Origin: Escherichia coli
Lineage (GTDB): Bacteria; Pseudomonadota; Gammaproteobacteria; Enterobacterales; Enterobacteriaceae
Reading direction: 5' to 3' (one strand)
NCBI RefSeq assembly: GCF_046105845.1
Contig: NZ_CP151004.1
Length of the DNA stretch: 64,000 bases
In this document: positions 1 through 64,000 of the stretch, piece after piece
Layout of the letters: each line of letters starts with the position of its first letter
How positions within the stretch are numbered: position 1 is the stretch's first letter
The notes under the pieces: model-generated
Told to the model about the DNA's origin: nothing
Seen by the model: the letters and a program-made list of their open reading frames with translations, nothing else
Database searches by the model: none
Position numbers and translations under genes: made by a program

Positions 1-27
1 ACCCGGCAGTTACGCCGGGTATAAAAA

Positions 28-774
28 TTACTGACGGTGGACATTCAGTCCGGCATAGCTTTGGGTAACCGGCATCATTTCCAGGGTATTGATATTGACG
101 TGAGCAGGCAGCGTTGACACCCACCAGACGGCTTCGCTGACATCTTCTGGCGTCAATGCAACGGTATTTTGATAGGTTTTTTCCGCTTTACCGTCATCGC
201 CTTTAAAGCGGACATTGGAAAACTCGGTGCCACCCACCAGACCCGGTTCGATGTCGGTGACGCGCACCGCCGTACCATGCAGGTCCGTACGCAGATTCAG
301 GCTAAACTGACGAACAAACGCTTTCGTCGCACCGTAAACGTTACCACCGGCATACGGCCAGCTACCTGCCGTTGAGCCAATGTTAATAATATGACCATGA
401 TTACGTTCAACCATACCCGGTAAGACGGCGCGCGTCATATATACCAGGCCTTTGTTGTTGGTATCAATCATCGTTTCCCAGTCTTCAACGCTGGCTTTAT
501 GCGCAGGCTCCATGCCCAACGCCAGGCCGGCATTATTTACCAGGATATCAATATTGCACCACTCGGCAGGAAGCGATGCCAGCATCTCTTCAATAGCGGC
601 GCGGTTGCGAACGTCCAGTTGGGCGATATACAGATTATCTCCCAGTTCGTCTTTTAACTCCTGCAACCGTTCCTGGCGACGGCCAGTGGCGATAACTTTA
701 TGCCCTTGTTGAATAAAACGACGAGTAATGCATTCACCAAAACCTGCCGTTGCTCCAGTTACTAAAACGATCAT
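28..774 (-). CDS. ydfG: NADP-dependent 3-hydroxy acid dehydrogenase (short-chain dehydrogenase)
   Basis: ORF 28..789; translation from MIVLVTGATAGFGECITRRF has the SDR Rossmann motif TGATAGFG and matches E. coli YdfG (248 aa). The track start is an upstream TTG; the ATG at 772-774 is preferred. Confidence 0.93.
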   Translation of the reverse strand: MIVLVTGATAGFGECITRRFIQQGHKVIATGRRQERLQELKDELGDNLYIAQLDVRNRAAIEEMLASLPAEWCNIDILVNNAGLALGMEPAHKASVEDWETMIDTNNKGLVYMTRAVLPGMVERNHGHIINIGSTAGSWPYAGGNVYGATKAFVRQFSLNLRTDLHGTAVRVTDIEPGLVGGTEFSNVRFKGDDGKAEKTYQNTVALTPEDVSEAVWWVSTLPAHVNINTLEMMPVTQSYAGLNVHRQ

Positions 775-910
775 CTCACTGTTCCTCAACGCTTTTGTGT
801 GTCAATAACATAGCACGTGATGCTTAAGAGCGGGTAATACTGGTTTGCAAGATTGCACTCCGTTATCAGTAAGCCTACGCTATGGAACACCTCGCGTTCA
901 GGAGAAGAAA

Positions 911-2956
911 ATGACAACAATGAATCCTTTCCTTGTGCAAAGCACACTGCCGTATTTGGCTCCCCATTTTGATCAAATTGCCAATCATCACTATCGCCCG
1001 GCATTCGATGAGGGAATGCTGCAAAAGCGGGCAGAAATTACTGCCATCGCGCTTAACCCGCAAACGCCTGATTTCAACAATACTATTCTGGCACTGGAAC
1101 AAAGCGGAGAATTACTTACCCGCGTTACCAGCGTCTTTTTTGCGATGACTGCGGCGCATACTAATGATGAATTACAGCGTCTTGATGAACAGTTTTCCGC
1201 TGAACTGGCGGAACTGGCTAATGATATCTATCTGAACGGTGAATTATTCGCGCGGGTAGATGCTGTCTGGCAACGCCGTGAATCCCTGGGACTTGATAGT
1301 GAATCCATCCGCCTGGTGGAGGTCATTCATCAACGTTTTGTCCTTGCCGGAGCCAAACTTGCACAAGCTGATAAAGCAAAATTAAAAGTACTGAATACAG
1401 AAGCTGCGACTCTGACCAGCCAGTTTAACCAGCGGTTACTGGCAGCAAATAAATCCGGCGGTCTGGTTGTGAACGATTTCGCGCAGCTGGCAGGAATGAG
1501 TGAGCAAGAGATTGCTCTGGCGGCAGAGGCGGCTCGCGAGAAAGGTCTGGATAACAAATGGCTGATTCCGTTGCTGAATACCACCCAGCAACCAGCGCTT
1601 GCTGAACTGCGCGATCGCGCGACGCGTGAAAAACTGTTCACTGCGGGCTGGACGCGAGCGGAAAAAAATGATGCCAATGATACCCGCGCTATCATTCAAC
1701 GTCTGGTGGAGATCCGCGCGCAGCAGGCGAAACTGCTTGGTTTCCCTCATTATGCCGCATGGAAAATCGCCGATCAGATGGCAAAAACGCCAGAAGCAGC
1801 ACTCAACTTTATGCGGGAAATTGTTCCAGCGGCGCGTCAACGTGCGAGCGATGAATTAGCCTCTATACAGGCGGTTATCGATAAGCAGCAGGGCGGGTTT
1901 AGCGCGCAGCCGTGGGACTGGGCATTTTATGCCGAGCAGGTAAGACGTGAGAAATTCGATCTCGATGAATCGCAGCTCAAGCCATATTTTGAATTAAACA
2001 CGGTGTTGAATGAAGGTGTATTCTGGACCGCGAATCAGCTCTTCGGTATTAAGTTTGTCGAACGTTTTGATATTCCTGTCTACCATCCTGACGTTCGTGT
2101 GTGGGAAATTTTTGATCATAATGGCGTGGGGCTGGCGTTATTTTACGGTGATTTCTTCGCCCGTGATTCAAAAAGCGGCGGTGCATGGATGGGCAATTTT
2201 GTTGAGCAATCAACGCTTAATGAAACGCACCCGGTAATTTATAACGTCTGCAATTATCAGAAACCCGCCGCTGGGGAGCCTGCGTTGTTACTCTGGGATG
2301 ATGTAATAACCTTATTCCATGAATTTGGTCATACGCTGCACGGCCTCTTTGCCCGCCAGCGTTATGCCACGCTTTCCGGCACCAACACGCCGCGTGATTT
2401 TGTCGAATTTCCGTCGCAAATCAACGAACACTGGGCAACGCATCCGCAGGTATTCGCTCGCTACGCCCGGCATTATCAGAGCGGGGCAGCAATGCCTGAC
2501 GAACTGCAACAGAAAATGCGTAATGCCAGCCTGTTCAATAAAGGGTATGAGATGAGCGAACTGCTTAGCGCCGCACTTCTCGATATGCGCTGGCATTGCC
2601 TGGAAGAAAACGAAGCAATGCAGGATGTCGATGATTTCGAATTGCGGGCGCTGGTGGCGGAAAATATGGATCTTCCCGCTATACCGCCACGCTATCGCAG
2701 CAGTTATTTCGCCCATATTTTTGGTGGCGGATATGCCGCAGGTTATTACGCTTATCTGTGGACACAAATGTTGGCCGATGATGGTTACCAGTGGTTTGTT
2801 GAGCAGGGCGGATTAACGCGTGAAAATGGGCTGCGTTTTCGCGAGGCGATCCTATCCAGAGGTAACAGCGAAGATCTGGAACGCCTGTATCGACAATGGC
2901 GCGGTAAGGCACCTCAGATTATGCCGATGCTGCAACATCGTGGCTTGAACATATAA
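911..2956 (+). CDS. dcp: Dipeptidyl carboxypeptidase II (M3 family zinc metallopeptidase)
   Basis: ORF 845..2956; the conserved protein starts MTTMNPFLVQSTLPYLAPHF at the ATG at 911, preceded by GGAGAAG. HEFGH zinc motif present (LFHEFGHTLHG). Confidence 0.95.
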   Translation: MTTMNPFLVQSTLPYLAPHFDQIANHHYRPAFDEGMLQKRAEITAIALNPQTPDFNNTILALEQSGELLTRVTSVFFAMTAAHTNDELQRLDEQFSAELAELANDIYLNGELFARVDAVWQRRESLGLDSESIRLVEVIHQRFVLAGAKLAQADKAKLKVLNTEAATLTSQFNQRLLAANKSGGLVVNDFAQLAGMSEQEIALAAEAAREKGLDNKWLIPLLNTTQQPALAELRDRATREKLFTAGWTRAEKNDANDTRAIIQRLVEIRAQQAKLLGFPHYAAWKIADQMAKTPEAALNFMREIVPAARQRASDELASIQAVIDKQQGGFSAQPWDWAFYAEQVRREKFDLDESQLKPYFELNTVLNEGVFWTANQLFGIKFVERFDIPVYHPDVRVWEIFDHNGVGLALFYGDFFARDSKSGGAWMGNFVEQSTLNETHPVIYNVCNYQKPAAGEPALLLWDDVITLFHEFGHTLHGLFARQRYATLSGTNTPRDFVEFPSQINEHWATHPQVFARYARHYQSGAAMPDELQQKMRNASLFNKGYEMSELLSAALLDMRWHCLEENEAMQDVDDFELRALVAENMDLPAIPPRYRSSYFAHIFGGGYAAGYYAYLWTQMLADDGYQWFVEQGGLTRENGLRFREAILSRGNSEDLERLYRQWRGKAPQIMPMLQHRGLNI

Positions 2957-2967
2957 ACACCACCAAT

Positions 2968-2997
2968 GGCTGGCCTGGAGAAATCGCCAGGCCAGCC
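2968..2997. terminator. Perfect 11-bp stem hairpin (ggctggcctgg / ccaggccagcc) between the dcp stop and the convergent ydeJ remnant; likely bidirectional terminator
   Basis: Inverted repeat read directly; no strong T-tract on either side. Coordinates approximate. Confidence 0.5.
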
Positions 2998-3000
2998 TGG

Positions 3001-3085
3001 TTAGAGCAGTAATTGCAGCAGCTGGGCGAGGGCAAACCTCACCGCTAATGCGAATGCCGTTTCGCAGTCGCCAGCAAAATTACTT
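3001..3085 (-). pseudogene. ydeJ: 3' remnant of ydeJ (CinA/PncC-like), only about 25 C-terminal codons retained
   Basis: Minus-strand translation ending at the stop at 3001-3003 reads ...NFAGDCETAFALAVRFALAQLLQLLL*, resembling a CinA/PncC C-terminus. No ORF of 60 aa or more continues upstream. K-12 has a full ydeJ between dcp and ydeI (from memory). Confidence 0.35.
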
Positions 3086-3320
3086 TTTTTGTATACCCTT
3101 CCGTTATAATAATTTTCAAATTTATAAATCTGATTGTTCTGAAATATGTTTAAGACTCTTTAATCTTCTTCTTACTTTAGTGAGTAAAATTCTCTGAATA
3201 TTTGACAGCTAGTTGCCTGATTTTAAATGCCTTATAACAATTGGCAGTATTCTTATTTGTCAATTATAAAAATAGCAACCAGACTTAATAAGTCAAACCA
3301 AACGCAATTAAGGAGTCAGT

Positions 3321-3713
3321 ATGAAATTTCAGGCCATTGTATTAGCAAGTTTTCTTGTCATGCCTTATGCGTTGGCAGATGACCAGGGCGGATTAAAACA
3401 GGATGCAGCGCCACCGCCGCCTCATGCAATAGAAGATGGCTATCGCGGAACCGATGATGCAAAAAAAATGACCGTTGATTTCGCAAAAAAAATGCACGAT
3501 GGCGCTTCGGTTTCACTACGCGGTAATTTGATTTCTCACAAAGGAGAGGACCGTTACGTTTTTCGCGATAAGAGCGGTGAAATTAATGTTGTTATTCCTG
3601 CGGCAGTCTTTGATGGACGAGAAGTTCAGCCGGACCAGCTGATCAACATTAGCGGTAGTCTGGATAAGAAAAGCGCTCCGGCCGTCGTTCGGGTCACTCA
3701 TTTGCAGAAATAA
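3321..3713 (+). CDS. ydeI: BOF/YgiW-family periplasmic OB-fold stress protein
   Basis: 130-aa ORF with signal peptide [25 protein letters not shown] Shine-Dalgarno 7 nt upstream; matches E. coli YdeI. Confidence 0.9.
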
Positions 3714-3967
3714 AAATAAATTAGCCTGATGGCCTGAACTACTGGGCCATTAGGTTATTGGGTTATGCTATTTATCATCCTTTTAATTGCGATAATGCAG
3801 GGTTAATTTACAGAATTAAACACTTTTTTATCTGCTGATTTTGTTTCAAATCACAATGTTATCTCAGAGATGACTCATAACTTAGGATTTCTATGAAAAT
3901 ATTGACGTAATTTTGCTTTTCTCTCGTTAGAATAGCGCGCACAAGGAACTGTGAAAAAGGAGTGGCA

Positions 3968-4858
3968 ATGATCAAGAAGACAACGGAAATTGATGCCATC
4001 TTGTTAAATCTCAATAAGGCTATCGATGCCCACTACCAGTGGCTGGTAAGTATGTTTCACAGCGTAGTCGCGAGAGATGCCAGTAAGCCAGAAATAACGG
4101 ATAACCATTCTTATGGACTGTGCCAGTTTGGTCGGTGGATTGATCATCTGGGGCCACTCGATAACGATGAATTACCTTACGTTCGGCTAATGGATTCTGC
4201 CCATCAACATATGCATAACTGTGGTCGGGAATTAATGCTGGCTATTGTTGAAAATCACTGGCAGGACGCGCATTTCGACGCCTTTCAGGAAGGGTTGCTT
4301 TCTTTTACTGCGGCATTAACCGATTACAAAATTTATTTGCTGACGATCCGTAGCAATATGGATGTTTTGACGGGATTGCCGGGTCGTCGGGTTCTTGATG
4401 AATCCTTTGATCATCAGTTACGCAACGCTGAGCCTCTGAATCTTTATTTAATGTTGTTGGATATTGACCGATTTAAATTGGTTAATGATACCTACGGGCA
4501 TTTAATCGGCGATGTAGTACTACGCACCCTGGCAACTTACTTAGCCAGTTGGACGCGTGATTACGAAACGGTTTATCGCTACGGGGGGGAAGAATTTATC
4601 ATTATTGTTAAAGCGGCTAATGATGAAGAAGCATGTCGTGCAGGTATCAGAATTTGCCAGTTAGTCGATAACCATGCCATCACACATTCTGAAGGGCATA
4701 TCAACATTACCGTGACTGCAGGTGTGAGTCGCGCATTTCCTGAAGAGCCTCTGGATGTGGTCATTGGAAGAGCGGACCGGGCAATGTATGAGGGTAAGCA
4801 AACCGGAAGAAATCGCTGTATGTTTATTGACGAACAAAATGTGATTAACCGAGTTTAA
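3968..4858 (+). CDS. dgcZ: Zinc-sensing diguanylate cyclase (CZB domain + GGDEF)
   Basis: ORF 3962..4858; conserved start MIKKTTEIDAILLNL at 3968; active-site motif RYGGEEF present; matches DgcZ/YdeH (296 aa). Confidence 0.93.
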   Translation: MIKKTTEIDAILLNLNKAIDAHYQWLVSMFHSVVARDASKPEITDNHSYGLCQFGRWIDHLGPLDNDELPYVRLMDSAHQHMHNCGRELMLAIVENHWQDAHFDAFQEGLLSFTAALTDYKIYLLTIRSNMDVLTGLPGRRVLDESFDHQLRNAEPLNLYLMLLDIDRFKLVNDTYGHLIGDVVLRTLATYLASWTRDYETVYRYGGEEFIIIVKAANDEEACRAGIRICQLVDNHAITHSEGHINITVTAGVSRAFPEEPLDVVIGRADRAMYEGKQTGRNRCMFIDEQNVINRV

Positions 4859-4862
4859 GCTC

Positions 4863-4879
4863 CGTTTAACATTCATTGA
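4863..4879 (+). promoter_or_regulatory. Candidate PhoP box (cGTTTA-N5-cATTGA) at the -35 position of the mgrR promoter
   Basis: Direct-repeat-like hexamers read from sequence, second half degenerate; mgrR is a known PhoPQ-activated sRNA. Coordinates approximate. Confidence 0.3.
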
Positions 4880-4904
4880 GAAAACTGATGCTACTGTGTC
4901 AACG

Positions 4905-5002
4905 ATCCGTTATCAGTGCAGGAAAATGCCTGTTAGCGTAAAAGCAAAACACAAATCTATCCATGCAAGCATTCACCGCCGGTTTACTGGCGGTTTTTTT
5001 TC
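4905..5002 (+). ncRNA. mgrR: MgrR small RNA (PhoP-regulated, Hfq-dependent), ending at an intrinsic terminator
   Basis: Position between dgcZ and mgtS as in K-12. 3' end set by the hairpin plus T8 run at about 4976-5001; 5' end is inferred from the expected ~98 nt length and was not read from a clear -10 element. Confidence 0.4.
4976..5001 (+). terminator. Rho-independent terminator (ccgcc...ggcgg stem followed by TTTTTTTT)
   Basis: GC stem followed by a run of 8 T read directly from sequence. Confidence 0.7.
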
Positions 5003-5009
5003 GCCGTCA

Positions 5010-5049
5010 TAAAAATCAGGCCCCTTGTACACAACTGTAACAAGGGGCC
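5010..5049 (-). terminator. Rho-independent terminator for mgtS (10-bp perfect stem ggccccttgt / acaaggggcc, U-rich tail on the minus strand)
   Basis: Perfect inverted repeat; minus-strand RNA continues UGAUUUUUAUG. Lies 28 nt downstream of the mgtS stop. Confidence 0.65.
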
Positions 5050-5076
5050 GGTTAGGTGAGGGATTATCTCCGTTCA

Positions 5077-5172
5077 TTAGTCATCCCATTTGTGGCTGAA
5101 ATACGCGGCCAGAAAACCAGAAAATAAAATTATTCCCAGTACGGCCATAAAAACATTCATATTACCCAGCAT
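5077..5172 (-). CDS. mgtS: Small membrane protein MgtS (31 aa), PhoP-regulated regulator of MgtA stability
   Basis: Minus-strand translation is MLGNMNVFMAVLGIILFSGFLAAYFSHKWDD*, matching MgtS/YneM as I recall it; GGAGG Shine-Dalgarno 8 nt upstream. Not in the ORF track because it is under 60 aa. Confidence 0.85.
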   Translation of the reverse strand: MLGNMNVFMAVLGIILFSGFLAAYFSHKWDD

Positions 5173-5298
5173 TATTTGCCTCCGTTTATGGTGTGGTGTG
5201 TTTCCTCGCTTACCTTAATTTTCATCTCAATGAGAAAGATATTAGCAGAGGTAACCTAAACGAAGGCTGAATTAAATCTTTATTGTGTTCGACTTAAA

Positions 5299-6486
5299 TC
5301 AACAAAGCGCGGGCTGCCCCCACGGTCTTGCACGAATTCCTTTTAACATCAGCACCCACGCAGCAATAATCACCAACGCTAAGATGATAAACAGCGAGGA
5401 AGGCGGCAGGTTGGTTAGCACTACGCCACTCACTAATGGGTTAATCGCGGCACCAAGCCAGCCTAAAGACTGGGCGGAAAAATAGCTGGCTTTCATTCCT
5501 GGCGGCGCAATATGGTCAATCAACATATACTCGCCCGGCGCATAAATGATTTCACCGACAGTAAATACCGCAGCTGACATACCCCACAATAGCAGGCTGT
5601 TGCCGGAAAAAATAAAACCGACCAGACCGATGACGAAACAGAGGGTGCCTGCTGTCATCAGCGTGCGGATGTTAGCCGGGTTAAGTCGCCGGCCCACGGA
5701 ATATTGCAACGTAACTACCATGGCAGCATTCACTGGAAGAACAACCGCGACCACCTTTTCGGCAAAATCCCCATCAGCAATCACCATCACATATTGTGAA
5801 ATGCATGAAGCAAATGCGCCGCTAACAAAAGAAGCCAGAAAGCCAGAGCAGGTAAACCACAACAGTGCTTTATCTTGTAATAAAACTTTCGGCGACCAGG
5901 CACTGGCTGTTTCCGTGGCGATGATTTTCTCGCTGCGCTTTACCCAAATTTGAATGAAAAGCATGGGAAACGCGGAACAGATAGCTGCCAGCCAAAAGGG
6001 CAGATTGATGCTCTGCATCACCAACAGCGTGCCGAGCGGCGGACCGATGGTCCAGCCAATGTTGAGCATGGTGTAGTTGATTGAGAAGATTTTCGTTTTG
6101 CTGGTGGACGAAAGATTGTCGGCAAACCAGGCTTTCAACACAGTAGCAAAAACGGAATAGGCGCAGTTAATGAGGGCAAAAAAGAGCACCACCAGCGTCA
6201 CGTTATTCACTAAAGGAATGGCAATAAAACCGCAGGCGAAGGCGGTAATTGCCAGTAACATATAGCGTTTCTTGTCGAACTTATCCGCCAGGATACCAAA
6301 ACCGAGGCTAAAAACGACGCCAATAGTGAGCGCAATTGTCATCGCATAACCGATTAGATCGACACTCAGGCTGTACTGGCGACTCAAGTAAATGGTCATA
6401 AACGGCAGCGTAGCGCCGCGTCCGATGGTTAATAACAACGACGAGGCAAGAAGGGCGCTGGTAGAGCGTCGTAGGGATAAGTTCAT
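5299..6486 (-). CDS. ydeE: MFS transporter (dipeptide/arabinose exporter family)
   Basis: 395-aa ORF, multi-TM MFS-like sequence from MNLSLRRSTSALLASSLLLTIG; matches YdeE. Confidence 0.92.
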   Translation of the reverse strand: MNLSLRRSTSALLASSLLLTIGRGATLPFMTIYLSRQYSLSVDLIGYAMTIALTIGVVFSLGFGILADKFDKKRYMLLAITAFACGFIAIPLVNNVTLVVLFFALINCAYSVFATVLKAWFADNLSSTSKTKIFSINYTMLNIGWTIGPPLGTLLVMQSINLPFWLAAICSAFPMLFIQIWVKRSEKIIATETASAWSPKVLLQDKALLWFTCSGFLASFVSGAFASCISQYVMVIADGDFAEKVVAVVLPVNAAMVVTLQYSVGRRLNPANIRTLMTAGTLCFVIGLVGFIFSGNSLLLWGMSAAVFTVGEIIYAPGEYMLIDHIAPPGMKASYFSAQSLGWLGAAINPLVSGVVLTNLPPSSLFIILALVIIAAWVLMLKGIRARPWGQPALC

Positions 6487-6680
6487 TTGTCTGTCCGGCA
6501 GTGCGTTTCGTTATGTTTTGTTTTAGAGATGTAAAGAAATAGCATGGCAAAAATCCGAAGTATAGCGACTTATTTGCGCATTAATGCCGTCGTAAAGGGT
6601 GACTAACGAATCAACTGTTAAAGAAAAGTAAATTCAGCTAAGTTGATTGCTTACAAAAGATGAAATTCAGAGGCGGTAGA

Positions 6681-7580
6681 ATGTCGCGAAAAGATGGGGT
6701 GTTGGCGCTACTGGTAGTGGTCGTATGGGGGCTAAATTTTGTGGTCATCAAAGTGGGGCTTCATAACATGCCACCGCTGATGCTGGCCGGTTTGCGCTTT
6801 ATGCTGGTTGCTTTTCCGGCTATCTTTTTTGTCGCACGACCGAAAGTACCACTGAATTTGCTGCTGGGGTATGGATTAACCATCAGTTTTGCGCAGTTTG
6901 CTTTTCTTTTTTGTGCCATTAACTTCGGTATGCCTGCTGGTCTGGCTTCGTTGGTGTTACAGGCACAGGCGTTTTTTACTATCGTGCTTGGCGCGTTTAC
7001 TTTCGGTGAGCGACTGCATGGCAAACAATTGGCGGGGATCGCCTTAGCGATTTTTGGCGTACTGGTGTTAATCGAAGATAGTCTGAACGGTCAGCATGTG
7101 GCGATGCTCGGCTTTATGTTGACCCTGGCGGCAGCATTTAGTTGGGCGTGTGGCAACATCTTCAATAAAAAGATCATGTCGCACTCAACGCGTCCGGCGG
7201 TGATGTCGCTGGTAATCTGGAGCGCATTAATCCCAATCATTCCCTTCTTTGTTGCCTCGCTGATTCTCGATGGTTCCGCAACCATGATTCACAGTCTGGT
7301 TACTATCGATATGACCACCATCTTGTCTCTGATGTATCTGGCGTTTGTGGCGACAATTGTTGGTTATGGGATCTGGGGGACGTTACTGGGACGCTATGAA
7401 ACCTGGCGGGTTGCACCGTTATCGTTACTGGTGCCCGTAGTAGGACTGGCAAGTGCGGCACTATTGTTGGATGAACGCTTAACGGGTCTACAATTTTTCG
7501 GGGCGGTGCTCATTATGACCGGGCTGTATATCAATGTATTTGGCTTGCGGTGGCGTAAAGCGGTAAAGGTTAGAGGCTAA
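6681..7580 (+). CDS. eamA: Cysteine/O-acetylserine exporter (DMT/EamA family)
   Basis: ORF 6660..7580; conserved start MSRKDGVLALLVVVVWGLNF at 6681 gives 299 aa as in EamA/YdeD. Confidence 0.93.
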   Translation: MSRKDGVLALLVVVVWGLNFVVIKVGLHNMPPLMLAGLRFMLVAFPAIFFVARPKVPLNLLLGYGLTISFAQFAFLFCAINFGMPAGLASLVLQAQAFFTIVLGAFTFGERLHGKQLAGIALAIFGVLVLIEDSLNGQHVAMLGFMLTLAAAFSWACGNIFNKKIMSHSTRPAVMSLVIWSALIPIIPFFVASLILDGSATMIHSLVTIDMTTILSLMYLAFVATIVGYGIWGTLLGRYETWRVAPLSLLVPVVGLASAALLLDERLTGLQFFGAVLIMTGLYINVFGLRWRKAVKVRG

Positions 7581-7585
7581 ACCAT

Positions 7586-7629
7586 ACGCACAGAATGTGA
7601 TGTCAGCACTCTGTGCGTCTGCTTTTATC
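7586..7629 (+). terminator. eamA terminator: 9-bp stem (acgcacaga / tctgtgcgt) followed by a T-rich tract
   Basis: Hairpin plus gcttttat; the T-tract overlaps the stop codon of the convergent GntR-family gene (7625-7627). Confidence 0.55.
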
Positions 7630-8323
7630 GCGGGAAAAAGTACTTTACCTGGAACTCGAAAATATTGCTGTAAAGTAACGAATAATCCAGCGGAATAGAG
7701 TTACTATCCACAGCCTGGGTCTGAATTTTAAGTATGGGATCCCGTGGGCTGATCCGTAAAATACTGGCGATTTCTGGGGTAGGAAAAGTAGGGGAGAAAG
7801 TTTCAAAGGTGCCAATGATTTTGATCCCGCATTCGTTCTCAATATACGAAAATTTGGATTTTTGCATATGTGCTACGGTTAAATCAGGAAAACGTGCCAC
7901 TGACATCCACGTTTCTTCTAATTGTGCTGCATTATCCTCAATGAATCGCAGTCTCTTTATGTAATAAACCTGCTCACCAGTCACTAAATTCAGCTCAGTC
8001 GCAATAGGGGGAGAAGCATCCTGCACTTCAAATTTCATAATCTGACTTCCTGCCTCCTTGCCGCTTTTATGCGCAATTTCACTGAAGCTGTTCATGTGAT
8101 CAATGTGTGCAACAAAATTCTTTTTTTGAATGTATGTTCCTGAACCATGCTTTCTATGAATAACTCCTTCGCCTTCCAGCAAGGATAATGCCTTACGCAG
8201 GGTATTACGCGAAACATTATAACGAACAGCGAGTTCAGCTTCTGACGGCAACAAATCACCAACATGCCATGAATAGCCATTGATCTCGGATTTAAGTAAG
8301 CGGGCAATCTTTTGAAAAATCAC
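7625..8323 (-). CDS. GntR/HutC-family transcriptional regulator (N-terminal wHTH + UTRA effector domain)
   Basis: 232 aa; the segment LPSEAELAVRYNVSRNTLRKALSLLEGEGVIHRKHGSGTYI is a typical GntR HTH. Divergent from the PTS operon. Absent from K-12 by synteny (from memory). Confidence 0.85.
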   Translation of the reverse strand: MIFQKIARLLKSEINGYSWHVGDLLPSEAELAVRYNVSRNTLRKALSLLEGEGVIHRKHGSGTYIQKKNFVAHIDHMNSFSEIAHKSGKEAGSQIMKFEVQDASPPIATELNLVTGEQVYYIKRLRFIEDNAAQLEETWMSVARFPDLTVAHMQKSKFSYIENECGIKIIGTFETFSPTFPTPEIASILRISPRDPILKIQTQAVDSNSIPLDYSLLYSNIFEFQVKYFFPR

Positions 8324-8437
8324 TTTTGCACCTTTTAAGAGCCATTGAAAACAAGGGGTTGAGTCCTGATTGGTTTATCGTATGGCCGAGTCGTTTAATT
8401 ATTACCCTGATGTTGAACAACTTTATTGCTGTATTAC

Positions 8438-8520
8438 TGTGATCAATGTACCAGGACGTATAGCTACTGCGGGATATGATATTTACACAATGTAATCTGT
8501 TATATACCAGTAAGGGAAAA
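8438..8520. promoter_or_regulatory. Divergent promoter region with a CRP-like site (TGTGAtcaatgTACCA, ~8438-8453) and a near-palindromic HutC-type operator candidate (CTGTTATATACCAG, ~8507-8520) just upstream of the EIIB start
   Basis: Motifs read from sequence. Compared with CRP consensus TGTGA-N6-TCACA and with HutC-family dre-like palindromes (tGGTATAtACCa); both assignments are inference. Confidence 0.3.
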
Positions 8521-8521
8521 T

Positions 8522-8833
8522 ATGAAAAAGATATTGTTAGTTTGCGCTGCGGGCATGTCAACCAGTATGCTGGTTAAACGTATGATTGATCATGCTAACG
8601 CTATTTCACTTGAAGTTAATATTTCCGCATTGGCGATTGCAGAGGCTAAAGGGAAAATTAAAAATAACGAAGTTGACGTTGTTTTACTTGGCCCGCAAGT
8701 TCGCTTTCAGAAACCAGAGATTGAAGCTGTTGCACAGGGGAAAATGCCTGTAGCTGTTATCGAGATGAAAGACTATGGCACCATGAACGGACAGGCAGTT
8801 CTTGAATTTGCGATGAAACTACTGCAAGAGTAA
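8522..8833 (+). CDS. PTS EIIB component, lactose/cellobiose family
   Basis: 103 aa; MKKILLVCAAGMSTSMLVKRM carries the phospho-cysteine motif typical of Lac/Cel-family IIB. Confidence 0.9.
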   Translation: MKKILLVCAAGMSTSMLVKRMIDHANAISLEVNISALAIAEAKGKIKNNEVDVVLLGPQVRFQKPEIEAVAQGKMPVAVIEMKDYGTMNGQAVLEFAMKLLQE

Positions 8834-8947
8834 GAATCTAATATTATTAAACTATTACCTGAACTAACTTTTCACACATCATAAAATGGATATGGCATAC
8901 ATGCTTTATTGGGATGTATAAATATCCAGAACAGCAGGTATAAAAAA

Positions 8948-9819
8948 ATGGGATTAATGGCCTCATTCGAACGTGGAATGGAACGTTTTCTTGTTCCAGT
9001 TGCTATCAAGTTAAACTCACAAAAACATGTTGCAGCGGTGAGAGATGGATTCGTTTTTACGTTTCCAATTATTATGGCAAGTTCATTAATTATATTAATT
9101 AATTTTGCCATATTATCGCCAGACGGTTTTATTGCCGGATTACTGCATCTGAATAGCATTTTCCCCAACCTTGAAAAAGCACAAGCTATTTTTACTCCGG
9201 TAATGAATGGTTCTGTAAATATCATGTCAATTATGATTGCTTTCCTGGTCGCCAGGAATATGGCGATTAGCTATGAGCAAGATGATCTTTTATGCGGATT
9301 AACGGCAATAGGAGCATTTTTTATTGTTGGGCCGCTCAACACGGCACTACCTGGGGCGCGCCATATCCGATTACCTGGACTTCTATTAATGATGCATTCG
9401 CCAACTGCGGCGGTTCAGGTATGACGTTGGGGTTATTGTTGGCTATTTTTATCGCTTCTAAGCGTGCGGAATACCGTGATCTGGCAAAAATGTCATTTAT
9501 CCCCGGTATTTTCAATATCAATGAACCGATAATGTTCGGCCTTCCTATTGTACTTAACCCCATCATGATGGTGCCGTTTATTCTGGTTCCCATTGTTAAC
9601 TGTGCCATTGGTTACTTCTTTGTTTCGATGGAAATTATTCCACCGGTTGCTTATGCCGTGCCCTGGACTACGCCCGGACCTTTAATTGCTTTCCTCGGAA
9701 CCGGGGGAAACTGGCTGGCGTTACTGGTGGGTTTTTTATGTTTAGGTGTGGCGACAATGATCTATTTACCTTTTGTTATTGCCGCCAACAAGGTCAATAA
9801 CATGACAACTAACGGATAA
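8948..9819 (+). pseudogene. PTS EIIC component, lactose/cellobiose family, disrupted by an internal deletion with frame change
   Basis: Two overlapping ORFs in different frames (8909..9424 and 9292..9819). The first resembles an EIIC N-terminus (...[29 protein letters not shown]...), the second an EIIC C-terminus (...CGGSGMTLGLLLAIFIASKRAEY...IYLPFVIAANK). Combined coding potential is about 290 aa against ~430-450 aa for this family. Confidence 0.7.
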
Positions 9820-9840
9820 TCCCATTTACACAGGAAGGAG

Positions 9841-10158
9841 ATGTTGATGTTTGCAGATGAAGAACTTGTTATGGAGTTACTGGTCAACGCAGGACAGGCT
9901 CGTTCTGATGCGATGGAAGCCATACGTTGTGCCGGGCAAAAAGACTGGCAGGGCGCAACTCAGCTAATGGCCAGTTCTGAATGCGCCTGTCTTCAGGCGC
10001 ATAAGATTCAGACCGCGTTAATTAGTCAGGATGAAGGCTGTGGCAAAATAGAAGTTAATTTAATTCTGGTTCATGCACAGGATCATTTGATGAATGCAAT
10101 ATTATGCCAGGATTTAGCCAGGGAAATTATTTCATTAAGAAAAGAGCTCCATGCCTGA
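9841..10158 (+). CDS. PTS EIIA component, lactose/cellobiose family
   Basis: 105-aa ORF with helical EIIA-Lac/Cel-like sequence (MELLVNAGQARSDAMEAIRCA...). The start may be the second ATG at 9847, which has better spacing from GGAGG. Confidence 0.85.
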   Translation: MLMFADEELVMELLVNAGQARSDAMEAIRCAGQKDWQGATQLMASSECACLQAHKIQTALISQDEGCGKIEVNLILVHAQDHLMNAILCQDLAREIISLRKELHA

Positions 10159-10210
10159 TTTTTTCCTCCAGTGCGATAGCTGGAGGAAATTATTACACTC
10201 TTAAGGATAA

Positions 10211-13349
<3,139 letters not shown>

Positions 13350-13376
13350 GACTTCAGGAAGATATTACGGAGATAT

Positions 13377-13400
13377 CAGGCTCTGTGATCAGAGCCTGAC
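13377..13400. terminator. Hairpin (tcaggctctg / cagagcctga, 10-bp stem, 4-nt loop) between the convergent GH1 gene and marB
   Basis: Perfect inverted repeat read from sequence; no long T-tract. Coordinates approximate. Confidence 0.5.
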
Positions 13401-13405
13401 AATAA

Positions 13406-13624
13406 CTACATAGCGTGTTGATTATAATAGGGCACGCCGAGCGCATCCGACTTATCACTGCCAGTACCCATGTGATTTAAATCAAACGGTGGTTGTTCCT
13501 GCGATGGGGGAACAACCACGACATTGGCACAGGAAGTAACAACCTGCTGCGTGGTTTGTTCCGCAATGCCCTGCGTGGAAAAGAGAATAAACGCAGCTGC
13601 TATTGCGGATAAAAGTGGTTTCAT
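13406..13624 (-). CDS. marB: Multiple antibiotic resistance protein MarB (periplasmic)
   Basis: 72 aa, MKPLLSAIAAAFILFSTQGIA signal peptide; matches MarB. Confidence 0.92.
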   Translation of the reverse strand: MKPLLSAIAAAFILFSTQGIAEQTTQQVVTSCANVVVVPPSQEQPPFDLNHMGTGSDKSDALGVPYYNQHAM

Positions 13625-13655
13625 GATTGCCTCAGTGACGTTGTCACGTTATCAA

Positions 13656-14039
13656 CTAGCTGTTGTAATGATTTAATGGATGTAAAAAGCGCGATTCGCC
13701 CTGCATATTGGTCATCCGGTATTTATGTGGCGGAACATCAAAGTAATTTTTGAAGGTTCGGGTCAGAGTTTGTTGCGACTCGAAGCCATATCGTTCTGCC
13801 AGATAGAGTATCGGCTCGTTACTTTCCTTCAGCTTTTGCGCGATTTCCGTCATCTTACGGCTGCGGATGTATTGGCCTAATGAATGACCGGTTTCTTTTT
13901 TAAACATCCGTTGCAGGTGCCATTTAGAGTAACCCGAACGCTCTGACACTTTCTCCAGTGACAGTGGCGATTCCAGGTTGTCCTCGATCCAGTCCAAAAT
14001 GCTATGAATGGTAATAGCGTCAGTATTGCGTCTGGACAT
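13656..14039 (-). CDS. marA: AraC/XylS-family transcriptional activator MarA
   Basis: ORF 13656..14045; conserved start [23 protein letters not shown] (127 aa). Confidence 0.95.
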
Positions 14040-14059
14040 CGTCATACCTCTTTTTTTGT

Positions 14060-14494
14060 TTACGGCAGGACTTTCTTAAGCAAATGCTCAAGTGTTGCCA
14101 CTTCGTCCGCCGTCAGGTTTTTTGTTAATTCTTGATGCAGGTCCTGGCCAACTAATTGATGGCATTGTTCACATATTGCCGCGCCGCTGGTGGTAAGTTT
14201 TACCAGTACGCCGCGCTTGTCATTCGGGTTCGGCAACCTTTCCACCCAGCCTTTACAGACCAGGCGATCCAGCATACGGGTCAGCGCTCCCAGGTCGACC
14301 GACAACACTTTTTTCAGTTCAACCGGAGTAATACACGCCGCGCAGCGGATAGAGCAGAGCACCTTAAACTGTGCCGCGGTAATATCCAGCGGAGACAGAT
14401 ACTCATTAAGCAGGCGATCTTTCTTCTGATTAACCATATGGATTAAGCGACCCAATGGAATAATTTCATTGAACAGATCGCTGGTACTTTTCAC
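14060..14494 (-). CDS. marR: Transcriptional repressor MarR
   Basis: 144 aa [29 protein letters not shown]...; GTG start as in K-12. Confidence 0.95.
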
Positions 14495-14496
14495 AT

Positions 14497-14518
14497 TAGT
14501 TGCCCTGGCAAGTAATTA
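14497..14518 (-). promoter_or_regulatory. MarR operator, start-proximal site (TACTTGCCAGGGCAACTAAT), covering the marR ribosome-binding region
   Basis: Palindrome TTGCC-N3-GGCAA read on the minus strand immediately upstream of the marR GTG. Confidence 0.75.
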
Positions 14519-14530
14519 GTTGCAGGGGAT

Positions 14531-14552
14531 AATATTGCCCAGGCAAGTATAA
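14531..14552 (-). promoter_or_regulatory. MarR operator, promoter-overlapping site (ATACTTGCCTGGGCAATATTAT), containing the marRAB -10 (TATTAT)
   Basis: Second TTGCC-N3-GGCAA palindrome read on the minus strand. Confidence 0.75.
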
Positions 14553-14570
14553 GTCAAATGAATGAATTGA

Positions 14571-14593
14571 CCGATGCCACGTTTTGCTAAATC
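14571..14593 (-). promoter_or_regulatory. marbox (MarA/SoxS/Rob binding site) GATTTAGCAAAACGTGGCATCGG
   Basis: Matches the canonical marRAB marbox on the minus strand, upstream of the promoter. Confidence 0.75.
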
Positions 14594-14705
14594 GGTTCAA
14601 GTTTTGGTCAGTGCGATGCAAGGTTAGCTAAAGAGTGACACTTTATCGTTGTTTACCCCTTATACTTTTCGCTGATAACCCAGATACACAGGATAACAAC
14701 CACCA

Positions 14706-15371
14706 ATGTTAGATTTATTTAAAGCAATTGGCTTGGGGTTGGTGGTGTTACTACCGTTAGCTAACCCATTAACAACTGTCGCGTTATTTCTTGGCCTGGC
14801 AGGCAACATGAACAGTGCCGAACGTAATCGTCAGTCGTTGATGGCCTCGGTGTACGTCTTTGCCATCATGATGGTGGCGTATTACGCCGGGCAACTGGTG
14901 ATGGATACATTTGGCATTTCGATTCCCGGTCTGCGAATTGCAGGCGGCTTAATCGTCGCGTTTATCGGTTTTCGGATGCTCTTTCCGCAACAGAAAGCAA
15001 TTGATTCACCGGAAGCGAAAAGCAAGTCGGAAGAGCTGGAAGATGAACCCAGTGCCAATATTGCCTTTGTACCACTGGCAATGCCAAGTACCGCCGGTCC
15101 GGGAACCATTGCAATGATTATTAGCTCGGCGTCCACAGTGCGTCAGAGTTCAACCTTCGCTGATTGGGTGCTGATGGTTGCGCCGCCGCTGATCTTTTTC
15201 CTGGTGGCGGTTATTTTGTGGGGAAGCCTACGCAGCTCTGGCGCAATTATGCGGCTGGTGGGCAAGGGAGGCATTGAAGCGATCTCCCGCCTGATGGGAT
15301 TCCTGCTGGTATGTATGGGTGTGCAGTTTATTATTAACGGCATTCTGGAAATCATTAAAACGTACCATTAA
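14706..15371 (+). CDS. marC: MarC-family inner-membrane protein
   Basis: 221 aa [33 protein letters not shown]...; divergent from marRAB. Confidence 0.93.
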
Positions 15372-15392
15372 AAAAGGCCCGAATGGGCCTTT
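15371..15392. terminator. Bidirectional terminator hairpin (A-run, aggccc-gaat-gggcct, T-run) between convergent marC and sotB
   Basis: aaaaaggcccgaatgggccttt read directly. Confidence 0.65.
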
Positions 15393-15395
15393 CAA

Positions 15396-16586
15396 CTATT
15401 GCGTCTGTTCTTCGAGTGTCACTGGCCAGCGGCGAAAAATGATGATTGACCATATTAACGCGGCAAAAGCAGGCACCGCGCCCACATAACCAATCATCGA
15501 CATTGACCAGTGCAGACTGACCTGATTACCTACCAACGCGCCAGCGCCGATTCCAATATTAAATATCCCCGAGAATAGCGCCATCGCGACGTCGGTGGCA
15601 TCTGGTGCCAGCGCCAGCACTTTAACCTGCATACCAAGCCCGATGATCATCATCGCGATCCCCCAGAAAATACTTAGCACCCCGAGGTGTATTTCACTGT
15701 TCGCCGCAGGTAGCAGCAGTGCGAGGCACACCAGCAACAACGCAATCGCCGTACTCACCAACGCAGACGCATACTGATTACCCAGTTTCCCGAAAATCAC
15801 GCTGCCAATAATGCCCGCACCACCGAGTAATAACAGTAATGCCGTGGCAAAGTTGGCGCTGAATCCCGCAATGTTTTGCACAAAAGGCTCGATATAGCTG
15901 TATGCCGTGTAATGGGCGGTGACAACCACCACAGTTAACAAATAAATGCTCATTAATGCCGGGCGGCGGAACAATAGCGGGAGGCTTTTCAATGAACCGG
16001 AATGCTCACTGGGCAGCAAGGGAAGTAACTTAATCAGGCACAAAAGGGTAATAAACGCCCCGATACCAATCGCGAAGAAGGTCATTCGCCAGCCAAAATA
16101 CTGCCCCACAATGCGCCCGAGAGGTAAACCTAATACCATTGCCAGTGCTGTACCGGTGGCAATTAAACTCAACGCCTGCGCTCGCTTCCCGGCCGGAGCC
16201 ATACGGATCGCCAGAGACGCCGTAATCGACCAGAAAATCGCATGTGCAAAAGCCACACCAATGCGACTGATCACCAGAACGGTAAAACTCCACGACAAAA
16301 ACGACAGTACGTGACTGGCAATAAATACCACAAACAGGCAGATCAGTAATTTGCGCCGTTCAACCTGGCTGGTCATTAACATAAAAGGCAATGACATTAG
16401 CGCCACTACCCATGCATAAATCGTCAACATGATGCCGACCTGAGCGGTTTGCATGTGAAAACTTTGCGCAATGTCAGAGAGCAGGCCAACAGGGACAAAT
16501 TCGGTGGTGTTGAAGATGAAGGCGGCGACTGCCAGCGTAACGACCCGTAGCCACGCCACTTTGCGGGAAACAGTGTTTGTTGTCAT
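15396..16586 (-). CDS. sotB: MFS sugar efflux transporter
   Basis: 396 aa; matches SotB/YdeA. Confidence 0.92.
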
Positions 16587-16735
16587 AACAGATTATCGGG
16601 TGAGTTGCGAAAAAGTGATGAAATGATCTTAAAACGGTTAATGATGTGAATACAATGCATTTGTGATCTGGATCGCGTTTTCCGTTTCTCTGACGCTGAT
16701 TCTGTTCCGCGTCAGAGAGTCGGTAACATCACGGT

Positions 16736-17851
16736 TTAATGACGTTCAGGGAGGTCTGGCGTTTTGGCGGTTGCGGGTATAGGTGATCTGACAGGGGAGC
16801 GAGGCCTGTTTTTCACCAGGTCTTCGTGAGTAACTTTTGGCGGCGTTTCATTTTTTACAAAAAGTTTGAGGGTCCTGCGCGCCATATGTTTGATAATTTT
16901 ATCATCACTTAATGATGCTGGCATCAACACGTCAATCAAATCACTTTCATTGGGATTCATAAATTGGTGATAGTGCAATAACATATTGGCGAAAAATAAA
17001 AACAAGTCCTGAAAATGTGGAAAATCTTGTTCTGTTAAAAGGGATAAAAAGCAGATGCAGACTTCGGGTAGTACATGTTTGTTAGAACCTAGTGAATCCA
17101 TCAGACTTTGCAATAAATCCTCTTTTAATTCGCTGTCCGTTATGTCGAGAATAGCGGTGAGCAAGTTAGGTTCTTTATTCCCGAACCATCTGTGAACCTC
17201 AGAGTTATTCCATAATCGGGGGAGTATGACAAAATTACCGCGAGAGATAAAATTCAGGACAAGCAAATCAAACTGGCGTAAGTAATCTGCAGCGGTATGG
17301 TGATCCGGATGCAGGGGTTCAATATGTGGCGTATGCGCTCTTTTGATAGGAACGCCAGGGTTGATCATTGGAAATTGTTCTATAAAGTCATTCAGAAACA
17401 GAAAGAGCACACGCTCGACGCCAGTCTGAAATACGCGCCCCATAGTGACAGGCTTTGGGTTGGGAGCGCAAAAAATATTAATTTCCCCATCATGGCGGAA
17501 ATTATCTAAATAAATAGGGCTTAAATTTATCACTACCTGAAATTCAATATTTTCTTTGTGTCTTCCATTCCTGGCAGGATAAGTGAGTTTAAATTGAACT
17601 TTTTCATTGTATAGCGTGTCGTTACCCCGGAAAGAGGTTCTCTGAATATATGATAAGTTATCAAGGTTATTAAATATCTTTTTTGTGGCTGAGCTGATGT
17701 TTAAAGACGTACGCCACTCTTCATCACATATTATTGTACTTAGCGCATCAATAAAATCCTTTAAAACTTCTTTTACCTGAGGTGCAATATTACGAACGGG
17801 AAAATCATCAGGAAGAGATATGTAATTGCTGATGCTTACTGGCGTAACCAT
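16736..17851 (-). CDS. yneK: Uncharacterized protein YneK
   Basis: 371-aa ORF; length and sequence consistent with YneK. Confidence 0.85.
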   Translation of the reverse strand: MVTPVSISNYISLPDDFPVRNIAPQVKEVLKDFIDALSTIICDEEWRTSLNISSATKKIFNNLDNLSYIQRTSFRGNDTLYNEKVQFKLTYPARNGRHKENIEFQVVINLSPIYLDNFRHDGEINIFCAPNPKPVTMGRVFQTGVERVLFLFLNDFIEQFPMINPGVPIKRAHTPHIEPLHPDHHTAADYLRQFDLLVLNFISRGNFVILPRLWNNSEVHRWFGNKEPNLLTAILDITDSELKEDLLQSLMDSLGSNKHVLPEVCICFLSLLTEQDFPHFQDLFLFFANMLLHYHQFMNPNESDLIDVLMPASLSDDKIIKHMARRTLKLFVKNETPPKVTHEDLVKNRPRSPVRSPIPATAKTPDLPERH

Positions 17852-17934
17852 ATTTGCCCCATATAGTCATAAGTCATCGGAGCATCACTATATAGACCAT
17901 ATTAGCCGCAAGAACTATCAAAAATAGCTCATTG

Positions 17935-18810
17935 CTAACTCTGTTTTGCCGAGTCAGACACATCCAGTAGTTGAATAAATGCCTCAAGCGGACGCGTTTT
18001 TGCACCGCGACGCCAGACCAGCCAGGTTGTTAACCAACGCCATTGCTCAGCTAACGGCCACGCTTCAACCTGGTGATGCCCCGGCATACTTTCCAGCATA
18101 GAGCGTGGAATAAGCGCAATGCCTGCTCCTGCGACCACACAGGCCAACATCCCGTGATACGACTCCATCTCGTGAATAGTTCCCGGAGCGGCACCGTCAG
18201 CATGAAACCAGCTCTCGAAGTGGCGACGATATGAACAATTGGCGCGGAAGGCATAAATGTTACTGCCATTAACCTGACTGGCGCGGGTTACTGGCGCATG
18301 CCCTTGTGGCGTGACGATCATCAGCTCCTCGCGGTACACCGGTATCCCGTCAATGGCAGTATGGTTAATGGGCCCATCAATAAACGCCGCATTCAGTTTT
18401 CCCTCCAGCACACCTTCCAGCATAGTGCCGGAAGGGCCGGTGGAAAGTGAAAACTGAATTTTGGGATAACGACGGTTGAATTCCGCCAGCGTGGCCGGAA
18501 TGCGAACTGCAGCGGTGCTTTCCAGCGAACCAAGAGAAAATAAACCTTGCGGCTCATCGCCAGCGACAACGCTCCGCGCTTCATCCACTAACGCGAGAAT
18601 TTGTTGGCTATAGCGTAAAAAGTTATGCCCGGCAGGCGAGAGACGTAAACGCTGATTCTCGCGAATAAACAGATCAACCCCCAGTTCTGTTTCCAGCTGG
18701 CGTAGACGGGTAGTGAGATTCGACGGCACGCGATGCACTTTTGCTGCAGCCTGGGTAATGCTGCCAGCTTCGGCAACCGCGTTGAACATCTCCAGTTGGG
18801 TCAGATCCAT
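17935..18810 (-). CDS. yneJ: LysR-family transcriptional regulator
   Basis: 291 aa; N-terminal LysR HTH ([40 protein letters not shown]); divergent from sad. Confidence 0.9.
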
Positions 18811-18910
18811 GGCATTCTCAATTCGTGAATAAGTGGCTTAATATTATTCATTTTCAAGCAAGAGTAAATCTGCGTATCTTTTTACCATAACCCATAAAGG
18901 AGATACCCCG

Positions 18911-20299
18911 ATGACCATTACTCCGGCAACCCATGCAATTTCGATAAATCCTGCCACTGGTGAACAACTTTCTGTGCTGCCGTGGGCTGGCGCTGATGAT
19001 ATCGAAAACGCACTTCAGCTGGCGGCAGCAGGCTTTCGCGATTGGCGCGAGACAAATATAGATTATCGTGCTGAAAAACTGCGTGATATCGGTAAGGCTC
19101 TGCGTGTCCGTAGCGAAGAAATGGCGCAAATGATCACCCGTGAAATGGGCAAACCAATCAACCAGGCGCGCGCTGAAGTGGCGAAATCGGCGAATTTGTG
19201 TGACTGGTATGCAGAACATGGTCCGGCAATGCTGAAGGCGGAACCTACGCTGGTGGAAAATCAGCAGGCAGTTATTGAGTATCGCCCGTTGGGGACAATT
19301 CTGGCGATTATGCCGTGGAATTTTCCGTTATGGCAGGTGATGCGTGGTGCGGTTCCCATCATTCTTGCAGGTAACGGCTACTTACTTAAACATGCGCCGA
19401 ATGTGATGGGCTGTGCACAGCTCATTGCCCAGGTGTTTAAAGATGCGGGTATCCCACAAGGCGTATATGGCTGGCTGAATGCCGACAACGACGGCGTCAG
19501 TCAGATGATTAAAGACTCGCGCATTGCTGCTGTCACAGTGACCGGAAGTGTTCGTGCGGGAGCAGCTATTGGCGCACAGGCTGGAGCGGCACTGAAAAAA
19601 TGCGTACTGGAACTGGGCGGTTCGGATCCATTTATTGTGCTTAACGATGCCGATCTGGAACTGGCGGTTAAAGCGGCGGTAGCCGGACGTTATCAGAATA
19701 CCGGACAGGTTTGTGCAGCTGCAAAACGCTTTATTATCGAAGAGGGAATTGCTTCGGCATTTACCGAACGTTTTGTGGCAGCTGCGGCAGCCTTGAAAAT
19801 GGGCGATCCCCGTGACGAAGAGAACACTCTCGGACCAATGGCTCGTTTTGATTTACGTGATGAGCTGCATCATCAGGTGGAGAAAACCCTGGCGCAGGGT
19901 GCGCGTTTGTTACTGGGCGGGGAAAAGATGGCTGGGGCAGGTAACTACTATCCGCCAACGGTTCTGGCGAATGTTACCCCAGAAATGACCGCGTTTCGGG
20001 AAGAAATGTTTGGCCCCGTTGCGGCAATCACCATTGCGAAAGATGCAGAACATGCGCTGGAACTGGCTAATGATAGTGAGTTCGGCCTTTCAGCGACCAT
20101 TTTCACCACCGACGAAACACAGGCCAGACAGATGGCGGCACGTCTGGAATGCGGTGGGGTGTTTATCAATGGTTATTGTGCCAGCGACGCGCGAGTCGCC
20201 TTTGGTGGCGTGAAGAAGAGTGGCTTTGGTCGTGAGCTTTCCCATTTCGGCTTACACGAATTCTGTAATATCCAGACGGTGTGGAAAGACCGGATCTGA
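18911..20299 (+). CDS. sad: NAD+-dependent succinate-semialdehyde dehydrogenase
   Basis: 462 aa aldehyde dehydrogenase; matches Sad/YneI. Confidence 0.93.
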
Positions 20300-20362
20300 C
20301 GCTACATATTCAGCTCTGATATACTCGCAGGTCTTTTCAGACCTGCGGTCCAGGAGTAGAAA

Positions 20363-21289
20363 GTGGCAGTCGCCATGGATAATGCAATTTTAGAAAACAT
20401 CTTGCGGCAAGTGCGGCCGCTCATTGGTCAGGGTAAAGTCGCGGATTATATTCCGGCGCTGGCTACGGTAGACGGTTCCCGGCTGGGCATTGCTATCTGT
20501 ACAGTTGACGGACAGCTTTTTCAGGCCGGAGATGCACAAGAACGTTTTTCCATTCAGTCTATTTCCAAAGTGCTGAGTCTCGTTGTCGCCATGCGTCATT
20601 ACTCCGAAGAGGAAATCTGGCAACGCGTCGGCAAAGATCCGTCTGGATCACCGTTCAATTCTTTAGTGCAACTGGAAATGGAGCAGGGTATTCCGCGTAA
20701 TCCGTTTATTAATGCCGGTGCGCTGGTGGTCTGCGATATGTTGCAAGGGCGATTAAGCGCTCCTCGGCAACGTATGCTGGAAGTCGTGCGCGGCTTAAGC
20801 GGTGTGTCTGATATTTCATACGATACGGTGGTAGCGCGTTCCGAATTTGAACATTCCGCGCGAAATGCGGCTATCGCCTGGCTGATGAAGTCGTTTGGCA
20901 ATTTCCATCATGATGTGACAACCGTTCTGCAAAACTACTTTCATTACTGCGCTCTGAAAATGAGCTGTGTAGAGCTGGCCCGGACGTTTGTCTTTCTGGC
21001 TAATCAGGGGAAAGCTATTCATATTGATGAACCTGTGGTGACGCCAATGCAGGCGCGGCAAATTAATGCGCTGATGGCGACCAGTGGTATGTACCAGAAC
21101 GCGGGGGAGTTTGCCTGGCGGGTGGGACTACCAGCGAAATCTGGCGTTGGTGGCGGTATTGTGGCGATTGTTCCGCATGAAATGGCCATCGCAGTCTGGA
21201 GTCCGGAACTGGATGATGCAGGTAACTCGCTCGCGGGTATCGCCGTCCTTGAACAATTGACGAAACAGTTAGGGCGTTCGGTTTATTAA
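20363..21289 (+). CDS. glsB: Glutaminase 2
   Basis: 308 aa; serine-dependent glutaminase motifs; matches GlsB/YneH. Confidence 0.93.
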
Positions 21290-21648
21290 TGCAGTCTCTC
21301 GATCCACTCTTCGCGCGTTTATCCCGTTCAAAATTTCGCTCTCGCTTTCGTTTGGGTGTGAAAGAGCGTCAGTATTGTCTGGAGAAAGGCGCGCCAGTCA
21401 TCGAACAACATGCGGCGGATTTTGTCGCTAAACGTCTTGCTCCGGCATTACCGGCTAACGACGGTAAGCAAACCCCCATGCGCGGGCATCCGGTGTTTAT
21501 CGCTCAGCACGCCACTGCAACCTGTTGTCGTGGTTGTCTGGCTAAGTGGCATAACATTCCGCAGGGTGTTTCGTTAAGCGAGCAACAACAACGTTATATC
21601 GTGGCGGTAATCTATCACTGGTTGGTTATACAGATGAATCAGCCATGA
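21289..21648 (+). CDS. yneG: DUF4186-family protein
   Basis: 119 aa; start codon overlaps the glsB stop (TAATG). Confidence 0.85.
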   Translation: MQSLDPLFARLSRSKFRSRFRLGVKERQYCLEKGAPVIEQHAADFVAKRLAPALPANDGKQTPMRGHPVFIAQHATATCCRGCLAKWHNIPQGVSLSEQQQRYIVAVIYHWLVIQMNQP

Positions 21649-21786
21649 TAATTGCGGAAAACGATAAAATAGCATTCCCAGGATATCTTTATTTGCCGCC
21701 GCTGTCAGCGAACATGCTATCCTTTATGAGAATTTACTTATTACGTTGAGATAATTGCTATCCGCAATTGTATGGACAGATAATTA

Positions 21787-23205
21787 ATGCATGTACAGCC
21801 CATTTCAACTTTCCGTTTGTTCCAGGAAGGTCATCTGCTACGTAATAGCATCGCTATTTTTGCGCTAACCACGCTGTTCTATTTTATTGGTGCAGAGTTA
21901 CGGCTGGTTCACGAACTTTCTCTTTTCTGGCCGCTGAATGGCGTAATGGCGGGGGTGTTTGCCCGCTATGTCTGGCTTAATCGACTGCATTACTATGCGA
22001 TCAGTTATGTGGCAATGCTGGTTTATGATGCCATAACCACCGAATGGGGGCTGGTTTCACTGGCTATCAATTTCTCCAATATGATGTTTATTGTTACCGT
22101 CGCCTTACTGGTCGCGCGGGATAAGCGTCTGGGGAAAAATAAGTACGAGCCAGTAAGTGCCTTACGGCTATTTAATTACTGTCTGATTGCCGCATTATTA
22201 TGCGCTATTGTCGGGGCGATTGGTTCGGTCAGTATTGATAGTCTGGATTTCTGGCCTTTGCTTGCCGACTGGTTCAGTGAGCAATTCTCAACGGGCGTGT
22301 TGATCGTGCCTTGTATGCTGACGTTGGCAATTCCTGGAGTGCTGCCGCGCTTTAAAGCAGAACAGATGATGCCCGCTATCGCGCTTATTGTGTCGGTTAT
22401 TGCCTCGGTAGTCATTGGCGGAGCGGGGAGTCTGGCGTTCCCGCTGCCTGCATTAATCTGGTGTGCAGTGCGCTATACGCCGCAGGTAACATGTCTGTTG
22501 ACCTTTGTCACCGGTGCGGTTGAAATCGTACTGGTGGCAAATTCGGTGATTGATATCTCGGTCGGTTCGCCGTTCTCCATTCCGCAAATGTTCTCCGCAC
22601 GTCTCGGTATTGCCACGATGGCGATATGCCCAATTATGGTTTCTTTTAGCGTGGCAGCGATCAATTCGCTAATGAAGCAAGTTGCGCTGCGAGCCGACTT
22701 TGATTTTCTGACTCAGGTTTACTCACGGTCCGGTCTTTATGAGGCGCTGAAAAGTCCATCGCTGAAACAGACACAACATCTGACTGTCATGCTGCTTGAT
22801 ATCGACTATTTCAAAAGCATTAACGATAACTATGGACATGAATGTGGCGATAAAGTGTTAAGCGTGTTTGCCCAGCATATTCAGAAGATTGTCGGTGATA
22901 AGGGGCTGGTGGCGCGAATGGGCGGCGAAGAATTTGCTGTTGCAGTGCCATCGGTGAATCCTGTCGATGGTCTGCTAATGGCGGAAAAAATCCGTAAAGG
23001 CGTTGAACTGCAACCGTTCACCTGGCAACAAAAAACGCTTTATCTCACGGTAAGTATTGGCGTCGGTAGTGGTTGCGCATCGTACCGAACGCTGACCGAT
23101 GACTTTAATAAATTGATGGTCGAAGCCGATACATGTCTGTATCGCTCGAAGAAAGATGGGCGCAACCGTACCAGCACTATGCGTTACGGTGAGGAAGTTG
23201 TCTGA
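21787..23205 (+). CDS. dgcF: Membrane-anchored diguanylate cyclase (N-terminal multi-TM sensor domain + GGDEF)
   Basis: 472-aa ORF with hydrophobic N-terminal half and GGEEF active site (ARMGGEEFAV). The true start may lie downstream; older K-12 annotations of yneF are shorter. Confidence 0.8.
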   Translation: MHVQPISTFRLFQEGHLLRNSIAIFALTTLFYFIGAELRLVHELSLFWPLNGVMAGVFARYVWLNRLHYYAISYVAMLVYDAITTEWGLVSLAINFSNMMFIVTVALLVARDKRLGKNKYEPVSALRLFNYCLIAALLCAIVGAIGSVSIDSLDFWPLLADWFSEQFSTGVLIVPCMLTLAIPGVLPRFKAEQMMPAIALIVSVIASVVIGGAGSLAFPLPALIWCAVRYTPQVTCLLTFVTGAVEIVLVANSVIDISVGSPFSIPQMFSARLGIATMAICPIMVSFSVAAINSLMKQVALRADFDFLTQVYSRSGLYEALKSPSLKQTQHLTVMLLDIDYFKSINDNYGHECGDKVLSVFAQHIQKIVGDKGLVARMGGEEFAVAVPSVNPVDGLLMAEKIRKGVELQPFTWQQKTLYLTVSIGVGSGCASYRTLTDDFNKLMVEADTCLYRSKKDGRNRTSTMRYGEEVV

Positions 23206-23378
23206 CATCTTTATTCATTCACAGCGATTTTAATGGAATGTGTTCTACCACTTTATTGAGCGAATAAAAGGCGTAGTTCCTCGATTAAACCATGATCCGC
23301 GCCACACTTTTCTCATAAAACTGCTCATTAATCATCAGGAGTTGATCAAAACAGGGGTTCGGCGTATTAAAGTTTGCT

Positions 23379-23405
23379 AACCTGTCGTACCAATTCAAAC
23401 AGGTT
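23379..23405. promoter_or_regulatory. Perfect 7-bp inverted repeat (aacctgt-N13-acaggtt) about 30 bp upstream of uxaB; candidate ExuR/UxuR operator
   Basis: Palindrome read from sequence; uxaB is a known ExuR regulon member; the assignment is inference. Confidence 0.35.
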
Positions 23406-23432
23406 GTATGACTAATCAGAAGGGAACCCATT

Positions 23433-24884
23433 GTGAAAACACTAAATCGTCGCGATTTTCCCGGTGCACAGTATCCAGAACGTATCATTCAGTTTGGTGA
23501 AGGTAACTTCCTGCGCGCCTTTGTTGACTGGCAAATCGATCTCCTGAATGAGCACACCGATCTGAATTCTGGCGTGGTCGTTGTTCGTCCGATTGAAACT
23601 TCATTCCCACCGTCACTGAGCACACAGGATGGTCTGTACACCACCATTATCCGTGGCCTGAATGAGAAGGGTGAAGCGGTCAGCGATGCGCGTCTGATTC
23701 GCTCGGTTAATCGTGAAATCAGCGTCTACAGTGAATACGATGAATTCCTGAAACTGGCGCACAATCCGGAAATGCGCTTTGTTTTCTCTAACACCACCGA
23801 AGCGGGTATCAGCTACCATGCGGGCGATAAATTCGATGACGCGCCGGCGGTAAGTTATCCGGCAAAACTGACCCGTCTGCTGTTCGAACGTTTTAGCCAT
23901 TTCAACGGTGCGCTGGATAAAGGTTGGATCATCATCCCGTGTGAGTTGATCGACTACAATGGCGACGCGTTGCGTGAACTGGTTCTGCGCTATGCGCAAG
24001 AGTGGGCACTGCCAGAAGCATTTATTCAATGGCTGGATCAGGCTAACAGCTTCTGTTCTACGCTGGTGGACCGTATCGTTACCGGTTATCCGCGCGATGA
24101 AGTGGCTAAACTGGAAGAAGAACTGGGTTATCACGATGGTTTCCTCGACACCGCTGAACACTTTTACCTGTTTGTGATTCAGGGTCCGAAATCCTTAGCG
24201 ACTGAACTGCGTCTGGACAAATATCCGCTCAACGTGCTGATTGTTGACGATATTAAACCGTACAAAGAACGCAAAGTGGCAATCCTCAACGGTGCGCACA
24301 CCGCGCTGGTGCCAGTGGCGTTCCAGGCTGGGCTGGATACTGTAGGTGAAGCGATGAACGATGCTGAAATTTGTGCATTCGTTGAAAAAGCCATCTACGA
24401 AGAGATTATTCCGGTACTGGATTTGCCTCGTGATGAACTGGAATCTTTCGCCAGTGCAGTCACCGGACGTTTCCGTAACCCGTACATCAAGCATCAGCTG
24501 CTGTCTATCGCGCTCAACGGTATGACCAAGTTCCGCACACGCATCCTGCCGCAGCTGCTGGCAGGGCAGAAGGCAAACGGCACACTTCCGGCGCGCCTTA
24601 CTTTCGCATTAGCGGCATTGATTGCGTTTTATCGCGGTGAGCGTAACGGAGAAACATATCCGGTACAGGACGATGCACACTGGCTGGAACGTTATCAGCA
24701 ACTCTGGAGCCAGCATCGTGACCGTGTTATCGGCACCCAGGAACTGGTAGCGATTGTTTTGGCAGAAAAAGACCACTGGGAGCAGGACCTGACGCAAGTG
24801 CCTGGTCTGGTCGAGCAGGTTGCTAAGGACCTGGATGCGATTCTCGAAAAAGGAATGCGCGAAGCTGTACGTCCGTTGTGCTAA
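23433..24884 (+). CDS. uxaB: Altronate oxidoreductase (tagaturonate reductase)
   Basis: 483 aa; GTG start; matches UxaB. Confidence 0.93.
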
Positions 24885-24891
24885 TACTCTG

Positions 24892-24920
24892 AACCCGGTT
24901 TCGACCGGGTTTCTTATTTT
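24892..24920 (+). terminator. Rho-independent terminator after uxaB (aacccggt-ttcg-accgggtt followed by tcttatttt)
   Basis: Stem-loop plus T-rich tail. Confidence 0.7.
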
Positions 24921-25080
24921 ACTATATTAGTTACAACATCCTATGTGCCTTTATCATTAACGGGTGCCATATGCCACACCTGTAAATGTTGTAAGCTTGT
25001 AGGTAATTTGTAAGTAGTGTCTTGAGAATGTGATCGTAATCACGTTTAATAGGACGACTTTTCCACGCCTGAAGATAACC

Positions 25081-25995
25081 ATGATTGTTCGTCCACAACA
25101 ACACTGGCTGCGCCGTATTTTTGTCTGGCACGGTTCAGTATTATCCAAGATATCCTCGCGCTTACTACTCAATTTTCTCTTTTCTATCGCTGTTATTTTC
25201 ATGCTGCCCTGGTACACGCATTTGGGCATTAAATTCACCCTCGCACCGTTCAGCATTCTCGGTGTCGCCATCGCCATTTTTCTTGGTTTTCGTAATAATG
25301 CCGGGTACGCCCGTTACGTTGAAGCGCGAAAACTTTGGGGGCAGTTGATGATTGCCTCACGGTCGTTACTGCGCGAGGTAAAAACGACATTGCCAGATTC
25401 GGCAAGTGTAAGGGAGTTTGCCCGGCTGCAAATCGCCTTCGCTCACTGTTTACGCATGACATTACGCAAACAACCACAGGCGGAAGTGCTGGCTCAATAT
25501 CTCAAGACGGAAGATCTTCAGCGAGTACTGGCTTCGAACTCTCCAGCTAACCGTATCTTGTTAATAATGGGGGAGTGGTTGGCGGTTCAGCGCCGCAATG
25601 GGCAGCTTTCAGATATCCTGTTTATTAGTCTCAACGATCGGCTTAACGATATTTCAGCGGTTCTGGCAGGCTGCGAGCGCATTGCCTATACGCCAATTCC
25701 CTTTGCCTACACCCTGATTTTGCATCGTACCGTTTATCTGTTTTGTATCATGCTGCCGTTCGCGCTGGTCGTGGACCTGCATTACATGACGCCTTTTATC
25801 TCTGTGCTGATTTCCTACACTTTTATTTCGCTGGATTGTCTGGCGGAAGAACTGGAAGATCCCTTCGGTACTGAAAACAATGATTTACCGCTGGATGCCA
25901 TCTGCAACGCTATTGAAATTGACCTGTTACAGATGAACGATGAAACAGAAATTCCAGCAAAAATTCTTCCCGATCGTCATTACCAGCTGACGTAA
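25081..25995 (+). CDS. yneE: Bestrophin-family membrane protein
   Basis: ORF 25030..25995; conserved start MIVRPQQHWLRRIFVWHGSVL at 25081 (304 aa). Confidence 0.88.
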   Translation: MIVRPQQHWLRRIFVWHGSVLSKISSRLLLNFLFSIAVIFMLPWYTHLGIKFTLAPFSILGVAIAIFLGFRNNAGYARYVEARKLWGQLMIASRSLLREVKTTLPDSASVREFARLQIAFAHCLRMTLRKQPQAEVLAQYLKTEDLQRVLASNSPANRILLIMGEWLAVQRRNGQLSDILFISLNDRLNDISAVLAGCERIAYTPIPFAYTLILHRTVYLFCIMLPFALVVDLHYMTPFISVLISYTFISLDCLAEELEDPFGTENNDLPLDAICNAIEIDLLQMNDETEIPAKILPDRHYQLT

Positions 25996-25998
25996 TAT

Positions 25999-26757
25999 TT
26001 ACTCCGTACGCCGGGCAACAATAAACAGACGCGGAAATGCCAGCAGTATCTCTCCGTTCTCTTGCAGTGGATACTGCTCTTCCAGCATCTGATGGTAGCG
26101 CGTAAGAAAATGCTGCTGTTCGCTCTCGGTCAGATCCTGTAACCACGGACGTAATCCAGTGGCGGTCACCCAATCGATAATCGCCTGGTGCGACGGCATC
26201 TGGTGATAGTAGGTGGTTCGCCAGATATCGACCTCACATCCGGCTTCGCTCAAAATATCGTAGTAAGCATGAACGCCAGCCAGCGGCTCACGCCCGCGAT
26301 CCGGGTAGTTTTGTTCCCAGGCAACTTCGCGCATAAGCACATGGGTCGGCTCCAGCCAGTTATCTGGCATCTGTACTGCCAGCACGCCCTGCGGATTAAG
26401 TAAAGAAACCAGATGAGGAAACAATTCGTAGTGGTCGGGCAGCCATTGCAGTGAGGCATTAGCGAAAATCAGATCCAGTGTCTGTTCCGGTTGCCAGTTG
26501 CGGATATCTGCTTCCACAAACTGGCAGTCTGGCAAAGCACTGCGCGCTTCGGCAATCATCGCCGGAGACGAGTCGATGCCTGTTATCCTGGCCGCAGGCC
26601 AACGTTGATGCAGCAGGGCGGTGCTGTTACCTGGGCCACAGCCAAGATCGGCAACGTATTTGATATTCTCCAGCGGCACTCTGGCAAGCAGCTCCACCGC
26701 CGGACGCGATCGTTCAGCGGCAAAGTGCAGATATAAAGAGGGGTTCCAGTCAGACAT
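25999..26757 (-). CDS. tam: Trans-aconitate 2-methyltransferase
   Basis: 252 aa; SAM-binding motif [10 protein letters not shown]. Confidence 0.93.
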
Positions 26758-26813
26758 TTATTTACTCCCGTCAGCGCGTTACCCCTAGTGTAGATAAAAC
26801 TGATAAATTCGCC

Positions 26814-27104
26814 TCACGGCATCAACCCATTGAACAGACGTTTTTTACGCGGCCCGGTCATTAAAGATTCCAGTTTCGCGACACAGGTTTTGTAGTGGGG
26901 CGTGGTTTTATGGAATGCCACTGCGTCTTCATCTTTATAGGCTTCGTAGATATAAAAGCGCGAATTTACTTCAGGGTCCTGTAAGACATCGAAGCGCAAA
27001 TTGCCTTCTTCCTGTACCGAGCCCAGGTGGTTCTGGCGAAAAACTTCGATAAACTCGTCAACCTTGTCTTCATGAACGTTAATTTCAACCAGTGTGACGT
27101 GCAT
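26814..27104 (-). CDS. lsrG: (4S)-4-hydroxy-5-phosphonooxypentane-2,3-dione isomerase
   Basis: 96 aa; matches LsrG. Confidence 0.93.
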
Positions 27105-27127
27105 AATTCTTCTCCTTAAATCCGCAG

Positions 27128-28003
27128 TTACTGTTTTTCACTCAGATAGAGTTCATATGCCCGATCAGCCGTTTCGTTATGGTGTACCACCGCCTGTACG
27201 GCTTTCATCATCGCCACCGGATGGTCAGACTGGAAAATATTACGCCCCATATCCACACCAGAAGCGCCCTGATCGATAGCCTGCCAGCACATTTCCAGCG
27301 CCTCGCGCTCCGGTAACTTTTTACCGCCAGCAATAACAATGGGTACCGGACATCCGGCAACAATCCGTTCAAAACCTTTTTCGACATAATAGGTTTTGAT
27401 AATTTGCGCCCCCATTTCAGCGGCGATTCGGGTAGCCAGCGAGAAATAACGCTGATCGCGCACCATATCTTTGCCCACGCCAGTCACGGCCATGGTCGGC
27501 ATTCCCACTTTCATTCCGGCATCGACCAGCTGAATAATATTTTTGATCGATTGATGTTCATATTCGCTGCCGATATAAACCTGCGCCGCCACCGCGCAAC
27601 TGTTCAGGCGCACGGCGTCATCCATCGATAACGCCACGGCTTCATTACTTAATTCCGCCAGAATAGAGTTCGCACCTGACGCCCGCAGTACCACCGGCTT
27701 ATTGGTCGCAGGGGGGACTACGCTGCGCAAAATGCCGCGCGTACACATTAATACATCGGCATGTTCAAACAGCGGGGCGATATTTATATCAATGCGTTCA
27801 AGTCCGGTAGTCGGCCCCTGAAAATAACCATGGTCAAAGGCCAGCATCACGGTGTTACCCGTTTTCGGATTAAATATCCGTGATAAGCGTGACTGCATTC
27901 CCCAATCCAGCGCACCGCAACCTTTCAGGGTAAAAGGGATATTTTGTTGCGGTTGATCGGTACGAAAATCTTTACCATCTTTAATATCGTCTAAATCTGC
28001 CAT
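27128..28003 (-). CDS. lsrF: 3-hydroxy-5-phosphonooxypentane-2,4-dione thiolase (aldolase fold)
   Basis: 291 aa; matches LsrF. Confidence 0.93.
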
Positions 28004-28029
28004 AACGTACTCCGGTTAAGTAATGCACA

Positions 28030-29052
28030 TCAGAAATCGTATTTGCCGATATTCTCTTTGTTGAATATCACGCGCTCCGGTAACAGTACGATGCCATTAC
28101 CATCCGCTTCGTAGTCATAGCCCTGAACGCTGTTTGGCGAGACTTCCACCTGACCTACGCCCTGGATATCCAGCTTGTCGCCCGTTTTCATTGATCCTTT
28201 TTTCAATAATGCATCCGCGACATACACTGAAATTTTGCCTTGCTGAACCACATCCCACAGGCCAAATTCTTTCACCGTGCCGCGTTCCACATATGGACGC
28301 ATCACGTTTGGCGTACTGAATCCGACAATCGCAACTTTGTCATTTTTCAGGTTTTCTGCGGCTTGTGCGGCAGCGGGCAGGGCATTGGCATCGGGGGCGA
28401 TAATGGCGTCGAGATCGCTATACGCTTTTAATATTCCTTCTGCGGTTTGTAACGATTTAGTGGCATCGTTATAGCCAAACTGCGTAGTGACAATTTCCCA
28501 GCCTGGATGCTCTTTGGCGATTTTCGCTTTCGCTTCTTTCACCCACTGGTTTTGGTCCGTAACGGTGGGGCTTGAGTAGAAAAAAGCGACTTTGGCTTTG
28601 TCTTTATTCACCTGACGCGCCGCCATATCCACCAACATACCTCCCAACTGGGCGGGCGTTCCCTGATTAATGTAGTAAGAGCGGCACTCCGGTTTAGTAT
28701 CAGAGTCCCAGGTCAGCACTCTCACACCACGTTGCATGGCGCGTTTCAGTGCCGGACACAAGCCATCAGGCGAAACCGCAGAAACGATAATGGCGTTATA
28801 ACCTTGATTGACGAAGTTATTAATCAACTGTACCTGACCAGAAACACTGGGTTCTGTCGGCCCGTCGTAGGTCACATCAACGCCCAGCTCTTTACCCGCT
28901 TGTTGTGCGCCGTTGCCGCCGCTGGTAAAAAATCCCACGCCAACCAGTTTGGGAATAAATGCAATACGCTCTGCGGCCTGCACATTCATAGAGATTGCGG
29001 CAATGCCAAGAGCGCTAAGTAAGGCGATTTTCTTAAAGCGATGAAGTGTCAT
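28030..29052 (-). CDS. lsrB: Autoinducer-2 periplasmic binding protein
   Basis: 340 aa with signal peptide; matches LsrB. Confidence 0.93.
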
Positions 29053-29063
29053 GAAGATATCCT

Positions 29064-30056
29064 TTATGGCAATGGGTTATTGGCCCGACGCGCCAGCCAC
29101 TCTTTAATTTGCTGGCGATGCAGGCTAACGGAACGACCTACGACAACGACGATAAGTAGCGCACCGGAAAGGGCGCTGGACACCTGATTTGGCACTCCTG
29201 CCATTTGCAAACCTTGTTGCAAATATCCCACTAATAAAACCGCAATGGCGGTGCCGATAATGGAACCGGAACCACCATAAATATTGGCACCGCCAAGCAC
29301 CACGGCGGTGATGGCGGGCATCAGAAACGACGCACCGAGATCGGAACGTGCTGAACCAAAATACGATACCAGCAGCACAGCGGCGACTGCAGACGCCAGC
29401 CCCGTCATGGCATAGAGCGCACATAAGGTACGGTTAACTGGAATCGCGCTATAAAGCGCCACGCGCGGGCTTTGCCCAATCAAAAACACGTTACGTCCGG
29501 CATGGGTTTTATGCAGCCAGAGCCAGAAAACGAGGAGACATATCAGAAAGATAATCAGCGGAACAGGGAGTCCCAGCACATCCAGGTTAGCGAAATCTGT
29601 AAACGCCATCGGGAATCCACCAATACCTTCGTACCCCGTCGCTCCGGCCATCCCGGAAAGCAGCAGGGCGCTTCCGGCAAACAGATACAGCGTGCCAAGC
29701 GTAATCACCAGCGGGTTAACTTTGGTATAGATAATTAATCCGGCGTTGATCAGCCCGCACAATGCGCCGAGCAGTAAGGTCAGGAGAATCGCCAGCGGCA
29801 TCGGCACACCACTTTGAAACAGTACGCCCAATGCAATGGCGCAGAGGCCGATGGTCGAACCAAACGAAATATCGATCCCGCCACTGACAATCACCATCGT
29901 CAGCGGTAGGGCGACAATGCCAATGCAGATAAAGTCACTGGTGCTGAACAGCAACATATTGAGATCTAACATCCGCGGGTTAATTGCACCAAATGCGACA
30001 ATCTCAATAACGAGCAGTGCGGCAAGAGCCAGTTCCCAACCGTAGCGAATACGCAT
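29064..30056 (-). CDS. lsrD: AI-2 ABC transporter permease
   Basis: 330 aa. Confidence 0.93.
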
Positions 30057-31084
30057 TATGCGGCCTCCCGTTTTTTACCTGACGAAGCGGGTTTAACGGA
30101 TGGCGGTGGCATCATAAAGCGGGCATATTTTTGCCGCCGCAGATTACGTTCCAGCGCACAACGCAGGCGTCCATCAAACACCAGCACCGCCAGCAGAACC
30201 AGGCCCGCGATAAAATCGTTCCACCATGCCGGAATGCGCAACAGCACCAGTACGCTATCGATCTGCGTCAGGAACCATGCGCCTAATACCGCACCGATGA
30301 TCGCGCCGGAACCGCCGAGCAAACTAATGCCGCCCAGCACGCAGGCTGCAATTGCTTTCATCTCCAGCCCGGTACCGGTCTGGTTGGGGATAAAACCAAT
30401 CTGCGAAGCAAACACAATTCCCGCCAGTGCCGCCATGCAGCCGTTCAACGAAAATGCCACAATGCGAATGGCTTCCGTACGAACGCCCAGTTGACGAGCG
30501 CCCTGTAAATTATCGCCCGTGACATAAAAACTGCGTCCAAACGCCGTCTTTGCCAGCAGCCAGGCCATAAATGCCACCAGAATTATCGTCAACCAACCAA
30601 TCGCGGAAACGCCAAACAGCAGCGGTGCGGAGAGCTGTTTCAGTTCGGCGGGTAACCCTTCAATCCATTTGCCGCCAGTCCACAGCAACATGATGCCTCT
30701 GTACAACCCTAACGTGCCAAGGGTGGCAACAATGGCAGGGATCTTTAGCCACGCGACCAGGACACCGTTGAAAAATCCCGCGAGCAAACCAAGCAGTAAA
30801 GTCGCGACACAGGCAACAGGTAGTGAATATCCTGCGTTCAGTAACATCCCCAACAGCACCGCGCACATTCCGGTAATCGAACCCACTGAAACATCAATAT
30901 TGCGCGTAAGCATTACCAGCGTCGCGCCCATTGCCAGCAGGATCAGGATTTGCGCGCTGCTATAAACCATGGTCAGCGTTTGCACACTTAAATACTGGCG
31001 GTCGAGAAAACCGGGTAATACAAACAGCAGCACCACCGCCAGCAGTGCCGTGATTTCACGGTTGTTCTGAATAAATTTCAGCAT
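30056..31084 (-). CDS. lsrC: AI-2 ABC transporter permease
   Basis: 342 aa; 1-nt overlap with lsrD and 7-nt overlap with lsrA. Confidence 0.93.
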
Positions 31085-32613
31085 GACGCCTCCTGACGCT
31101 GACTATCGCCGAAGGCAACGCGCATAATGGTCTCGACATTAATATCGCGTCCGGTCAGTGCAGAGTGGGCAATTTCGCCCTGATGCATCACATATACGCG
31201 ATCTGCCATCAGTTCGATCTCTTCCAGATCAGAGGAGATAAGCAGCACTGCCACATTCTGTGCGGCGATGCTGCGCAACAGCTGGTAGATATCATTACGG
31301 ACTGAGACATCCACGCCGCGCGTCGGCTCATCGACAATCAATACTTGCGGCGAGGCTTCCAGACATTTGGCAATCAGGATTTTTTGCTGGTTGCCGCCGG
31401 ATAAGGTCCGCGCAGCTTGTTCCGGTTGGTTAAATTTAATATTCAGCGCCCGACGATAACGTTCCAGTGTGGCGTTATCTTTCGCGGTTTTCGCCCAGAA
31501 TCCACGAAGGTTATGAGTAAGGGCGCAGACATTCCAGGCCAGCGAAGCATCGAGATTCAGTCCGGATGACTGGCGATCTTCCGGCAGATAAACCAGACCG
31601 CGCAGTAAACGTTCTCCAGTGGATAATTTATTGATCTCTTTACCATTCAGCATAATGCGTCCGCCACGCAAAGTACGCAGACCATAGAGCGTCTCGGCCA
31701 GTTCTGTGCGTCCGGCCCCCACCAGCCCAGCCAGCCCCAGAATTTCTCCGGCATTAAGCGTCAGGCTGACATTCATAAAACCTTCGCCGGTCAGGTTTTC
31801 CAGTGTCAGCACCGGCGTTCCGGCGGCATGTTGTGGGCGGTTGCCAGGTAACTCCAGCCATAATTTTTGGCTGGCAGAGAGCGATTTTTCCCGTAGCGCT
31901 GGCGTGATGGCCTGAATAATGTCGTCGGTAGACAGTTCGATGGTTTTGCCGCTTAAGGCGATAGTTCCGTCGCGCATCACGCTAATCCGATCGGCAATCT
32001 GGCGAATTTCCGGCAGCTTATGCGAGATAAAAACAATACCCACGCCAGTAGCAAGCAGCTCCCGCAAGCGACTAAACAAGCGTTCGGTTTCCGCAGGGGT
32101 AAGCGAGGCGGTAGGTTCATCGAGGATCAGAATCTGCGAGTCGCGCATCAGCCCACGGAGGATTTCCACCATTTGGCGATCGGCGACATCCAGCGATCCT
32201 GCCAGACTATGCAGATCAAACTGGCAGCCCAGCGCCACCAGCAAGTTATTCATTTTCTGTATGGAGAGTTGTTTTTTTGCCAGACCAAACAGGATGTTTT
32301 CTTTTATCGACAGGCTTGGAAAAAGCAGCGGTTCCTGGGGAACGAGATAAATGCCCAGCTGATGAGCATGAACTGGCGTTAATCTGGTGTAGTTGTTGCC
32401 CCCAATCTCAAGCGTACCGCTATCAGCAGGGGTAATACCGGCAATAATCTTCATTAACGTCGATTTACCGGCACCATTGCCGCCGAGCAGGGCGTGGACC
32501 TCCCCCTGGTGCAACGTAAAATCGATGCCTTTCAGGACATTAACCCCTGAATACTGTTTATAAACCGAGCGGGCGCAAAGTAGCGGTAACGCGCGGGTAT
32601 CACTCGTTTGCAT
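31078..32613 (-). CDS. lsrA: AI-2 ABC transporter ATP-binding protein (tandem ABC domains)
   Basis: 511 aa; two Walker A motifs ([18 protein letters not shown]). Confidence 0.93.
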
Positions 32614-32861
32614 ATTTCCCCCGTTCAGTTTTGCAGGTGAGTTTTGAACAAATGTATTTTTGCTTTTAATTTGTTCATAACCTTAGGCGGGCATTGCATA
32701 TATTTCCGACGAATAGATCACAATTTATGCTATTTTGATTTTCACGGTTGCGTTTGTTCATGCTCGTAGAGTCAAACTGTGGTTGCTATCACAGATATAA
32801 ATGCGCAAGAACTGAACAATTGCATTAAAGATTTAAATATGTTCAAAGTGAAGAATGAATT
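32614..32861. promoter_or_regulatory. lsrA/lsrR divergent control region with a CRP-like site TGTGGttgctaTCACA at about 32778-32793
   Basis: CRP half-sites read from sequence; lsr is known to be cAMP-CRP and LsrR controlled. Confidence 0.5.
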
Positions 32862-33815
32862 ATGACAATCAACGATTCGGCAATTTCAGAACAGGGAATG
32901 TGTGAAGAAGAACAGGTCGCGCGGATCGCGTGGTTTTACTACCACGACGGGCTGACCCAGAGCGAGATCAGCGATCGTCTCGGGCTGACCCGTTTGAAAG
33001 TGTCGCGATTACTGGAGAAAGGGCATCAGTCCGGCATTATTCGCGTGCAGATTAATTCTCGCTTTGAAGGCTGTCTGGAATATGAAACACAATTACGTCG
33101 TCAGTTTTCGCTACAACATTTCCGGGTGATCCCTGGGCTTGCGGATGCTGATGTCGGCGGGCGACTGGGGATAGGCGCGGCGCATATGTTGATGAGTTTA
33201 CTTCAACCACAACAGATGCTGGCGATTGGTTTTGGCGAGGCAACCATGAATACGCTGCAACGCTTAAGTGGTTTTATTTCGTCACAGCAAATTCGCTTGG
33301 TCACGCTCTCCGGTGGCGTCGGTTCTTATATGACGGGTATCGGGCAGCTTAACGCGGCGTGCAGTGTGAATATTATTCCGGCTCCGTTGCGGGCATCCTC
33401 CGCTGACATTGCCCGTACGCTAAAAAATGAAGATTGCGTCAAAGACGTTCTGCTAGCCGCGCAAGCAGCGGATGTGGCGATTGTCGGCATTGGGGCTGTG
33501 AGTCAACAAGACGACGCAACAATCATTCGCTCCGGCTATATCAGCCAGGGCGAACAGTTAATGATTGGTCGAAAAGGGGCGGTTGGCGACATTTTAGGCT
33601 ACTTTTTTGATGCAAAAGGTGACGTTGTCACGGATATTAAAATACATAACGAACTGATTGGCTTACCTTTAAGCGCGCTGAAGACCATTCCCGTCCGGGT
33701 TGGCGTAGCAGGGGGAGAAAATAAAGCCGAAGCCATTGCCGCTGCAATGAAAGGCGGCTATATCAACGCACTGGTTACCGATCAGGACACAGCAGCGGCG
33801 ATTTTACGTAGTTAA
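32862..33815 (+). CDS. lsrR: Transcriptional repressor of the lsr operon (SorC family)
   Basis: 317 aa. Confidence 0.93.
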
Positions 33816-33893
33816 ATTTGCATGACCTTATTACCGGGAATGATGGAGAACGTATAGAGGAACAGACAGAACGCATAAGCCGAGGATAATCTA

Positions 33894-35486
33894 ATGGCTC
33901 GACTCTTTACCCCTTCAGAATCAAAGTACTACCTGATGGCGCTGGATGCAGGCACCGGAAGTATTCGGGCTGTGATATTCGACCTGGAAGGCAATCAAAT
34001 AGCAGTGGGACAGGCGGAGTGGCGGCACCTGGCAGTACCGGACGTTCCTGGTTCTATGGAGTTTGATCTCAACAAAAACTGGCAACTGGCGTGTGAGTGT
34101 ATGCGCCAGGCGCTTCACAACGCCGGCATAGCCCCGGAGTATATCGCTGCCGTTTCGGCATGTTCGATGCGCGAAGGCATTGTTTTATATAACAATGAAG
34201 GAACACCGATCTGGGCCTGCGCCAATGTGGATGCCAGAGCGGCGCGCGAAGTTAGCGAACTTAAAGAACTGCACAACAATACCTTTGAAAACGAAGTTTA
34301 TCGCGCCACCGGACAAACGCTGGCTTTAAGCGCTATTCCCAGATTACTTTGGCTGGCGCACCATCGTTCCGATATTTACCGTCAGGCATCAACCATCACC
34401 ATGATCAGCGACTGGCTGGCCTATATGCTCAGCGGCGAACTGGCGGTGGATCCCTCTAACGCTGGCACCACGGGACTTCTTGATCTAACCACCCGTGACT
34501 GGAAACCTGCATTGCTGGATATGGCCGGACTGCGGGCCGATATTCTTTCTCCTGTCAAAGAAACCGGCACATTGCTGGGCGTGGTAAGTTCACAAGCGGC
34601 GGAACTCTGCGGTCTGAAGGCGGGCACTCCGGTGGTCGTTGGAGGAGGCGACGTGCAACTTGGTTGCCTGGGGTTAGGCGTTGTGCGTCCGGCACAAACC
34701 GCTGTTCTTGGCGGCACATTCTGGCAGCAAGTTGTAAACTTAGCCGCGCCGGTGACAGACCCAGAAATGAACGTGCGCGTTAATCCTCATGTTATTCCTG
34801 GCATGGTACAAGCTGAATCTATAAGCTTTTTTACCGGACTCACCATGCGCTGGTTCCGCGATGCTTTCTGTGCCGAAGAAAAACTGATTGCCGAACGTTT
34901 AGGCATCGACACCTATACGCTGCTGGAAGAGATGGCAAGTCGGGTGCCGCCTGGGTCGTGGGGCGTAATGCCGATATTCTCCGACAGAATGCGCTTTAAA
35001 ACCTGGTATCACGCTGCGCCTTCCTTTATTAATTTGTCTATTGATCCGGATAAATGTAACAAAGCGACGTTGTTCCGTGCGCTGGAAGAAAATGCGGCGA
35101 TTGTATCAGCGTGTAACTTGCAGCAAATCGCTGATTTCTCGAATATTCATCCTTCATCGTTAGTCTTTGCAGGCGGAGGTTCAAAAGGGAAATTATGGAG
35201 TCAAATTCTCGCTGATGTCTCGGGATTACCCGTCAATATTCCAGTGGTCAAAGAAGCCACCGCATTAGGATGTGCCATTGCAGCTGGCGTCGGTGCCGGA
35301 ATTTTTTCATCAATGGCAGAAACCGGAGAACGCCTGGTTCGCTGGGAACGGACGCACACACCAGACCCGGAAAAGCATGAACTTTATCAGGATTCACGCG
35401 ATAAGTGGCAGGCAGTTTATCAGGATCAGCTGGGGCTGGTTGATCACGGGCTGACGACGTCGTTATGGAAAGCGCCTGGGTTATAG
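33894..35486 (+). CDS. lsrK: Autoinducer-2 kinase (FGGY carbohydrate kinase family)
   Basis: 530 aa. Confidence 0.93.
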
Positions 35487-35495
35487 TTTCATTGA

Positions 35496-35532
35496 CAGCC
35501 ACATCATGATGACCGTGGCTGTTAGTTTTTGA
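35496..35532 (+). terminator. Rho-independent terminator after lsrK (acagccac...gtggctgt followed by tagttttt)
   Basis: Stem-loop plus T-run. Coordinates approximate. Confidence 0.6.
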
Positions 35533-36009
35533 GTATTCTTATTTCCCTTCTTTTAGATCTGGTTTGTTAAATGCCAGCTTGCAGATTCATCGTTCCATCG
35601 CCAGTAATATATTCAAGGGGAAATTGCTATTTTTCTTAAAATATTAAGCATAACCCTTATTTTATAGCGAATATTCCTAAAGACATAAATGAATGAAAAA
35701 GAGTTTTAATAGAGTTCTTTTTTAGCAATTAATGCTATTCTTTGTTAAATATGATGATGGTAATTTTCTTATTGAAAGAAACATTTTTCTTATTAAGCAA
35801 CAATAACTCATGGTTCATTTTTAAATAAAATAAGAACTATGCAATTTTTAATCTATCAATTCGAAAGTATTAGCAAATGAGCCAAATTGACACCTTCCCA
35901 CCTCCAACCAACACTCAATACAGACCTCTGACAACTTAATAAGTTTCATTTTTAACGTCTGATGACTCATCTCTTTCGTGGCTGTATTGTTTGTATATGG
36001 AGCGTTTAT

Positions 36010-39000
36010 ATGAATAGAATCTATCGCGTGATATGGAATTGCACCCTACAGGTATTTCAGGCCTGCTCGGAATTAACTCGCAGGGTAGGTAAAACATCAA
36101 CGGTTAATTTGCGTAAATCCTCTGGACTGACAACGAAATTCAGTAGATTGACGCTGGGTGTTTTGCTGGCACTAAGCGGTTCAGCGTCTGGTGCGAGTCT
36201 GGAAGTTGATAATGATCAGATTATCAATATTGATACTGATGTTGCTTATGATGCCTACCTGGTTGGGTGGTATGGCACTGGAGTGCTTAATATTTTGGCT
36301 GGCGGTAATGCCTCCTTAACCACTATTACTACCAGCGTCATTGGTGGTAATGAGAACTCGAAGGGCACCGTTAATGTTTTGGGTGGCACCTGGCGATTGT
36401 ATGATAGCGGAAATAATGCAAGGCCTTTAAATGTGGGCCAATCCGGAACGGGGATGCTGAATATTAAACAGAAGGGGCACGTTGACGGAGGCTATTTAAG
36501 ATTAGGTACTCAAGCTGTAGGCGTCGGGATGGTTAATGTTGAGGGAGAGGACTCGGTTCTGACGACCGAATTATTCGAAATAGGGAGTTACGGTACAGGC
36601 TCATTAAATATTACGGATAAGGGTTACGTCACGAGTTCAATCGTCGCCATTGTAGGATATCAGGCGAACAGCACTGGTAAGGTTGTCGTTGAAAAGGGTG
36701 GCGAGTGGCTAATAAAAAATAATGATTCCTCAATTGAATTTCAAATTGGTAATCAAGGAACTGGGGAGGCGACTATTCGCGAGGGTGGACTGATTACGGC
36801 TGAAAATACGATTATCGGTGGCAATGCCACCGGTATCGGAACCCTGAATGTGCAGGATCAAGACTCTGTCATCACGGTACGCAGAGTCTATAATGGATAT
36901 TTCGGTAATGGCACAGTCAATATTTCCAATAATGGACTGATTAATAATAAAGAATATTCATTGGTGGGCGTTCAGGACGGGTCCCACGGTGTCGTCAACG
37001 TGACCAATAAAGGGCATTGGAATTTCCTCGGAACGGGCGAAGCTTTCCGCTATATCTATATCGGTGATGCTGGCGACGGTGAACTTAATGTCTCTAGTGA
37101 AGGCAAAGTAGATTCGGGAATTATCACTGCGGGGATGAAAGAAACAGGCACAGGCAACATTACTATTAAGGATAAGAACTCCATTATCACTAATCTCGGA
37201 ACTAATCTTGGTTATGACGGCCACGGCGAAATGAATATCAGTAATGAGGGGCTTGTTATCAGCAACGGAGGAAGCTCACTCGGTTATGGAGAAACCGGCG
37301 TCGGGAAGGTTAGCATCACCACGGGGGGGATGTGGGAGGTCAATAAGAATGTCTATACCACCATTGGTGTTGCGGGCGTCGGAAACCTCAATATCAGCGA
37401 TGGCGGTAAGTTCGTATCGCAAAATATTACTTTTTTGGGCGATAAAGCAAGCGGTATCGGCACACTGAACCTGATGGATGCGACATCATCGTTCGATACT
37501 GTAGGTATCAATGTCGGTAATTTTGGTAGCGGCATCGTAAATGTCAGTAATGGTGCCACCCTTAATTCAACGGGCTATGGATTTATCGGAGGAAATGCCT
37601 CCGGTAAGGGGATAGTTAATATTTCAACGGATAGTCTCTGGAATTTAAAAACGTCATCTACTAACGCCCAATTGTTACAGGTCGGTGTATTAGGCACGGG
37701 TGAACTGAATATTAGCACCGGAGGTATAGTTAAAGCGCGTGATACACAAATAGCTCTCAATGACAAAAGTAAGGGCGACGTGCGGGTGGATGGGCAGAAC
37801 TCTCTTCTTGAAACATTCAATATGAACGTAGGGACGACTGGCACAGGTACGTTAACCCTGACGAATAACGGTACGCTGAATGTCGAAGGTGGAGAAGTTT
37901 ACTTAGGTGTTTTTGCGCCTGCTGTAGGAACGCTAAACATTGGTGCTGCTCACGGTGAGGCGGCGGCAGATGCCGGATTTATCACCAATGCGACGAAAGT
38001 GGAGTTTGGTCTTGGCGAAGGCGTTTTTGTCTTTAATCATACCAATAACAGTGATGCCGGCTACCAGGTCGATATGCTGATTACGGGTGACGATAAAGAC
38101 GGAAAAGTGATGCATGATGCAGGCCATACGGTGTTCAATGCAGGGAATACTTATAGCGGTAAAACGTTGGTCAATGGCGGCCTCCTGACCATTGCGTCAC
38201 ATACGGCAGATGGGGTAACGGGCATGGGTTCGAGTGAAGTAACCATTGCAAACCCCGGTACGCTCGACATTCTCGCATCAACGAACAGTGCAGGAGATTA
38301 CACGCTGACCAATGCGCTCAAAGGCGATGGCTTGATGCGAGTGCAGCTGTCATCCTCCGACAAAATGTTTGGCTTTACCCATGCAACAGGAACTGAATTC
38401 GCCGGTGTTGCCCAACTGAAAGACAGTACCTTCACACTGGAACGCGACAACACCGCTGCGCTTACTCACGCGATGCTTCAGTCTGACAGTGAAAATACCA
38501 CATCGGTAAAAGTGGGAGAGCAATCCATTGGTGGACTAGCCATGAATGGCGGTACGCTCACTTTCGATACGGATATACCTGCTGCGACGCTCGCGGAGGG
38601 ATATATCAGCGTCGATACGCTGGTTGTCGGCGCGGGTGACTACACCTGGAAAGGCCGTAACTATCAGGTAAACGGGACGGGCGACGTGCTTATCGACGTG
38701 CCTAAACCGTGGAATGATCCCATGGCGAATAACCCTCTGACGACGCTCAATTTGCTGGAACACGATGATAGTCATGTCGGCGTTCAACTGGTGAAGGCGC
38801 AAACGGTTATTGGGTCGGGTGGCTCATTAACGTTACGTGATTTACAGGGCGACGAGGTGGAAGCGGACAAAACGTTACATATTGCACAAAACGGGACAGT
38901 GGTCGCCGAGGGTGATTATGGATTCCGCCTCACGACCGCTCCTGGTGATGGTTTGTATGTTAACTATGGGCTGAAAGCGCTGAACATCCATGGTGGGCAA

Positions 39001-41430
39001 AAGCTGACGTTAGCCGAACATGGCGGAGCCTATGGCGCAACGGCCGATATGTCGGCAAAAATCGGTGGTGAAGGGGATCTGGCAATCAATACGGTGCGAC
39101 AGGTTTCGCTTTCTAACGGTCAGAACGACTATCAGGGGGCAACCTACGTTCAGATGGGGACATTACGTACCGATGCGGATGGCGCTCTGGGCAATACTCG
39201 GGAACTGAACATCAGCAACGCGGCCATCGTCGATCTTAATGGATCGGAGCAGACGGTAGAGACATTCACCGGGCTGATGGGTTCGACTATTTTGTTCAAA
39301 GAAGGTTCGCTGACGGTGAATAAAGGTGGGATCAGTCAGGGCGAACTGACAGGTGGCGGAAACCTGAATGTTACAGGGGGAACACTGGCTATCGAGGGGC
39401 TTAATGCACGCTACAATGCGTTAACCAGCATTAGCCCAAATGCGGAAGTCAGCCTCGACAATACGCAGGGGTTAGGCAGAGGAAATATTGCCAATGACGG
39501 TCTGTTAACGCTAAAAAACGTGACCGGCAAACTGCGCAATAGCATAAGCGGTAAAGGTATCGTGAGCGCAACCGCCAGCACAGACGTAGAGCTGGATGGC
39601 GATAATAGCCGCTTTGTGGGGCAATTCAACATCGATGCAGGCAGCGCGCTCAGCGTCAACGAGCAGAAAAACCTGGGTGATGCTTCCGTTATCAATAATG
39701 GCCTGCTCACCATCGCCACTGAGCGTAGCTGGGCGATGACGCACAGTATCACCGGTAGCGGCGATGTGACAAAACTGGGGACCGGGATCCTGACTCTTAA
39801 CAACGATTCCGCGGCGTATCAGGGTACGACGGATATCGTGGGTGGTGAAATTGCTTTCGGTTCCGACTCTGCCATTAATATGGCAAGTCAGCACATTAAT
39901 ATCCATAACAGCGGTGTGATGTCGGGAAATGTCACCACTGCAGGTGATGTGAACGTTATGCCAGGGGGGACACTGCGTGTCGCTAAAACCACTGTCGGCG
40001 GTAACCTGGAGAATGGTGGCACGGTTCAAATGAACAGCGAAGGGGGGAAACCGGGGAATGTACTGACCGTTAACGGCAACTATACCGGAAACAATGGCCT
40101 GATGACGTTCAACGCGACGCTGGGTGGCGATAATTCGCCCACGGATAAAATGAACGTGAAAGGCGATACCCAAGGGAATACTCGCGTTCGGGTTGATAAC
40201 ATTGGCGGCGTCGGTGCACAAACGGTCAACGGTATTGAACTCATTGAGGTTGGCGGTAATTCTGCAGGTAAATTCGCGCTGACCACCGGAACTGTCGAAG
40301 CTGGGGCTTACGTCTACACGCTGGCTAAAGGGAAGGGGAATGACGAGAAAAACTGGTATCTGACCAGTAAATGGGACGGCGTAACGCCAGCGGATACACC
40401 CGATCCCATCAATAATCCCCCTGTTGTGGATCCGGAAGGCCCATCAGTTTATCGCCCGGAGGCCGGAAGCTATATCAGCAACATTGCCGCAGCCAACTCG
40501 CTGTTTAGCCATCGCTTACACGACCGTCTGGGTGAGCCGCAGTATACAGATTCACTGCATTCTCAGGGTTCGGCAAGCAGTATGTGGATGCGTCATGTCG
40601 GGGGGCACGAACGTTTCAGGACCGGTGACGGCCAGCTAAATATTCAGGCTAACCGCTATGTATTGCAGCTAGGAGGCGATTTGGCGCAGTGGAGTAGCAA
40701 CGCGCAGGATCGCTGGCATCTCGGCATCATGGCAGGCTATGCCAATCAGCACAGTAATACTCAGAGTAATCATGTGGGTTATAAATCGGATGGGCGCATC
40801 AGCGGTTACAGCGCAGGACTGTACGCGACCTGGTATCAGAACGATGCGAATAAGACCGGCGCTTATGTTGACAGCTGGGCGCTGTATAACTGGTTTGATA
40901 ACAGCGTCAGTTCCGATAACCGTTCTGCTGACGACTATGATTCTCGCGGTGTGACGGCCTCTGTTGAGGGGGGGTATACCTTTGAAGCGGGAACATTTAG
41001 CGGCAGCGAAGGGACGCTGAATACCTGGTACGTCCAGCCACAGGTACAAATCACCTGGATGGGTGTGAAAGATTCTGACCATACCCGGAAAGACGGAACA
41101 CGCATTGAAACGGAAGGCGACGGAAACGTGCAAACGCGACTTGGGGTGAAAACCTACCTGAACAGCCATCACCAGCGTGACGATGGTAAACAGCGTGAGT
41201 TCCAGCCTTACATTGAAGCGAACTGGATCAACAACAGCAAAGTCTACGCCGTGAAGATGAATGGTCAAACCGTAAGCCGTGATGGTGCGCGTAATCTCGG
41301 TGAAGTACGTACCGGGGTTGAGGCGAAAGTAAATAACAACCTTAGCCTGTGGGGGAATGTCGGTGTGCAACTAGGTGATAAAGGCTATAGCGATACTCAG
41401 GGCATGCTGGGAGTGAAATATATCTGGTAA
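36010..41430 (+). CDS. yneO: AIDA-I/Ag43-type autotransporter adhesin with extended signal peptide region, degenerate repetitive passenger and C-terminal beta-barrel translocator; intact
   Basis: ORF 35962..41430. The likely start is the ESPR motif MNRIYRVIWNCTLQVFQACSELTRRV at 36010, followed by a classical signal peptide (LTLGVLLALSGSASGAS). The passenger carries repeated G-x-GTG-x-LNI-type units; the barrel ends ...GMLGVKYIW. Positional orthologue of the K-12 yneO/ydeK pseudogene between lsrK and hipB (from memory). Confidence 0.88.
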   Translation: MNRIYRVIWNCTLQVFQACSELTRRVGKTSTVNLRKSSGLTTKFSRLTLGVLLALSGSASGASLEVDNDQIINIDTDVAYDAYLVGWYGTGVLNILAGGNASLTTITTSVIGGNENSKGTVNVLGGTWRLYDSGNNARPLNVGQSGTGMLNIKQKGHVDGGYLRLGTQAVGVGMVNVEGEDSVLTTELFEIGSYGTGSLNITDKGYVTSSIVAIVGYQANSTGKVVVEKGGEWLIKNNDSSIEFQIGNQGTGEATIREGGLITAENTIIGGNATGIGTLNVQDQDSVITVRRVYNGYFGNGTVNISNNGLINNKEYSLVGVQDGSHGVVNVTNKGHWNFLGTGEAFRYIYIGDAGDGELNVSSEGKVDSGIITAGMKETGTGNITIKDKNSIITNLGTNLGYDGHGEMNISNEGLVISNGGSSLGYGETGVGKVSITTGGMWEVNKNVYTTIGVAGVGNLNISDGGKFVSQNITFLGDKASGIGTLNLMDATSSFDTVGINVGNFGSGIVNVSNGATLNSTGYGFIGGNASGKGIVNISTDSLWNLKTSSTNAQLLQVGVLGTGELNISTGGIVKARDTQIALNDKSKGDVRVDGQNSLLETFNMNVGTTGTGTLTLTNNGTLNVEGGEVYLGVFAPAVGTLNIGAAHGEAAADAGFITNATKVEFGLGEGVFVFNHTNNSDAGYQVDMLITGDDKDGKVMHDAGHTVFNAGNTYSGKTLVNGGLLTIASHTADGVTGMGSSEVTIANPGTLDILASTNSAGDYTLTNALKGDGLMRVQLSSSDKMFGFTHATGTEFAGVAQLKDSTFTLERDNTAALTHAMLQSDSENTTSVKVGEQSIGGLAMNGGTLTFDTDIPAATLAEGYISVDTLVVGAGDYTWKGRNYQVNGTGDVLIDVPKPWNDPMANNPLTTLNLLEHDDSHVGVQLVKAQTVIGSGGSLTLRDLQGDEVEADKTLHIAQNGTVVAEGDYGFRLTTAPGDGLYVNYGLKALNIHGGQKLTLAEHGGAYGATADMSAKIGGEGDLAINTVRQVSLSNGQNDYQGATYVQMGTLRTDADGALGNTRELNISNAAIVDLNGSEQTVETFTGLMGSTILFKEGSLTVNKGGISQGELTGGGNLNVTGGTLAIEGLNARYNALTSISPNAEVSLDNTQGLGRGNIANDGLLTLKNVTGKLRNSISGKGIVSATASTDVELDGDNSRFVGQFNIDAGSALSVNEQKNLGDASVINNGLLTIATERSWAMTHSITGSGDVTKLGTGILTLNNDSAAYQGTTDIVGGEIAFGSDSAINMASQHINIHNSGVMSGNVTTAGDVNVMPGGTLRVAKTTVGGNLENGGTVQMNSEGGKPGNVLTVNGNYTGNNGLMTFNATLGGDNSPTDKMNVKGDTQGNTRVRVDNIGGVGAQTVNGIELIEVGGNSAGKFALTTGTVEAGAYVYTLAKGKGNDEKNWYLTSKWDGVTPADTPDPINNPPVVDPEGPSVYRPEAGSYISNIAAANSLFSHRLHDRLGEPQYTDSLHSQGSASSMWMRHVGGHERFRTGDGQLNIQANRYVLQLGGDLAQWSSNAQDRWHLGIMAGYANQHSNTQSNHVGYKSDGRISGYSAGLYATWYQNDANKTGAYVDSWALYNWFDNSVSSDNRSADDYDSRGVTASVEGGYTFEAGTFSGSEGTLNTWYVQPQVQITWMGVKDSDHTRKDGTRIETEGDGNVQTRLGVKTYLNSHHQRDDGKQREFQPYIEANWINNSKVYAVKMNGQTVSRDGARNLGEVRTGVEAKVNNNLSLWGNVGVQLGDKGYSDTQGMLGVKYIW

Positions 41431-41437
41431 ACCTTAT

Positions 41438-41467
41438 AAGCCGCATGTCGAAGATGGCATGCGGCTT
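41438..41467 (+). terminator. 10-bp perfect stem hairpin (aagccgcatg / catgcggctt) immediately after the autotransporter stop
   Basis: Inverted repeat read from sequence; weak T-tract. Confidence 0.45.
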
Positions 41468-41506
41468 AATATTGCCGACTTCAAACGACTTTTAAATCCT
41501 CCTTTT

Positions 41507-41620
41507 TATCCGCGATCGCGGATATCACAGCGTTTATCCCGTAGAGCGGATAAAATGTGTTTCCTGATTGACTTTATCCCCACTAAAGGATAAAACTGAT
41601 AATATCCCCTTGAGCGGATA
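41507..41620 (+). promoter_or_regulatory. hipBA operator region: four HipB operators of the form TATCC-N8-GGATA
   Basis: Four copies read directly: TATCCgcgatcgcGGATA (~41507-41524), TATCCcgtagagcGGATA (~41535-41552), TATCCccactaaaGGATA (~41575-41592), TATCCccttgagcGGATA (~41603-41620). Confidence 0.85.
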
Positions 41621-41641
41621 AATATGCTGTGGACGTATGAC

Positions 41642-41908
41642 ATGATGAGCTTTCAGAAGATCTATAGCCCAACGCAATTAGCGAATGCAATGAAACTGGT
41701 TCGTCAGCAAAATGGCTGGACGCAGAGCGAGCTGGCGAAAAAAATCGGTATTAAGCAGGCGACAATTTCCAATTTCGAAAACAACCCTGACAATACCACG
41801 CTCACGACATTTTTTAAGATTTTACAGTCGCTTGAACTCTCAATGACGCTATGCGACACGAAAAATGCCTCGCCAGAATCAACAGAACAGCAAGATCTGG
41901 AGTGGTAA
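41642..41908 (+). CDS. hipB: Antitoxin HipB (Cro/C1-type HTH)
   Basis: ORF 41624..41908; conserved start MMSFQKIYSPTQLANAMKLVRQQNGWTQSELAKKIG at 41642 (88 aa). Confidence 0.93.
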   Translation: MMSFQKIYSPTQLANAMKLVRQQNGWTQSELAKKIGIKQATISNFENNPDNTTLTTFFKILQSLELSMTLCDTKNASPESTEQQDLEW

Positions 41909-43230
41909 TGCCTAAACTTGTCACTTGGATGAACAACCAGCGGGTAGGCGAGTTAACGAAGTTAGCCAATGGCGCGCACACCTTTAAGTATGCACCGGAG
42001 TGGTTAGCTAACCGTTATGCCAGACCGTTGTCACTTTCGCTGCCATTGCAGAGGGGGAATATCACCTCTGATGCCGTATTTAACTTCTTCGATAACCTGT
42101 TACCCGATAGCCCGATTGTACGTGACCGGATCGTTAAACGTTATCATGCCAAATCCAGACAACCGTTTGATTTATTGTCAGAAATAGGGCGAGACAGCGT
42201 TGGTGCCGTGACGTTAATACCCGAAGACGAAACCGTAACGCATCCGATAATGGCATGGGAAAAGCTTACTGAAGCCAGACTTGAAGAAGTATTAACGGCT
42301 TATAAAGCAGATATCCCTCTGGGCATGATTAGAGAAGAAAATGACTTTCGCATCTCGGTTGCTGGCGCGCAGGAGAAGACAGCGCTGCTCAGAATAGGCA
42401 ATGACTGGTGCATTCCGAAAGGAATAACGCCGACGACGCACATCATTAAATTACCGATTGGCGAAATCAGGCAGCCCAATGCGACGCTCGATCTCAGCCA
42501 AAGCGTTGATAATGAGTATTACTGTCTGCTGCTGGCGAAAGAACTTGGGTTGAATGTTCCGGACGCAGAAATCATTAAAGCGGGAAGGGTGCGCGCGTTA
42601 GCGGTCGAACGTTTTGACAGGCGTTGGAATGCTGAGCGAACGGTTTTACTTCGCTTGCCACAGGAGGATATGTGTCAGACATTCGGTTTACCTTTATCGG
42701 TGAAATATGAATCAGATGGAGGCCCAGGCATCGCGCGGATCATGGCTTTTTTGATGGGGTCCAGCGAGGCGCTGAAAGATCGCTATGATTTTATGAAGTT
42801 TCAGGTGTTCCAGTGGTTGATTGGCGCAACGGATGGCCATGCAAAAAACTTCTCCGTATTTATTCAGGCTGGCGGCAGTTATCGACTCACGCCATTTTAC
42901 GACATCATTTCAGCATTTCCGGTATTGGGTGGCGCAGGAATACACATCAGCGATCTCAAACTGGCAATGGGGCTTAACGCATCCAAAGGCAAAAAAACGG
43001 CAATCGATAAAATTTATCCGCGACATTTTCTGGCGACAGCAAAGGTGCTGAAATTTCCGGAAGTGCAGATGCATGAAATCCTGAGTGACTTTGCCAGAAT
43101 GATTCCGGCAGCACTGGATAACGTGAAGACTTCATTACCGACAGATTTTCCGGAGAACGTGGTGACGGCAGTTGAAACAAATGTGTTGAGGTTGCACCGT
43201 CGGTTAAGCCGAGAATACGGTATTAAGTAA
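41908..43230 (+). CDS. hipA: Serine/threonine kinase toxin HipA
   Basis: ORF 41851..43230; conserved start MPKLVTWMNNQRVGELTKLANG at 41908 (440 aa), overlapping the hipB stop by 1 nt. Gly22 is wild-type; the autophosphorylation-site context RISVAGAQEKTAL is present. Confidence 0.93.
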   Translation: MPKLVTWMNNQRVGELTKLANGAHTFKYAPEWLANRYARPLSLSLPLQRGNITSDAVFNFFDNLLPDSPIVRDRIVKRYHAKSRQPFDLLSEIGRDSVGAVTLIPEDETVTHPIMAWEKLTEARLEEVLTAYKADIPLGMIREENDFRISVAGAQEKTALLRIGNDWCIPKGITPTTHIIKLPIGEIRQPNATLDLSQSVDNEYYCLLLAKELGLNVPDAEIIKAGRVRALAVERFDRRWNAERTVLLRLPQEDMCQTFGLPLSVKYESDGGPGIARIMAFLMGSSEALKDRYDFMKFQVFQWLIGATDGHAKNFSVFIQAGGSYRLTPFYDIISAFPVLGGAGIHISDLKLAMGLNASKGKKTAIDKIYPRHFLATAKVLKFPEVQMHEILSDFARMIPAALDNVKTSLPTDFPENVVTAVETNVLRLHRRLSREYGIK

Positions 43231-43510
43231 GATATGGGGTTTGGCTGTTGTTAATGAGCAGGACAATCATGACCGCCAACGACTGGATTCTCCCTTGGTT
43301 TATGTTGGTGCGCATAATGTATATTATGTTAAATTGAATTTGAGTGATACGAAGCGATTTTCCGGTCGTCGTTATTACTTCAGGGTTCCAGAACATAAAG
43401 CCTCTCCTCTTTCATAATTGGCCTGTGCATACCGGATATAGGCTGGCTGGTATGCAGGTTTGCCGTTTGCCGCATCTTCCCTGCGTTGAAGAGTCAGGCT
43501 GGCAAACCGC

Positions 43511-43765
43511 GTGCAAATGAACACCCCCTCTTTCCATCAACACTTCAGACAGCTTGCGGGAATGAGTCCACTCCGGTATCAGAAATGGCTACGCCTCAAT
43601 GAAGCCAGGCGACTGATGCTGAATGAACATTACGATGTCACCACTGCAGCCTATGCTGTCGGTTACGAAAGCTTATCCCATTTCAGTCGGGAATATTCGC
43701 GGATGTTTGGAGAGTCACCTAAGAGAGATATTACCGGGTTAAGAAAGTCTGTCGGTCAGCTTTAA
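43511..43765 (+). pseudogene. yneL: AraC-family regulator remnant (C-terminal HTH domain only)
   Basis: 84-aa ORF HFRQLAGMSPLRYQKWLRLNEARRLMLNEHYDVTTAAYAVGYESLSHFSREYSRMFGESP is the second AraC HTH; no N-terminal effector domain ORF upstream. Confidence 0.55.
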
Positions 43766-44198
43766 TAAACCCTGCACTTATCTGTTTAGAGCAATTCCGT
43801 GTTAGTTACACCAGTCAAACATTAACCATAGCTAATGTTTTATAGCCATATAAACCATTGGCCGCTCTTGACCTTTCCTGACACTTCCCTTGTTCGCAAT
43901 AATATTCTGTTTAGTCGCTGTTTATAAATAACATGCATAATGAAATCGTAATGTTATTTAGCGACATAAAATGTCTTTGCAAATACTCTCTACAACAAGT
44001 GCTGCAATAAACTTGTTGTGATTAGGTGTCCTTGTAATTTAAAGATATTATCGTTCTTCGTGAAATGTAATAACCCTGGAAACTATATTCTCAGGGCAAT
44101 ATCCCATCAAGAATGATTCTTGTTTTATAAGCAATAACAGAATTACTTAATTGTTAACTTTCTTTATTCAGCTACTTAAATATAAATTTTGGAGAATT

Positions 44199-44762
44199 AT
44201 GAAACTCAAACATGTCGGTATGATTGTCGTTTCTGTGTTGGCGATGTCGTCTGCTGCGGTAAGCGCAGCCGAGGGTGATGAATCAGTAACGACCACTGTT
44301 AATGGCGGTGTTATTCATTTTAAAGGTGAAGTGGTAAATGCCGCTTGTGCGATTGATTCAGAATCAATGAACCAAACGGTTGAGCTGGGTCAGGTCCGTT
44401 CTTCTCGTCTGGCTAAAGCGGGTGACCTCAGCTCCGCCGTTGGCTTCAATATCAAGCTGAATGATTGTGATACCAATGTTTCCAGTAATGCAGCTGTTGC
44501 ATTCCTGGGTACTACTGTCACCAGTAATGACGATACCTTAGCGCTGCAGAGTTCAGCGGCAGGCTCTGCCCAAAATGTCGGTATTCAAATTTTGGACCGT
44601 ACGGGGGAGGTATTAATACTTGATGGTGCCACTTTTAGCGCTAAAACCGACTTGATTGATGGCACGAATATACTGCCATTCCAGGCTCGTTATATTGCTC
44701 TCGGGCAGTCAGTAGCTGGTACTGCAAACGCTGATGCGACCTTCAAAGTTCAATATCTATAA
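44199..44762 (+). CDS. F9-type fimbrial major subunit (FimA-like pilin)
   Basis: ORF 44151..44762; start taken at [23 protein letters not shown] (44199) after GGAG; pilin-like with a conserved Cys pair. Absent from K-12 (from memory). Confidence 0.85.
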
Positions 44763-44803
44763 TTCAATCTTAAGGTGGCTATACGTCATCTGAAATTGAA
44801 ACA

Positions 44804-44832
44804 GGGTGTGTGTGGCATGGCTACGCACACCC
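44804..44832 (+). other. Intercistronic stem-loop (gggtgtg...cgcacaccc) downstream of the fimbrial major subunit gene
   Basis: Imperfect inverted repeat read from sequence; no T-tract. Such hairpins typically set major-subunit to assembly-protein stoichiometry in chaperone-usher operons. Confidence 0.4.
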
Positions 44833-45113
44833 GAGCAATTCACCAATGTGAATCTCATTATTAATGAGGAGTGGTTTGTATTTGGAGCACTATGAAAAAT
44901 CACATAATATCTAAACGTTCAATAAACAACAGTAGTTAAACTTACTGTTATTTAAAATATTTACTTTGTAGCAAGGTTTTCCTGTTAAAAGAGAACCAAC
45001 ATTTATTACAAACGCATTAAGTCTGGAAACCCAGCGAGTCGCCGATGTATTAGCAACATTTACCGATTGTCTGATGTAACGGTTTCCCCGCTTATCCTCT
45101 TAACACATGGAGA

Positions 45114-45833
45114 ATGCATCAGATGCAAACTACGCGTACCCCCTACTCTGTTTCCTTTATGGCGACAGTGTTACTTTTATTGGTCTTTGCTTGCCATAGC
45201 ACCATTGCCAACGCAGCTGTCGCACTGGGTGCGACGCGGGTAATTTATCCGGCAAACCAGAAACAGGTTTTATTGCCTGTCACGAATAATGATCCTGCCA
45301 GTGTCTATCTCATTCAGTCATGGATAGAAAATGCAGGTGACCAAAAAGACACCCAGTTTGTCATTACCCCACCGCTTTTTTCCATGCAAGGTAAAAAAGA
45401 GAATACGCTGCGGATAATCAACGCCACTAATCATCAGTTACCAGGCGACCGTGAAAGCCTGTTCTGGGTGAATGTTAAAGCTATTCCTGCTATGGAAAAA
45501 GACCAGAAGAATGAGAATACATTACAGCTGGCAATTATTAGCCGCATAAAAATGTTTTATCGCCCCACGAACCTGGCAATGGCACCTGAAGAAGCGCCTG
45601 CAATGCTTCGGTTTCGTCGCAGCGGTAGCAAACTCACTCTTATTAATCCAACGCCCTACTTCATTACCGTAACAAATATGAAAGCAGGAAATAGCAATCT
45701 CCCAAACACCATGGTGCCGCCAAAAGGTGAAGTATCGGTGGATATCCCGCATGCTGCAACCGGGGATATCAGTTTTCAGACGATCAATGATTACGGTGCA
45801 TTAACTCCGCGTATTAAGGCAACCATGCAGTAA
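45114..45833 (+). CDS. Periplasmic fimbrial chaperone (PapD/FimC family)
   Basis: 239-aa ORF; mature N-terminus AVALGATRVIYP is typical of FimC-like chaperones. The start may be a downstream ATG. Confidence 0.85.
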   Translation: MHQMQTTRTPYSVSFMATVLLLLVFACHSTIANAAVALGATRVIYPANQKQVLLPVTNNDPASVYLIQSWIENAGDQKDTQFVITPPLFSMQGKKENTLRIINATNHQLPGDRESLFWVNVKAIPAMEKDQKNENTLQLAIISRIKMFYRPTNLAMAPEEAPAMLRFRRSGSKLTLINPTPYFITVTNMKAGNSNLPNTMVPPKGEVSVDIPHAATGDISFQTINDYGALTPRIKATMQ

Positions 45834-45874
45834 GCCAGTGACCTAATTAATAATAAACTCAATCGGAATTAAAA

Positions 45875-48526
45875 ATGACAGCCTTTCGTGCCGCATTTAA
45901 GGCATATCGTATGCATCAGGTGTTACTACTGCCTCGCTTTGCACGGCTTACCATTGCCCTTGGCTTAGCAACTGCGGTATTTCCCGTTGACGCAGAGTAT
46001 TATTTTAATCCACGGTTTTTAAGCAATGATCTTGCTGAATCTGTCGATTTATCCGCCTTTACTAAGGGACGCGAGGCACCACCTGGTACATATCGGGTCG
46101 ACATTTATTTGAACGACGAATTTATGACTAGTCGGGATATTACTTTTATTGCAGATGATAATAACGCAGATCTCATCCCATGCCTGAGTACAGATCTTCT
46201 TGTCAGTCTTGGCATAAAAAAATCAGCGTTATTAGACAATAAAGAACATTCGGCAGAAAAACATGTGCCGGACAACAGCACATGCACACCACTTCAGGAT
46301 CGTTTGGCTGACGCATCATCTGAGTTTGATGTTGGTCAGCAACATCTGTCACTCTCCGTTCCGCAAATTTATGTTGGCAGAATGGCTCGCGGCTATGTTT
46401 CTCCGGATCTGTGGGAAGAAGGAATAAATGCTGGGCTACTAAACTATAGTTTTAATGGTAATTCTATTAATAATCATAGTAACCATAATGCAGGAAAATC
46501 CAACTATGCATATTTGAATTTACAGAGTGGCATCAACATTGGTAGTTGGCGACTGCGTGATAACTCAACGTGGAGTTATAACAGTGGGAGTAGCAATTCA
46601 TCTGACAGCAATAAATGGCAGCATATCAATACGTCGGCTGAACGTGACATTATTCCCTTACGCTCACGGTTAACGGTGGGTGATAGTTATACCGATGGCG
46701 ATATTTTTGATAGTGTGAACTTTCGTGGCCTCAAAATAAATTCAACAGAAGCGATGTTGCCCGATAGCCAACATGGTTTCGCTCCGGTGATTCATGGTAT
46801 TGCCCGTGGCACAGCACAAGTGAGTGTAAAACAGAATGGATACGATGTTTATCAGACTACTGTTCCACCCGGCCCTTTTACTATTGATGATATCAACTCT
46901 GCGGCCAATGGTGGTGATCTGCAAGTAACCATAAAAGAGGCAGACGGCAGTATTCAGACATTATATGTTCCTTATTCGTCTGTTCCGGTTCTCCAACGTG
47001 CTGGATATACGCGTTATGCGCTTGCCATGGGGGAATATCGTAGTGGAAATAACCTGCAAAGCTCCCCCAAGTTCATACAAGGTAGCTTGATGCATGGACT
47101 GGAAGGAAACTGGACACCTTATGGCGGAATGCAAATTGCAGAAGATTATCAGGCCTTCAACCTTGGTATTGGTAAAGATTTAGGACTTTTTGGTGCCTTT
47201 TCTTTCGATATCACGCAGGCCAATACGACACTTGCAGATGGCACCCGTCACAGCGGGCAATCGATTAAATCCGTCTACAGCAAATCCTTCTACCAGACGG
47301 GAACCAATATCCAGGTCGCAGGATATCGCTATTCTACGCAAGGTTTTTATAACTTATCCGACAGTGCCTACAGTCGAATGAGTGGTTACACCGTCAAGCC
47401 TCCTACCGGAGACAGCAATGAGCAGACACAATTTATTGATTATTTTAATCTGTTCTACAGTAAGCGTGGTCAGGAACAAATAAGCATCTCTCAGCAGCTT
47501 GGAAATTACGGTACGACATTTTTCAGTGCCAGTCGCCAAAGTTACTGGAACACGTCACGCAGCGACCAGCAAATATCATTTGGATTAAATGTGCCGTTTG
47601 GCGATATTACAACTTCGCTGAATTACAGCTATTCCAATAATATATGGCAAAACGATCGGGATCATTTACTTGCTTTTACGCTTAATGTTCCCTTCAGTCA
47701 TTGGATGCGTACAGACAGTCAGTCGGCATTTCGTAATTCAAACGCCAGTTACAGTATGTCAAACGATTTGAAAGGCGGCATGACCAATCTATCAGGGGTT
47801 TATGGCACTCTGCTGCCGGATAATAACCTGAATTATAGCGTTCAGGTAGGTAACACCCACGGAGGTAATACATCGTCTGCCACCAGTGGTTACAGTTCTC
47901 TTAATTATCGTGGAGCTTACGGTAATACTAATGTCGGTTACAGTCGGAGTGGGGACAGCAGCCAGATTTATTACGGAATGAGTGGTGGGATTATTGCTCA
48001 TGCTGATGGCATCACCTTTGGTCAGCCGCTGGGCGACACAATGGTTCTGGTTAAGGCTCCTGGCGCTGATAATGTCAAAATAGAGAACCAGACCGGAATT
48101 CATACCGACTGGCGTGGCTATGCCATATTACCATTTGCGACAGAATATAGAGAAAATCGTGTCGCTCTTAACGCGAATTCCCTTGCAGATAATGTTGAAC
48201 TGGATGAAACCGTGGTCACTGTCATCCCAACTCACGGTGCTATTGCCAGAGCAACATTTAATGCACAAATCGGCGGGAAAGTATTAATGACGTTGAAGTA
48301 CGGTAATAAGAGCGTTCCATTCGGTGCAATTGTCACTCACGGAGAGAATAAAAATGGCAGCATTGTCGCGGAAAACGGTCAGGTTTATCTGACTGGACTT
48401 CCACGGTCAGGGAAATTACAGGTTTCATGGGGCAATGATAAAAACTCAAACTGTATAGTCGATTACAAGCTTCCTGAAGTCACTCCTGGAACCTTACTGA
48501 ACCAGCAGACAGCAATCTGTCGCTAA
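45875..48526 (+). CDS. ydeT: Outer-membrane fimbrial usher (FimD/PapC family), full length
   Basis: 883-aa ORF; likely start at MHQVLLLPRFARLTIALGLATAVF (45911). Full length here, whereas K-12 ydeT is a truncated pseudogene (from memory). Confidence 0.85.
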   Translation: MTAFRAAFKAYRMHQVLLLPRFARLTIALGLATAVFPVDAEYYFNPRFLSNDLAESVDLSAFTKGREAPPGTYRVDIYLNDEFMTSRDITFIADDNNADLIPCLSTDLLVSLGIKKSALLDNKEHSAEKHVPDNSTCTPLQDRLADASSEFDVGQQHLSLSVPQIYVGRMARGYVSPDLWEEGINAGLLNYSFNGNSINNHSNHNAGKSNYAYLNLQSGINIGSWRLRDNSTWSYNSGSSNSSDSNKWQHINTSAERDIIPLRSRLTVGDSYTDGDIFDSVNFRGLKINSTEAMLPDSQHGFAPVIHGIARGTAQVSVKQNGYDVYQTTVPPGPFTIDDINSAANGGDLQVTIKEADGSIQTLYVPYSSVPVLQRAGYTRYALAMGEYRSGNNLQSSPKFIQGSLMHGLEGNWTPYGGMQIAEDYQAFNLGIGKDLGLFGAFSFDITQANTTLADGTRHSGQSIKSVYSKSFYQTGTNIQVAGYRYSTQGFYNLSDSAYSRMSGYTVKPPTGDSNEQTQFIDYFNLFYSKRGQEQISISQQLGNYGTTFFSASRQSYWNTSRSDQQISFGLNVPFGDITTSLNYSYSNNIWQNDRDHLLAFTLNVPFSHWMRTDSQSAFRNSNASYSMSNDLKGGMTNLSGVYGTLLPDNNLNYSVQVGNTHGGNTSSATSGYSSLNYRGAYGNTNVGYSRSGDSSQIYYGMSGGIIAHADGITFGQPLGDTMVLVKAPGADNVKIENQTGIHTDWRGYAILPFATEYRENRVALNANSLADNVELDETVVTVIPTHGAIARATFNAQIGGKVLMTLKYGNKSVPFGAIVTHGENKNGSIVAENGQVYLTGLPRSGKLQVSWGNDKNSNCIVDYKLPEVTPGTLLNQQTAICR

Positions 48527-48539
48527 GGAACAATAGATT

Positions 48540-49070
48540 ATGAAATACAATAACGTTATTTTCCTCGGTTTATGTCTGGGGTTAACCACCTATTCTGCTT
48601 TATCCGCAGATAGCGTTATTAAAATTAGCGGGCGCGTCCTCGATTATGGCTGCACAGTCTCATCGGATTCGCTTAATTTTACCGTAGATCTCCAAAAAAA
48701 CAGTGCCAGACAATTTCCAACGACCGGTAGCACAAGTCCAGCCGTCCCTTTTCAGATTACGTTAAGTGAATGCAGCAAAGGGACAACGGGGGTTCGAGTT
48801 GCATTTAACGGGATTGAGGATGCAGAAAATAATACTCTGTTGAAACTGGATGAAGGAAGCAATACAGCCTCCGGTTTGGGTATAGAAATACTGGACGGAA
48901 ATATGCGTCCGGTGAAATTGAATGACCTTCATGCCGGGATGCAGTGGATCCCACTGGTACCAGAACAGAACAATATTTTGCCTTACTCCGCTCGTCTGAA
49001 GTCAACTCAGAAGTCCGTCAATCCGGGACTGGTGAGGGCTTCGGCAACCTTTACCCTTGAATTTCAATAA
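48540..49070 (+). CDS. ydeS: Fimbrial minor subunit
   Basis: 176 aa with signal peptide; length matches YdeS. Confidence 0.85.
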   Translation: MKYNNVIFLGLCLGLTTYSALSADSVIKISGRVLDYGCTVSSDSLNFTVDLQKNSARQFPTTGSTSPAVPFQITLSECSKGTTGVRVAFNGIEDAENNTLLKLDEGSNTASGLGIEILDGNMRPVKLNDLHAGMQWIPLVPEQNNILPYSARLKSTQKSVNPGLVRASATFTLEFQ

Positions 49071-49082
49071 TCAGAGTCAGAT

Positions 49083-49586
49083 ATGAAAAGACTTCACAAG
49101 AGGTTCCTGTTAGCTACGTTTTGCGCGTTATTCACAGCAACTCTCCAGGCCGCCGATGTCACTATCACTGTTAATGGTCGGGTAGTCGCTAAACCCTGCA
49201 CTATTCAAACCAAAGAAGCTAACGTTAATCTCGGGGATCTTTATACACGCAATCTGCAACAACCTGGCTCTGCATCTGGCTGGCACAATATTACTTTGTC
49301 ATTAACCGATTGTCCGGTTGAAACAAGTGCAGTGACGGCAATCGTGACAGGTTCAACTGACAATACGGGTTATTACAAAAATGAAGGTAGTGCCGAAAAT
49401 ATTCAGATAGAGCTGAGGGACGACCAGGATGCTGCGTTAAAAAATGGCGATAGCAAAACGGTTATTGTTGATGAGATCACTCGTAATGCACAGTTTCCAC
49501 TTAAGGCAAGAGCTATCACGGTGAATGGAAACGCAAGCCAGGGAACGATCGAGGCTCTAATCAATGTGATCTACACCTGGCAATAA
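49083..49586 (+). CDS. ydeR: Fimbrial minor subunit
   Basis: 167 aa with signal peptide; length matches YdeR. Confidence 0.85.
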   Translation: MKRLHKRFLLATFCALFTATLQAADVTITVNGRVVAKPCTIQTKEANVNLGDLYTRNLQQPGSASGWHNITLSLTDCPVETSAVTAIVTGSTDNTGYYKNEGSAENIQIELRDDQDAALKNGDSKTVIVDEITRNAQFPLKARAITVNGNASQGTIEALINVIYTWQ

Positions 49587-49645
49587 CGTCGATTCGATTT
49601 TCTTAGCCTCCTTTTTAAATCAATTTTTTAACCTTAGGATATATC

Positions 49646-50560
49646 ATGGGTAAAACAATAAGTATGAAGCTTCTGTTCGGTATTTATCTTCTATTAATGG
49701 CAGGCAAAGTTTTTGCCTTCAGTTGTAATGTCGATGGCGGGTCAAGTATTGGAGCAGGTACAACCTCTGTTTATGTTAATCTCGACCCTGTAATACAACC
49801 GGGCCAGAATCTGGTTGTAGACTTGTCTCAGCACATAAGTTGCTGGAATGATTACGGCGGCTGGTACGACACTGATCATATAAACCTGGTACAAGGCTCA
49901 GCTTTCGCAGGCTCTCTACAGTCATATAAAGGATCGCTGTACTGGAATAATGTGACCTACCCCTTCCCGTTGACGACAAATACTAATGTATTAGATATTG
50001 GTGATAAGACACCGATGCCATTACCGTTAAAACTCTATATTACCCCAGTCGGTGCGGCCGGTGGAGTTGTCATAAAAGCCGGGGAAGTTATTGCCCGTAT
50101 TCATATGTATAAAATTGCCACGTTAGGAAGCGGAAATCCGCGTAATTTTACGTGGAATATTATTTCAAATAACAGTGTTGTTATGCCAACAGGCGGCTGC
50201 ACCGTTGATAGTCGTAATGTCAACGTGAATCTCCCGGACTTTCCTGGAAGCGCAGAAATACCCCTTGGCGTATATTGCTCAAGTGAACAAAAGCTCTCAT
50301 TTTATCTTTCGGGTGCTACCACTGACAGTGCCAGACAAGTGTTTGCTAACACAGCACCAGATGCAACAAAAGCATCGGGAGTGGGTGTCTCTCTGATGCG
50401 TAATGGAAAAATACTGGCTACGGGAGAAAACGTCTCCCTGGGGACAGTAAATAAAAGCAAAGTACCTCTGGGTTTAAGCGCAACCTATGGACAAACAGGA
50501 AACAAGGTTGCAGCCGGAACCGTCCAGTCAGTCATTGGTGTCACTTTTATCTATGAATAA
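49646..50560 (+). CDS. ydeQ: Fimbrial tip adhesin (FimH-like two-domain)
   Basis: 304 aa with signal peptide; length matches YdeQ. Confidence 0.85.
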
Positions 50561-50632
50561 TTGTGATTTTGACATTGGTCTATGCGCTCCATTCACGAAA
50601 ATTGCGCGGATATTTATTTTGTGAAGGCTATT

Positions 50633-50650
50633 ATCCTACATCTGTAAGAA
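50633..50650 (+). promoter_or_regulatory. EvgA box (ATCCTACA-tc-TGTAAGAA) upstream of ydeP
   Basis: Matches the EvgA 18-bp inverted-repeat consensus TTCYTACA-N2-TGTARGAA with one mismatch; ydeP is a known EvgA-activated acid-resistance gene. Confidence 0.6.
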
Positions 50651-50892
50651 AATCCGCGCACAATTGAAGCCAGAGTCTTATTTTTTATATTGAAAAATAT
50701 GTTAATTTAAACACTATGAGAGATGATGCTTAATTTATCGTATTTAATCTTTTGTTTAACGATAATAGATTAAAATAGAAAGAGAGTAGTCCCCTACTCT
50801 TATATATCCATGTTGACGATAATCCCTTTGTATATACTGTGCATCATCGCTATTACAAATCCTAATAATTCATTTCCACACAGGATAAGCAG

Positions 50893-53172
50893 ATGAAGAA
50901 AAAAATTGAATCCTACCAGGGAGCTGCCGGTGGTTGGGGTGCTGTTAAATCCGTAGCGAATGCAGTACGTAAGCAGATGGATATACGCCAGGATGTTATT
51001 GCCATGTTTGACATGAATAAGCCAGAGGGCTTTGACTGTCCGGGTTGTGCATGGCCAGATCCTAAGCACAGTGCGTCATTCGACATTTGTGAAAACGGCG
51101 CAAAAGCAATCGCCTGGGAAGTCACGGATAAGCAGGTAAACGCCTCTTTCTTTGCTGAGAATACGGTTCAATCATTACTTACCTGGGGAGACCACGAGCT
51201 CGAGGCTGCGGGGCGTCTCACCCAGCCTTTGAAATATGATGCCGTCAGCGACTGTTACAAGCCATTAAGCTGGCAACAAGCTTTCGACGAAATTGGCGAA
51301 CGCCTTCAAAGCTATAGTGATCCCAATCAGGTTGAATTCTATACTTCGGGCCGCACTTCCAATGAAGCTGCCTTTCTTTATCAGCTTTTTGCCCGTGAAT
51401 ACGGGAGCAATAACTTCCCCGACTGCTCCAACATGTGCCATGAACCGACCAGTGTGGGTTTGGCAGCGAGTATCGGTGTAGGTAAAGGGACCGTGTTGCT
51501 GGAAGACTTTGAGAAATGCGATTTAGTCATTTGCATTGGGCATAACCCTGGTACAAACCACCCTCGCATGTTGACTTCGTTGCGCGCTTTAGTGAAACGG
51601 GGAGCGAAAATGATCGCCATCAATCCTCTACAGGAACGTGGCCTGGAGCGATTTACCGCACCGCAAAACCCGTTTGAAATGCTGACGAACTCTGAGACTC
51701 AGTTGGCCAGTGCCTACTATAACGTGCGCATTGGTGGTGATATGGCGTTGCTCAAGGGGATGATGCGCCTGTTAATTGAGCGCGATGATGCTGCAAGCGC
51801 CGCAGGTCGGCCCTCATTGCTGGATGACGAATTTATTCAAACGCATACCGTCGGCTTTGACGAGCTACGCCGTGACGTGCTCAATTCCGAGTGGAAAGAT
51901 ATCGAACGTATTTCTGGATTAAGTCAGACTCAAATCGCCGAACTGGCTGATGCATATGCCGCTGCCGAACGCACCATTATCTGTTACGGAATGGGGATCA
52001 CTCAGCACGAACATGGTACCCAGAATGTACAGCAACTGGTCAATCTGCTGTTGATGAAAGGTAACATTGGCAAGCCTGGTGCGGGTATCTGCCCACTACG
52101 AGGTCACTCTAATGTACAGGGCGACCGAACCGTCGGTATCACCGAGAAACCGTCTGCAGAGTTTCTGGCTCGCCTGGGTGAGCGCTATGGTTTCACCCCA
52201 CCTCATGCACCTGGACATGCTGCAATTGCCAGCATGCAAGCAATATGTACGGGGCAGGCTCGAGCATTGATCTGCATGGGGGGCAACTTTGCACTGGCAA
52301 TGCCAGATCGGGAAGCGAGCGCTGTACCGTTAACGCAATTAGATTTGGCGGTACACGTAGCCACTAAGCTTAACCGCTCTCATCTGCTGACCGCACGGCA
52401 TAGCTATATTCTGCCGGTTCTTGGGCGTAGCGAGATTGACATGCAAAAAAGCGGTGCGCAGGCGGTAACCGTTGAGGATTCAATGTCGATGATTCATGCC
52501 TCGCGTGGCGTGTTAAAACCCGCCGGTGTAATGCTGAAATCAGAGTGTGCAGTGGTCGCGGGAATCGCGCAGGCAGCACTACCCCAGAGCGTGGTAGCCT
52601 GGGAGTATCTGGTGGAAGATTATGATCGCATTCGCAATGACATTGAAGCTGTGCTGCCAGAGTTCGCCGACTATAACCAGCGCATCCGTCATCCCGGTGG
52701 TTTTCACCTGATAAATGCAGCTGCTGAAAGGCGCTGGATGACGCCGTCAGGTAAGGCTAATTTCATTACCAGTAAAGGGCTGTTAGAAGATCCCTCTTCA
52801 GCGTTTAACAGTAAGCTAGTCATGGCGACAGTACGCAGTCACGATCAGTACAACACGACGATTTATGGTATGGATGATCGCTATCGAGGGGTATTCGGTC
52901 AACGAGATGTGGTCTTTATGAGTGCTAAACAAGCTAAAATTTGCCGTGTAAAAAACGGCGAAAGAGTTAATCTTATTGCGCTTACGCCAGACGGTAAGCG
53001 AAGCTCACGCCGCATGGATAGATTAAAAGTGGTCATTTACCCTATGGCTGACCGCTCACTGGTGACCTATTTTCCAGAATCGAATCACATGCTAACACTT
53101 GATAACCACGATCCATTGAGTGGCATTCCTGGCTATAAAAGTATTCCGGTTGAATTAGAACCATCAAATTAA
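50893..53172 (+). CDS. ydeP: Molybdopterin-dependent oxidoreductase (formate dehydrogenase-like), acid-resistance protein
   Basis: 759 aa; matches YdeP. Confidence 0.93.
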
Positions 53173-53185
53173 TTCGCCTCCTCAT

Positions 53186-53216
53186 TTCTTCTGCTGTCAT
53201 CCGCACAGCAGAAGAA
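53186..53216 (+). terminator. 12-bp perfect stem hairpin (ttcttctgctgt / acagcagaagaa) immediately after the ydeP stop
   Basis: Inverted repeat read from sequence; lacks a U-tract. Confidence 0.45.
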
Positions 53217-53290
53217 TTCCTCATTGACCATTGTCGCGCAATTTACTCACATGTGCTAAATTAAACTGCTCGTTATAAGATATATACCTC

Positions 53291-53308
53291 CGCCTACAGC
53301 TGTAAGAA
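53291..53308 (+). promoter_or_regulatory. EvgA box (CGCCTACA-gc-TGTAAGAA) upstream of safA-ydeO
   Basis: Second copy of the CCTACA-N2-TGTAAGAA motif; safA-ydeO is a known direct EvgA target. Confidence 0.55.
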
Positions 53309-53419
53309 ACTCCGCTCAGTACTGAAGCGCCAGTCCTATTTCCTCTATTCTCCAGCCTGTTATATTAAGCATACTGATTAACGATGCTTAACGTCATTCG
53401 TTTAATAAACATATTTGAA

Positions 53420-53617
53420 ATGCATGCGACCATAGTGAAAAATAAAATCACGCAAAGAGACAACTATAAAGGGATCATGTCTGTAATTGTGGTTGTATTA
53501 TTACTGACCCTTACATTGATAGCCATTTTTTCGGCAATTGATCAGCTGGGTATTTCAGAAATGGGTCGCATTGCAAGGGATCTTACACATTTCATTATCA
53601 ATAGTTTGCAAGACTGA
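53420..53617 (+). CDS. safA: Small membrane connector protein SafA (links EvgS/EvgA to PhoQ/PhoP)
   Basis: ORF 53384..53617; conserved start MHATIVKNKITQRDNYKGIMSVIVVVLLLTLT at 53420 (65 aa). Confidence 0.85.
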   Translation: MHATIVKNKITQRDNYKGIMSVIVVVLLLTLTLIAIFSAIDQLGISEMGRIARDLTHFIINSLQD

Positions 53618-53691
53618 AAATAAACAGCAAATTATAAATATGAAATGTTAAAAAAGTATCGATAAAAACTTTATTGTTTTAAGGAGATAAA

Positions 53692-54453
53692 ATGTCGCTC
53701 GTTTGTTCTGTTATATTTATTCATCATGCCTTCAACGCTAACATTTTAGATAAAGATTACGCCTTCTCTGACGGCGAGATCCTGATGGTAGATAACGCTG
53801 TTCGTACGCATTTTGAACCTTATGAGCGGCATTTCAAAGAAATCGGATTTAATGAAAATACCATTAAAAAATATCTACAATGCACTAACATCCAGACAGT
53901 GACGGTGCCTGTTCCTGCGAAGTTTTTACGTGCTTCAAATGTACCGACTGGATTGCTTAATGAAATGATTGCTTATCTCAACTCGGAAGAACGCAATCAT
54001 CATAATTTTTCAGAACTTTTGCTTTTTTCTTGCCTGTCTATTTTTGCCGCATGCAAAGGTTTCATTACACTATTAACTAACGGTGTGCTATCCGTTTCCG
54101 GGAAAGTGAGAAATATTGTCAACATGAAGCTGGCGCACCCATGGAAGCTGAAAGATATTTGTGACTGCCTGTACATCAGTGAAAGCCTGCTCAAGAAAAA
54201 ACTAAAGCAAGAGCAAACGACATTCTCACAGATTCTTTTAGATGCCAGAATGCAGCACGCAAAAAATTTGATACGCGTAGAAGGTTCTGTTAATAAAATT
54301 GCCGAACAATGTGGTTATGCCAGTACATCTTATTTTATTTATGCGTTCCGCAAACATTTCGGCAACAGTCCGAAGAGAGTTTCTAAGGAGTACCGTTGTC
54401 AAAGGCACACGGGAATAAATACGGGCAACACGATGAATGCTTTAGCTATTTGA
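53692..54453 (+). CDS. ydeO: AraC-family acid-resistance regulator
   Basis: 253 aa with C-terminal AraC HTH; matches YdeO. Confidence 0.92.
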   Translation: MSLVCSVIFIHHAFNANILDKDYAFSDGEILMVDNAVRTHFEPYERHFKEIGFNENTIKKYLQCTNIQTVTVPVPAKFLRASNVPTGLLNEMIAYLNSEERNHHNFSELLLFSCLSIFAACKGFITLLTNGVLSVSGKVRNIVNMKLAHPWKLKDICDCLYISESLLKKKLKQEQTTFSQILLDARMQHAKNLIRVEGSVNKIAEQCGYASTSYFIYAFRKHFGNSPKRVSKEYRCQRHTGINTGNTMNALAI

Positions 54454-54501
54454 TTATTTGCTAACGAGTAGTCAACCACACACGCTACGTAAGAATTAAA
54501 T

Positions 54502-54533
54502 GGGGCAGCCATTTCCTGCCCCGCGTTGTTTTT
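54502..54533 (+). terminator. Rho-independent terminator after ydeO (ggggcag-ccatttc-ctgcccc followed by gcgttgttttt)
   Basis: GC stem plus T-run. Confidence 0.7.
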
Positions 54534-54854
54534 AGGCGATATATTTATTGAAATAAATAAGTGACATTCATCACATATTTATGCATTTGCATAACCCGTT
54601 GCATGATTATTTATGATCTCAATTCGGCATTTTGTCAGTAAAATACAATAATTTATTAAATATCAATAGATTAGTTGTTTATCATCGAGAAATTACTTAG
54701 TAGAACAGAAAGTAATGTCAACGCTTTATGGACTGTTATTTCCCTTTTTTTAGCTAAATCTGCTATCTCTTTATGTGACTAACTTCACTTACATTCACTT
54801 ATTTCTCTTCGTAAAATTACTTTGGAATTAAGTACAATAAGAAGAGGAACATTT

Positions 54855-56537
54855 ATGAAGTCTGCATTAAAGAAAAGTGTCGTAAGTACCTCGATATCTT
54901 TGATACTGGCATCTGGTATGGCTGCATTTGCTGCTCATGCGGCAGATGATGTAAAGCTAAAAGCAACCAAAACAAACGTTGCTTTCTCAGACTTTACGCC
55001 GACTGAATACAGTACCAAGGGAAAGCCAAATATTATCGTACTGACTATGGATGATCTTGGTTATGGACAACTTCCTTTTGATAAGGGATCTTTTGACCCA
55101 AAAACAATGGAAAATCGTGAAGTTGTCGATACCTACAAAATAGGGATAGATAAAGCCATTGAAGCTGCGCAAAAATCAACGCCGACGCTCCTTTCATTAA
55201 TGGATGAAGGCGTACGTTTTACTAACGGCTATGTGGCGCACGGTGTTTCCGGCCCCTCCCGCGCCGCAATAATGACCGGTCGAGCGCCCGCCCGCTTTGG
55301 TGTCTATTCCAATACCGATGCTCAGGATGGTATTCCGCTAACAGAAACTTTCTTGCCTGAATTATTCCAGAATCATGGTTATTACACTGCAGCAGTAGGT
55401 AAATGGCACTTGTCAAAAATCAGTAATGTGCCAGTACCAGAAGATAAACAAACGCGTGACTATCATGACAACTTCACCACATTTTCTGCGGAAGAATGGC
55501 AACCTCAAAACCGTGGCTTTGATTACTTTATGGGATTCCACGCTGCAGGAACGGCATATTACAACTCCCCTTCACTGTTCAAAAACCGTGAACGCGTCCC
55601 CGCAAAAGGTTATATCAGCGATCAGTTAACCGATGAGGCAATTGGCGTTGTTGATCGTGCCAAAACACTTGACCAGCCTTTTATGCTTTACCTGGCTTAT
55701 AATGCTCCGCACCTGCCAAATGATAATCCTGCACCGGAGCAATATCAGAAGCAATTTAATACTGGTAGTCAAACAGCAGATAACTACTACGCTTCCGTTT
55801 ATTCTGTTGATCAGGGTGTAAAACGCATTCTCGAACAACTGAAGAAAAACGGACAGTATGACAATACTATTATTCTCTTTACCTCCGATAATGGTGCGGT
55901 TATCGATGGTCCTCTGCCGCTGAACGGGGCGCAAAAAGGCTATAAGAGTCAGACCTATCCTGGCGGTACTCACACCCCAATGTTTATGTGGTGGAAAGGA
56001 AAACTTCAACCCGGTAATTATGACAAGCTGATTTCCGCAATGGATTTCTACCCGACAGCTCTTGATGCAGCCGATATCAGCATTCCAAAAGACCTTAAGC
56101 TGGATGGCGTTTCCTTGCTGCCGTGGTTGCAAGATAAGAAACAAGGCGAGCCACATAAAAATCTGACCTGGATAACCTCTTATTCTCACTGGTTTGACGA
56201 GGAAAATATTCCATTCTGGGATAATTACCACAAATTTGTCCGCCATCAGTCAGACGATTACCCGCATAACCCCAATACCGAGGACTTAAGCCAATTCTCT
56301 TATACGGTGAGAAATAACGATTATTCGCTTGTCTATACAGTAGAAAACAATCAGTTAGGTCTATACAAACTGACGGATCTACAGCAAAAAGATAACATTG
56401 CCGCCGCCAATCCGCAGGTCGTTAAAGAGATGCAAGGCGTGGTAAGAGAGTTTATCGACAGCAGCCAGCCACCGCTTAGCGAGGTAAATCAGGAGAAGTT
56501 TAACAATATCAAGAAAGCACTAAGCGAAGCGAAATAA
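54855..56537 (+). CDS. ydeN: Periplasmic sulfatase
   Basis: ORF 54822..56537; start at MKSALKKSVVSTSISLILASG (54855) after AAGAGG; 560 aa. Confidence 0.9.
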   Translation: MKSALKKSVVSTSISLILASGMAAFAAHAADDVKLKATKTNVAFSDFTPTEYSTKGKPNIIVLTMDDLGYGQLPFDKGSFDPKTMENREVVDTYKIGIDKAIEAAQKSTPTLLSLMDEGVRFTNGYVAHGVSGPSRAAIMTGRAPARFGVYSNTDAQDGIPLTETFLPELFQNHGYYTAAVGKWHLSKISNVPVPEDKQTRDYHDNFTTFSAEEWQPQNRGFDYFMGFHAAGTAYYNSPSLFKNRERVPAKGYISDQLTDEAIGVVDRAKTLDQPFMLYLAYNAPHLPNDNPAPEQYQKQFNTGSQTADNYYASVYSVDQGVKRILEQLKKNGQYDNTIILFTSDNGAVIDGPLPLNGAQKGYKSQTYPGGTHTPMFMWWKGKLQPGNYDKLISAMDFYPTALDAADISIPKDLKLDGVSLLPWLQDKKQGEPHKNLTWITSYSHWFDEENIPFWDNYHKFVRHQSDDYPHNPNTEDLSQFSYTVRNNDYSLVYTVENNQLGLYKLTDLQQKDNIAAANPQVVKEMQGVVREFIDSSQPPLSEVNQEKFNNIKKALSEAK

Positions 56538-56588
56538 CTAAACCTTCATGCGGCGGATTTTTCCGCCGCCTTATTGAGCGAGATAGCG

Positions 56589-57746
56589 ATGCACGTTACA
56601 GCCAAGCCCTCCAGTTTTCAATGTAATCTCAAATGTGATTACTGTTTTTACCTTGAAAAAGAGTCGCAGTTTACTCATGAAAAATGGATGGATGACAGCA
56701 CTCTGAAAGAGTTCATCAAACAATATATCGCAGCGTCTGGCAATCAGGTCTATTTTACGTGGCAAGGCGGTGAACCCACTCTGGCTGGTCTGGATTTTTT
56801 CCGTAAAGTTATTCACTATCAACAACGCTATGCAGGCCAAAAACGTATTTTTAATGCATTACAAACGAATGGCATTTTATTGAATAATGAATGGTGTGCC
56901 TTTCTCAAAGAACATGAGTTTCTGGTTGGTATCTCGATCGATGGACCCCAGGAGCTACATGACCGTTACAGACGCAGTAATTCAGGTAACGGTACTTTTG
57001 CAAAAGTGATAGCAGCCATCGAGCGTCTGAAATCATTTCAAGTAGAGTTTAATACGTTAACCGTCATTAATAACGTTAATGTCCATTACCCTCTTGAGGT
57101 TTATCATTTTTTAAAATCTATCGGCAGTAAACATATGCAATTTATCGAATTGCTCGAAACCGGGACGCCGAATATTGATTTCAGTGGTCATAGTGAGAAC
57201 ACATTCCGTATCATTGATTTTTCTGTGCCTCCTACGGCTTATGGCAAGTTTATGTCGACCATTTTTATGCAATGGGTTAAAAACGATGTGGGTGAAATTT
57301 TCATCCGTCAGTTTGAAAGCTTTGTCAGCCGTTTTTTGGGGAATGGGCATACCAGTTGTATTTTCCAGGAGTCCTGCAAGGATAATCTGGTTGTTGAAAG
57401 TAATGGAGACATTTACGAATGCGACCATTTTGTCTATCCACAGTACAAAATTGGAAACATTAATAAATCTGAACTCAAAACGATGAACAGTGTTCAACTG
57501 ACAGCGCAAAAAAAACGGATTTCAGCGAAATGTCAGCAATGTGCATATAAACTTATCTGCAATGGCGGTTGCCCTAAGCATCGTATTACTAAAGTAAACA
57601 ATGAGACTGTTTCCTATTTTTGCGAAGGTTATAAAATCCTTTTTTCAACCATGGTACCTTATATGAACGCCATGGTGGAGTTAGCCAAGAACAGAGTACC
57701 GCTTTACCACATTATGGATGTTGCAAAACAAATGGAGAATAATTAA
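56589..57746 (+). CDS. ydeM: Anaerobic sulfatase-maturating enzyme (radical SAM)
   Basis: ORF 56574..57746; start [21 protein letters not shown] (56589) contains the CxxxCxxC radical-SAM motif; 385 aa. Confidence 0.9.
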
Positions 57747-58003
57747 TAACGCTCCTTCTTTGCTCCAGTCTTAGCCTCCGTCTTATGACCTTAACAAAGC
57801 ACCCGACATAAATTCCTGTTGGGTGTTTCGTCATCATCATCTTCCCTTGCGAAAATCCTGGCTTACGTGGTATGCGTCAGGGCATTAGCAATATCCTTGA
57901 TTATCAATAGCATAACCATAACCACTGAAAATGAAATATTCCTTTATATTTCATATTGTTAAATGATACTTAAATAAATTTCATCAGTAAATCATTGCCA
58001 TAG

Positions 58004-58048
58004 ATAATCATTGGATGGCACAATCAATTTTCGCTAATGATAACCATT
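58004..58048 (+). promoter_or_regulatory. Two Fur-box-like motifs (GATAATCATT at ~58004-58013 and AATGATAACCATT at ~58036-58048) at the yddA 5' end
   Basis: Compared by eye to the Fur consensus GATAATGATAATCATTATC; the second motif overlaps the annotated yddA ATG. Confidence 0.4.
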
Positions 58049-59722
58049 CCCATTACGTTTCGTATGTTGATAGCAAAGTATCTCTGTCTGCTGAAGCCCT
58101 TTTGGCTGCGTAAGAATAATAAAACTTCAGTGCTGTTAATCATTATTATCCTCGCCATGATCCTTGGCGTGGTTAAAATTCAGGTCTGGTTAAACGACTG
58201 GAATAATGATTTTTTCAATGCGCTAAGCCAGAAAGAAACCGATAAGCTTTGGCAGCTTGTTCTTTGGTTCCCTGCCCTGCTGGGGATCTTTGTATTAATA
58301 TCCGTAAACAAAACATGGTTAATTAAACTACTGACTATTCGCTGGCGCGAATGGTTAACAGATTACTACCTTAATCGCTGGTTTGCAGATAAAAACTACT
58401 ACTTCACGCAAATCTACGGCGAGCATAAAAATACAGATAACCCTGACCAACGTATCGCTGAAGACATTCTCTTACTGATCAGTAAAACGCTCAGCCTTTC
58501 ATTTGGCTTCATCCAGTCGCTTAGCATGCTGATCACCTTTACCGTTATTCTTTGGCAAAGCGCGGGTACGCTCTCATTCACTGTTGGTGGAACAGAATGG
58601 AATATCCAGGGGTATATGGTCTATACCGTCGTGCTCATTGTGATCGGTGGAACTTTATTTACTCATAAGGTGGGTAAACGTATTCGTCCGCTTAATGTGG
58701 AAAAACAACGTAGCGAAGCGACATTTCGAACTAATCTTGTGCAGCATAATAAGCAGGCTGAACTGATTGCGCTAAGCAATGCTGAGTCTCTACAACGCCA
58801 GGAGTTGAGCGACAATTTTCATACCATTAAAGAGAACTGGCATCGTTTAATGAATCGTCAGCGGTGGCTTGATTACTGGCAGAATATTTATTCGCGCTCG
58901 CTTAGCGTTCTTCCCTACTTTCTGTTATTGCCACAGTTTATTAGCGGACAGATCAATCTGGGCGGACTGATGAAATCGCGCCAGGCATTTATGCTGGTAT
59001 CGAACAATTTAAGCTGGTTTATTTATAAATATGATGAACTTGCTGAACTGGCTGCGGTTATCGATCGCTTGTATGAGTTCCATCAACTCACCGAACAGCG
59101 CCCTACGAATAAGCCTAAAAATTGCCAACATGCGGTACAAGTGGCTGACGCGAGTATTCGTACTCCTGATAATAAGATCATATTAGAGAACCTAAACTTT
59201 CATGTTTCGCCAGGCAAATGGCTATTACTGAAAGGTTACTCTGGTGCGGGAAAAACCACACTGCTTAAAACATTATCCCACTGCTGGCCGTGGTTTAAAG
59301 GTGATATTTCTTCTCCTGCTGACAGTTGGTATGTGTCACAAACACCGTTAATCAAAAGCGGCTTACTGAAAGAGATTATTTGTAAAGCACTTCCCCTGCC
59401 CGTAGACGATAAATCGTTGAGCGAAGTACTGCATCAGGTTGGTTTGGGGAAATTGGCTGCGCGTATTCATGACCACGATCGCTGGGGAGATATTCTTTCC
59501 AGCGGCGAAAAACAACGCATCGCGCTGGCACGATTAATTTTACGACGTCCGAAATGGATATTTCTTGACGAAACTACCTCTCATCTTGAGGAACAAGAGG
59601 CTATCCGCTTACTGTGTTTAGTGCGTGAAAAACTACCCACAAGCGGCGTCATTATGGTTACACATCAACCCGGTGTCTGGAACCTGGCCGATGATATTTG
59701 TGACATTAGCGCGGTTTTATAA
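58037..59722 (+). CDS. yddA: Fused ABC transporter permease/ATPase (SbmA/BacA-like)
   Basis: 561 aa; N-terminal TM domain and C-terminal ABC ATPase (GYSGAGKTT Walker A, LSSGEKQR signature). Confidence 0.9.
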   Translation: MITIPITFRMLIAKYLCLLKPFWLRKNNKTSVLLIIIILAMILGVVKIQVWLNDWNNDFFNALSQKETDKLWQLVLWFPALLGIFVLISVNKTWLIKLLTIRWREWLTDYYLNRWFADKNYYFTQIYGEHKNTDNPDQRIAEDILLLISKTLSLSFGFIQSLSMLITFTVILWQSAGTLSFTVGGTEWNIQGYMVYTVVLIVIGGTLFTHKVGKRIRPLNVEKQRSEATFRTNLVQHNKQAELIALSNAESLQRQELSDNFHTIKENWHRLMNRQRWLDYWQNIYSRSLSVLPYFLLLPQFISGQINLGGLMKSRQAFMLVSNNLSWFIYKYDELAELAAVIDRLYEFHQLTEQRPTNKPKNCQHAVQVADASIRTPDNKIILENLNFHVSPGKWLLLKGYSGAGKTTLLKTLSHCWPWFKGDISSPADSWYVSQTPLIKSGLLKEIICKALPLPVDDKSLSEVLHQVGLGKLAARIHDHDRWGDILSSGEKQRIALARLILRRPKWIFLDETTSHLEEQEAIRLLCLVREKLPTSGVIMVTHQPGVWNLADDICDISAVL

Positions 59723-59759
59723 AAACAATAAAAGCCCTGCTGTACGGAGATAAAAATAA

Positions 59760-62132
59760 ATGAAGCGAGTTCTTATTCCTGGCGTCATTTTATGTGGCGC
59801 TGATGTGGCGCAGGCCGTCGATGACAAAAACATGTACATGCATGTTTTTGAAGAGATGACGGTCTATGCTCCTGTCCCTGTACCCGTAAACGGCAACACG
59901 CATTACACCAGTGAAAGCATCGAGCGTTTACCGACCGGGAATGGCAATATCAGCGATCTGCTGAGAACAAACCCTGCGGTACGCATGGATTCAACGCAAA
60001 GTACCTCGTTGAACCAGGGAGATATTCGCCCGGAGAAAATCTCTATTCACGGTGCGTCGCCCTATCAGAATGCCTATTTGATTGACGGTATTAGTGCAAC
60101 TAACAACCTGAATCCAGCGAATGAGTCCGATGCCAGTAGTGCAACCAATATTAGCGGGATGTCACAGGGGTATTATCTTGATGTCAGCTTACTGGACAAT
60201 GTGACGCTTTATGACAGTTTTGTGCCGGTTGAATTCGGTCGCTTCAATGGCGGGGTAATTGATGCAAAGATCAAACGCTTCAACGCTGATGATAGCAGCG
60301 TGAAACTGGGTTATCGCACTACGCGTTCGGACTGGTTAACATCGCATATCGATGAGAATAACAAGAGCGCATTTAATCAAGGTTCTTCAGGAAGTACTTA
60401 TTTCTCTCCAGATTTTAAAAAGAACTTTTATACCTTGTCGTTTAATCAGGAACTGGCTGATAACTTTGGCGTTACTGCCGGTTTATCGCGCCGCCAGTCT
60501 GATATCACCCGCGCGGATTATGTTTCGAATGACGGCATTGTCGCCGGTCGGGCACAGTATAAAAATGTTATCGATACCGCATTGAGCAAATTTACCTGGT
60601 TTGCCAGCGACCGCTTTACCCACGATTTAACCTTAAAATATACCGGCTCCAGTCGTGATTATAATACCAGCACCTTCCCGCAGTCTGATCGCGAAATGGG
60701 TAATAAATCCTACGGTCTGGCATGGGATATGGATACGCATCTCGCATGGGCCAAACTACGTACCACCGTTGGTTGGGATCATATTAGTGATTATACCCGT
60801 CACGATCATGACATCTGGTACACCGAACTTTCATGTACATATGGTGATATTACAGGGCGTTGCACCCGTGGCGGATTAGGACACATTTCCCAGGCTGTAG
60901 ATAATTACACCTTCAAAACACGCCTGGACTGGCAAAAATTCACCGTGGGTAATGTTTCGCATCAACCCTACTTCGGCGCGGAATACATCTATTCCGATGC
61001 ATGGACTGAACGCCATAACCAGTCTGAATCCTATGTGATTAATGCTGCCGGAAAGAAAACTAACCATACCATTTACCATAAAGGTAAAGGCAGCCTGGGA
61101 ATTGACAACTACACGCTGTATATGGCGGATCGCATTAGCTGGCGTAATGTGTCATTAATGCCCGGCGTGCGGTATGACTATGACAACTATCTGTCAAACC
61201 ACAATATCTCCCCGCGCTTTATGACGGAATGGGATATTTTTGCTGATCAAACCTCAATGATTACCGCAGGTTATAACCGTTACTATGGCGGGAATATTCT
61301 TGATATGGGATTACGTGATATCCGCAATAGCTGGACGGAATCGGTATCAGGCAATAAAACCCTGACGCGTTATCAGGATTTGAAAACGCCTTATAACGAT
61401 GAACTGGCAATGGGATTGCAGCAAAAAATCGGTAAGAACGTTATTGCGCGCGCAAACTATGTTTACCGTGAAGCGCATGATCAAATCAGCAAAAGCAGTC
61501 GTACCGACAGCGCGACTAAAACCACCATTACTGAATATAACAACGACGGCAAAACCAAAACGCATTCGTTCAACCTCAGTTTTGAACTGGCCGAACCCCT
61601 GCATATCAGCCAGGTAGATATTAACCCGCAAATTGTCTTTAGCTATATCAAGAGCAAGGGCAACTTGTCGTTAAACAATGGTTATGAGGAAAGCAATACC
61701 GGTGATAACCAGGTGGTTTATAACGGTAATCTGGTCTCTTACGATAGCGTTCCAGTGGCAGATTTTAATAACCCATTAAAGATCTCCTTAAACATGGATT
61801 TCACGCATCAACCGAGCGGGTTGGTGTGGGCGAATACGCTGGCCTGGCAAGAAGCGCGTAAAGCTCGCATTATCCTTGGTAAGACAAATGCGCAATACAT
61901 CAGTGAATATTCAGATTACAAGCAGTATGTTGACGAAAAACTGGATAGCAGCCTGACCTGGGACACCCGCTTGTCCTGGACGCCACAATTTCTGAAACAA
62001 CAAAACCTGACGATCAGTGCCGATATTCTCAATGTACTGGATAGCAAAACCGCGGTTGATACAACGAATACCGGTGTGGCGACCTACGCCAGTGGCCGTA
62101 CTTTCTGGCTTGATGTCAGCATGAAATTTTAA
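59760..62132 (+). CDS. yddB: TonB-dependent outer-membrane receptor-like protein
   Basis: 790 aa with signal peptide and C-terminal ...FWLDVSMKF; matches YddB. Confidence 0.9.
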   Translation: MKRVLIPGVILCGADVAQAVDDKNMYMHVFEEMTVYAPVPVPVNGNTHYTSESIERLPTGNGNISDLLRTNPAVRMDSTQSTSLNQGDIRPEKISIHGASPYQNAYLIDGISATNNLNPANESDASSATNISGMSQGYYLDVSLLDNVTLYDSFVPVEFGRFNGGVIDAKIKRFNADDSSVKLGYRTTRSDWLTSHIDENNKSAFNQGSSGSTYFSPDFKKNFYTLSFNQELADNFGVTAGLSRRQSDITRADYVSNDGIVAGRAQYKNVIDTALSKFTWFASDRFTHDLTLKYTGSSRDYNTSTFPQSDREMGNKSYGLAWDMDTHLAWAKLRTTVGWDHISDYTRHDHDIWYTELSCTYGDITGRCTRGGLGHISQAVDNYTFKTRLDWQKFTVGNVSHQPYFGAEYIYSDAWTERHNQSESYVINAAGKKTNHTIYHKGKGSLGIDNYTLYMADRISWRNVSLMPGVRYDYDNYLSNHNISPRFMTEWDIFADQTSMITAGYNRYYGGNILDMGLRDIRNSWTESVSGNKTLTRYQDLKTPYNDELAMGLQQKIGKNVIARANYVYREAHDQISKSSRTDSATKTTITEYNNDGKTKTHSFNLSFELAEPLHISQVDINPQIVFSYIKSKGNLSLNNGYEESNTGDNQVVYNGNLVSYDSVPVADFNNPLKISLNMDFTHQPSGLVWANTLAWQEARKARIILGKTNAQYISEYSDYKQYVDEKLDSSLTWDTRLSWTPQFLKQQNLTISADILNVLDSKTAVDTTNTGVATYASGRTFWLDVSMKF

Positions 62133-62188
62133 TAGTTCGGATTTTACTTAACCGGGTAAATTTGCCCGGTTTTCGCATGGAGATAATT

Positions 62189-64000
62189 ATGAGAAACCTC
62201 TGTTTCTTACTGACGTTAGTGGCAACTCTGTTGCTCCCCGGGCGACTGATTGCCGCCGCCTTACCGCAGGATGAAAAGTTAATTACCGGGCAACTGGACA
62301 ATGGCTTGCGATATATGATTTATCCGCATGCTCAACCAAAGGATCAGGTAAATTTATGGCTGCAAATTCATACCGGTTCATTGCAGGAAGAGGACAATGA
62401 GCGCGGCGTGGCTCATTTTGTAGAACATATGATGTTTAACGGCACAAAAACATGGCCGGGTAATAAAGTCATCGAAACATTTGAGTCAATGGGCCTGCGT
62501 TTTGGTCGCGATGTTAATGCCTATACCAGCTATGACGAAACGGTGTATCAGGTGAGTTTGCCGACTACGCAGAAACAAAATCTGCAACAAGTGATGGCAA
62601 TCTTTAGTGAATGGAGTAATGCCGCAAGCTTTGAAAAACTCGAAGTAGACGCTGAACGCGGCGTAATTACTGAGGAATGGCGTGCCCATCAGGATGCGAA
62701 ATGGCGCACCTCTCAGGCGCGCCGCCCTTTCCTGCTGGCTAATACCCGTAATTTAGACCGTGAACCTATCGGCCTGATGGATACTGTCGCCACGGTCACA
62801 CCGGCACAATTGCGCCAATTTTATCAACGCTGGTATCAACCAAATAATATGACCTTTATCGTGGTCGGCGATATTGACAGTAAAGAAGCGCTGGCGCTGA
62901 TTAAGGATAATTTAAGTAAGCTTCCGGCTAACAAAGTAGCTGAAAATCGCGTCTGGCCGACAAAAGCCGAAAACCACCTGCGCTTTAATATCATTAATGA
63001 TAAAGAAAACCGGGTGAACGGCATCGCACTCTATTATCGCCTGCCAATGGTGCAAGTGAGCGATGAGCAAAGCTTTATCGAACAAGCTGAATGGAGCATG
63101 TTGGTTCAGCTGTTCAATCAGCGTCTGCAGGAACGCATACAGTCGGGCGAGTTGAAGACTATTTCTGGCGGCACTGCGCGCAGCGTTAAAATTGCACCCG
63201 ATTATCAGTCGCTGTTTTTCCGTGTAAATGCACGAGACGATAATATGCAGGATGCTGCGAATGCATTAATGGCAGAGTTGGCAACTATTGATCAGCATGG
63301 TTTTTCTGCTGAAGAACTCGATGATGTCAAATCTACCCGCCTCACCTGGCTGAAAAATGCGGTTGATCAGCAAGCTGAACGTGATTTACGTATGCTGACC
63401 AGTCGCCTGGCATCCAGCTCATTAAATAATACGCCGTTCTTGTCGCCGGAAGAGACATATCAACTTTCGAAACGTCTGTGGCAGCAAATTACCGTGCAAA
63501 GTCTGGCGGAAAAATGGCAGCAGTTAAGAAAGAACCAGGACGCATTTTGGGAGCAAATGGTAAACAATGAGGTTGCCGCAAAAAAAGCATTGTCTCCTGC
63601 GGCTATCCTGGCGCTGAAAAAAGAGTACGCCAACAAAAAGCTGGCGGCTTACATCTTCCCAGGCAGAAATTTATCGTTAACAGTAGACGCTGACCCACAG
63701 GCGGAAATTAGCAGCAAAGAAACGCTGGCTGAGAATCTGACATCATTAACACTTTCCAATGGTGCCAGGGTTATTCTGGCAAAATCCGCGGGTGAAGAGC
63801 AAAAGCTACAAATTACTGCCGTATCTAATAAAGGCGATTTAAGTTTCCCTGCGCAGCAAAAATCACTTATCGCGCTGGCAAATAAAGCAGTAAGCGGAAG
63901 CGGCGTTGGTGAACTCTCCTCTTCCAGCCTGAAACGCTGGAGTGCGGAAAACTCGGTAACCATGAGCAGTAAAGTCAGTGGCATGAATACGTTGCTCTCC
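62189..64000 (+). CDS. pqqL: Periplasmic zinc metallopeptidase, M16 family; 5' partial, runs off the window end
   Basis: Open frame from the ATG at about 62189 to the window end (604 codons); signal peptide MRNLCFLLTLVATLLLPGRLIAA; inverted zinc motif HFVEHMMF. Absent from the ORF track because no stop lies within the window. Confidence 0.88.
   Translation, partial: MRNLCFLLTLVATLLLPGRLIAAALPQDEKLITGQLDNGLRYMIYPHAQPKDQVNLWLQIHTGSLQEEDNERGVAHFVEHMMFNGTKTWPGNKVIETFESMGLRFGRDVNAYTSYDETVYQVSLPTTQKQNLQQVMAIFSEWSNAASFEKLEVDAERGVITEEWRAHQDAKWRTSQARRPFLLANTRNLDREPIGLMDTVATVTPAQLRQFYQRWYQPNNMTFIVVGDIDSKEALALIKDNLSKLPANKVAENRVWPTKAENHLRFNIINDKENRVNGIALYYRLPMVQVSDEQSFIEQAEWSMLVQLFNQRLQERIQSGELKTISGGTARSVKIAPDYQSLFFRVNARDDNMQDAANALMAELATIDQHGFSAEELDDVKSTRLTWLKNAVDQQAERDLRMLTSRLASSSLNNTPFLSPEETYQLSKRLWQQITVQSLAEKWQQLRKNQDAFWEQMVNNEVAAKKALSPAAILALKKEYANKKLAAYIFPGRNLSLTVDADPQAEISSKETLAENLTSLTLSNGARVILAKSAGEEQKLQITAVSNKGDLSFPAQQKSLIALANKAVSGSGVGELSSSSLKRWSAENSVTMSSKVSGMNTLLS

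Follow-up and report, generated by a model that had tools for sequence, protein, structure and literature searches.

A canonical, functional-looking lsr locus in an Escherichia coli chromosome, with putative CRP sites and LsrR operators in its divergent spacer

The window analyzed here, i.e., the whole 64,000-nt stretch of an Escherichia coli genome, very probably (roughly 93%) carries a canonical chromosomal E. coli lsr (LuxS-regulated) locus that looks fully functional. An earlier note on this sequence had described positions 26814-35486 as a complete eight-gene lsr locus, and all reading frames are indeed intact: the open reading frame map of this region places lsrG, lsrF, lsrB, lsrD, lsrC, and lsrA on the minus strand and lsrR and lsrK on the plus strand, with the following products, identities to K-12, and family scores.

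26814-27104, minus strand: lsrG, phospho-AI-2 (P-DPD) isomerase, 96 aa; 96/96 residues identical to K-12; NCBIfam NF007791, 191.8 bits (cut-off 135)
27128-28003, minus strand: lsrF, 3-hydroxy-5-phosphonooxypentane-2,4-dione thiolase, 291 aa; 288/291 identical; NF006081, 559 bits (cut-off 297)
28030-29052, minus strand: lsrB, periplasmic AI-2-binding protein, 340 aa; 339/340 identical; NF011937, 700 bits (cut-off 384)
29064-30056, minus strand: lsrD, ABC permease, 330 aa; 330/330 identical; NF011612, 597 bits (cut-off 500)
30056-31084, minus strand: lsrC, ABC permease, 342 aa; 339/342 identical; NF011961, 666 bits (cut-off 388)
31078-32613, minus strand: lsrA, fused two-domain ABC ATPase, 511 aa; 498/511 identical; NF011967, 950 bits (cut-off 586)
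32862-33815, plus strand: lsrR, SorC/DeoR-type repressor, 317 aa; 314/317 identical; NF011947, 617 bits (cut-off 486)
33894-35486, plus strand: lsrK, AI-2 kinase (FGGY family), 530 aa; 528/530 identical; NF008187, 1001 bits (cut-off 528)

All eight products aligned over their full length and scored above the curated NCBIfam equivalog cut-offs, and BLASTP against the K-12 proteins returned equal lengths, no gaps, and 97-100% identity. The eight gene coordinates agree with the PGAP annotation of AST215 (the nearest genome) and of K-12 MG1655, and the layout, with lsrKR divergent from lsrACDBFG, is the same in annotated AST215 and K-12. Checked against K-12, no lsr gene contained a frameshift, gap, or internal stop. 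At the DNA level, positions 25999-35486 are colinear with K-12 W3110, with 205 substitutions over 9488 nt and no indels; divergence from K-12 amounts to 2.2% of nucleotides, and to 25 amino acid substitutions, 13 of them in LsrA. The likeness to K-12 MG1655 (b1511-b1518: lsrK, lsrR, lsrA, lsrC, lsrD, lsrB, lsrF, lsrG) extends from gene order, orientation, and lengths to the 7-nt and 1-nt gene overlaps, the 248-nt spacer, both LsrR boxes, and both CRP elements. Synteny and annotation were the same in 4174 of 5426 complete E. coli genomes (~77%), while the match to the lsr locus was partial or absent in the remainder. A pseudogenized or mosaic locus was also considered and rejected, the substitutions being evenly spread and indels absent. 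An Rfam scan of positions 25500-36500 (E ≤ 1) yielded no match.

We take the functions of these proteins to be those established for their K-12 orthologues. LsrB, LsrC, LsrD, and LsrA would then form an ABC importer for AI-2; the imported signal would be phosphorylated by LsrK, and the resulting phospho-AI-2 would be isomerized by LsrG to a product cleaved by LsrF. Both divergent promoters would be repressed by LsrR until it is released by phospho-AI-2. LsrB begins with a signal-peptide-like sequence, the Walker A, Walker B, and LSGG motifs of LsrA are intact, and so is Lys203 of LsrF, which we take to be the catalytic residue.

The transporter genes are tightly packed. As had been proposed for this locus, lsrA and lsrC overlap by 7 nt (the lsrA stop and lsrC start share ATGCTGA) and lsrC and lsrD by 1 nt (the A of TAATG, shared by the lsrC stop and the lsrD start); both overlaps are real and identical to those in K-12. 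Strong Shine-Dalgarno sequences precede lsrC (AGGAGG) and lsrD (GGGAGG), each lying within the upstream gene. From this placement and from the overlaps themselves, it is plausible that translation of the transporter subunits is coupled, and such overlaps with coupling are a common feature of ABC operons. Alternatively, the overlaps may reflect incidental compaction, with lsrC and lsrD each using its own Shine-Dalgarno sequence whether or not the gene before it is translated: both sequences are strong enough that they could allow initiation on their own, bacterial operons widely contain overlaps of 1, 4, and 7 nt, and the lsrA/lsrC overlap varies in length by genus (7 nt in Salmonella, 4 nt in Enterobacter and Klebsiella). 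However, all four genera examined keep a stop/start overlap between lsrA and lsrC, and matched synthesis would, as a general argument only, be advantageous for subunits of one transporter. We consider independent translation somewhat doubtful, and coupled translation the plausible reading.

Two further features adjoin the lsr genes.

25999-26757, minus strand: tam, trans-aconitate 2-methyltransferase; NCBIfam NF002463, 447.9 bits (cut-off 297)
35491-35530, plus strand: hairpin followed by a U-run after lsrK, candidate intrinsic terminator of lsrRK

The tam gene follows lsrG after 56 nt in the same orientation and may be co-transcribed with the lsr operon; a terminator scan of the lsrG-tam gap found no terminator-like site. 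Simple terminator scans of the divergent spacer and of the region after lsrK also returned nothing, and the hairpin after lsrK emerged on folding only (RNA fold of -17.7 kcal/mol, z = -3.85, with 0 of 200 shuffles as good). It is a probable intrinsic terminator of lsrRK. A flanking autotransporter gene is intact here, whereas its K-12 counterpart (yneO) is a frameshifted pseudogene.

We then turn to the 248-nt spacer between the divergent lsrA and lsrR, in which the following elements could be placed.

32645-32677: p-lsrA-box, lsrA-proximal LsrR operator, TGAACAAATG...ATTTGTTCA inverted repeat
32680-32685, minus strand: TAAGGT, candidate -10 hexamer of the lsrACDBFG promoter, with conserved TA...T
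32707-32722 (core): CRPI, second candidate CRP site, lsrA-proximal, half-site only; TGTGATCTATTCGTCG in the lsrA sense
32753-32761: extra copy of TTTGTTCAT, LsrR half-site-like, between the two CRP sites
32778-32793: CRPII, putative lsrR-proximal CRP site TGTGGTTGCTATCACA, matching 9/10 core positions
32813-32845: p-lsrR-box, lsrR-proximal LsrR operator, with AACAAT and AAGATTTAA motifs and repeat D1

The earlier note had claimed a good, central CRP site (TGTGG-N6-TCACA) in this divergent region. The site itself stands on its match, its local significance, and its conservation: TGTGGTTGCTATCACA has one mismatch to TGTGA-N6-TCACA and agrees with the 22-mer consensus at 14 of 22 positions. It does lie within the spacer, but it is only loosely central, occupying positions 165-180 of the 248 nt, with the lsrR ATG 76.5 nt away and the lsrA ATG 172.5 nt away. 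Relative to K-12 it carries one difference, a C to T change in the spacer of the site.

A motif of this kind might arise by chance in an AT-rich spacer (34% GC) and have no regulatory role, and across the 64-kb window CRP motifs are not significantly enriched (5 matches against 2.19 expected, a count equaled in 10 of 100 shuffles). Yet a match this good, i.e., with one mismatch or fewer, occurred in only 1.2% of 20,000 dinucleotide-preserving shuffles of the spacer (p ~0.012). In addition, the TG and TCAC of CRPII do not vary among E. coli, Salmonella, Enterobacter, and Klebsiella, and in each of these genera the site is exactly 36 nt away from the LsrR box on the lsrR side, despite spacers that have otherwise diverged. 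Published work also points away from chance: CRP activates both lsrACDBFG and lsrR, deletion of crp drastically cuts lsr promoter activity (bioRxiv 10.64898/2026.06.09.730415), and the K-12 spacer is depicted with two CRP boxes (PMC5137460). By motif match alone the site is modestly significant; the cross-genus conservation and the published CRP dependence are what make CRPII credible, and a chance match without regulatory role is exceedingly improbable. A full-text literature search with the site sequences gave no match.

Three elements had been missed in the first reading of the sequence, namely the CRPI half-site and two 33-nt LsrR operators. CRPI mismatches its core at 4 of 10 positions, having one good half-site only, and was not recovered by a motif scan allowing up to three core mismatches; it was located only via conservation and the literature description. 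In each of the four genera its GATCAC is unchanged and keeps a distance of 70 nt to the LsrR box on the lsrA side. We assign the candidate at 32707-32722 to 'CRPI' as CRPI is placed beside the TGTGCAAT octamer in PMC5137460, a secondary description on which the coordinates given here for both CRPI and CRPII rest. The order of elements drawn there for K-12 is p-lsrR-box, CRPII, CRPI, p-lsrA-box (PMC5137460 Fig. 2).

The two LsrR operators are 33-nt TGAACA...TGTTCA boxes. The p-lsrA-box, which is named in PMC5137460, comprises repeat D1 and inverted repeat I1 and is invariant across the four genera. The p-lsrR-box is the same in sequence as in K-12, where it, with AACAAT and AAGATTTAA named inside it, is reported to be essential for LsrR binding (PMC5137460, citing Xue 2009). 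The extra TTTGTTCAT copy takes part in direct repeat D2 and in inverted repeats I3 and I5; Salmonella retains its TGTTC, whereas Enterobacter and Klebsiella do not.

When the E. coli spacer was aligned with those of Salmonella, Enterobacter, and Klebsiella, both CRP elements and both operators emerged as invariant blocks in an alignment otherwise only 67% identical. Moreover, the CRP-to-operator spacings of 70 and 36 nt did not vary among the four genera, whereas the gap separating the two pairs drifted from 59 to 62 nt. From its sequence, the spacer therefore looks like two promoter modules, each with a CRP site and an LsrR operator at constant spacing: CRPII would pair with the lsrR-side operator and CRPI with the lsrA-side operator, which suggests that CRPII mainly serves lsrR. 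This allocation of sites to promoters, and the class I/class II geometry that may go with it, are proposed from the conserved spacing.

At the level of promoter elements, a sigma-70 scan of the spacer found no consensus promoter, and none is expected at activator-dependent promoters. The TA...T of the candidate -10 hexamer for lsrACDBFG is invariant in the same four genera (columns A66 A67 T71 A72), and by inference this hexamer would put CRPI at about -41.5. On the lsrR side, candidate -10 hexamers would leave CRPII at about -41.5 (AACAAT) or about -60.5 (TAAATA).

CRP activation and LsrR repression from the lsr spacer are published for K-12, for which physical binding of cAMP-CRP is likewise reported; both transcription units need cAMP-CRP, and glucose and other sugars therefore switch lsr off, as also published. 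The arrangement resembles lac/deo-type dual control, in which a weak core promoter needs cAMP-CRP and a pathway-specific repressor operator overlaps or adjoins the promoter. Unlike that type, lsr has two modules back to back in one spacer under one common repressor, and since one of the two lsr units contains the gene for this repressor, a CRP-LsrR feed-forward and auto-regulatory loop results.

The lsr system was first described in Salmonella enterica, whose locus shares the divergent lsrKR / lsrACDBFG layout, the 7-nt lsrA/lsrC overlap, the LsrR boxes, TGTGG-N6-TCAC, and the GATCAC half-site at equal operator spacing. It differs in a 255-nt spacer, in ~67% DNA identity across the spacer and gene ends, and in a CRP site with two core mismatches (TGTGGCGTTAATCACG).

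Intact frames could still encode altered function, and the alleles of this strain, i.e., LsrA A438V, LsrR V87F and N191D, and six SNPs in the spacer relative to K-12, might then shift AI-2 uptake or its control, or impair either. No other protein of the eight is as diverged as LsrA (13 substitutions, as above), and the exact LsrA sequence was not found in a collection of 15 billion proteins in which the exact LsrR, LsrK, and LsrC sequences are present. A438V is absent from K-12 and AST215, and the alanine that it replaces, which adjoins the second Walker B and D-loop, is presumably conserved among related ABC ATPases for sugars. Among the spacer SNPs, which include the C to T change in the non-contacted CRP spacer, one converts TGTGCAAT to TATGCAAT at position 2 of the octamer beside CRPI, the same octamer in which laboratory PlsrA up-mutations fall (positions 4 and 5; PMC5137460). 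However, this natural SNP lies off the positions that raised promoter strength, the amino acid substitutions are all conservative or outside the motifs checked, and the score of LsrA remains far above its family cut-off. The spacer haplotype, for its part, is the same in AST215 and strain 1190 and at least 99% identical in 78 genomes, and is thus a circulating allele. We judge altered function quite improbable, and a locus that works like that of K-12 remains the favored reading. It is decidedly unlikely, too, that the minority spacer haplotype and the unusually diverged LsrA, with its A438V, together set an AI-2 uptake threshold or rate that departs measurably from K-12; if true, this would represent a natural tuning of quorum-signal consumption.

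Taken together, this is an ordinary lsr locus of an already well described kind, with nothing new beyond strain-specific points, i.e., the six SNPs in the spacer and A438V, an LsrA substitution that is apparently private. Its significance beyond annotation is small, with the cross-genus spacing comparison as one modestly useful by-product. The strain is confirmed to have a complete lsr system and, on that account, should be able to internalize and quench AI-2 under catabolite-derepressed conditions.

The ORF map of 25500-37000 shows six minus-strand ORFs arranged head-to-tail, followed across a 248-nt spacer (32614-32861) by two plus-strand ORFs. This layout is identical in K-12 MG1655 (b1511-b1518), and the annotation under the closest megablast match to 26814-35486 (strain AST215, 99.7%) reads lsrK, R, A, C, D, B, F, G.

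Genes of the lsr locus in the ORF map, with residues of each product identical to K-12.
26814-27104, minus strand: lsrG (96/96)
27128-28003, minus strand: lsrF (288/291)
28030-29052, minus strand: lsrB (339/340)
29064-30056, minus strand: lsrD (330/330)
30056-31084, minus strand: lsrC (339/342)
31078-32613, minus strand: lsrA (498/511)
32862-33815, plus strand: lsrR (314/317)
33894-35486, plus strand: lsrK (528/530)

All eight genes are intact, as the earlier note had claimed: each protein has the length of its K-12 counterpart and aligns to it without gaps, and all eight exceed, full-length, the curated NCBIfam equivalog cut-offs. The K-12 alignment proposed there as a check revealed no frameshift: compared base by base with K-12 W3110, the DNA of 25999-35486 showed 205 evenly distributed substitutions over 9,488 nt and no indel. 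LsrF keeps Lys203, and LsrA keeps its Walker A, Walker B, and LSGG motifs. Both gene overlaps were also borne out when the junctions were read. The lsrC ATG is embedded in the 3′ end of lsrA (...TCATGCTGA; 7-nt overlap), 5 bases downstream of an AGGAGG, while lsrC ends in GCATAA, whose final A starts lsrD (TAATG; 1-nt overlap), with a GGGAGG upstream. The K-12 genes overlap at matching positions; elsewhere, lsrA and lsrC overlap by 7 nt in Salmonella and by 4 nt in Enterobacter and Klebsiella. Such overlaps are frequent in ABC-transporter operons, and these fit translational coupling without demonstrating it.

In the K-12 and Salmonella systems, periplasmic AI-2 is bound by LsrB, imported by LsrC, LsrD, and LsrA, and phosphorylated by LsrK; phospho-AI-2 releases LsrR from both operators and is degraded by LsrG and LsrF. 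With near-identical proteins, the locus studied here would be expected to act in the same way. In K-12, both lsrACDBFG and lsrR are activated by cAMP-CRP, which places them under catabolite control. Deletion of crp drastically reduced lsr promoter activity in a 2026 preprint, which also surveyed 19,795 Enterobacteriaceae genomes and predicted lsrA-lsrR CRP sites in about half of those carrying lsr (bioRxiv 10.64898/2026.06.09.730415).

The CRP site noticed earlier in the divergent region (TGTGG-N6-TCACA) held up. It has one mismatch to TGTGA-N6-TCACA, and an equally good site arose in only 1.2% of 20,000 dinucleotide-preserving shuffles of the spacer (34% GC), although the motif is not enriched across the 64-kb window (5 matches vs 2.19 expected). 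The comparative evidence is stronger. The spacer was aligned with its counterparts from five lsr loci in records of a plasmid collection, two from Salmonella and one each from Enterobacter hormaechei, Klebsiella pneumoniae, and K. aerogenes; at a mean column identity of 67%, the invariant blocks were two LsrR boxes, the TG...TCAC of this CRP site, and a GATCAC block. Other one-mismatch CRP-like matches in the window lie at 13471, 54560, 54774, and 25029-25044 (TGTGATCGTAATCACG), the last between uxaB and yneE, ~45 nt ahead of the yneE start given in the AST215 annotation.

Regulatory elements of the lsrA-lsrR spacer.
32645-32677: p-lsrA-box, 33 nt, TGAACA...TGTTCA inverted repeat
32707-32722: CRPI, predicted half-site, lsrA-sense TGTGATCTATTCGTCG
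32778-32793: CRPII, the CRP site of the earlier note, TGTGGTTGCTATCACA
32813-32845: p-lsrR-box, 33 nt, TGAACA...TGTTCA inverted repeat

The two boxes, 76% alike and starting 168 nt apart, correspond to the operators of these names in the literature. The lsrR-side box contains the AACAAT and AAGATTTAA motifs that are named within the published p-lsrR-box, a region reported as essential for LsrR binding (PMC5137460). The CRP sites were assigned from the published order p-lsrR-box, CRPII, CRPI, p-lsrA-box (Figure 2 legend) and from the position of the octamer TGTGCAAT, described as "very close to CRPI" (PMC5137460): the site on the lsrR side is thus CRPII, and CRPI is the lsrA-proximal half-site, which matches perfectly on the left but poorly on the right and is therefore missed by motif scans.

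Across the four genera (E. coli, Salmonella, Enterobacter, and Klebsiella), two spacings are exactly conserved: 70 nt between the GATCAC of CRPI and the GAACA of the lsrA-side box, and 36 nt between CRPII and the GAACA of the lsrR-side box. The CRPI-CRPII distance, in contrast, ranges over 59-62 nt, with the two boxes always 165-168 nt apart. Given these fixed CRP-to-box spacings and the variable distance between CRP sites, we infer that the spacer consists of two rigid modules, each with a CRP site, core promoter, and operator, joined by a flexible linker. A promoter scan detected no consensus sigma-70 promoter in the spacer, as expected of activator-dependent promoters; TAAGGT (32680-32685, minus strand; invariant TA...T), taken as a candidate -10 element, would place CRPI at about -41.5. 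The geometry of PlsrR is ambiguous, with about -41.5 and about -60.5 as candidate positions of CRPII. Between the CRP sites lies a third, LsrR half-site-like copy of TTTGTTCAT (32753-32761), which together with the lsrR-side box brackets CRPII (inverted repeat 32749-32760/32813-32824); its TGTTC is retained in Salmonella and absent from Enterobacter and Klebsiella.

At the 3′ ends, a hairpin with a U-run follows lsrK (35491-35530; fold z = -3.85) and is probably the terminator of lsrRK. No terminator-like structure was seen in the 56-nt lsrG-tam gap (26758-26813), so that tam may be transcribed by read-through from the lsr promoter; tam stops 3 nt short of yneE, an ORF that converges on it. 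The lsr region had no Rfam matches. Adjoining lsrK is an AIDA-like autotransporter gene of the "ECSE_1600 family" (35962-41430, plus strand; 1,806-1,822 aa), which scores 4106 bits against NCBIfam NF011422 (cut-off 2335; match from residue 17, window 36010). The gene is intact here, whereas in K-12 it is represented by yneO, a pseudogene with a frameshift, and strain 200112 has only a C-terminal beta-barrel fragment.

The region 26814-35486 was found by megablast in 5,335 of 5,426 complete E. coli genomes, with ≥80% coverage in 4,174, i.e., ~23% lack such coverage. Strain 200112 carries a degraded locus (6474-8684 of its record), in which nothing remains of lsrA or of the promoter spacer as far as the lsrR start codon, lsrC has lost its 5′ part, and a truncated lsrK abuts an autotransporter remnant. 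Complete lsrKR/lsrACDBFG sets also occur on plasmid-labelled records of Salmonella (80-194 kb), Enterobacter hormaechei (50-68 kb), and Klebsiella (692-791 kb). The records used in the spacer alignment were all typed non-mobilizable, and some lsr-bearing records may be chromosomal fragments misfiled as plasmids.

The spacer differs from K-12 by six SNPs, is identical in AST215 and strain 1190, and is ≥99% identical in 78 genomes. One SNP falls inside the non-contacted 6-nt spacer of CRPII; another turns TGTGCAAT into TATGCAAT (32692-32699, minus-strand sense), beside CRPI, at octamer position 2. Laboratory-evolved lsr promoter up-mutations at octamer positions 4 and 5 were proposed to disrupt a CytR site (PMC5137460); in our reading, they rather create TACAAT or TGTAAT, i.e., better -10 hexamers. 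LsrA is the most diverged of the eight proteins relative to K-12, and its exact sequence had no match in a 15-billion-protein collection that contains those of LsrR, LsrK, and LsrC. Its A438V substitution (window 31301 region, minus strand), located after the second Walker B/D-loop and found in neither K-12 nor the near-identical AST215, is either private to this strain or the product of a sequencing error. None of these differences suggests lost function.

Taken together, the observation is confirmed and its interpretation supported, with the refinement that the spacer also holds a further CRP element and a pair of LsrR operators. Every testable defining feature of the lsr system was found; with only small strain-specific details, this locus is an ordinary member of an already known, thoroughly described system.

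Follow-up and report, generated by a model that had tools for sequence, protein, structure and literature searches.

An intact yneO allele encoding a large type Va autotransporter between lsrK and hipB of Escherichia coli

Between lsrK and hipB, Escherichia coli K-12 carries an autotransporter gene in broken form, and the DNA considered here (a stretch of 64,000 nucleotides from another E. coli, hereafter the window) raises the question of what a complete copy at this place encodes and whether its product may work as an adhesin, as a preliminary description had suggested. The window holds an unbroken gene of 1,806 codons between these two neighbours (36010–41430, + strand), confirming the single intact ORF first described, and the frame proved uninterrupted when a hidden frameshift or stop was looked for. 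The longest ORF at the locus is 35962–41430 (+; 1,822 codons). Its ATG at 35962 was rejected as the start because this triplet is ACG in 6 of 6 comparison strains, so that it represents a strain-haplotype SNP. Translation from the conserved start, an ATG at 36010 (MNRIYRVIWN...), gives a product of exactly 1,806 aa with the C-terminus ...GVKYIW. The gene had originally been placed at 35487–41470; this span begins at the first base past the lsrK stop and extends through the 3' hairpin, and it therefore describes the whole transcription unit and not the ORF alone. The same neighbours, lsrK and hipB, are found in K-12, PCN033, H10407, 2013C-4282, and C4. An Rfam scan of 35300–41800 gave no match at the gathering threshold. 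The gene and its immediate signals are as follows:

36010–41430, + strand: coding sequence of the ECSE_1600/YneO-family type Va autotransporter, stop codon included
35999–36002, + strand: Shine-Dalgarno sequence GGAG, 7 nt 5' of the ATG at 36010, as read from the sequence
41437–41468, + strand: probable terminator, a strong hairpin with a weak U-run, 7 nt past the stop (fold -22.5 kcal/mol, z -4.75)

The identity of the gene is clear. Residues 1–1806 align with positions 1–1806 of the NCBIfam profile NF011422 (ECSE_1600 family autotransporter), with a score of 4106 bits where the cut-off is 2335, and the gene is an intact allele of E. coli yneO (formerly ydeK plus ydeU; b4696 in K-12). ECSE_1600 of strain SE11 and K-12 YneO share the lsrK–hipB locus, the 1,806-aa length, and about 97% protein identity with the window copy, from which they differ only as alleles; over the DNA of the whole locus, the top identity among complete genomes is 98.3%. 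NCBI already holds the exact protein sequence under the ECSE_1600 family name, and the SE11 genome paper of 2008 had tabulated the state of the gene across strains (PMC2608844): SE11 and HS have an intact copy, in MG1655, E24377A, and O157 Sakai it is disrupted, and B2 strains do not have it. The finding is thus correct but ordinary, the gene, its family name, its distribution, and its pseudogene status in K-12 being already public, and it carries little weight as a discovery. In the searchable literature, no experimental or functional study of the YneO/ECSE_1600 protein was found. Some database entries name the product 'autotransporter barrel domain-containing lipoprotein' or 'putative lipoprotein YdeK'; a lipoprotein was rejected, since the first 90 residues contain no lipobox and their only cysteines, 11 and 19, both lie within the ESPR.

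In K-12, the copy (yneO/ydeK–ydeU) is labeled 'frameshifted' in RefSeq, as the preliminary description had stated, and pairwise alignment with the window located a single lesion, a one-base insertion that extends a run of seven G residues to eight. When one G is removed from this run, the 1,806-aa frame is recovered, and the resulting protein is 97.0% identical to that of the window. The corresponding site in the window is the following:

39964–39969, + strand: G6 run (CCA GGG GGG ACA) where K-12 carries its lesion; G8 in K-12 and G7 in its close intact relatives

A lesion of this kind could also mean that poly-G slippage toggles the gene as a phase-variable contingency locus, the K-12 pseudogene being a reversible OFF state. 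Besides the change from G7 to G8 itself, this would fit the density of G/C runs of at least six, which in the ORF is about 18 times that of the remaining window, and the behavior of K-12 mutator lines, in which 4 of 4 reported ydeK indels fall at G runs and a 1-bp deletion at ydeK nt 3962 would restore the frame (PMC6427688; positions of the indels checked here). However, shuffling of codon order yields 3.1 ± 1.6 runs versus the five observed, and 77 of 500 shuffles reach five, so the count lies within expectation and glycine-rich coding accounts for the runs. Slippage is far rarer in homopolymer runs of 6–8 than in the tracts of classical contingency loci. Moreover, the exact G8 sequence of K-12 occurs in 389 genomes, which among those listed are K-12-lineage laboratory strains only, whereas switching predicts a scatter across lineages; the window, in turn, has only G6 at this site. 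Phase variation was rejected as the main reading on the grounds of a run count as composition predicts and of this K-12 confinement among the genomes listed, and we consider it very improbable.

Other strains have lost the gene in different, independent ways: 8 bp are duplicated in O157, codon 17 is a stop in strain 361, and frameshifts occur in ETEC H10407 and THO-008, to which insertions of IS1, IS2, IS3, and IS5 and large deletions (in BL21-type strains and GF130) have to be added. In 1,055 of 5,426 genomes, no match to the locus was found at all; 4,371 complete genomes match. Since inactivation has occurred repeatedly and independently, the gene is dispensable in many niches. Among database proteins, the shorter variants (1,450–1,714 aa) are assorted internal deletions, some without the autochaperone, and those that are longer arise by fusion with lsrK or hipA. 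Repeats in the DNA were rejected as a source of the shorter forms, as the only repeats of at least 18 nt in the gene are two pairs of 18–19 nt, a size expected by chance.

The rarity of an intact copy implied by the preliminary description was wrong. Nine of 12 evenly sampled complete genomes carry the gene intact, the K-12 lesion, in the genomes listed, does not go beyond the K-12 lineage, and two clusters of 1,806-aa proteins contain 5,726 and 18,868 member sequences (about 24,600 together); the intact form is the common state in natural strains. Ten intact alleles of identical length, in which 5–11% of synonymous sites differ, give an overall dN/dS of 0.14–0.20, with the lowest values in the autochaperone (0.04–0.09), and a homologue in Pseudocitrobacter faecalis, 85–86% identical, also has 1,806 aa. 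A dN/dS of about 0.15 suggests that the intact alleles are kept for a function. This is where the modest value of the result lies: most natural E. coli maintain, by purifying selection, a large surface protein that is missing from K-12.

Whether the gene is expressed is a separate matter, for which the region upstream is informative:

35487–36009, + strand: AT-rich intergenic leader/promoter region, 523 bp between the lsrK stop and the ATG
35491–35526, + strand: likely lsrRK terminator, hairpin plus U-run, UUAGUUUUU (fold -17.4 kcal/mol, z -3.9)
35721–35735, - strand: marbox (MarA/SoxS/Rob type), GCATTAATTGCTAAA, with its centre 282 bp upstream of the start codon
35928–35956, + strand: counterpart, by alignment, of the sigma-70 promoter predicted in K-12; the -10 hexamer is TTTAAC here versus TTTAAT

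The likely terminator lies directly past the lsrK stop, and with it the autotransporter would form a transcription unit of its own. About 500 bp of AT-rich DNA had been noticed ahead of the gene, and the 523-bp spacer agrees with this: positions 35531–36009 have a GC content of 29.9%, lower than anywhere else in the window, whose mean is 46.7%. Of the stretches of this length in the 64 kb, 0.08% are equally AT-rich, and all of these overlap the yneO spacer. An AT-rich regulatory region of this sort (29.9% vs 46.7% GC) is as in acquired genes silenced by H-NS. In K-12, a genomic SELEX table enters 'HNS' for the yneO–lsrK spacer (PMC3946193), SELEX tables also report binding of the RpoD and RpoS holoenzymes there (PMC3946193; PMC5493296), and a sigma-70 promoter CTGACA-17-TTTAAT has been predicted for yneO (PMC3946193). 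The leader of the window is 92.8% identical to that of K-12 and differs from it in the TTTAAC hexamer, which could weaken the predicted promoter, and in the extra upstream ATG. A scan for consensus sigma-70 sites found none in the leader, and the region has fewer sites than its shuffles. The marbox is the sole match in the 64 kb, where 0.03 would be expected, and in ETEC H10407 MarA has been shown by ChIP-seq and in-vitro binding to occupy the equivalent site, which lies 283 bp ahead of the gene (PMC5684230), a position that was rechecked here and that corresponds to the marbox of the window. Judging from the leader sequence, expression under laboratory conditions is probably low and conditional, because the leader is extremely AT-rich, its K-12 counterpart has the 'HNS' SELEX entry, and it contains this high-affinity marbox.

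Alternatively, the gene might be intact yet cryptic, silenced by H-NS through its AT-rich leader, contributing little, and drifting toward the pseudogene state of K-12, O157, and H10407. The most AT-rich stretch of the window, the SELEX entry, the TTTAAC variant, and the many independent lesions and deletions across strains all speak for such a fate. Against it stands a dN/dS of about 0.15 over 1,806 codons in ten alleles of unchanged length despite 5–11% synonymous divergence, when relaxed selection would bring the ratio toward 1, together with the same-length homologue in another genus; in addition, the conserved high-affinity MarA site suggests conditional expression over permanent silence. 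The cryptic reading is regarded as fairly unlikely. As to what would relieve low, conditional expression, the conserved MarA site offers a concrete lead. MarA (perhaps also SoxS or Rob) might turn on intact YneO in natural E. coli through the marbox some 280 bp upstream, a proposal that we put forward tentatively and hold to be rather unlikely. If it is true, the antibiotic and stress (mar) response would be tied to a change in surface adhesion, and the link would have been overlooked because the strains examined, K-12 and ETEC H10407, both carry frameshifted copies.

The protein itself has the canonical domain order in Pfam (ESPR, PATR, AC_1/Pertactin, Autotransporter) and combines the features of a type Va autotransporter, namely a Sec signal with ESPR, a beta-helical passenger with autochaperone, a 12-strand barrel, and a terminal aromatic residue:

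36010–36195, + strand: ESPR extended signal peptide, residues 1 to about 62
36241–37944, + strand: N-terminal passenger, residues 78–645
37945–40002, + strand: C-terminal passenger, residues 646–1331, beta-helix with PATR repeats
38509–39171, + strand: central conserved module, residues about 834–1054, with strands of 11–14 residues and short helices
40003–40323, + strand: autochaperone, residues 1332–1438
40582–41427, + strand: 12-strand outer-membrane beta-barrel translocator, residues 1525–1806, terminal W

Both ends of the protein had been recognized from the letters alone, and profile searches support them. Pfam ESPR (PF13018) covers residues 1–47 (E 5.6e-14), and C-terminal to it a hydrophobic core, LTLGVLLAL, is followed by the motif SGA, after which there is a probable signal peptidase I site. 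The C-terminal barrel, which ends in KYIW, is complete: PF03797 covers residues 1525–1784 (E 7e-42), TIGR01414 scores 403 bits, and the AIDA-I beta-domain (PDB 4mee) aligns across nearly its whole chain (E about 2e-86 to 5e-88). The autochaperone is detected by AC_1 (PF18883, E 2.7e-26) and Pertactin (E 1.2e-10) and also matches the IcsA autochaperone structure 3ml3.

Degenerate repeats were correctly noticed in the passenger, the period of 55–60 residues first given being the part that did not hold, as the unit is one helix rung of about 25 residues. Some 20 copies of a 24–26-residue unit with the motif G-x-G-x-L-N-I/V occupy residues 78–645, spaced mostly 23–26 residues from start to start and about 50 where a weaker rung intervenes; NCBIfam TIGR04393, a two-rung repeat of 49 residues, is found in eight copies. 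An AlphaFold2 model of residues 55–1254 is all-beta (pLDDT 91.5, pTM 0.73), with the N-terminal passenger all-beta at pLDDT mostly above 90, and the passenger is thus predicted with confidence to be a beta-helix. Among solved structures, the autotransporter passengers Vag8, TibA, UpaB, and Ag43 come closest to the model in fold, the top Foldseek matches being Ag43 and TibA. The C-terminal passenger recurs at 30–48% identity in many giant autotransporters.

As inferred from the type Va class, the ESPR-extended signal peptide would send the precursor through Sec, BAM would insert the C-terminal barrel in the outer membrane, and the passenger of about 1,270 residues would exit C-terminus first, its folding nucleated by the autochaperone. 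The passenger would then stack as a long right-handed beta-helix, with the 20 or so 25-residue rungs at the tip and an elaborate conserved stalk behind them. By analogy, the most likely role is that of a surface adhesin or binding protein aiding colonization or aggregation, because the searches revealed no enzyme domain and the solved structures closest in fold are autotransporter passengers that bind other molecules. The dN/dS of 0.14–0.20, the modeled beta-helix, and these folds agree with the proposal of a possible functional adhesin, which is drawn from fold and family. Another view is that the passenger is not an adhesin but a host-factor-binding, immune-evasion, or specialized effector protein with the central module as its active part. 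Thousands of giant autotransporters share this module in strongly conserved form, no Pfam family covers it, and the fold search returned only generic beta-helix matches for it, with no specific solved analogue. Such a specialization is nonetheless unlikely: TibA, UpaB, Ag43, and EtpA matches score nearly as high, neither Pfam, NCBIfam, nor the fold search detected a catalytic domain, and beta-helix similarity, being generic, says little about the ligand. Taken together, the locus is very probably best explained as an intact yneO allele that encodes a monomeric type Va autotransporter, likely a surface adhesin or binder, whose expression is probably low and conditional.

Comparison with known systems places this protein close to, but outside, the AIDA-I group. 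The runner-up among named NCBIfam families is MisL, involved in Salmonella SPI-3 intestinal colonization (463 bits, residues 1480–1805), and here the similarity is limited to the barrel region and the score is far under the MisL cut-off of 1297. With AIDA-I the protein shares an ESPR leader, a beta-helix passenger, and homologous autochaperone, linker, and barrel. The description of the protein as AIDA-type thus applies to translocator and autochaperone and fails for the passenger: AIDA-I has imperfect 19-residue repeats, whereas this passenger, with its unit of 24–26 residues, lacks them, the domain search having found Autotransporter and Pertactin and no AIDA repeat family in Pfam at E up to 10. 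In addition, the AIDA-I model NF033176 reaches 356 bits, its cut-off being 1200, and covers residues 1298–1804 only, and the partner heptosyltransferase of AIDA-I or TibA (Aah, TibC) is not encoded beside the gene, its neighbours being lsrK and hipB. On these sequence criteria (score, repeats, and adjacent transferase), membership of the AIDA-I or self-associating autotransporters was rejected. Finally, Ag43 and TibA are only 12–18% identical in sequence to the passenger, which is about twice or more the length of their solved fragments and carries, in addition, the elaborated central module.

The autotransporter gene of the window belongs to a family already known and named; it stands at its usual locus and is intact, like the copies of most natural E. 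coli. Its longest open reading frame (35962-41430, + strand) is uninterrupted, and translation from the ATG at 36010 gives exactly 1,806 residues, which contain MNRIYRVIWNCTLQVFQACSELTRRV and end in ...GVKYIW, as a preliminary description of this DNA had claimed. That description is confirmed and its interpretation supported, with the repeat period and the sense of "AIDA-type" corrected. The real start codon is the ATG at 36010, because it is preceded by GGAG at a spacing of 7 nt and because the ATG at 35962 reads ACG in six of six comparison strains; the RefSeq start in other genomes matches it as well. The protein scores 4106 bits (cut-off, 2335 bits) with NCBIfam NF011422, the "ECSE_1600 family autotransporter", residues 1-1806 corresponding to profile positions 1-1806, and an identical protein of the same family name is present in NCBI on 10 contigs (e.g., EHK3780532.1). 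The domain search with Pfam found the following, including the ESPR leader proposed earlier:

Residues 1-47, ESPR
Residues around 710, 1040 and 1253, PATR repeats
Residues 1332-1438, autochaperone AC_1
Residues 1335-1452, Pertactin
Residues 1525-1784, autotransporter barrel

No catalytic domain was detected anywhere in the protein. The label "lipoprotein", carried by some database names, was rejected because the protein has no lipobox and its mature form no cysteine.

The locus corresponds to the position of yneO in K-12, the window being the reverse complement of the ydfG-pqqL region of that strain, with lsrR and lsrK upstream and hipB and hipA downstream. The interval 35487-41470 spans the whole unit, from the base after the lsrK stop codon to the end of the 3' hairpin. 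Strong predicted hairpins lie at both ends, one with a U-run after lsrK (-17.4 kcal/mol, z -3.9) and another after the autotransporter stop codon (-22.5 kcal/mol, z -4.75), and the gene therefore looks monocistronic.

The locus was matched in 4,371 of 5,426 complete E. coli genomes, with at least 80% covered in 3,958. Among 12 records drawn from an evenly spaced sample of the locus-match ranking, nine carry the gene intact at 1,806 aa, the others being K-12, O157:H7 F6321, and strain 361; two clusters (90% identity) of 1,806-aa proteins hold 5,726 and 18,868 member sequences. The SE11 genome paper of 2008 had already tabulated an intact gene for SE11 and HS, a disrupted one for MG1655, E24377A, and O157 Sakai, and none for CFT073, UTI89, and 536 (PMC2608844). 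Given this prevalence and that table, the claim of an intact copy is true but already known. Ten intact alleles are identical in length, and their pairwise dN/dS against the window allele is 0.14-0.20 overall (dS up to 0.11); the autochaperone alone gives 0.04-0.09, and the N-terminal repeats 0.16-0.33. Homologues exist in other genera, namely one in Pseudocitrobacter faecalis, equal in length and 85-86% identical, and a relative of 46% identity in Citrobacter amalonaticus. Together, these sequence comparisons suggest that the gene is under purifying selection in the lineages that keep it and that individual lineages have often lost it.

The proposal that the K-12 counterpart is frameshifted agrees with the RefSeq annotation of MG1655 ("frameshifted") and with the alignment to K-12 yneO, which contains 174 substitutions and a single indel; the one K-12 lesion is a change from G7 to G8. 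At this site the window reads CCA GGG GGG ACA (G6), the intact close relatives of K-12 (AR202.2, E1535, and SCU-113) read CCT GGG GGG GCA (G7), and K-12 has one extra G (G8), which divides the gene into the old ydeK (1,325 codons) and ydeU. Minus one G, the K-12 frame is again of 1,806 aa, and its product shares 97.0% identity with the protein of the window. The 76-mer of K-12 has exact matches in 389 of the 5,426 complete genomes, all of those listed being laboratory strains of the K-12 lineage; the same sequence without the extra base is widespread among natural isolates. Other inactivations include an 8-bp tandem duplication (AATCGGCG twice) 30 nt downstream of the K-12 site in O157:H7 F6321, a stop at codon 17 in strain 361, frameshifts in ETEC H10407 and THO-008, and IS1, IS2, IS3 or IS5 insertions or partial deletions in other rows of the spaced sample; BL21-type strains lack the first 4.3 kb of the gene, and GF130 lacks all of it with parts of lsr and hipBA. 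Independent lesions cluster in this gene with its many G runs, and those of K-12 and O157, only about 30 nt apart, lie just upstream of the autochaperone-coding region.

Five runs of at least six G occur in the frame (0.92 per kb) and three in the other 58 kb of the window (0.05 per kb). This excess follows from glycine-rich coding, since codon-order shuffles give 3.1 ± 1.6 runs in the frame against the five observed. Still, such runs leave the gene fragile: one of them is the site of the K-12 lesion, and mutator lines of K-12 had four reported ydeK indels, all at G runs and one of them of a kind that would restore the frame (PMC6427688). Programmed phase variation of the gene is unlikely.

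Several other features of the window differ from K-12:

44151-50560, complete chaperone-usher fimbrial operon (FimA-like subunit, chaperone, full-length 883-aa usher, ydeS, ydeR, ydeQ)
21787-23205, dgcF (yneF) diguanylate cyclase, full 472-aa ORF
About 7600-13400, block between eamA and marB, absent from K-12
7625-8323, - strand, GntR-family regulator of this block
8909-9424 and 9292-9819, two ORFs of a cellobiose-type PTS IIC
10214-11806, LamB-like porin
11904-13349, 6-phospho-beta-glucosidase

With the fimbrial operon, the window has a second adhesin locus that has decayed in K-12 but is intact here, K-12 retaining only a truncated usher (ydeT) and missing the first two genes; dgcF is annotated in K-12 as an N-terminally truncated pseudogene. 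The PTS IIC gene is probably disrupted, because its two ORFs match only the ends of a 424-position profile. Between hipA and the fimbrial operon, an 84-codon ORF (43511-43765) matches AraC-family regulators in their C-terminal helix-turn-helix alone, a remnant similar to the yneL fragment of K-12.

The AT-rich upstream DNA of about 500 bp was confirmed as a 523-bp leader of 29.9% GC, more AT-rich than any other stretch of that length in the window. The window itself, at 46.7% GC, is low beside the approximately 50.8% of E. coli, and other very AT-rich intergenic stretches (e.g., 54441-54919, 43761-44239, and 53401-53879) lie near the ydeO/ydeP acid-resistance and fimbrial genes. Genomic SELEX in K-12 recorded for the yneO spacer a site of the RpoD holoenzyme, with CTGACA-17-TTTAAT proposed as the yneO promoter, together with an "HNS" entry (PMC3946193), and RpoS-holoenzyme binding (PMC5493296). 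The predicted -10 counterpart (35951-35956) reads TTTAAC in the window and TTTAAT in the six comparison strains, from which the window also differs at 35935 and 35963, all three substitutions falling in one 30-bp part of the predicted core promoter and 5' UTR; one leader substitution creates the in-frame ATG at 35962, whereby the frame appears to have 1,822 codons. This leader haplotype (exact 76-mer) occurs in 89 complete genomes, with the gene intact in two of the three checked. Another lead is MarA, for which ChIP-seq in ETEC H10407 assigned to yneO a strong site, confirmed in vitro (PMC5684230); this site precedes the start codon by 283 bp. The window has a perfect marbox at the corresponding place, GCATTAATTGCTAAA (35721-35735, minus strand, 282 bp upstream), its only match in 64 kb (0.03 expected) and identical to the grxA/ybjC marbox tabulated in PMC5684230; the window also contains the marRAB operon, at a distance of about 20 kb. 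RpoD, RpoS, H-NS, and MarA are thus leads as candidate regulators.

In the passenger, the recurring units described earlier are real, with a period of 24-26 residues instead of the 55-60 proposed: a unit with G-x-G-x-L-N-I/V repeats about 20 times over residues 78-645, and eight copies of TIGR04393 (NCBIfam, a 49-residue two-rung repeat) were counted. No DNA-level repeats were found in the gene. An AlphaFold2 model of residues 55-1254, built from 48 aligned sequences (mean pLDDT 91.5, pTM 0.73), predicts short strands arranged in the triplets of a beta-helix. A strongly conserved central module (residues about 834-1054; 38509-39171), with the motifs YDYRLTT and DGLYVNYGL in aligned relatives, recurs in thousands of autotransporters of very large size, among them a Termitidicoccus protein of 7,137 aa; it belongs to no Pfam family, and no solved structure is specifically similar to it.

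If it works like the well-studied type Va systems, the protein would be exported by Sec, slowed by the ESPR, and its barrel inserted with the help of BAM; the passenger would then be translocated from C to N, with the autochaperone seeding its folding, and displayed as a long beta-helix that may bind a surface or host ligand. Among known systems, Ag43 and TibA take the top Foldseek places for the modelled passenger, and the autochaperone aligns with that of IcsA. The term "AIDA-type" used earlier needed correction in its meaning and stands for the C-terminal 460 residues, which align with the solved beta-domain of AIDA-I (4mee, E 5e-88) and, with the Pfam match, bear out a complete barrel.

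Follow-up and report, generated by a model that had tools for sequence, protein, structure and literature searches.

The recurring units in the N-terminal passenger region of the autotransporter encoded at positions 36010-41430 of the window are very probably TIGR04393 units that form the beta-helix rungs of an ECSE_1600/YneO type Va passenger, in an old and diverged array that is fixed in copy number. The window is the whole stretch of 64,000 nucleotides of Escherichia coli DNA that was analysed. Both the repeat (TIGR04393) and the gene family (NF011422) are already catalogued, and the feature is an ordinary, known one.

The gene lies on the + strand (36010-41430), is intact and encodes 1806 aa followed by a stop codon. 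The mechanically called ORF (35962-41430, +, 1822 codons), on which residues are numbered below, starts 16 codons before the Met of the gene. These extra 16 codons (window 35962-36009, MTHLFRGCIVCIWSVY) lie upstream of the Met of the extended signal peptide region (ESPR) at 36010. The NCBIfam model NF011422 (ECSE_1600 family autotransporter) matched aa 17-1822 at all 1806 profile positions with 4106 bits against a curated cutoff of 2335, which is a full-length match above that cutoff. As the match starts from aa 17 at profile position 1, the Met at 36010 was taken as the real start, and the RefSeq orthologue annotations begin at the same Met. The gene order lsrR-lsrK-gene-hipB-hipA is syntenic with K-12 when the ORFs in the window are set beside the annotated K-12 genome, thereby placing the gene at the chromosomal site of the ECSE_1600 family between lsrK and hipB. 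The locus is that of K-12 yneO, whose synonyms are ydeK and ydeU (PMC10782963). ECSE_1600 was first listed in the SE11 genome paper as a protein of 1806 aa; according to that paper HS has the gene, MG1655, E24377A and O157 Sakai have it in truncated form and group B2 strains lack it (PMC2608844). The copy in the window is intact, and those of K-12 (frameshifted), O157:H7 and several other strains are pseudogenes. In the window hipB is directly upstream of hipA; the listed hipA ORF (41851-43230, 459 aa) begins 19 codons upstream of the annotated HipA start MPKLVTW, and the annotated hipA of K-12 has 1323 nt.

At the DNA level the autotransporter gene is 96-98% identical to thousands of E. coli genomes. 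Among the 5426 complete RefSeq E. coli genomes the best identity is 98.4% (PCN033), and the flanks holding lsrR-lsrK and hipBA (window 32862-35486 and 41500-43230) are at most 99.2% identical to any of these genomes. It follows from these two values that the source strain has no close relative in that collection.

The protein carries the complete layout of a classical (type Va) autotransporter, that is, signal peptide, passenger, autochaperone and C-terminal beta-barrel in one polypeptide, as recognised by PF13018, PF18883, PF03797, TIGR01414 and the structure 4mee. All its parts are on the + strand. The ESPR occupies aa 17-63 (36010-36150; Pfam PF13018, E 3.7e-14). It is followed by the TIGR04393 repeat array at aa 97-660 (36250-37941), delimited by TIGR04393, a unit HMM and the strand pattern of an AlphaFold2 model, and by the rest of the passenger at aa 661-1347 (37942-40002), which is free of TIGR04393 units according to Pfam/NCBIfam, fragment BLASTP and the unit HMM. 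The autochaperone AC_1 lies at aa 1348-1454 (40003-40323; PF18883, E 3.9e-26) and is a sequence homologue of the IcsA autochaperone (structures 3ml3 and 5ke1). The beta-barrel lies at aa 1541-1800 (40582-41361; PF03797, E 1.4e-41), and the C-terminal part including it is homologous to the AIDA-I transport unit (4mee, E 2e-86).

Some further details of the gene were recorded. PATR/TIGR02601 repeats occur at aa 1269-1299 and differ in type from the N-terminal array, and the C-terminal half of the passenger has a weak repeat of its own (aa 1129-1224 against aa 1195-1292, offset 66, E 6e-6; window 39349-39840). Where five other intact alleles end in GVKYSW, this protein ends in GVKYIW (window 41410-41427), with Ile in place of Ser two residues from the barrel's C-terminal Trp. 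On the - strand, three antisense ORFs (39411-39803, 39511-40221 and 40669-41370; 130-236 aa) lie entirely within the gene and are probably by-products of its codon composition.

The original prediction had described recurring G-(T/S)-G-x-L-N-(I/V) units, and this was borne out by motif counts against shuffles, by fragment BLASTP and by TIGR04393. The five strings that it quoted were all located on the + strand: YGTGVLNI at 36271, SGTGMLNI at 36442, YGTGSLNI at 36589, TGIGTLNV at 36829 and NGTVNISNNG at 36907. The strict motif G[TS]G.LN[IV] occurs 4 times in aa 97-660 against a shuffle mean of 0.00, and the loose motif G.G.[LVMA][NTSRV][IVL] 16 times against 0.39; the observed count of either motif was reached in none of 5000 composition-preserving shuffles. 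Whole-protein self-BLASTP returned the identity match only, and fragment queries were used in its place. They gave 23 internal alignments within aa 87-632 with E values down to 9e-15, most of them at offsets of 102-106, 207-210, 311-314 and 415-417 aa, and two further alignments past aa 1000. The curated model TIGR04393 (T5SS/PEP-CTERM-associated repeat, 49 positions) matched nine stretches with 152.8 bits against a cutoff of 23 (E 1.7e-45). The protein thus has multiple tandem copies above the cutoff of that model, its units measure 49-57 aa (mean ~52) for an expected tandem unit of ~50 residues, and they stand in a type V secretion passenger, with ESPR, AC_1 and barrel in the same ORF.

The periodicity of the array was found to have three levels. 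As the distance from one motif to the next is 24-30 aa (one rung) or 49-57 aa, the basic period is a rung of ~26 aa, each rung carrying a G-x-G-x-[LV]-N-[IV] strand. Two rungs make a unit of ~52 aa and four rungs a super-repeat of ~105 aa, which is present five times. The super-repeat arises because long units of 52-57 aa, which contain Trp in a G-x-W with an extra segment of 6-10 residues, alternate with short units of 49-50 aa. This alternation also accounts for the spacing of roughly 55-60 residues that had been proposed, which did not hold uniformly. Ungapped BLOSUM autocorrelation gave a peak at a lag of 104-105 aa (z 4.9), with the 26 and 52 aa periods blurred by indels.

The first super-repeat, a long W-type unit and a short unit comprising four rungs, covers aa 97-202 (36250-36567, +) and was delimited from the super-repeat alignment and the BLASTP offsets of ~105 aa. 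The following four were placed by fragment BLASTP, the super-repeat alignment and the unit HMM at aa 203-306 (36568-36879), aa 307-411 (36880-37194), aa 412-513 (37195-37500) and aa 514-618 (37501-37815), all on the + strand. In the five-way alignment these modules of 102-106 aa share 27-37% pairwise protein identity. A partial eleventh unit at aa 619-660 (37816-37941, +; unit HMM domain 621-660, i-E 8e-6) ends the array. In total the unit HMM recovered ten full units and the partial eleventh, with domains spanning 98-660; being built from the same units it serves to delimit the array, and the proof of the repeats comes from TIGR04393, fragment BLASTP and the motif shuffles. After aa ~660 (window 37941) the unit HMM gave no match above ~0 bits in the remaining 1160 residues, and aa 661-1340 hold 3 loose and 0 strict motif matches, so the claim that the units continue more irregularly beyond the segment failed. 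Of the proposed segment 36010-38000, the end was about right and the start was wrong, since the array begins at aa 97 (36250) and the segment takes in the ESPR (aa 17-63).

The fold of the array was predicted by AlphaFold2 for aa 85-680 using a 13-sequence alignment with segments of distant relatives of 27-34% identity. The model was all-beta with pLDDT 91.8 and pTM 0.91, and it shows 22 beta-helix rungs. The spacing of first-strand starts was 28, 29, 25, 24 / 26, 29, 25, 24 / 26, 30, 25, 24 / 26, 26, 26, 24 / 26, 30, 25, 24 aa, which yields the four-rung module again without recourse to the sequence analysis. A beta-helix fold of 22 rungs is thus predicted with high confidence for the array. 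In the model the rungs are stacked and three-stranded and superpose on solved passengers, as in a predicted right-handed parallel beta-helix of the pertactin-like kind. The closest solved structures to the model are TibA and Ag43; the Foldseek TM-scores to them are low (0.25-0.34 on query), as expected when rungs of 26 aa are compared with rungs of 19 aa. In a profile search at E<=1 no PDB chain, TibA and Ag43 included, shared sequence with the repeat profile. The description of the units as typical of beta-helical adhesin passengers is therefore supported for the beta-helix, as predicted by the AlphaFold2 strand pattern, and its adhesin part is an attribution by inference.

The G-(T/S)-G-x-L-N-(I/V) units would accordingly act as rungs of a right-handed parallel beta-helix making up the N-terminal third of the passenger, and we infer that the glycines sit at the turns, that the alternating L/V/I side chains point into the core and that the conserved Asn is stacked along the helix. 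After secretion of the protein through its own barrel, the array most likely serves as a rigid stalk or binding surface projecting the protein from the outer membrane; the adhesin or stalk role of the protein is putative. Dips of pLDDT were seen at model residues ~31-40, 61-70, 161-180, 271-280 and 481-490, mostly in the part of the long units that comes after their conserved Trp, and low-pLDDT stretches follow that Trp in four of the five W-type units. In the model these low-confidence stretches may be surface loops.

A more specific reading, which can be offered only tentatively, is that the TIGR04393 array represents a structurally uncharacterised class of passenger beta-helix with 26-residue rungs and a four-rung (~105-aa) super-module, in which a Trp-anchored flexible loop would recur on the same face at every fourth rung and build a periodic ridge for ligand binding or self-association. 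The low pLDDT after Trp in four of the five W-type units is consistent with such a ridge.

It is very unlikely that the passenger belongs to the AIDA-I/Ag43/TibA (SAAT) class, in which imperfect, glycosylated repeats of ~19 residues mediate cell-cell aggregation, even though TibA and Ag43 are its closest solved structures and one paper lists YneO in a gene table as an AIDA-I family autotransporter. The rungs of Ag43 and TibA are ~19 aa long. Those of the present array are ~26 aa, with a rung spacing of 24-30 aa, and the repeat region has no detectable sequence similarity to the passengers of Ag43 (4kh3, 7koh) and TibA (4q1q), in line with the empty profile search. The C-terminal part is indeed homologous to AIDA-I, with NF033176 matching aa 1314-1820 besides the 4mee match (E 2e-86), but the AIDA-I model matches only with its C-terminal positions 801-1285 and not with the AIDA-I repeat region. 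An adjacent glycosyltransferase gene is also absent, the neighbours being lsrK and hipB.

The array had further been proposed as a possible substrate for repeat-number variation, and a contingency or antigenic-variation device would go further, with unit number shifting between strains by slippage or recombination and so altering the passenger length. The modular build of the protein speaks for such a device, but the DNA-level repeat needed to drive it is absent. Tandem Repeats Finder found no arrays in this DNA. Direct repeats are at most 25 nt, imperfect and at chance level, and the longest exact one has 11 nt, equal to the expectation from codon shuffles (mean 10.8, maximum 14). Codon alignment of the modules gave 39-49% DNA identity and no exact in-register run longer than 10 nt, and the best match between modules found by sensitive blastn was 52 nt at 69%. 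Near-identical tandem DNA units able to misalign are thus lacking.

The comparison across strains pointed the same way. The 1701-nt segment 36250-37950 was found in 4172 of the 5426 complete E. coli genomes, in 4010 of them with at least 80% in one piece. Length was assessed on 60 records spaced evenly down the ranking of the 4172 genomes (~70 records per step) together with coverage counts. Nearly all copies in this sample are exactly 1701 nt. The others differ by +/-1 nt, -19 nt or -29 nt, contain IS3-family insertions (two) or, for three copies lowest in the ranking, are truncated or rearranged. As each ranking step holds ~70 records, there can be at most about 140 copies (roughly 3%) that cover 70-99% of the segment, and the spread sample leaves room for rare unit-number variants in about 3% of genomes at most. 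All of the six intact alleles that were compared (those of the window, PCN033, XJ6.1, HS, ES8 and PSJ-36) have exactly 1806 codons, and dN/dS in the repeat region (0.16) is similar to that in the barrel (0.14). Alleles differing by whole units among strains were not seen in the 60-genome sample or in these six alleles, so repeat-number variation within E. coli, as proposed, was not supported by either the DNA or the strain comparison.

Dozens of different internal-deletion alleles were present in a large protein collection. The sample from it is biased, as apparently only E. coli fragments and deletion alleles of ~1027 aa or less were recovered, and no full-length or distant relatives; the latter came from a search of cluster representatives. 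In 120 alleles there were 79 offset changes of at least 10 aa, and all 79 are deletions, with no duplication among them, against what a device shifting unit number would give. Seven deletions have both ends inside the array, and their sizes are 45, 73, 74, 76, 163, 272 and 324 aa. No homology was seen by eye at their approximate junctions, for which the DNA of the window served as proxy, and a repeat-mediated deletion mechanism was rejected on this ground.

Three alleles stand nearer to whole-unit change. The rare alleles P0026 and P0101 have lost 74 and 76 aa, which is close to three rungs and approximately keeps the rung register. In E. coli O139:H1 P15-25 (L003 940-941) a deletion brings aa 148 next to aa 357; its ends fall at Trp+4 of super-repeats 1 and 3, so that in protein register exactly two super-repeats are spanned. 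The deletion, however, removes 628 nt and shifts the reading frame of the gene, whose annotation is that of a pseudogene, and it was regarded as coincidental or due to a rare microhomology event and not as a sign of a working mechanism.

Other rearranged copies were noted as well. Large in-frame deletions in public E. coli assemblies (P0043, P0047, P0067, P0068, P0090, P0104 and others) give 'mini' autotransporters of 860-1000 aa, in which part of the N-terminal array is joined straight to the autochaperone and barrel. In E. coli RMDEC465 (L002 4426-6931) the copy is heavily rearranged, with a deletion of 531 nt inside the array, gene nt 1854-2374 present twice and truncation against a hipA remnant.

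Strains differ through frameshifts, pseudogenisation, IS insertions and deletions of irregular extent, and units are not gained or lost between them; a contingency device is hardly to be expected here. The array is very probably an old, diverged series of duplications whose copy number has become fixed and on which purifying selection acts.

The repeat itself is widespread: 2654 cluster representatives match at E<=1e-3, and 974 reach E<=1e-10. In those of at least 700 aa among the 150 representatives with the best scores, 7-29 units (median 14) were counted, at a median spacing of 50 aa. Such a range among distant relatives, which could otherwise be read as favouring a contingency device, shows that copy number changed often over long times, and it reflects old divergence and not strain-level variation. 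The block 36001-38000, where the Gly-rich (GGN) array lies on the coding strand, has the highest GC skew of the window (0.209). The idea that a biased composition (18% Gly, 11% Asn, 10% Thr) merely mimics repeats, the units not being truly homologous, was refuted by the shuffles and profile matches, for despite the strong enrichment of G, N, T and V and the skew, none of 5000 composition-preserving shuffles matched the motif count, fragments aligned at fixed offsets with E down to 9e-15, an independent curated HMM matched nine times and the 2654 representatives match the region.

The importance of the feature is small beyond correct annotation, the true periodicity being 26/52/105 aa and not 55-60. 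With DNA that has diverged past misalignment and a length that is fixed in E. coli, the array is unsuitable for typing or for treatment as a variable-number repeat. K-12 and O157:H7 have the gene as a pseudogene; the intact allele of the window would make a reasonable subject for adhesion tests, since no functional or structural study of YneO/ECSE_1600 was found in the literature, where it appears only in the SE11 genome paper and in gene-list mentions.

Compared with known systems, the protein matches NF011422 (ECSE_1600 of SE11, yneO of K-12) end to end over 1806 positions and stands at the same lsrK-hipB locus. The passengers of pertactin and Vag8 from Bordetella are less regular, whereas the present array is clearly periodic in two and four rungs. 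The TIGR04393 relatives have the same unit as the E. coli protein, with a median spacing of 50 aa and the consensus ...VTVxGxGSxWxxxxxLxVGxxGxGxLxIxxGGxV.... Most of these relatives keep the Trp in every unit, whereas in the E. coli protein the G-S-x-W segment and 6-7 residues have been lost from every second unit, and its effective module has therefore become two units of ~105 aa in all.

Follow-up and report, generated by a model that had tools for sequence, protein, structure and literature searches.

In the E. coli genome examined here, a short open reading frame (ORF) related to the DNA-binding domain of AraC-type regulators lies between hipA and the F9 fimbrial operon. This arrangement raises the question of whether the ORF is a small regulator in its own right or the remnant of a larger gene and, in the latter case, which gene was lost and by what route. 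The question was addressed in a 64,000-nucleotide stretch of this genome (contig NZ_CP151004.1), referred to here as the window. The upstream neighbor hipA ends at position 43230, and the downstream neighbor is the major-subunit gene of a complete type 1-like F9 (fml/yde) fimbrial operon, which starts near 44190, about 420 bp downstream of the stub and on the same strand. Two nested features were assigned to the AraC-related segment:

43499-43765, plus strand: remnant of an AraC_N-family regulator (yneL locus), codons 217-304 and the stop codon (tblastn, blastn)
43511-43765, plus strand: GTG-started ORF of 84 codons inside the remnant (ORF list, Pfam HTH_18)

The AraC-family remnant at the yneL locus

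When a 304-residue intact ortholog was used as a tblastn query, residues 217-304 alone were recovered at this locus (43499-43762, 90% identity, E = 7e-49), and no match to the N-terminal part (residues 1-216) was detected across the 64-kb window. The only further matches of this query in the window were marA and one other AraC-family HTH gene. At the nucleotide level the remnant was 88% identical to positions 7649-7917 of an Enterobacter vonholyi contig (L011). The ORF matched Pfam HTH_18 strongly (E = 3.9e-22, profile positions 6-76 of 80) and was found to contain a single HTH_AraC match, corresponding to the second repeat only. Representative proteins collected by an exhaustive HMMER search placed the stub at about residues 218-301 of proteins of 300-320 residues; in addition, two database proteins of 128 residues were 90-91% identical to the stub and reached further toward the N-terminus. 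The first-pass annotation had described the segment as encoding only the C-terminal HTH half of a regulator. The C-terminal origin and the presence of an ORF were borne out, but "half" was too generous, as the stub represents 88 of 304 residues (the last 29%) and the DNA-binding domain itself is incomplete. Solved AraC-family DNA-binding domains align from ortholog residues 196-201, and the stub begins at residue 217 (220 if counted from the GTG); it is thus without the whole sensing domain and without about 20-24 residues of the roughly 100-residue DNA-binding domain. Of the domains expected of a functional AraC/XylS-family member, neither the N-terminal sensing/dimerization domain (AraC_N, PF06719) nor a complete two-HTH domain of about 100 residues is present; the homology covers only residues 217-304 of a gene that relatives carry intact, and the rest is missing. 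The reading frame of the stub is open only from 43490 and is preceded by a TGA at 43487-43489; therefore, the stub cannot be extended by any alternative start, and the full-length ORF that would have overturned the original reading is excluded. At the same spot in other E. coli, PGAP annotates a pseudogene "missing N-terminus", and yneL has been listed as a pseudogene (PMC9308461). Together, these results make it very probable that 43499-43765 is the already known yneL pseudogene, consisting of the last 88 codons of an AraC_N/HTH_18 regulator of about 304 residues.

Intact relatives were used to reconstruct what is missing. The protein homologue search yielded almost only short fragments, and full-length relatives were obtained from contig neighborhoods, the representative-protein search, and a genome scan. 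In the scan of 100,044 species genomes, intact 304-residue orthologs were identified in four genomes: Enterobacter mori, E. vonholyi, Enterobacter sp. MGH 24, and Klebsiella michiganensis. Comparison with such strains, which the first-pass annotation had proposed as a check, confirmed that the remainder of the gene is missing from the window. The intact orthologs carry AraC_N at residues 31-182 and HTH_18 at residues 217-292, with the first HTH_AraC match at residues 204-244; we take YqhC to share this AraC_N plus HTH_18 architecture. On an Enterobacter-like contig (L008), the 304-codon regulator gene is interrupted by one stop codon. In Enterobacter and Klebsiella the intact regulator gene lies a few kilobases to the right of dif and is divergent from a cluster of genes encoding an alpha/beta-hydrolase, with or without an Fe-alcohol dehydrogenase (ADH), and a DUF2255 protein. 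Thus, the lost partners of the window stub are this divergently transcribed hydrolase/Fe-ADH/DUF2255 cluster and not fimbrial genes.

A second, intact copy of the regulator gene was detected in about 95 E. coli genomes, always in the argW/intS island and never at dif. In E. coli WP2-S18-ESBL-07, for example, an intact 304-residue regulator, a hydrolase, and a truncated Fe-ADH are encoded at 9038-12482 of the contig (L016), next to intS and tRNA-Arg. This argW-island regulator is a horizontally acquired second copy. Because the module is 87-98% identical at the nucleotide level between E. coli and Enterobacter/Klebsiella, and because of the argW-island copy, the sequence comparisons suggest that the module moves horizontally and that its history need not be purely vertical.

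dif and the gene relics beside it

The 280 bp upstream of the ORF had been described as having no ORF for a matching N-terminal domain. The tblastn search agrees that this domain is absent, but the stretch is not featureless, as it contains dif and relics of two genes. The features of the interval and the terminus signals of the window were as follows:

43231-43306, no strand: spacer from the hipA stop codon to dif, the left flank of dif, kept in other E. coli
43307-43334, plus strand: dif, the XerC/XerD dimer-resolution site (GGTGCGCATAA-TGTATA-TTATGTTAAAT), 28/28 identity
43345-43415, minus strand: 5′-end relic of a DUF2255 gene, about 22 codons with an internal gap (blastn, translation)
43437-43496, minus strand: internal relic, 60 bp, of an alpha/beta-hydrolase gene (DLH/Peptidase_S9-like; blastn)
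43440-43447 and 43496-43503, plus strand: 8-bp direct repeats AGGCTGGC around the hydrolase relic (repeat search)
43766-43785, no strand: right boundary of the variable segment, where homology ends
13266, 28375, 40330, and 42582, plus strand: KOPS GGGNAGGG
49961, 58270, and 59394, minus strand: KOPS GGGNAGGG
24928-24941, minus strand: Ter replication-terminator consensus GGATGTTGTAACTA, about 18 kb from dif
13635-13647 and 33619-33631: exact matches to the matS consensus GTGACGTTGTCAC, with 0 expected by chance

Positions 43307-43334 (GGTGCGCATAATGTATATTATGTTAAAT) match all 28 bases of the E. coli dif, including the XerC arm, 6-bp center, and XerD arm. This site, overlooked on first pass, is present in a single copy within the window and is positioned 77 bp past the hipA stop codon and 164 bp before the stub. 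Its identity is supported by the surrounding polarity: the KOPS are on the plus strand at 4/4 sites to the left and on the minus strand at 3/3 sites to the right, so that 7/7 point toward dif and their polarity switches there as in a terminus. The KOPS polarity was decisive, and the GC skew over the 64-kb window was suggestive only and not decisive alone. The Ter match at 24928-24941 is, judging by its position, probably TerC, and the matS sites correspond to the MatP-binding motif of the Ter macrodomain. The reference dif sequence has been confirmed experimentally (PMC3025954), dif has been placed in the yneL-hipA intergenic region of K-12 in a 2025 preprint (bioRxiv 10.1101/2025.09.02.673814), and both reports establish that the identical K-12 site is active. 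Since the interval contains dif, what the original reading called a "rearrangement" is erosion on the right side of the replication terminus.

On the other side, the spacer aligns to the corresponding contig of strain ETEC4068 (L017) through the end of dif, and a stretch of about 40 bp immediately to the left of dif (43270-43306; ATGACC.C.AA...GATT.C.CCT...TT.AT) looks partly conserved between E. coli and Enterobacter (L011 and L013) despite different flanking genes; this conservation could reflect a dif accessory function or a flank constraint. The E. coli dif, together with a K-12-type yneL stub, was also encountered at 6766-7206 of a contig labeled 'Candidatus Nanosynbacter' (L015), which is almost certainly an E. 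coli contaminant in that metagenomic bin.

To the right of dif, the DUF2255 relic begins with a start codon at 43413-43415 on the minus strand and aligns to the intact gene of L007/L011 by blastn at 91% over 46 bp and 89% over 27 bp, with the peptide FMFWNPEVIT corresponding to FMFWNYEVLT in L011; the intact L011 gene matches Pfam DUF2255 at E = 9.5e-40. The hydrolase relic is 93% identical over 60 bp to positions 4298-4357 of L007 (E = 6e-21) and 87-95% identical to L010, L011, L013, and L008, and maps within the hydrolase ORF of L011 (4494-5567, minus strand). In the intact loci the order is dif, a flavodoxin-like gene in some cases, DUF2255 (minus), hydrolase (minus), sometimes Fe-ADH (minus), and AraC (plus). 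As the window relics retain the order and orientation of L007, L008, and L011, at least three internal deletions must have shrunk several kilobases to 430 bp. The 8-bp repeats mark a further decay step: a protein variant represented on 87 contigs (P0003) reads ...GYRLANRVQM, which is the product of deleting the 56-bp segment between the repeats. On the right, homology to Enterobacter stops at the stub stop codon plus a few bases, and the upstream region of the F9 operon from 43786 onward is common to strains without the stub, with the alignment to the window beginning at 43786 in Nissle 1917 and at 43801 in MNCRE44. A lenient DNA alignment had seemed to extend AraC coding upstream to about 43420 in a shifted frame (a 'VEELA' reading after removal of 5 bp). 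This candidate was rejected, as under stricter scoring the 267 bp scored no better than shuffled sequences and the stretch is explained by the 93%-identical hydrolase relic.

Lineage versions of the right flank of dif

Complete E. coli genomes (5,426) were searched twice, and no intact allele was detected at the dif/yneL locus. Some part of the stub or segment was kept in 4,322 of the 5,426, including 1,191 with a segment of the window-type length, and the alleles at the locus cover at most about 12% of the ancestral 2.8-kb hydrolase-AraC block. Other Escherichia species were not among the matches of the genome scan, and no Escherichia genome with an intact locus was found. The sequence between dif and F9 was found to differ between lineages as follows:

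Window type: DUF2255 relic, hydrolase relic (equivalent to L011 4907-4961), and stub from codon 217
ETEC4068: 7.75-kb island, followed by the relics and stub of the window type
K-12: DUF2255 relic, a different relic (L011 4395-4476), and a frameshifted stub from codon 236; first F9 genes lost
B2 (Nissle 1917): other gene fragments, an adjacent hydrolase piece (L008 4447-4544), and no stub
MNCRE44: other sequence, with none of it annotated, and no stub

The ETEC4068 island (L017 30081-37834) carries genes for a LysR regulator, an amidotransferase, aldo/keto reductases, an amidohydrolase, an NAD(P)H oxidoreductase, an ABM monooxygenase, and a CMD-family protein. The island is collinear with Enterobacter L008 at 93-98% identity and leads directly into the relics. 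Alignment of the window to ETEC4068 extends through the final base of dif and resumes at a copy of GTTAAAT 7.75 kb further on. These junctions indicate that the window lineage lost the island by deletion between two 7-bp GTTAAAT microhomologies, the first of them forming the outer end of the XerD arm. The K-12 and window alleles represent separate routes: K-12 retains L011 4395-4476 and a stub from codon 236, the window retains L011 4907-4961 and codons 217-235, and neither can be derived from the other because each keeps sequence that the other lost. The stub of K-12 yneL is thus not that of the window: it is shorter and carries a frameshift. Elsewhere in this region, hipA is split by ISEc23 in ETEC4068, and an intact ORF of 1,822 codons for an ECSE_1600-family autotransporter lies upstream of hipBA in the window (35962-41430), the same gene being frameshifted in K-12 and ETEC4068. 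In K-12 BW25113 (L003 2830-2935), an inverted repeat (GCAGTGTCT...AGACACTGC) is present in a DUF2255-hydrolase intergenic relic that is missing from the window.

Truncations were also found outside E. coli. In K. pneumoniae ATCC 13883 (L014 6555-7258), an independent and clean 5.28-kb deletion with a 3-bp microhomology left dif, 430 bp, and the regulator from about codon 223. The whole block is retained in further Klebsiella-like assemblies, with P0006 being named as K. pneumoniae by one source. A database protein (P0121) breaks at about residue 188. On the E. vonholyi contig (L011 9757-9863), a 107-bp, 87%-identical old relic of the regulator 3′ end lies 1.8 kb past the intact gene and is followed by conserved flank; an old stub beside an intact copy points to replacement of the module. 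Detection of truncated forms was biased toward fragments that retain the conserved HTH. A deletion hotspot within about 60 bp of the gene was considered and rejected, as the breakpoints (residues ~188, 217, 223, 236, and 269) are too scattered.

Overall, the claim of an old deletion or rearrangement between the hipBA and fimbrial loci is supported by the PGAP annotation, the intact orthologs, and the lack of an intact allele at the locus among the 5,426 E. coli genomes, with the correction that it was not a single event. At least three separate deletions made the window version, other lineages carry different ones, and the locus as a whole records several independent, nested deletions in E. 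coli lineages (window type, K-12, B2, and ETEC4068), K. pneumoniae, and E. vonholyi.

Function, history, and comparison with known systems

The selective constraint on the stub was compared with that on its intact relatives. Over the 88 codons, dN/dS was 0.3-0.9 among six E. coli stubs versus 0.04-0.17 among five intact orthologs; the stub values rest on few substitutions, with counts of nonsynonymous to synonymous changes such as 2:0, 3:0, and 7:5. Replacements occur in the stubs at residues invariant in the intact orthologs (Q244R, R248S, A252V, L255T, and S279R/C), and disabling changes are present in the population: a stop codon in one allele (L297*), a frameshift in K-12, alleles that are shorter or missing altogether, and the variant with the 56-bp deletion between the repeats. 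Though the substitution counts are small, this pattern of relaxed constraint and disabling mutations is that of a pseudogene and is consistent with stub alleles evolving under relaxed constraint. A consensus scan of 43200-43510 revealed no sigma-70-like promoter, and inspection of the sequence before the stub GTG revealed no Shine-Dalgarno-like sequence, each of which is weak evidence; similarly, no meaningful terminator pattern or Rfam family was found at the stub. In O157:H7 Sakai, an ECs2114 promoter fusion gave 100-230 units versus >8,000 for fmlA, i.e., minimal expression (PMC7766294), and deletion of yneL had no phenotype in a cSDR-dependent growth assay in which deletion of dif abolished growth (bioRxiv 10.1101/2025.09.02.673814). 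Counter to these findings, the ORF is still open in many alleles, the stub persists in most of the complete genomes, and dN/dS within E. coli is below 1, albeit on few substitutions. Nonetheless, we are confident that the stub is non-functional, because no promoter or ribosome-binding site is recognizable, its first helix-turn-helix is incomplete, and its evolution is consistent with relaxed constraint.

These data also bear on the proposal that the stub is a stand-alone mini-regulator of the F9 operon, similar to MarA or SoxS. Its position just upstream of the F9 major-subunit gene on the same strand, the open ORF, and the strong HTH_18 match make the proposal understandable; it was put forward for the 'putative regulator ECs2114/Z2199' (PMC7766294), and a 2022 survey reported a microarray signal for yneL (PMC9308461). 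Against it, the reporter activity was minimal, and some 21-24 residues of the DNA-binding domain are missing, including the start of the first HTH. The stop-codon allele and the replacements at invariant residues do not fit a working regulator, the ancestral partners were the hydrolase/ADH/DUF2255 cluster rather than fimbriae, B2 strains have F9 without the stub, and K-12-type alleles are shorter and frameshifted. We therefore regard a role as F9 regulator as extremely improbable and retain the reading of a dead remnant.

The history of the remnant was reconstructed from the relics. Because complementary relics occur in different lineages, the E. coli ancestor probably carried the hydrolase/AraC block between dif and the F9 operon, a state that is reconstructed and not observed. 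The regulator presumably controlled the divergent hydrolase/ADH/DUF2255 genes, given the conserved divergent arrangement. A series of deletions, some small and some large, would then have taken away the sensing domain and the first ~20 residues of the DNA-binding domain along with the target genes; in the window strain, dif would have remained together with relics of the DUF2255 gene (70 bp) and of the hydrolase gene (60 bp) and the stub of the regulator. In the order of events that we infer, the last step would be the 7.75-kb deletion from the outer edge of dif at the 7-bp GTTAAAT, removing the oxidoreductase island that is still present in ETEC4068. Proximity to dif may itself favor erosion, because the terminus breaks at division and only deletions that spare dif would persist; division-associated double-strand breaks have been described for the terminus around dif (PMC5638614). 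More broadly, and only tentatively, the right flank of dif in Enterobacteriaceae might be a zone of recurrent erosion and replacement, in which a transferable hydrolase/ADH/AraC module is repeatedly acquired and whittled down by independent, dif-sparing deletions that leave 3′ stubs. If this were true and driven by division-linked breakage or by Xer/FtsK activity at dif, these relics would be a natural-history footprint of terminus instability.

Two other routes to the same relics were weighed. In one, Xer recombination, as dif-exploiting elements (IMEX) integrate and excise, would have made the deletions and replacements in place of illegitimate or homologous recombination of the ordinary kind. 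In favor of this route, one deletion endpoint falls at the exact outer edge of the XerD arm, the content to the right of dif varies between E. coli lineages and between genera, and dif-like sites are found on many plasmids. Yet dif and the right end of the ETEC4068 island have only the 7 bp GTTAAAT in common, and a search of the 39.5-kb ETEC4068 locus at ≤6 mismatches detected no further dif-like site, which leaves the locus without the two sites that define an IMEX. The genes of the island moreover follow the order seen in Enterobacter, and the island leads on into the relics, so that it looks ancestral and not inserted, and the other junctions lie far from dif with microhomologies of 0-3 bp. 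Xer-mediated origins are thus very unlikely. A somewhat better case, though still an unlikely one, can be made for the stub being kept as a homology anchor, with incoming Enterobacteriaceae DNA repeatedly replacing the dif-proximal segment through crossovers near the conserved 3′ end and leaving old stubs behind. The E. vonholyi arrangement, with its intact copy, 87%-identical 107-bp stub, and then conserved downstream flank, speaks for such replacement, as do the high identity of the island and module between E. coli and Enterobacter/Klebsiella, the same module in the argW/intS island, and the occurrence of truncations retaining the 3′ end in E. coli, in K. pneumoniae, in E. vonholyi, and in the source of P0121. 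Against an anchor, the scattered breakpoints form no sharp hotspot, the junctions are bordered on the left by relics of neighboring genes, as simple internal deletions would give, and the retention of 3′ ends is subject to the detection bias toward fragments with the conserved HTH. Independent internal deletions remain the reading that we prefer.

The object itself is already known and is an ordinary decayed gene; the useful corrections are dif, the relics, the stepwise decay, and that it is not an F9 regulator, and only the pattern of erosion and replacement at the dif flank is mildly novel. In practical terms, the interval should be annotated as dif plus a pseudogene rather than as an "empty" spacer and a possible regulator, and the reconstructed hydrolase/ADH/DUF2255 ancestry, in arguing against the F9-regulator proposal (PMC7766294), spares experimental effort. 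Deletions of yneL must be designed to spare dif, 164 bp away, which has a phenotype (bioRxiv 10.1101/2025.09.02.673814). The lineage-specific relic patterns can also serve as a compact marker of E. coli phylogroups, and the locus offers a small natural example of dif-adjacent sequence decaying with dif preserved.

When compared with known systems, the stub is closest to the AraC_N (PF06719) plus HTH_18 regulators of Enterobacter and Klebsiella (L010-L013) and to WP_000622442.1 of the E. coli argW island, to which it is 88-90% identical over their last 88 residues; like the stub, the intact regulators of L011, L013, and L005-L007 are located to the right of dif. Unlike the stub, the intact Enterobacter/Klebsiella regulators have 304 residues, a sensing domain, a full two-HTH domain, and a divergent hydrolase/ADH neighbor, and they are under purifying selection. 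All that the stub shares with stand-alone proteins of the MarA/SoxS type is that it is small and matches the AraC HTH region: MarA aligns from ortholog residue 197, and the stub starts 20-23 residues later, so that it is without the first helix and most of the second. The yneL gene of K-12 (b1506) and ECs2114/Z2199 of O157:H7 are found at the same locus, between dif/hipA and F9, derive from the same ancestral gene, and are annotated as an HTH protein "missing N-terminus". K-12 yneL differs from the window allele in that it starts at codon 236 and not 217, is frameshifted and not in frame, follows a different upstream relic, and adjoins an F9 operon that has lost its first genes. The O157 allele is of the window type, 93.5% identical over the 436-bp segment from dif to the stub, with extra replacements in the stub. 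Finally, the E. coli dif/XerCD-FtsK system appears to be represented in the window without any detectable difference at the sequence level, by an exact 28-bp dif, converging KOPS, and nearby Ter and matS sites, with dif being a neighbor of the stub and not part of its gene.

Follow-up and report, generated by a model that had tools for sequence, protein, structure and literature searches.

What is the six-gene fimbrial locus at positions 43766-50560 of a 64,000-nucleotide stretch of Escherichia coli DNA (hereafter the window), and what could be the role of the hairpin that lies between its pilin and chaperone genes? The locus is the complete, six-gene version of the chromosomal F9 (Fml, Yde) chaperone-usher fimbrial operon of E. 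coli. We are confident of the joint explanation for locus and hairpin, namely that an intact F9 operon carries a pilin 3' hairpin which would act on the sense RNA and thereby permit differential expression. The operon, its promoter, its H-NS control, its receptor and the K-12 deletion are already published and in most E. coli the operon is intact; the discovery value of the locus as such is small, F9/Fml fimbriae being already well described. The pilin 3'-UTR hairpin and the long conserved spacer behind it might account for the stoichiometry of the subunits, or might be the source of a second small RNA from a fim-type operon. If a role of the hairpin or spacer is shown, this would be of moderate interest for fimbrial regulation and for FmlH-targeted anti-adhesives.

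A complete F9 operon between hipBA and ydeP

The original prediction, made from the letters alone, described six tandem intact genes of F9 type, and both parts of this description stand. The six collinear genes (Table 1) encode a pilin, a chaperone, an usher of 883 aa, a pair of minor subunits and an adhesin with two domains. All six reading frames are uninterrupted by stop codons and align without gaps to their counterparts of equal length in E. coli MLI106K3 as annotated by RefSeq. The pilin (187/187 identical to WP_001296758.1) and the adhesin are 100% identical to their MLI106K3 counterparts, the usher is identical at 874 of 883 positions without gaps, and the chaperone matches its equally long RefSeq counterpart at 231 of 236. 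The assignment to F9 rests on an FmlH-identical lectin domain, the presence of the published promoter and the position of the operon between hipBA and ydeP, a setting shared with K-12. This location and the gene organisation agree with published descriptions of F9, and comparison with the known F9/Fml loci (c1931-c1936 in CFT073, Z2200-Z2206 in O157:H7 and the ydeQRST remnant in K-12) reveals no difference of substance in gene order, lengths, location or promoter.

The individual proteins resemble those of type 1 fimbriae (fimAICDFGH), with which F9 shares the gamma-type chaperone-usher architecture. All three pilin-like subunits score above the curated cut-offs of the NCBIfam equivalogs, the major pilin for FimA (174 bits, cut-off 140), YdeS for FimF (239 bits, cut-off 200) and YdeR for FimG (255 bits, cut-off 220); YdeS and YdeR are also nearly identical to their K-12 versions (174/176 and 166/167). 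The listed pilin reading frame begins at an upstream TTG at 44151. For the chaperone the best NCBIfam match is FimC (residues 15-234; 258 bits, below the curated cut-off of 327), and its identity to E. coli FimC is 60%. An alternative chaperone start exists at ATG 45114; ATG 45123 is preferred because of a GGAG Shine-Dalgarno sequence at 45109-45112. The usher spans positions 6-877 of the 877-position NCBIfam usher model, its best match, with 985 bits, slightly below the 995-bit curated cut-off. The adhesin aligns with FimH over its full length (E = 6e-81), and its residues 25-184 are identical (160/160) to the FmlH lectin domain in crystal structures (6AOW and ten others, including 5LNE), an adhesin whose sugar specificity differs from that of the type 1 adhesin (Wurpel 2014, PMC3966885). 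Since pilin and adhesin are identical in sequence to characterised proteins, the locus very likely makes functional fimbriae: chaperone and usher would polymerise many pilins beneath a short FimF/FimG-like tip bearing FmlH, an adhesin that binds Gal-beta-1,3-linked glycans.

The statement in the original prediction that K-12 keeps only part of the operon proved accurate. A blastn comparison of the window with the K-12 locus shows a deletion that begins 73 nt inside the 5' leader and reaches as far as usher codon 476, leaving K-12 with ydeS, ydeR and ydeQ and a 5'-truncated usher pseudogene, ydeT. An intact operon is nevertheless nothing special, since a 7.5-kb query was covered to at least 80% in 3563 of 5426 complete E. 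coli genomes (~66%); the literature figure for the intact F9 operon is 60% of strains. The best DNA identity to any of the 5426 genomes was 98.9%, and differences from other genomes are distributed evenly over the locus. Directly upstream, outside the operon, lies a regulator fragment, yneL, which NCBIfam models of AraC/RhaS-type regulators match with their C-terminal HTH part only; in RefSeq it stands as an incomplete pseudogene of the helix-turn-helix kind, and B2 strains lack it.

Table 1. Features of the F9 locus and its surroundings (positions in the window)
Feature	Position	Strand	Basis or detail
hipB	41624-41908		neighbour
hipA	end at 43230		neighbour
yneL pseudogene, C-terminal AraC-family regulator fragment	43511-43765	+	NCBIfam; flank, outside operon
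f9 sigma-70 promoter	43912-43948	+	-35 TAGTCG 43912-43917; 18-nt spacer; -10 CATAAT 43936-43941; TSS G 43948
5' untranslated leader, AT-rich, 251 nt	43948-44198	+	29% GC; within H-NS-bound f9 promoter region
Segment missing in E. coli K-12, 3279 bp	44021-47299		blastn of window against K-12 locus
Major pilin FmlA (F9 major subunit; c1936/Z2200 homologue), 187 aa	44199-44762	+	NCBIfam FimA equivalog
Untranslated pilin-chaperone gap	44763-45122	+	37.5% GC
RNA hairpin in pilin 3' UTR	44804-44832	+	GGGUGUGUGUGGC-AUG-GCUACGCACACCC; 41 nt past stop codon
Periplasmic chaperone, FimC-like, 236 aa	45123-45833	+	NCBIfam FimC
Outer-membrane usher, full length, 883 aa	45875-48526	+	NCBIfam usher model
Minor subunit YdeS, FimF-like adaptor, 176 aa	48540-49070	+	NCBIfam FimF equivalog
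Minor subunit YdeR, FimG-like, 167 aa	49083-49586	+	NCBIfam FimG equivalog
Tip adhesin YdeQ = FmlH, 304 aa	49646-50560	+	N-terminal lectin and C-terminal pilin domain
ydeP	50893-53172		neighbour

Promoter, leader and the question of an invertible switch

The AT-rich upstream region, estimated at about 430 bp in the original prediction, measures 433 bp (43766-44198) with 32% GC. It contains an f9 promoter unchanged from that of CFT073, where 5'-RACE placed the transcription start 251 nt upstream of the pilin ATG; in the same study H-NS gel-shifted a 251-bp f9 promoter-region fragment and H-NS motifs were predicted at -111 to +89 (Wurpel 2014, PMC3966885). Poor F9 expression under laboratory conditions has been described there and elsewhere. 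Transcription begins at the sigma-70 promoter listed in Table 1; H-NS bound to the AT-rich f9 region represses it, so that expression occurs mainly at low temperature, and a single transcript spans the genes for pilin, chaperone, usher, the two adaptors and FmlH. A clean terminator after ydeQ was not found, the region holding only a 9-bp long-range repeat whose fold is not significant (z = -1.1).

Type 1 fimbriae possess the recombinases FimB and FimE and an invertible element, and the upstream region of F9 had been described as showing no obvious switch of this kind. A search for inverted repeats and recombinases yielded one candidate, with 15-nt arms at 43626-43640 and 43941-43955 that agree at 14 of 15 positions in the window, lie 300 nt apart, a spacing like that of fimS, and place the mapped -35, -10 and transcription start at the right-hand arm. 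That the f9 promoter sits on an invertible segment bounded by this repeat has nevertheless practically no chance of being correct. The junction predicted after inversion was built and searched for in the 5426 genomes, and it was inverted in none of the 5114 E. coli genomes that matched the test junction. Furthermore, the arms agree at only 13 of 15 positions in most strains; the left arm, situated within the yneL pseudogene, does not occur in B2 strains or in 2013C-4282, which nonetheless have the operon; and the neighbours of the operon (hipBA, the yneL fragment and ydeP) include no recombinase gene. With neither both orientations in natural populations nor conserved flanking repeats nor an adjacent tyrosine recombinase, a fimS-type switch was rejected as far as genome data go.

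Structure and conservation of the hairpin and its spacer

The hairpin lies exactly where the original prediction had placed it, with 13-nt arms and a 3-nt loop, and the gap that holds it, said to be about 350 bp long, amounts to 351 nt up to ATG 45114 or 360 nt up to the annotated ATG. The stem consists of 13 pairs, two of which are G.U, and because of these two pairs the hairpin folds 7.8 kcal/mol better on the sense strand (-22.4 against -14.6 kcal/mol antisense). Within a context of 61 nt the fold reaches -26.6 kcal/mol (z = -3.8), and one of 200 shuffles was equally good. A scan of all 35-nt windows, on either strand, across the 64 kb found just one stronger locus and about eight within 3 kcal/mol. 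Several other strong hairpins (2965, 5019, 41435) are found just past the ends of listed reading frames.

The gap is present at full length in 3571 genomes, and its hairpin is better conserved than the rest: 1 of 29 columns is variable in the hairpin against 87 of 318 elsewhere (p = 0.003), and the longest invariant run of the gap falls mostly within it. The hairpin is nearly invariant across phylogroups, also in a lineage whose gap is only 81.5% identical; the alignment across phylogroups contains no compensatory change in the stem, so that conservation here cannot tell RNA structure from a constraint on the primary sequence. The sole stem variant, a G to U change in 2013C-4282, puts a U.U mismatch in place of a G.U pair, and the stem then reaches only -18.6 kcal/mol. 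No alignable sequence is shared between the F9 gap and the spacer of a Citrobacter F9-like locus. Since the gap occurs in one copy per genome, a REP/BIME repeat was rejected.

Beyond the hairpin lies a conserved untranslated spacer of about 280 nt. Rfam searches over 43000-51200 (E <= 1) returned no match in the gap; the only hit, an OxyS-like one, lay on the minus strand within ydeQ and was set aside as chance, with 22 bits where the gathering score is 75. There is no plus-strand match to a promoter consensus in 44763-45113, and the 281-nt spacer (C 51 against G 47) lacks the C-rich, G-poor character of a Rho-dependent signal. A small protein was likewise rejected, as other strains do not keep the reading frame of the 15-codon mini-ORF at 44892.

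Possible roles of the hairpin

The hairpin is real and conserved; by analogy with known operons it is most likely an ordinary element of the kind through which fimbrial operons obtain a surplus of pilin over assembly proteins, and its most likely function would be that of a 3' stabiliser or a partial stop for the pilin mRNA. It would act on the sense transcript as an RNA element and most probably block 3'-to-5' exonucleases, with or without stopping some polymerases. A pilin-only mRNA could then outlast or outnumber the full-length message, and pilin would be made in large excess over the chaperone, the usher and the tip proteins, an outcome of the malE/malF and papA type. In being stable and directly downstream of the pilin gene, the structure resembles a protective 3' hairpin; such hairpins and the papA precedent have been summarised previously (Dar and Sorek 2018). 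A precedent for the whole class comes from related FimA-like pilin genes, 48 of 54 of which have a hairpin 20-30 nt past the stop codon. The arrangement is that of malE-malF, papA and cfaAB, in which, as in F9, a stable stem-loop follows the gene for the most abundant product and precedes genes in lower demand. The single-copy F9 hairpin differs from a REP element, and differential decay at F9 is proposed by analogy.

A Rho-independent attenuator that halts most polymerases after the pilin gene, a possibility raised in the original prediction, would agree with a GC-rich 13-bp stem directly 3' of the gene whose product is needed most, and comparably strong hairpins occur in the window, several of them just past listed reading-frame ends. 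However, the stem is followed immediately by GAGCAAUUCACC and not by a run of U, and a terminator scan did not call the hairpin. Of the two hallmarks of an intrinsic terminator the locus shows the GC-rich stem-loop and lacks the U-rich tract (GAGCAATTCACC after the stem), and because of this missing tract termination would be inefficient. In addition, the pilin, chaperone, ydeR and ydeQ mRNAs are co-regulated in an APEC pst mutant, and substantial read-through of the hairpin is therefore to be expected. We regard attenuation in this sense as unlikely. Still less can be said for the gap being a decayed fimI-like gene and the hairpin its functionless leftover, which we judge quite improbable. 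Type 1 operons do place fimI between fimA and fimC, and a sequence closely resembling the pilin ribosome-binding site and ATG recurs in the gap (44881-44897 against 44188-44204, 88%). Yet tblastn of the gap with the F9 pilin, YdeS, YdeR, E. coli FimA and FimI and Klebsiella homologues gave a best E of 0.08, the mini-ORF is frame-shifted between strains, the hairpin is much better conserved than the remaining gap, and a gap without fimI is found in the Citrobacter F9-like locus too.

Alternatively, the pilin 3' UTR including the hairpin might give rise to a stable trans-acting sRNA, the F9 counterpart of FimR2, which is generated by RNase E from the fimA-fimI spacer. Both RNAs would come from the 3' UTR of a major pilin with a stem-loop, the F9 hairpin is strongly conserved, and the A/U-rich stretch upstream of it fits the RN|WUU RNase E motif (AA|AUU at 44794-44798) described by Dar and Sorek (2018). 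However, the FimR2-type hairpin has 5-7 bp and presents a GGA in its loop for CsrA binding, whereas the F9 hairpin has 13 bp and an AUG loop, and no GGA is found in 44763-44842. Furthermore, no Rfam family matches, F9 is poorly expressed in laboratory conditions, and neither an experimental trace of such an RNA nor a match to the hairpin sequence turned up in the papers that could be searched. A FimR2-like sRNA thus seems rather unlikely, and the stabiliser or partial stop is preferred.

The comparison with type 1 fimbriae also points to differences in the surroundings of the hairpin: F9 has no fimI, no fimB/fimE recombinases and no invertible element, and its spacer is 350 nt long against a short one in type 1. 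We speculate, as an improbable scenario, that an ancestral CsrA-binding GGA-loop hairpin was replaced in the E. coli F9 lineage by the longer conserved hairpin, behind which the conserved 280-nt spacer lies. The element might then be a regulatory RNA in its own right: an sRNA derived from the 3' UTR, or a module that works in cis in processing or thermosensing. If this were true, the new element might free F9 from the CsrA circuit and have a part in its expression at low temperature. Of the 54 related FimA-like pilin loci, the 48 with a hairpin 20-30 nt past the stop codon keep the GGA loop, which F9 does not have.

The F9 locus and its remnant in K-12

An ORF listing of 41.5-53 kb gives six same-strand genes (Table). 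The pilin (187 aa) and the two small subunits (176 and 167 aa) score above the curated cut-offs of the NCBIfam FimA, FimF and FimG models; the chaperone (236 aa) has FimC as its best NCBIfam match (258 bits against a cut-off of 327), and the usher (883 aa) matches the NCBIfam usher model end to end (985 bits, cut-off 995). An alternative in-frame ATG of the chaperone at 45114 lies too near the GGAG at 45109. Residues 25-184 of the two-domain adhesin (304 aa) are identical at 160 of 160 positions to the crystallised lectin domain of FmlH (6AOW and related entries), and the whole protein aligns with FimH at E = 6e-81. The operon is preceded by hipB, hipA and the yneL pseudogene, an AraC-type regulator reduced to an 84-aa C-terminal fragment, and it is followed by ydeP; this is the published hipBA/ydeP setting of F9 (Wurpel et al., 2014, PMC3966885). 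It is a common operon in E. coli and has been characterised thoroughly.

Coordinates of features in the window
Feature	Position	Remark
Only locus folding more strongly than the pilin 3' UTR hairpin	2965-2999	
Uninterrupted ORF (+)	35962-41430	1822 aa
Strong hairpin following this ORF	41435-41469	
Inverted repeat around f9 promoter, arms	43626-43640 / 43941-43955	14/15 positions, 300 nt between arms
f9 -35	43912-43917	TAGTCG
f9 -10	43936-43941	CATAAT
f9 transcription start	43948	G
Segment deleted in K-12	44021-47299	3279 bp
Pilin ribosome-binding site and ATG	44188-44204	TTTGGAGAATTATGAAA
Six operon genes	44199-50560	
Longest invariant spacer run	44799-44824	
Hairpin	44804-44832	GGGTGTGTGTGGC-ATG-GCTACGCACACCC
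Copy of pilin ribosome-binding site and ATG	44881-44897	88% identity
15-codon ORF	44892-44939	
Annotated chaperone start	45123	
ydeQ-ydeP inverted repeat, arms	50602-50611 / 50651-50660	TTGCGCGGAT / ATCCGCGCAA; 9-10 bp, 40-nt loop

The six proteins were compared with the RefSeq annotation of MLI106K3, which at 98.9% DNA identity is the closest complete genome. Each equals its counterpart in length and is free of gaps and internal stops; for pilin and adhesin the identity is complete, while the usher shares 874 of 883 residues. The original prediction of six tandem intact genes with a full-length usher is thereby upheld: neither frameshifts nor an identical intact operon in K-12 were found. A 7.5-kb query matched 5396 of 5426 complete E. 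coli genomes, with coverage of at least 80% in 3563 of the 5426 (66%), which agrees with the 60% of intact operons in a 2014 survey, where every phylogroup A strain was disrupted (PMC3966885).

The K-12 annotation holds ydeT, a 5'-truncated usher pseudogene, followed by ydeS, ydeR and ydeQ, and local blastn delimits a deletion whose ends lie 73 nt past the transcription start and at usher codon 476; the truncation stated earlier is thereby borne out. At the junction (position 3464 of the K-12 locus L002), codon 476 directly follows an f9 promoter that is complete and has kept the first 73 nt of its leader. This promoter could therefore still drive transcription of the remnant ydeT-ydeSRQ.

Within 43400-50900, the best identity to any of the 5426 complete genomes is 98.9%, just five records reach 99%, and mismatches to the best match are spread evenly without clusters. 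The source strain therefore lacks a very close relative among these genomes, at any rate for the F9 locus.

The f9 promoter and the search for an invertible switch

From the yneL stop to the pilin ATG, the sequence measures 433 bp at 32% GC. In CFT073, the f9 promoter was mapped by 5'-RACE, with an 18-nt spacer between -35 and -10 and a start site 251 nt ahead of the pilin ATG. The same study showed that the f9 promoter region is bound by H-NS, with repression of its expression at 37 °C (PMC3966885). The CFT073 promoter is found base for base in the window.

A repeat search returned a sole inverted repeat resembling that of fimS, the invertible promoter switch of type 1 fimbriae; it brackets the f9 promoter and its right arm overlaps the mapped transcription start. 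The post-inversion junction was constructed and searched against all complete E. coli genomes, and the inverted arrangement occurred in 0 of the 5114 genomes matching parts of it. Moreover, the repeat matches at only 13/15 positions in most strains, B2 strains and 2013C-4282 have the operon but lack the left arm, which lies within the yneL pseudogene, and no recombinase gene lies near the operon. A fimS-like switch is rejected on these grounds. Both statements made earlier on this region, an AT-rich stretch of ~430 bp and no fim-like switch, thus hold.

The hairpin in the pilin 3' UTR

The predicted hairpin in a gap of ~350 bp was borne out: it lies 41 nt 3' of the pilin stop, in a gap of 351-360 nt. 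The RNA pairs at 13 positions, two of which are G.U, and folds at -22.4 kcal/mol alone and at -26.6 kcal/mol in a 61-nt context (z = -3.8). Its reverse complement reaches -14.6 kcal/mol, because the G.U pairs turn into A-C mismatches, and this asymmetry points to a function in the sense transcript. When every 35-nt window on both strands of the 64 kb was scanned, a single locus proved stronger and about eight came within 3 kcal/mol; several strong loci (2965, 5019, 41435) lie just beyond the ends of listed ORFs.

An alignment of eight E. coli took in O157, B2 strains and a lineage whose gap is only 81.5% identical. In it, variable columns number 1 of 29 in the hairpin against 87 of 318 in the remaining spacer (Fisher p = 0.003), and the longest invariant spacer run falls mostly inside the hairpin; conserved blocks also occur elsewhere in the spacer. 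The single variant, in 2013C-4282, is a G to U change, by which a G.U pair becomes U.U and the stability of the stem drops to -18.6 kcal/mol. No compensatory stem changes occur among the eight, so conservation alone is no proof of RNA structure. Altogether, the hairpin is real and under selection. It is single copy and hence not a REP element, matches no Rfam family and was found in no paper of the literature searched; it belongs to a well-known element class.

The sequence after the stem, GAGCAAUUCACC, has no U-tract and a terminator scan did not call the hairpin, which makes efficient intrinsic termination at this site unlikely. Read-through is implied by microarray data from an APEC pst mutant, in which pilin, chaperone, ydeR and ydeQ change together. 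The best-supported model is 3' protection, the classical explanation for fimbrial operons and for others as well. We infer that an endonuclease would cleave the distal part of the operon mRNA and that the stable 3' stem-loop would then stop 3' exonucleases before they reach the highly translated cistron upstream of it; some transcripts may also terminate there. Precedents are the protective stem-loops of malE-malF, papA and cfaAB (Dar and Sorek, 2018, PMC5927463), to which the F9 hairpin is likened.

The same hairpin, together with an F9 pilin 99% identical to that of the window, occurs on a 25-kb contig (JARKOR010000214.1) of a Saccharibacteria metagenome-assembled genome, 'Candidatus Nanosynbacter sp.', a bin that has almost certainly been contaminated with E. 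coli DNA.

Related pilin loci and the remaining spacers

FimR2 is a 35-nt sRNA made by RNase E from the fimA 3' UTR; CsrA binds to the GGA in its loop (Raad et al., 2022, PMC9723502). Scanning the F9 pilin against species-representative genomes yielded 58 loci, 54 of them usable for the hairpin count. A GGA-loop hairpin of at least 5 bp lies 20-30 nt past the pilin stop in 48 of the 54, where shuffles predict 9.8, and looks like a family-wide FimR2/CsrA-type 3' UTR element. This short GC hairpin, typically CGGGCC-AGGAN-GGCCCG, lies within 20-45 nt past the stops of FimA-like pilin genes among loci L004-L059, from Klebsiella, Enterobacter, Citrobacter, Raoultella, Kluyvera, Serratia, Pantoea and other genera. 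This hairpin is absent from F9 at 44763-44842; in contrast to its relatives, F9 keeps a TTAAGG stretch at the site of their first GGA motif and has a longer AUG-loop hairpin further downstream instead. The difference from the family-typical FimR2-type hairpin is the only unusual trait of the F9 hairpin.

Outside Escherichia, Citrobacter sp. JGM124 comes closest: its pilin is 76% and its chaperone 74% identical to those of F9 (F9 chaperone and FimC: 60%). Its locus (NZ_JAERJD010000004.1 3001-4738) resembles F9 in lacking fimI and in a pilin-chaperone spacer of ~440 nt, but keeps the GGA-loop hairpin, and its spacer cannot be aligned with that of E. coli. It is an F9-like arrangement outside Escherichia, its adhesin falling beyond the DNA compared; the 2014 literature held F9 unique to E. 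coli/Shigella. E. coli 2013C-4282 (NZ_CP027579.1 1013451-1016442) carries a divergent F9 allele with a spacer 81.5% identical, flanked upstream by IS481-transposase and alpha/beta-hydrolase fragments, not hipBA/yneL; it lies in an 80-90% identity band that holds 19 records.

In the pilin-chaperone gap, no coding remnant was detected (tblastn E >= 0.08), nor a consensus promoter on the + strand, nor a C-rich, G-poor character. The pilin ribosome-binding site and ATG recur there and head a 15-codon ORF, which is probably non-coding, as an extra A shifts its frame in MLI106K3 and WP5. The AT-rich ydeQ-ydeP spacer holds a GC-rich inverted repeat with a T-run ~20 nt after it; it does not fold significantly (z = -1.1), and a clean terminator of the operon was not identified after ydeQ.

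Ahead of the operon, the K-12 counterpart of the 1822-aa ORF is listed as an 'ECSE_1600 family autotransporter' pseudogene with a frameshift, and the window strain thus seems to keep this autotransporter intact too.

Follow-up and report, generated by a model that had tools for sequence, protein, structure and literature searches.

The ydeP gene and the safA-ydeO pair follow one another downstream of the fimbrial gene ydeQ in the window, i.e., the whole stretch of 64,000 nucleotides of Escherichia coli DNA that was analysed. The coordinates of ydeQ, ydeP and ydeO were taken from the list of open reading frames together with RefSeq, and those of safA from the sequence and RefSeq, with gene identities following the RefSeq annotation of the orthologous K-12 region:

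49646-50560, + strand: ydeQ, fimbrial protein gene upstream of ydeP
50893-53172, + strand: ydeP coding sequence, 759 aa
53186-53216, + strand: perfect 12-bp hairpin with a 7-nt loop, directly after the ydeP stop codon, T run absent
53420-53617, + strand: safA coding sequence, 65 aa
53692-54453, + strand: ydeO coding sequence

EvgA boxes upstream of ydeP and safA

The motif CCTACA-N2-TGTAAGAA, which the sequence-only reading had placed twice at this locus, about 240 bp upstream of ydeP and about 110 bp upstream of safA, does occur in exactly two exact copies in the window, both on the + strand and at distances of 243 and 112 nt from the respective start codons. No further match was found in the 64 kb even when up to two mismatches were allowed, a tolerance at which 0.43 matches are expected; for an exact match to the 14 specified bases, our own arithmetic gives an expectation of approximately 5e-4. 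The pair is far beyond chance. The only matches to the 18-bp consensus TTCYTACA-N2-TGTARGAA in the window likewise lie at these two places (with one mismatch at ydeP and two at safA); in both boxes, the left half is off consensus at its outer two positions (AT and CG in place of TT):

50635-50650, + strand: exact motif copy CCTACATCTGTAAGAA, ahead of the ydeP ATG (50893)
53293-53308, + strand: exact motif copy CCTACAGCTGTAAGAA, ahead of the safA ATG (53420)
50633-50650, + strand: EvgA box of the ydeP promoter, ATCCTACATCTGTAAGAA, a consensus match centred at about -74.5
53291-53308, + strand: EvgA box of the safA-ydeO promoter, CGCCTACAGCTGTAAGAA, a consensus match

An 18-bp inverted repeat was reportedly described as the EvgA box by Masuda and Church in 2003, and Itou et al. 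are said to have found in 2009 that EvgA binds at ydeP and at b1500/safA. The box, or EvgA binding, at ydeP and b1500/safA is cited second-hand in the later literature (PMC3720670, PMC4283999, PMC8174306), and published papers state that the activation of ydeP by EvgA is direct and that EvgA binds inverted repeats at yfdX and frc. A full-text literature search for the box sequence or for the anatomy of the ydeP promoter returned nothing usable. Within 20 kb of the K-12 evgAS region, the same 18-bp consensus was matched four times vs 0.16 expected, and all four matches lie upstream of emrK/evgA, frc and yfdX. The boxes at ydeP and safA-ydeO are also upstream of, and co-oriented with, genes known to be activated by EvgA. 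A 72-nt segment that contains the ydeP box is conserved across E. coli (5314 of 5426 genomes); the DNA upstream of YdeP relatives in Edwardsiella, Yersinia and others is unrelated and the EvgA box is absent from it. The consensus matches, the RefSeq gene identities and the papers on EvgA control bear out the proposal that both motifs are EvgA boxes ahead of the two genes that EvgA targets at this locus, and, judged by their sequence, they are canonical, already known EvgA binding sites.

A promoter module common to ydeP and safA

Ungapped alignment of the two promoters from the exact motif onward gives 69 identical positions of 99, with a score of 39 vs a maximum of 15 in 500 shuffles, and the score still amounts to 25 vs 15 when the box is left out. 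The module extends from the box, across the extended -10 element, to about +18:

50635-50733, + strand: ydeP copy of the 99-nt module (ungapped alignment with safA; kept in a divergent lineage)
53293-53391, + strand: safA copy of the module, with an extended -10 TGtTATATT at 53358-53366 (alignment)
50700-50708, + strand: predicted extended -10 TGtTAATTT of the ydeP promoter, read from the sequence
50716, + strand: probable start of ydeP transcription, at -178 relative to the ATG (K-12 numbering)
50655-50672, + strand: putative weak secondary EvgA site, CGCGCACAATTGAAGCCA, found by matrix scan 22 bp downstream of the primary box

Downstream of the box, ydeP and safA are identical at 54 of 85 positions, as against 18-35 of 85 in all other pairs of EvgA promoters. 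The paralogy is also present in the divergent lineage L003 (61/99), orthologues being identical at 81-88 of 99 positions, and 56 columns, some of them within the right arm of the inverted repeat described below, are invariant across all six module sequences. Since this match is specific to the ydeP/safA pair, the two promoters look like duplicated (paralogous) cassettes, and we infer duplication as the origin of their similarity.

The start site of ydeP was placed by means of a leader probe spanning -178 to +10, described in PMC11210196, whose start was mapped via the K-12 alignment. The element TGtTAATTT ends 7 nt before this leader start and TGtTATATT of safA lies at the same offset; by this alignment, the safA transcript is predicted to start at about 53373-53374. 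The extended -10 at 50700-50708 was judged more likely than a promoter-like TTGAAG-16-TATATT (50664-50691), since it agrees with the published leader start as well as with the safA alignment. Small leader open reading frames, namely a 16-codon frame at 50722 (ATG ATG CTT...) and an in-frame ATG at 53384, were also considered; in L003 and in the H105 type they are truncated or frameshifted, and K-12 has lost the ATG, so that they are not coding.

The putative secondary site attains a matrix score of +1.95 at ydeP, above the 99th percentile of the window, and, the primary box aside, the +22 offset has the best mean score of 140 offsets. At safA the corresponding site is near the 95th percentile, and at frc, yfdX and emrK it is not elevated. 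By analogy with BvgA, the right arm of the inverted repeat may be half of a low-affinity secondary EvgA site located 22 bp downstream of the primary box.

The inverted repeat flanking the ydeP box

The imperfect inverted repeat said to bracket the ydeP box is present, its arms aattgcgcggat (50600-50611) and atccgcgcacaatt (50652-50665) pairing as 8 bp, a 2-nt bulge and 4 bp. In an ungapped form, TGCGCGGATATT at 50603-50614 and AAAATCCGCGCA at 50649-50660 are complementary at 11 of 12 positions with 34 nt between the arms, and the right arm shares 2 nt with the end of the EvgA box:

50600-50611, no strand assigned: left arm, AATTGCGCGGAT, at about -116 to -105 relative to the probable start of ydeP transcription
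50652-50665, no strand assigned: right arm, ATCCGCGCACAATT, in the spacer between the box and the core promoter

In 300 dinucleotide shuffles of the 332-nt ydeQ-ydeP spacer, with loops of up to 60 nt, an inverted repeat at least as good was obtained in 30 shuffles when pairs were unweighted and in 12 when G-C pairs were weighted (4-10%), and 5 of 200 shuffles fold as well as the single-stranded DNA of 50595-50670 (z = -2.48). The repeat is thus only marginally beyond chance. Its right arm, ATCCGCGCACAATT, aligns with CTCCGCTCAGTACT at safA and appears better explained by the spacer common to the two promoters, and its left arm is without a counterpart at safA. A left-arm 10-mer, AAATTGCGCG, recurs inverted at 53234-53243 upstream of safA, as a common upstream motif might; this stretch is unconserved in K-12 and L003 and is therefore attributed to chance. 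A reading of the segment as a miniature mobile element, with GAA flanking its terminal inverted repeats, was likewise rejected, because it is single-copy (median of 1 place per genome).

The natural variation of the arms was followed in about 110 sequences from E. coli lineages, to which the power to detect covariation is limited since representatives of other Escherichia species were not recovered. The arms are invariant in most E. coli. The changes that do occur are one-sided and pairing is not kept by compensation: six independent changes, four in the left arm (G50604A of the E400634 type, C50605T of the L073 type, C50607T and T50611A) and two in the right arm (A50652T and C50654T), are accompanied by zero replacements of one Watson-Crick pair by another. 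In L003, a double change (T50602A with C50661T) adds one outer A-T pair, and the arms are still complementary despite a 12-nt insertion between them. In one strain, BKQ37E, an IS5-like element has inserted into the stretch that separates the left arm from the box.

One role that could be envisaged for the repeat is that of a hairpin in the 3'-UTR of ydeQ read-through transcripts, where it would stabilise the 3' end or contribute to a terminator that shields ydeP from transcription of ydeTSRQ. The repeat begins 40 nt past the ydeQ stop codon and a T run is present downstream at 50680-50685; if transcribed, the arms are predicted to pair with a probability of 0.75-1.0 in 13 of 15 sequences (0.9-1.0 in most strains), the 12-nt loop insertion of L003 being tolerated. 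However, this T run lies about 18 nt past the stem, and a scan of the + strand of 50480-50950 for intrinsic terminators (a G+C-rich stem, a 3-8 nt loop and an immediate T run) found no terminator-like site. Furthermore, the RNA fold of the spacer (50561-50720) is no better than that of shuffles (z = -0.74), most of the arm pairing is lost in E400634, compensatory changes are missing, and a search for known RNA families in Rfam gave no match to the region at E <= 1. A hairpin with such a function is improbable.

The arms could alternatively serve as half-sites for some other, bridging protein that competes with EvgA, or helps it, at the intervening box. Consistent with this, the left arm stands out as better conserved than its surroundings in two divergent lineages, with 11 of 12 positions kept vs about 56-71% identity in the immediate flanks, and the 12-nt insertion of L003 is close to one helical turn. 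Nevertheless, no known motif was recognised in the arms, which in typical E. coli vary at least as much as the intervening sequence (about 6 variable sites in 18 nt vs about 8 in 40 nt), and the spacing between the arms is variable. In addition, the cassette shared with safA accounts for the right arm, and the 10-mer resembling the left arm upstream of safA is not conserved in K-12 or L003. We regard such half-sites as improbable. Considered together, a functional repeat of either kind, read-through hairpin or protein half-sites, that gates the access of EvgA to the ydeP box is also an unlikely prospect; it would constitute a control input to ydeP that is absent from the otherwise duplicated safA promoter.

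The sequence-only reading had instead proposed that an alternative DNA or RNA structure, formed by intrastrand pairing of the arms into a cruciform or an RNA hairpin, occludes or presents the EvgA box and so modulates ydeP induction. For a cruciform, a spacer of 34-52 nt and a stem of 9-12 bp are very unfavourable for extrusion; the arms are 34-40 nt apart here and 52 nt apart in L003. As regards RNA, the whole repeat ends at 50665, upstream of the probable ydeP start at approximately 50716 that was taken from the probe design, and it is therefore absent from ydeP mRNA. In spite of the complementarity of the arms over 9-12 nt, its retention in L003, the constancy of the arms in most E. coli and the single-strand DNA fold, this proposal is very improbable, given that EvgA binds duplex DNA, that comparable repeats arise in shuffled sequence, that the six arm changes are uncompensated, that E400634 has lost most of the predicted pairing and that safA has the same box and promoter without such a repeat.

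Proposed promoter cassettes and their likeness to known systems

It is likely that the two EvgA boxes head duplicated EvgA-dependent promoter cassettes and that the larger repeat is not a working structure. Each box would serve one EvgA-dependent sigma-70 promoter, that of ydeP or that of safA-ydeO: a phosphorylated EvgA dimer would bind the 18-bp palindrome in duplex DNA some 74 bp ahead of the start and activate a promoter with an extended -10 and a poor -35. Both promoters would be duplicates of a single ~100-bp cassette that extends from the box as far as about +18; the right arm would belong to the conserved spacer of this cassette, and the left arm would be a short G+C-rich stretch outside it that is complementary by accident. 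The finding is one of already known biology accompanied by an incidental repeat.

The EvgA boxes at ydeP and safA-ydeO are part of the textbook acid-resistance cascade, and thus confirming them adds nothing new. For users of PydeP as a reporter of EvgS/EvgA and for modellers of the regulon, two results are of modest value: the duplicate promoters of ~100 bp with identical spacing between box and -10, and the candidate secondary EvgA site that follows the primary box at a distance of 22 bp. By virtue of the duplication, one cassette can also be compared naturally with and without a complementary arm upstream. A functional repeat would account for differences between the responses of ydeP and safA, but the evidence argues against this.

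Within the EvgS/EvgA acid-resistance regulon, the present boxes are alike in consensus, genes, orientation and promoter-proximal position; the motif is also found at emrK/evgA, frc and yfdX, from which the boxes described here do not differ in themselves. Regulatory inverted repeats that act as cruciforms or hairpins likewise have two complementary G+C-rich arms around a protein site, but their spacers are of a few nt and the hairpins are located within the regulated transcript, whereas here the arms are 34-52 nt apart, the stem is short, imperfect and without covariation, and the repeat is outside the transcript. EvgA is the E. coli relative of BvgA, which in Bordetella activates promoters such as that of fhaB from a primary inverted-repeat site and from secondary dimers that follow it in ~22-bp steps to the -35 region. 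Unlike at those promoters with their secondary dimers, the putative secondary site here scores high only at ydeP and is borderline at safA; the likeness to the BvgA promoters lies in the far-upstream primary palindrome (about -74.5), in the poor -35 and in the weak palindromic match that follows the primary box of ydeP at an offset of exactly 22 bp.

EvgA boxes and the probable start of ydeP

The window is E. coli DNA. Its ydeQ-ydeP spacer spans 332 nt (50561-50892), shares 100% identity with strain CFSAN061763 and was found at a coverage of at least 80% in 5207 of 5426 complete genomes. In the orthologous K-12 region, RefSeq annotation gives the gene order ydeT-ydeS-ydeR-ydeQ-ydeP-safA-ydeO. 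The genes concerned lie in the window as follows:

49646-50560, + strand, ydeQ
50893-53172, + strand, ydeP
53420-53617, + strand, safA
53692-54453, + strand, ydeO

The fimbrial usher gene ydeT (45875-48526) is an intact 883-codon ORF here and is annotated as a truncated pseudogene in K-12. Directly 3' of the ydeP stop lies a perfect 12-bp hairpin (53186-53216) with the 7-nt loop CATCCGC; in L003, a locus from a divergent E. coli-like lineage, the same hairpin (~3795-3825) has the loop ACGGATG, which is close to the reverse complement and looks like the outcome of a loop inversion within the arms.

The sequence-only reading had placed a motif, CCTACA-N2-TGTAAGAA, upstream of both ydeP and safA and taken it for paired EvgA boxes. 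Exact matches are indeed present at 50635-50650 and 53293-53308, at 243 nt and 112 nt from the respective start codons, and the window holds no further copy even at two mismatches. The consensus reportedly published by Masuda and Church in 2003 is an 18-bp palindrome, TTCYTACA-N2-TGTARGAA, which occurs in the window at 50633-50650 with one mismatch, at 53291-53308 with two, and nowhere else. As an independent check, the K-12 evgAS region (20 kb) contains four consensus matches vs 0.16 expected, all of them upstream of known EvgA targets: emrK/evgA, frc and yfdX (two). EvgA activates ydeP transcription (PMC11210196), and three other papers, which cite EvgA binding itself at second hand, report direct EvgA regulation of ydeP and emrKY, after Itou 2009 (PMC8174306), EvgA binding to inverted repeats at yfdX/frc (PMC3720670) and an EvgA site at every direct target (PMC4283999). 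The consensus matches, the recurrence at other K-12 targets and these papers support the assignment of both motifs to the already known EvgA boxes. A natural variant on a metagenome contig carries A50640C in the ydeP box core, i.e., CCTACC instead of CCTACA.

Mapped via the K-12 alignment, position -178 from the ydeP ATG, where a published leader probe begins (PMC11210196), corresponds to 50716. We infer that this probe begins at the true transcription start; the gadA and gadB probes of the same study begin at their known starts. An extended -10, TGtTAATTT (50700-50708), lies seven nt upstream of 50716. Counted from 50716, the box centre falls near -74.5, and the inverted repeat that brackets the box (50600-50665) would lie entirely upstream of the transcript.

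A promoter cassette common to ydeP and safA

From the box onward to about +18, the ydeP (50635-50733) and safA (53293-53391) promoters align without gaps and agree at 69 of 99 positions. This alignment scores 39, and none of 500 dinucleotide shuffles scored above 15; the 81 nt downstream of the box alone reach 25 vs 15. The safA sequence TGtTATATT (53358-53366) aligns exactly with the ydeP extended -10. Downstream of the box the two promoters have 54/85 positions in common, compared with 18-35/85 for all other pairs among ydeP, safA, frc, yfdX, emrK and evgA; on these sequences, similarity beyond the box is specific to the ydeP/safA pair. In L003, whose YdeP is 96% identical, the paralogous promoters agree at 61/99 positions and the orthologues at 81-88/99, and 56 columns are invariant in all six cassette sequences (CCTAC...TGTAAGAAA.T.CGC.CA....TGAAG....AGTC.TATTT...). 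Because their identity is far above that of any other EvgA promoter pair, the ydeP and safA promoters look like old duplicates of one ~100-bp cassette. Of the two arms of the inverted repeat, the right one, ATCCGCGCA, lies inside the cassette, with CTCCGCTCA as its safA counterpart; the left one lies outside, and no safA equivalent of it was found.

A weak TC..ATTT element occupies nt 26-33 past the box at ydeP, safA, emrK, frc and the proximal yfdX box, and at the same five promoters we read a -10-like hexamer whose last base lies 57-59 nt beyond the box. These like offsets suggest that the box-to-promoter distance may be fixed across the EvgA regulon. The sequence CTCTCTGATT is common to frc and yfdX at the same offset.

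L055 (K-12 evgAS region), 5514-5531, 15507-15524 and 16501-16518, sites compared
Window, 50676-50683, TC..ATTT set

Outside E. coli, YdeP has its closest relatives in Edwardsiella (L004-L007; ~85% amino-acid identity), and no representative of another Escherichia species was recovered. The upstream DNA in Edwardsiella (L004-L007) and Yersinia rohdei (L006) is unrelated and without an EvgA box, which suggests that ydeP is patchily distributed or was transferred horizontally, its promoter being gained in E. coli. In some pathogenic strains with an intact promoter, ydeP is an annotated pseudogene with an internal stop or truncation (O157:H7 SS TX 313-1, L058; 2013C-4991, L060). A ydeP locus 100% identical to that of E. 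coli on a metagenome-assembled genome contig labelled Candidatus Nanosynbacter (L002, L041) is probably binning contamination.

The inverted repeat around the ydeP box

Both arms lie where the sequence-only reading had put them, at 50600-50611 and 50652-50665. In ungapped form, TGCGCGGATATT (50603-50614) is complementary to AAAATCCGCGCA (50649-50660) at 11 of 12 positions, and 34 nt separate the two arms. Shuffling the spacer produced an equal or better repeat in 30/300 cases without weighting and in 12/300 with G-C weighting; for single-strand DNA folding, 50595-50670 gave z = -2.48, and for RNA folding, 50561-50720 gave z = -0.74. Among 13 typical E. coli of several lineages, the only arm change is T50611A in one strain; across typical E. 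coli, the arms vary no less than the stretch that separates them. Of 5426 genomes, 5314 carry the 72-nt segment, mostly with 2-3 differences, which in the 13-strain sample affect the loop and, at the box, its N2 and flanking positions. A metagenome scan anchored outside the arms recovered 19 related haplotypes of the segment. Across these haplotypes, the fetched strains and L003, six arm changes were tallied (G50604A, C50605T, C50607T, T50611A, A50652T and C50654T), all one-sided, and no Watson-Crick swap compensates any of them. The sole double change, T50602A with C50661T in L003, converts an outer-end mismatch into an A-T pair. In BKQ37E (L066 1520-1620), an IS5-like element, placed exactly between the left arm and the ydeP box and immediately 5' of the latter, removes the left arm; in Z503 (L053), ydeQ and the EvgA-dependent promoter have given way entirely to an IS1, and ydeP retains only 89 nt of its upstream sequence.

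The repeat could only be transcribed as the ydeQ 3' untranslated region. A hairpin there, which has neither the look of an intrinsic terminator nor an Rfam family match, and a protein bridging the arms are both improbable, if slightly less so than the proposal that a cruciform or RNA hairpin occludes or presents the EvgA box. For a selected structure speak a left arm better kept than its flanks in two divergent lineages and a predicted pairing, if transcribed, that is high in most strains and tolerates the 12-nt loop insertion of L003; against it stand the marginal shuffle statistics, the six uncompensated changes and the loss of predicted pairing in E400634. A cruciform requires near-perfect arms and a short spacer, and would be very unfavourable here because a 9-12 bp stem is separated by 34-52 nt. 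In addition, a response regulator reads its site on duplex DNA, which no RNA hairpin can cover, and the repeat is absent from a ydeP transcript starting at 50716; structural gating is therefore very unlikely. The observation itself is confirmed; of its interpretation, the EvgA part is supported and already known, and the structural part is not supported.

A candidate second site and known systems

The BvgA dimers of Bordetella follow one another at ~22-bp steps, and by this analogy a weak EvgA site was sought downstream of the primary box at a distance of 22 bp, using a matrix from 12 half-sites at 140 offsets. Offset +22 had the best mean score of the 140, the box itself aside. The ydeP candidate, CGCGCACAATTGAAGCCA (50655-50672), scored +1.95, which exceeds the window's 99th percentile, and that of safA lies near the 95th; at frc, yfdX and emrK the +22 score is not elevated. 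This is suggestive only; the right arm may belong to a weak putative EvgA site. Neither the candidate site nor the cassette duplication was found described in the accessible literature, and together they would be at most a minor descriptive extension. The inverted repeat lacks the short spacer, the compensatory changes and, with the probable start at 50716, the place within the regulated transcript that define structure-forming regulatory repeats. The ydeP and safA boxes fit the known EvgA-box family on all features tested here.
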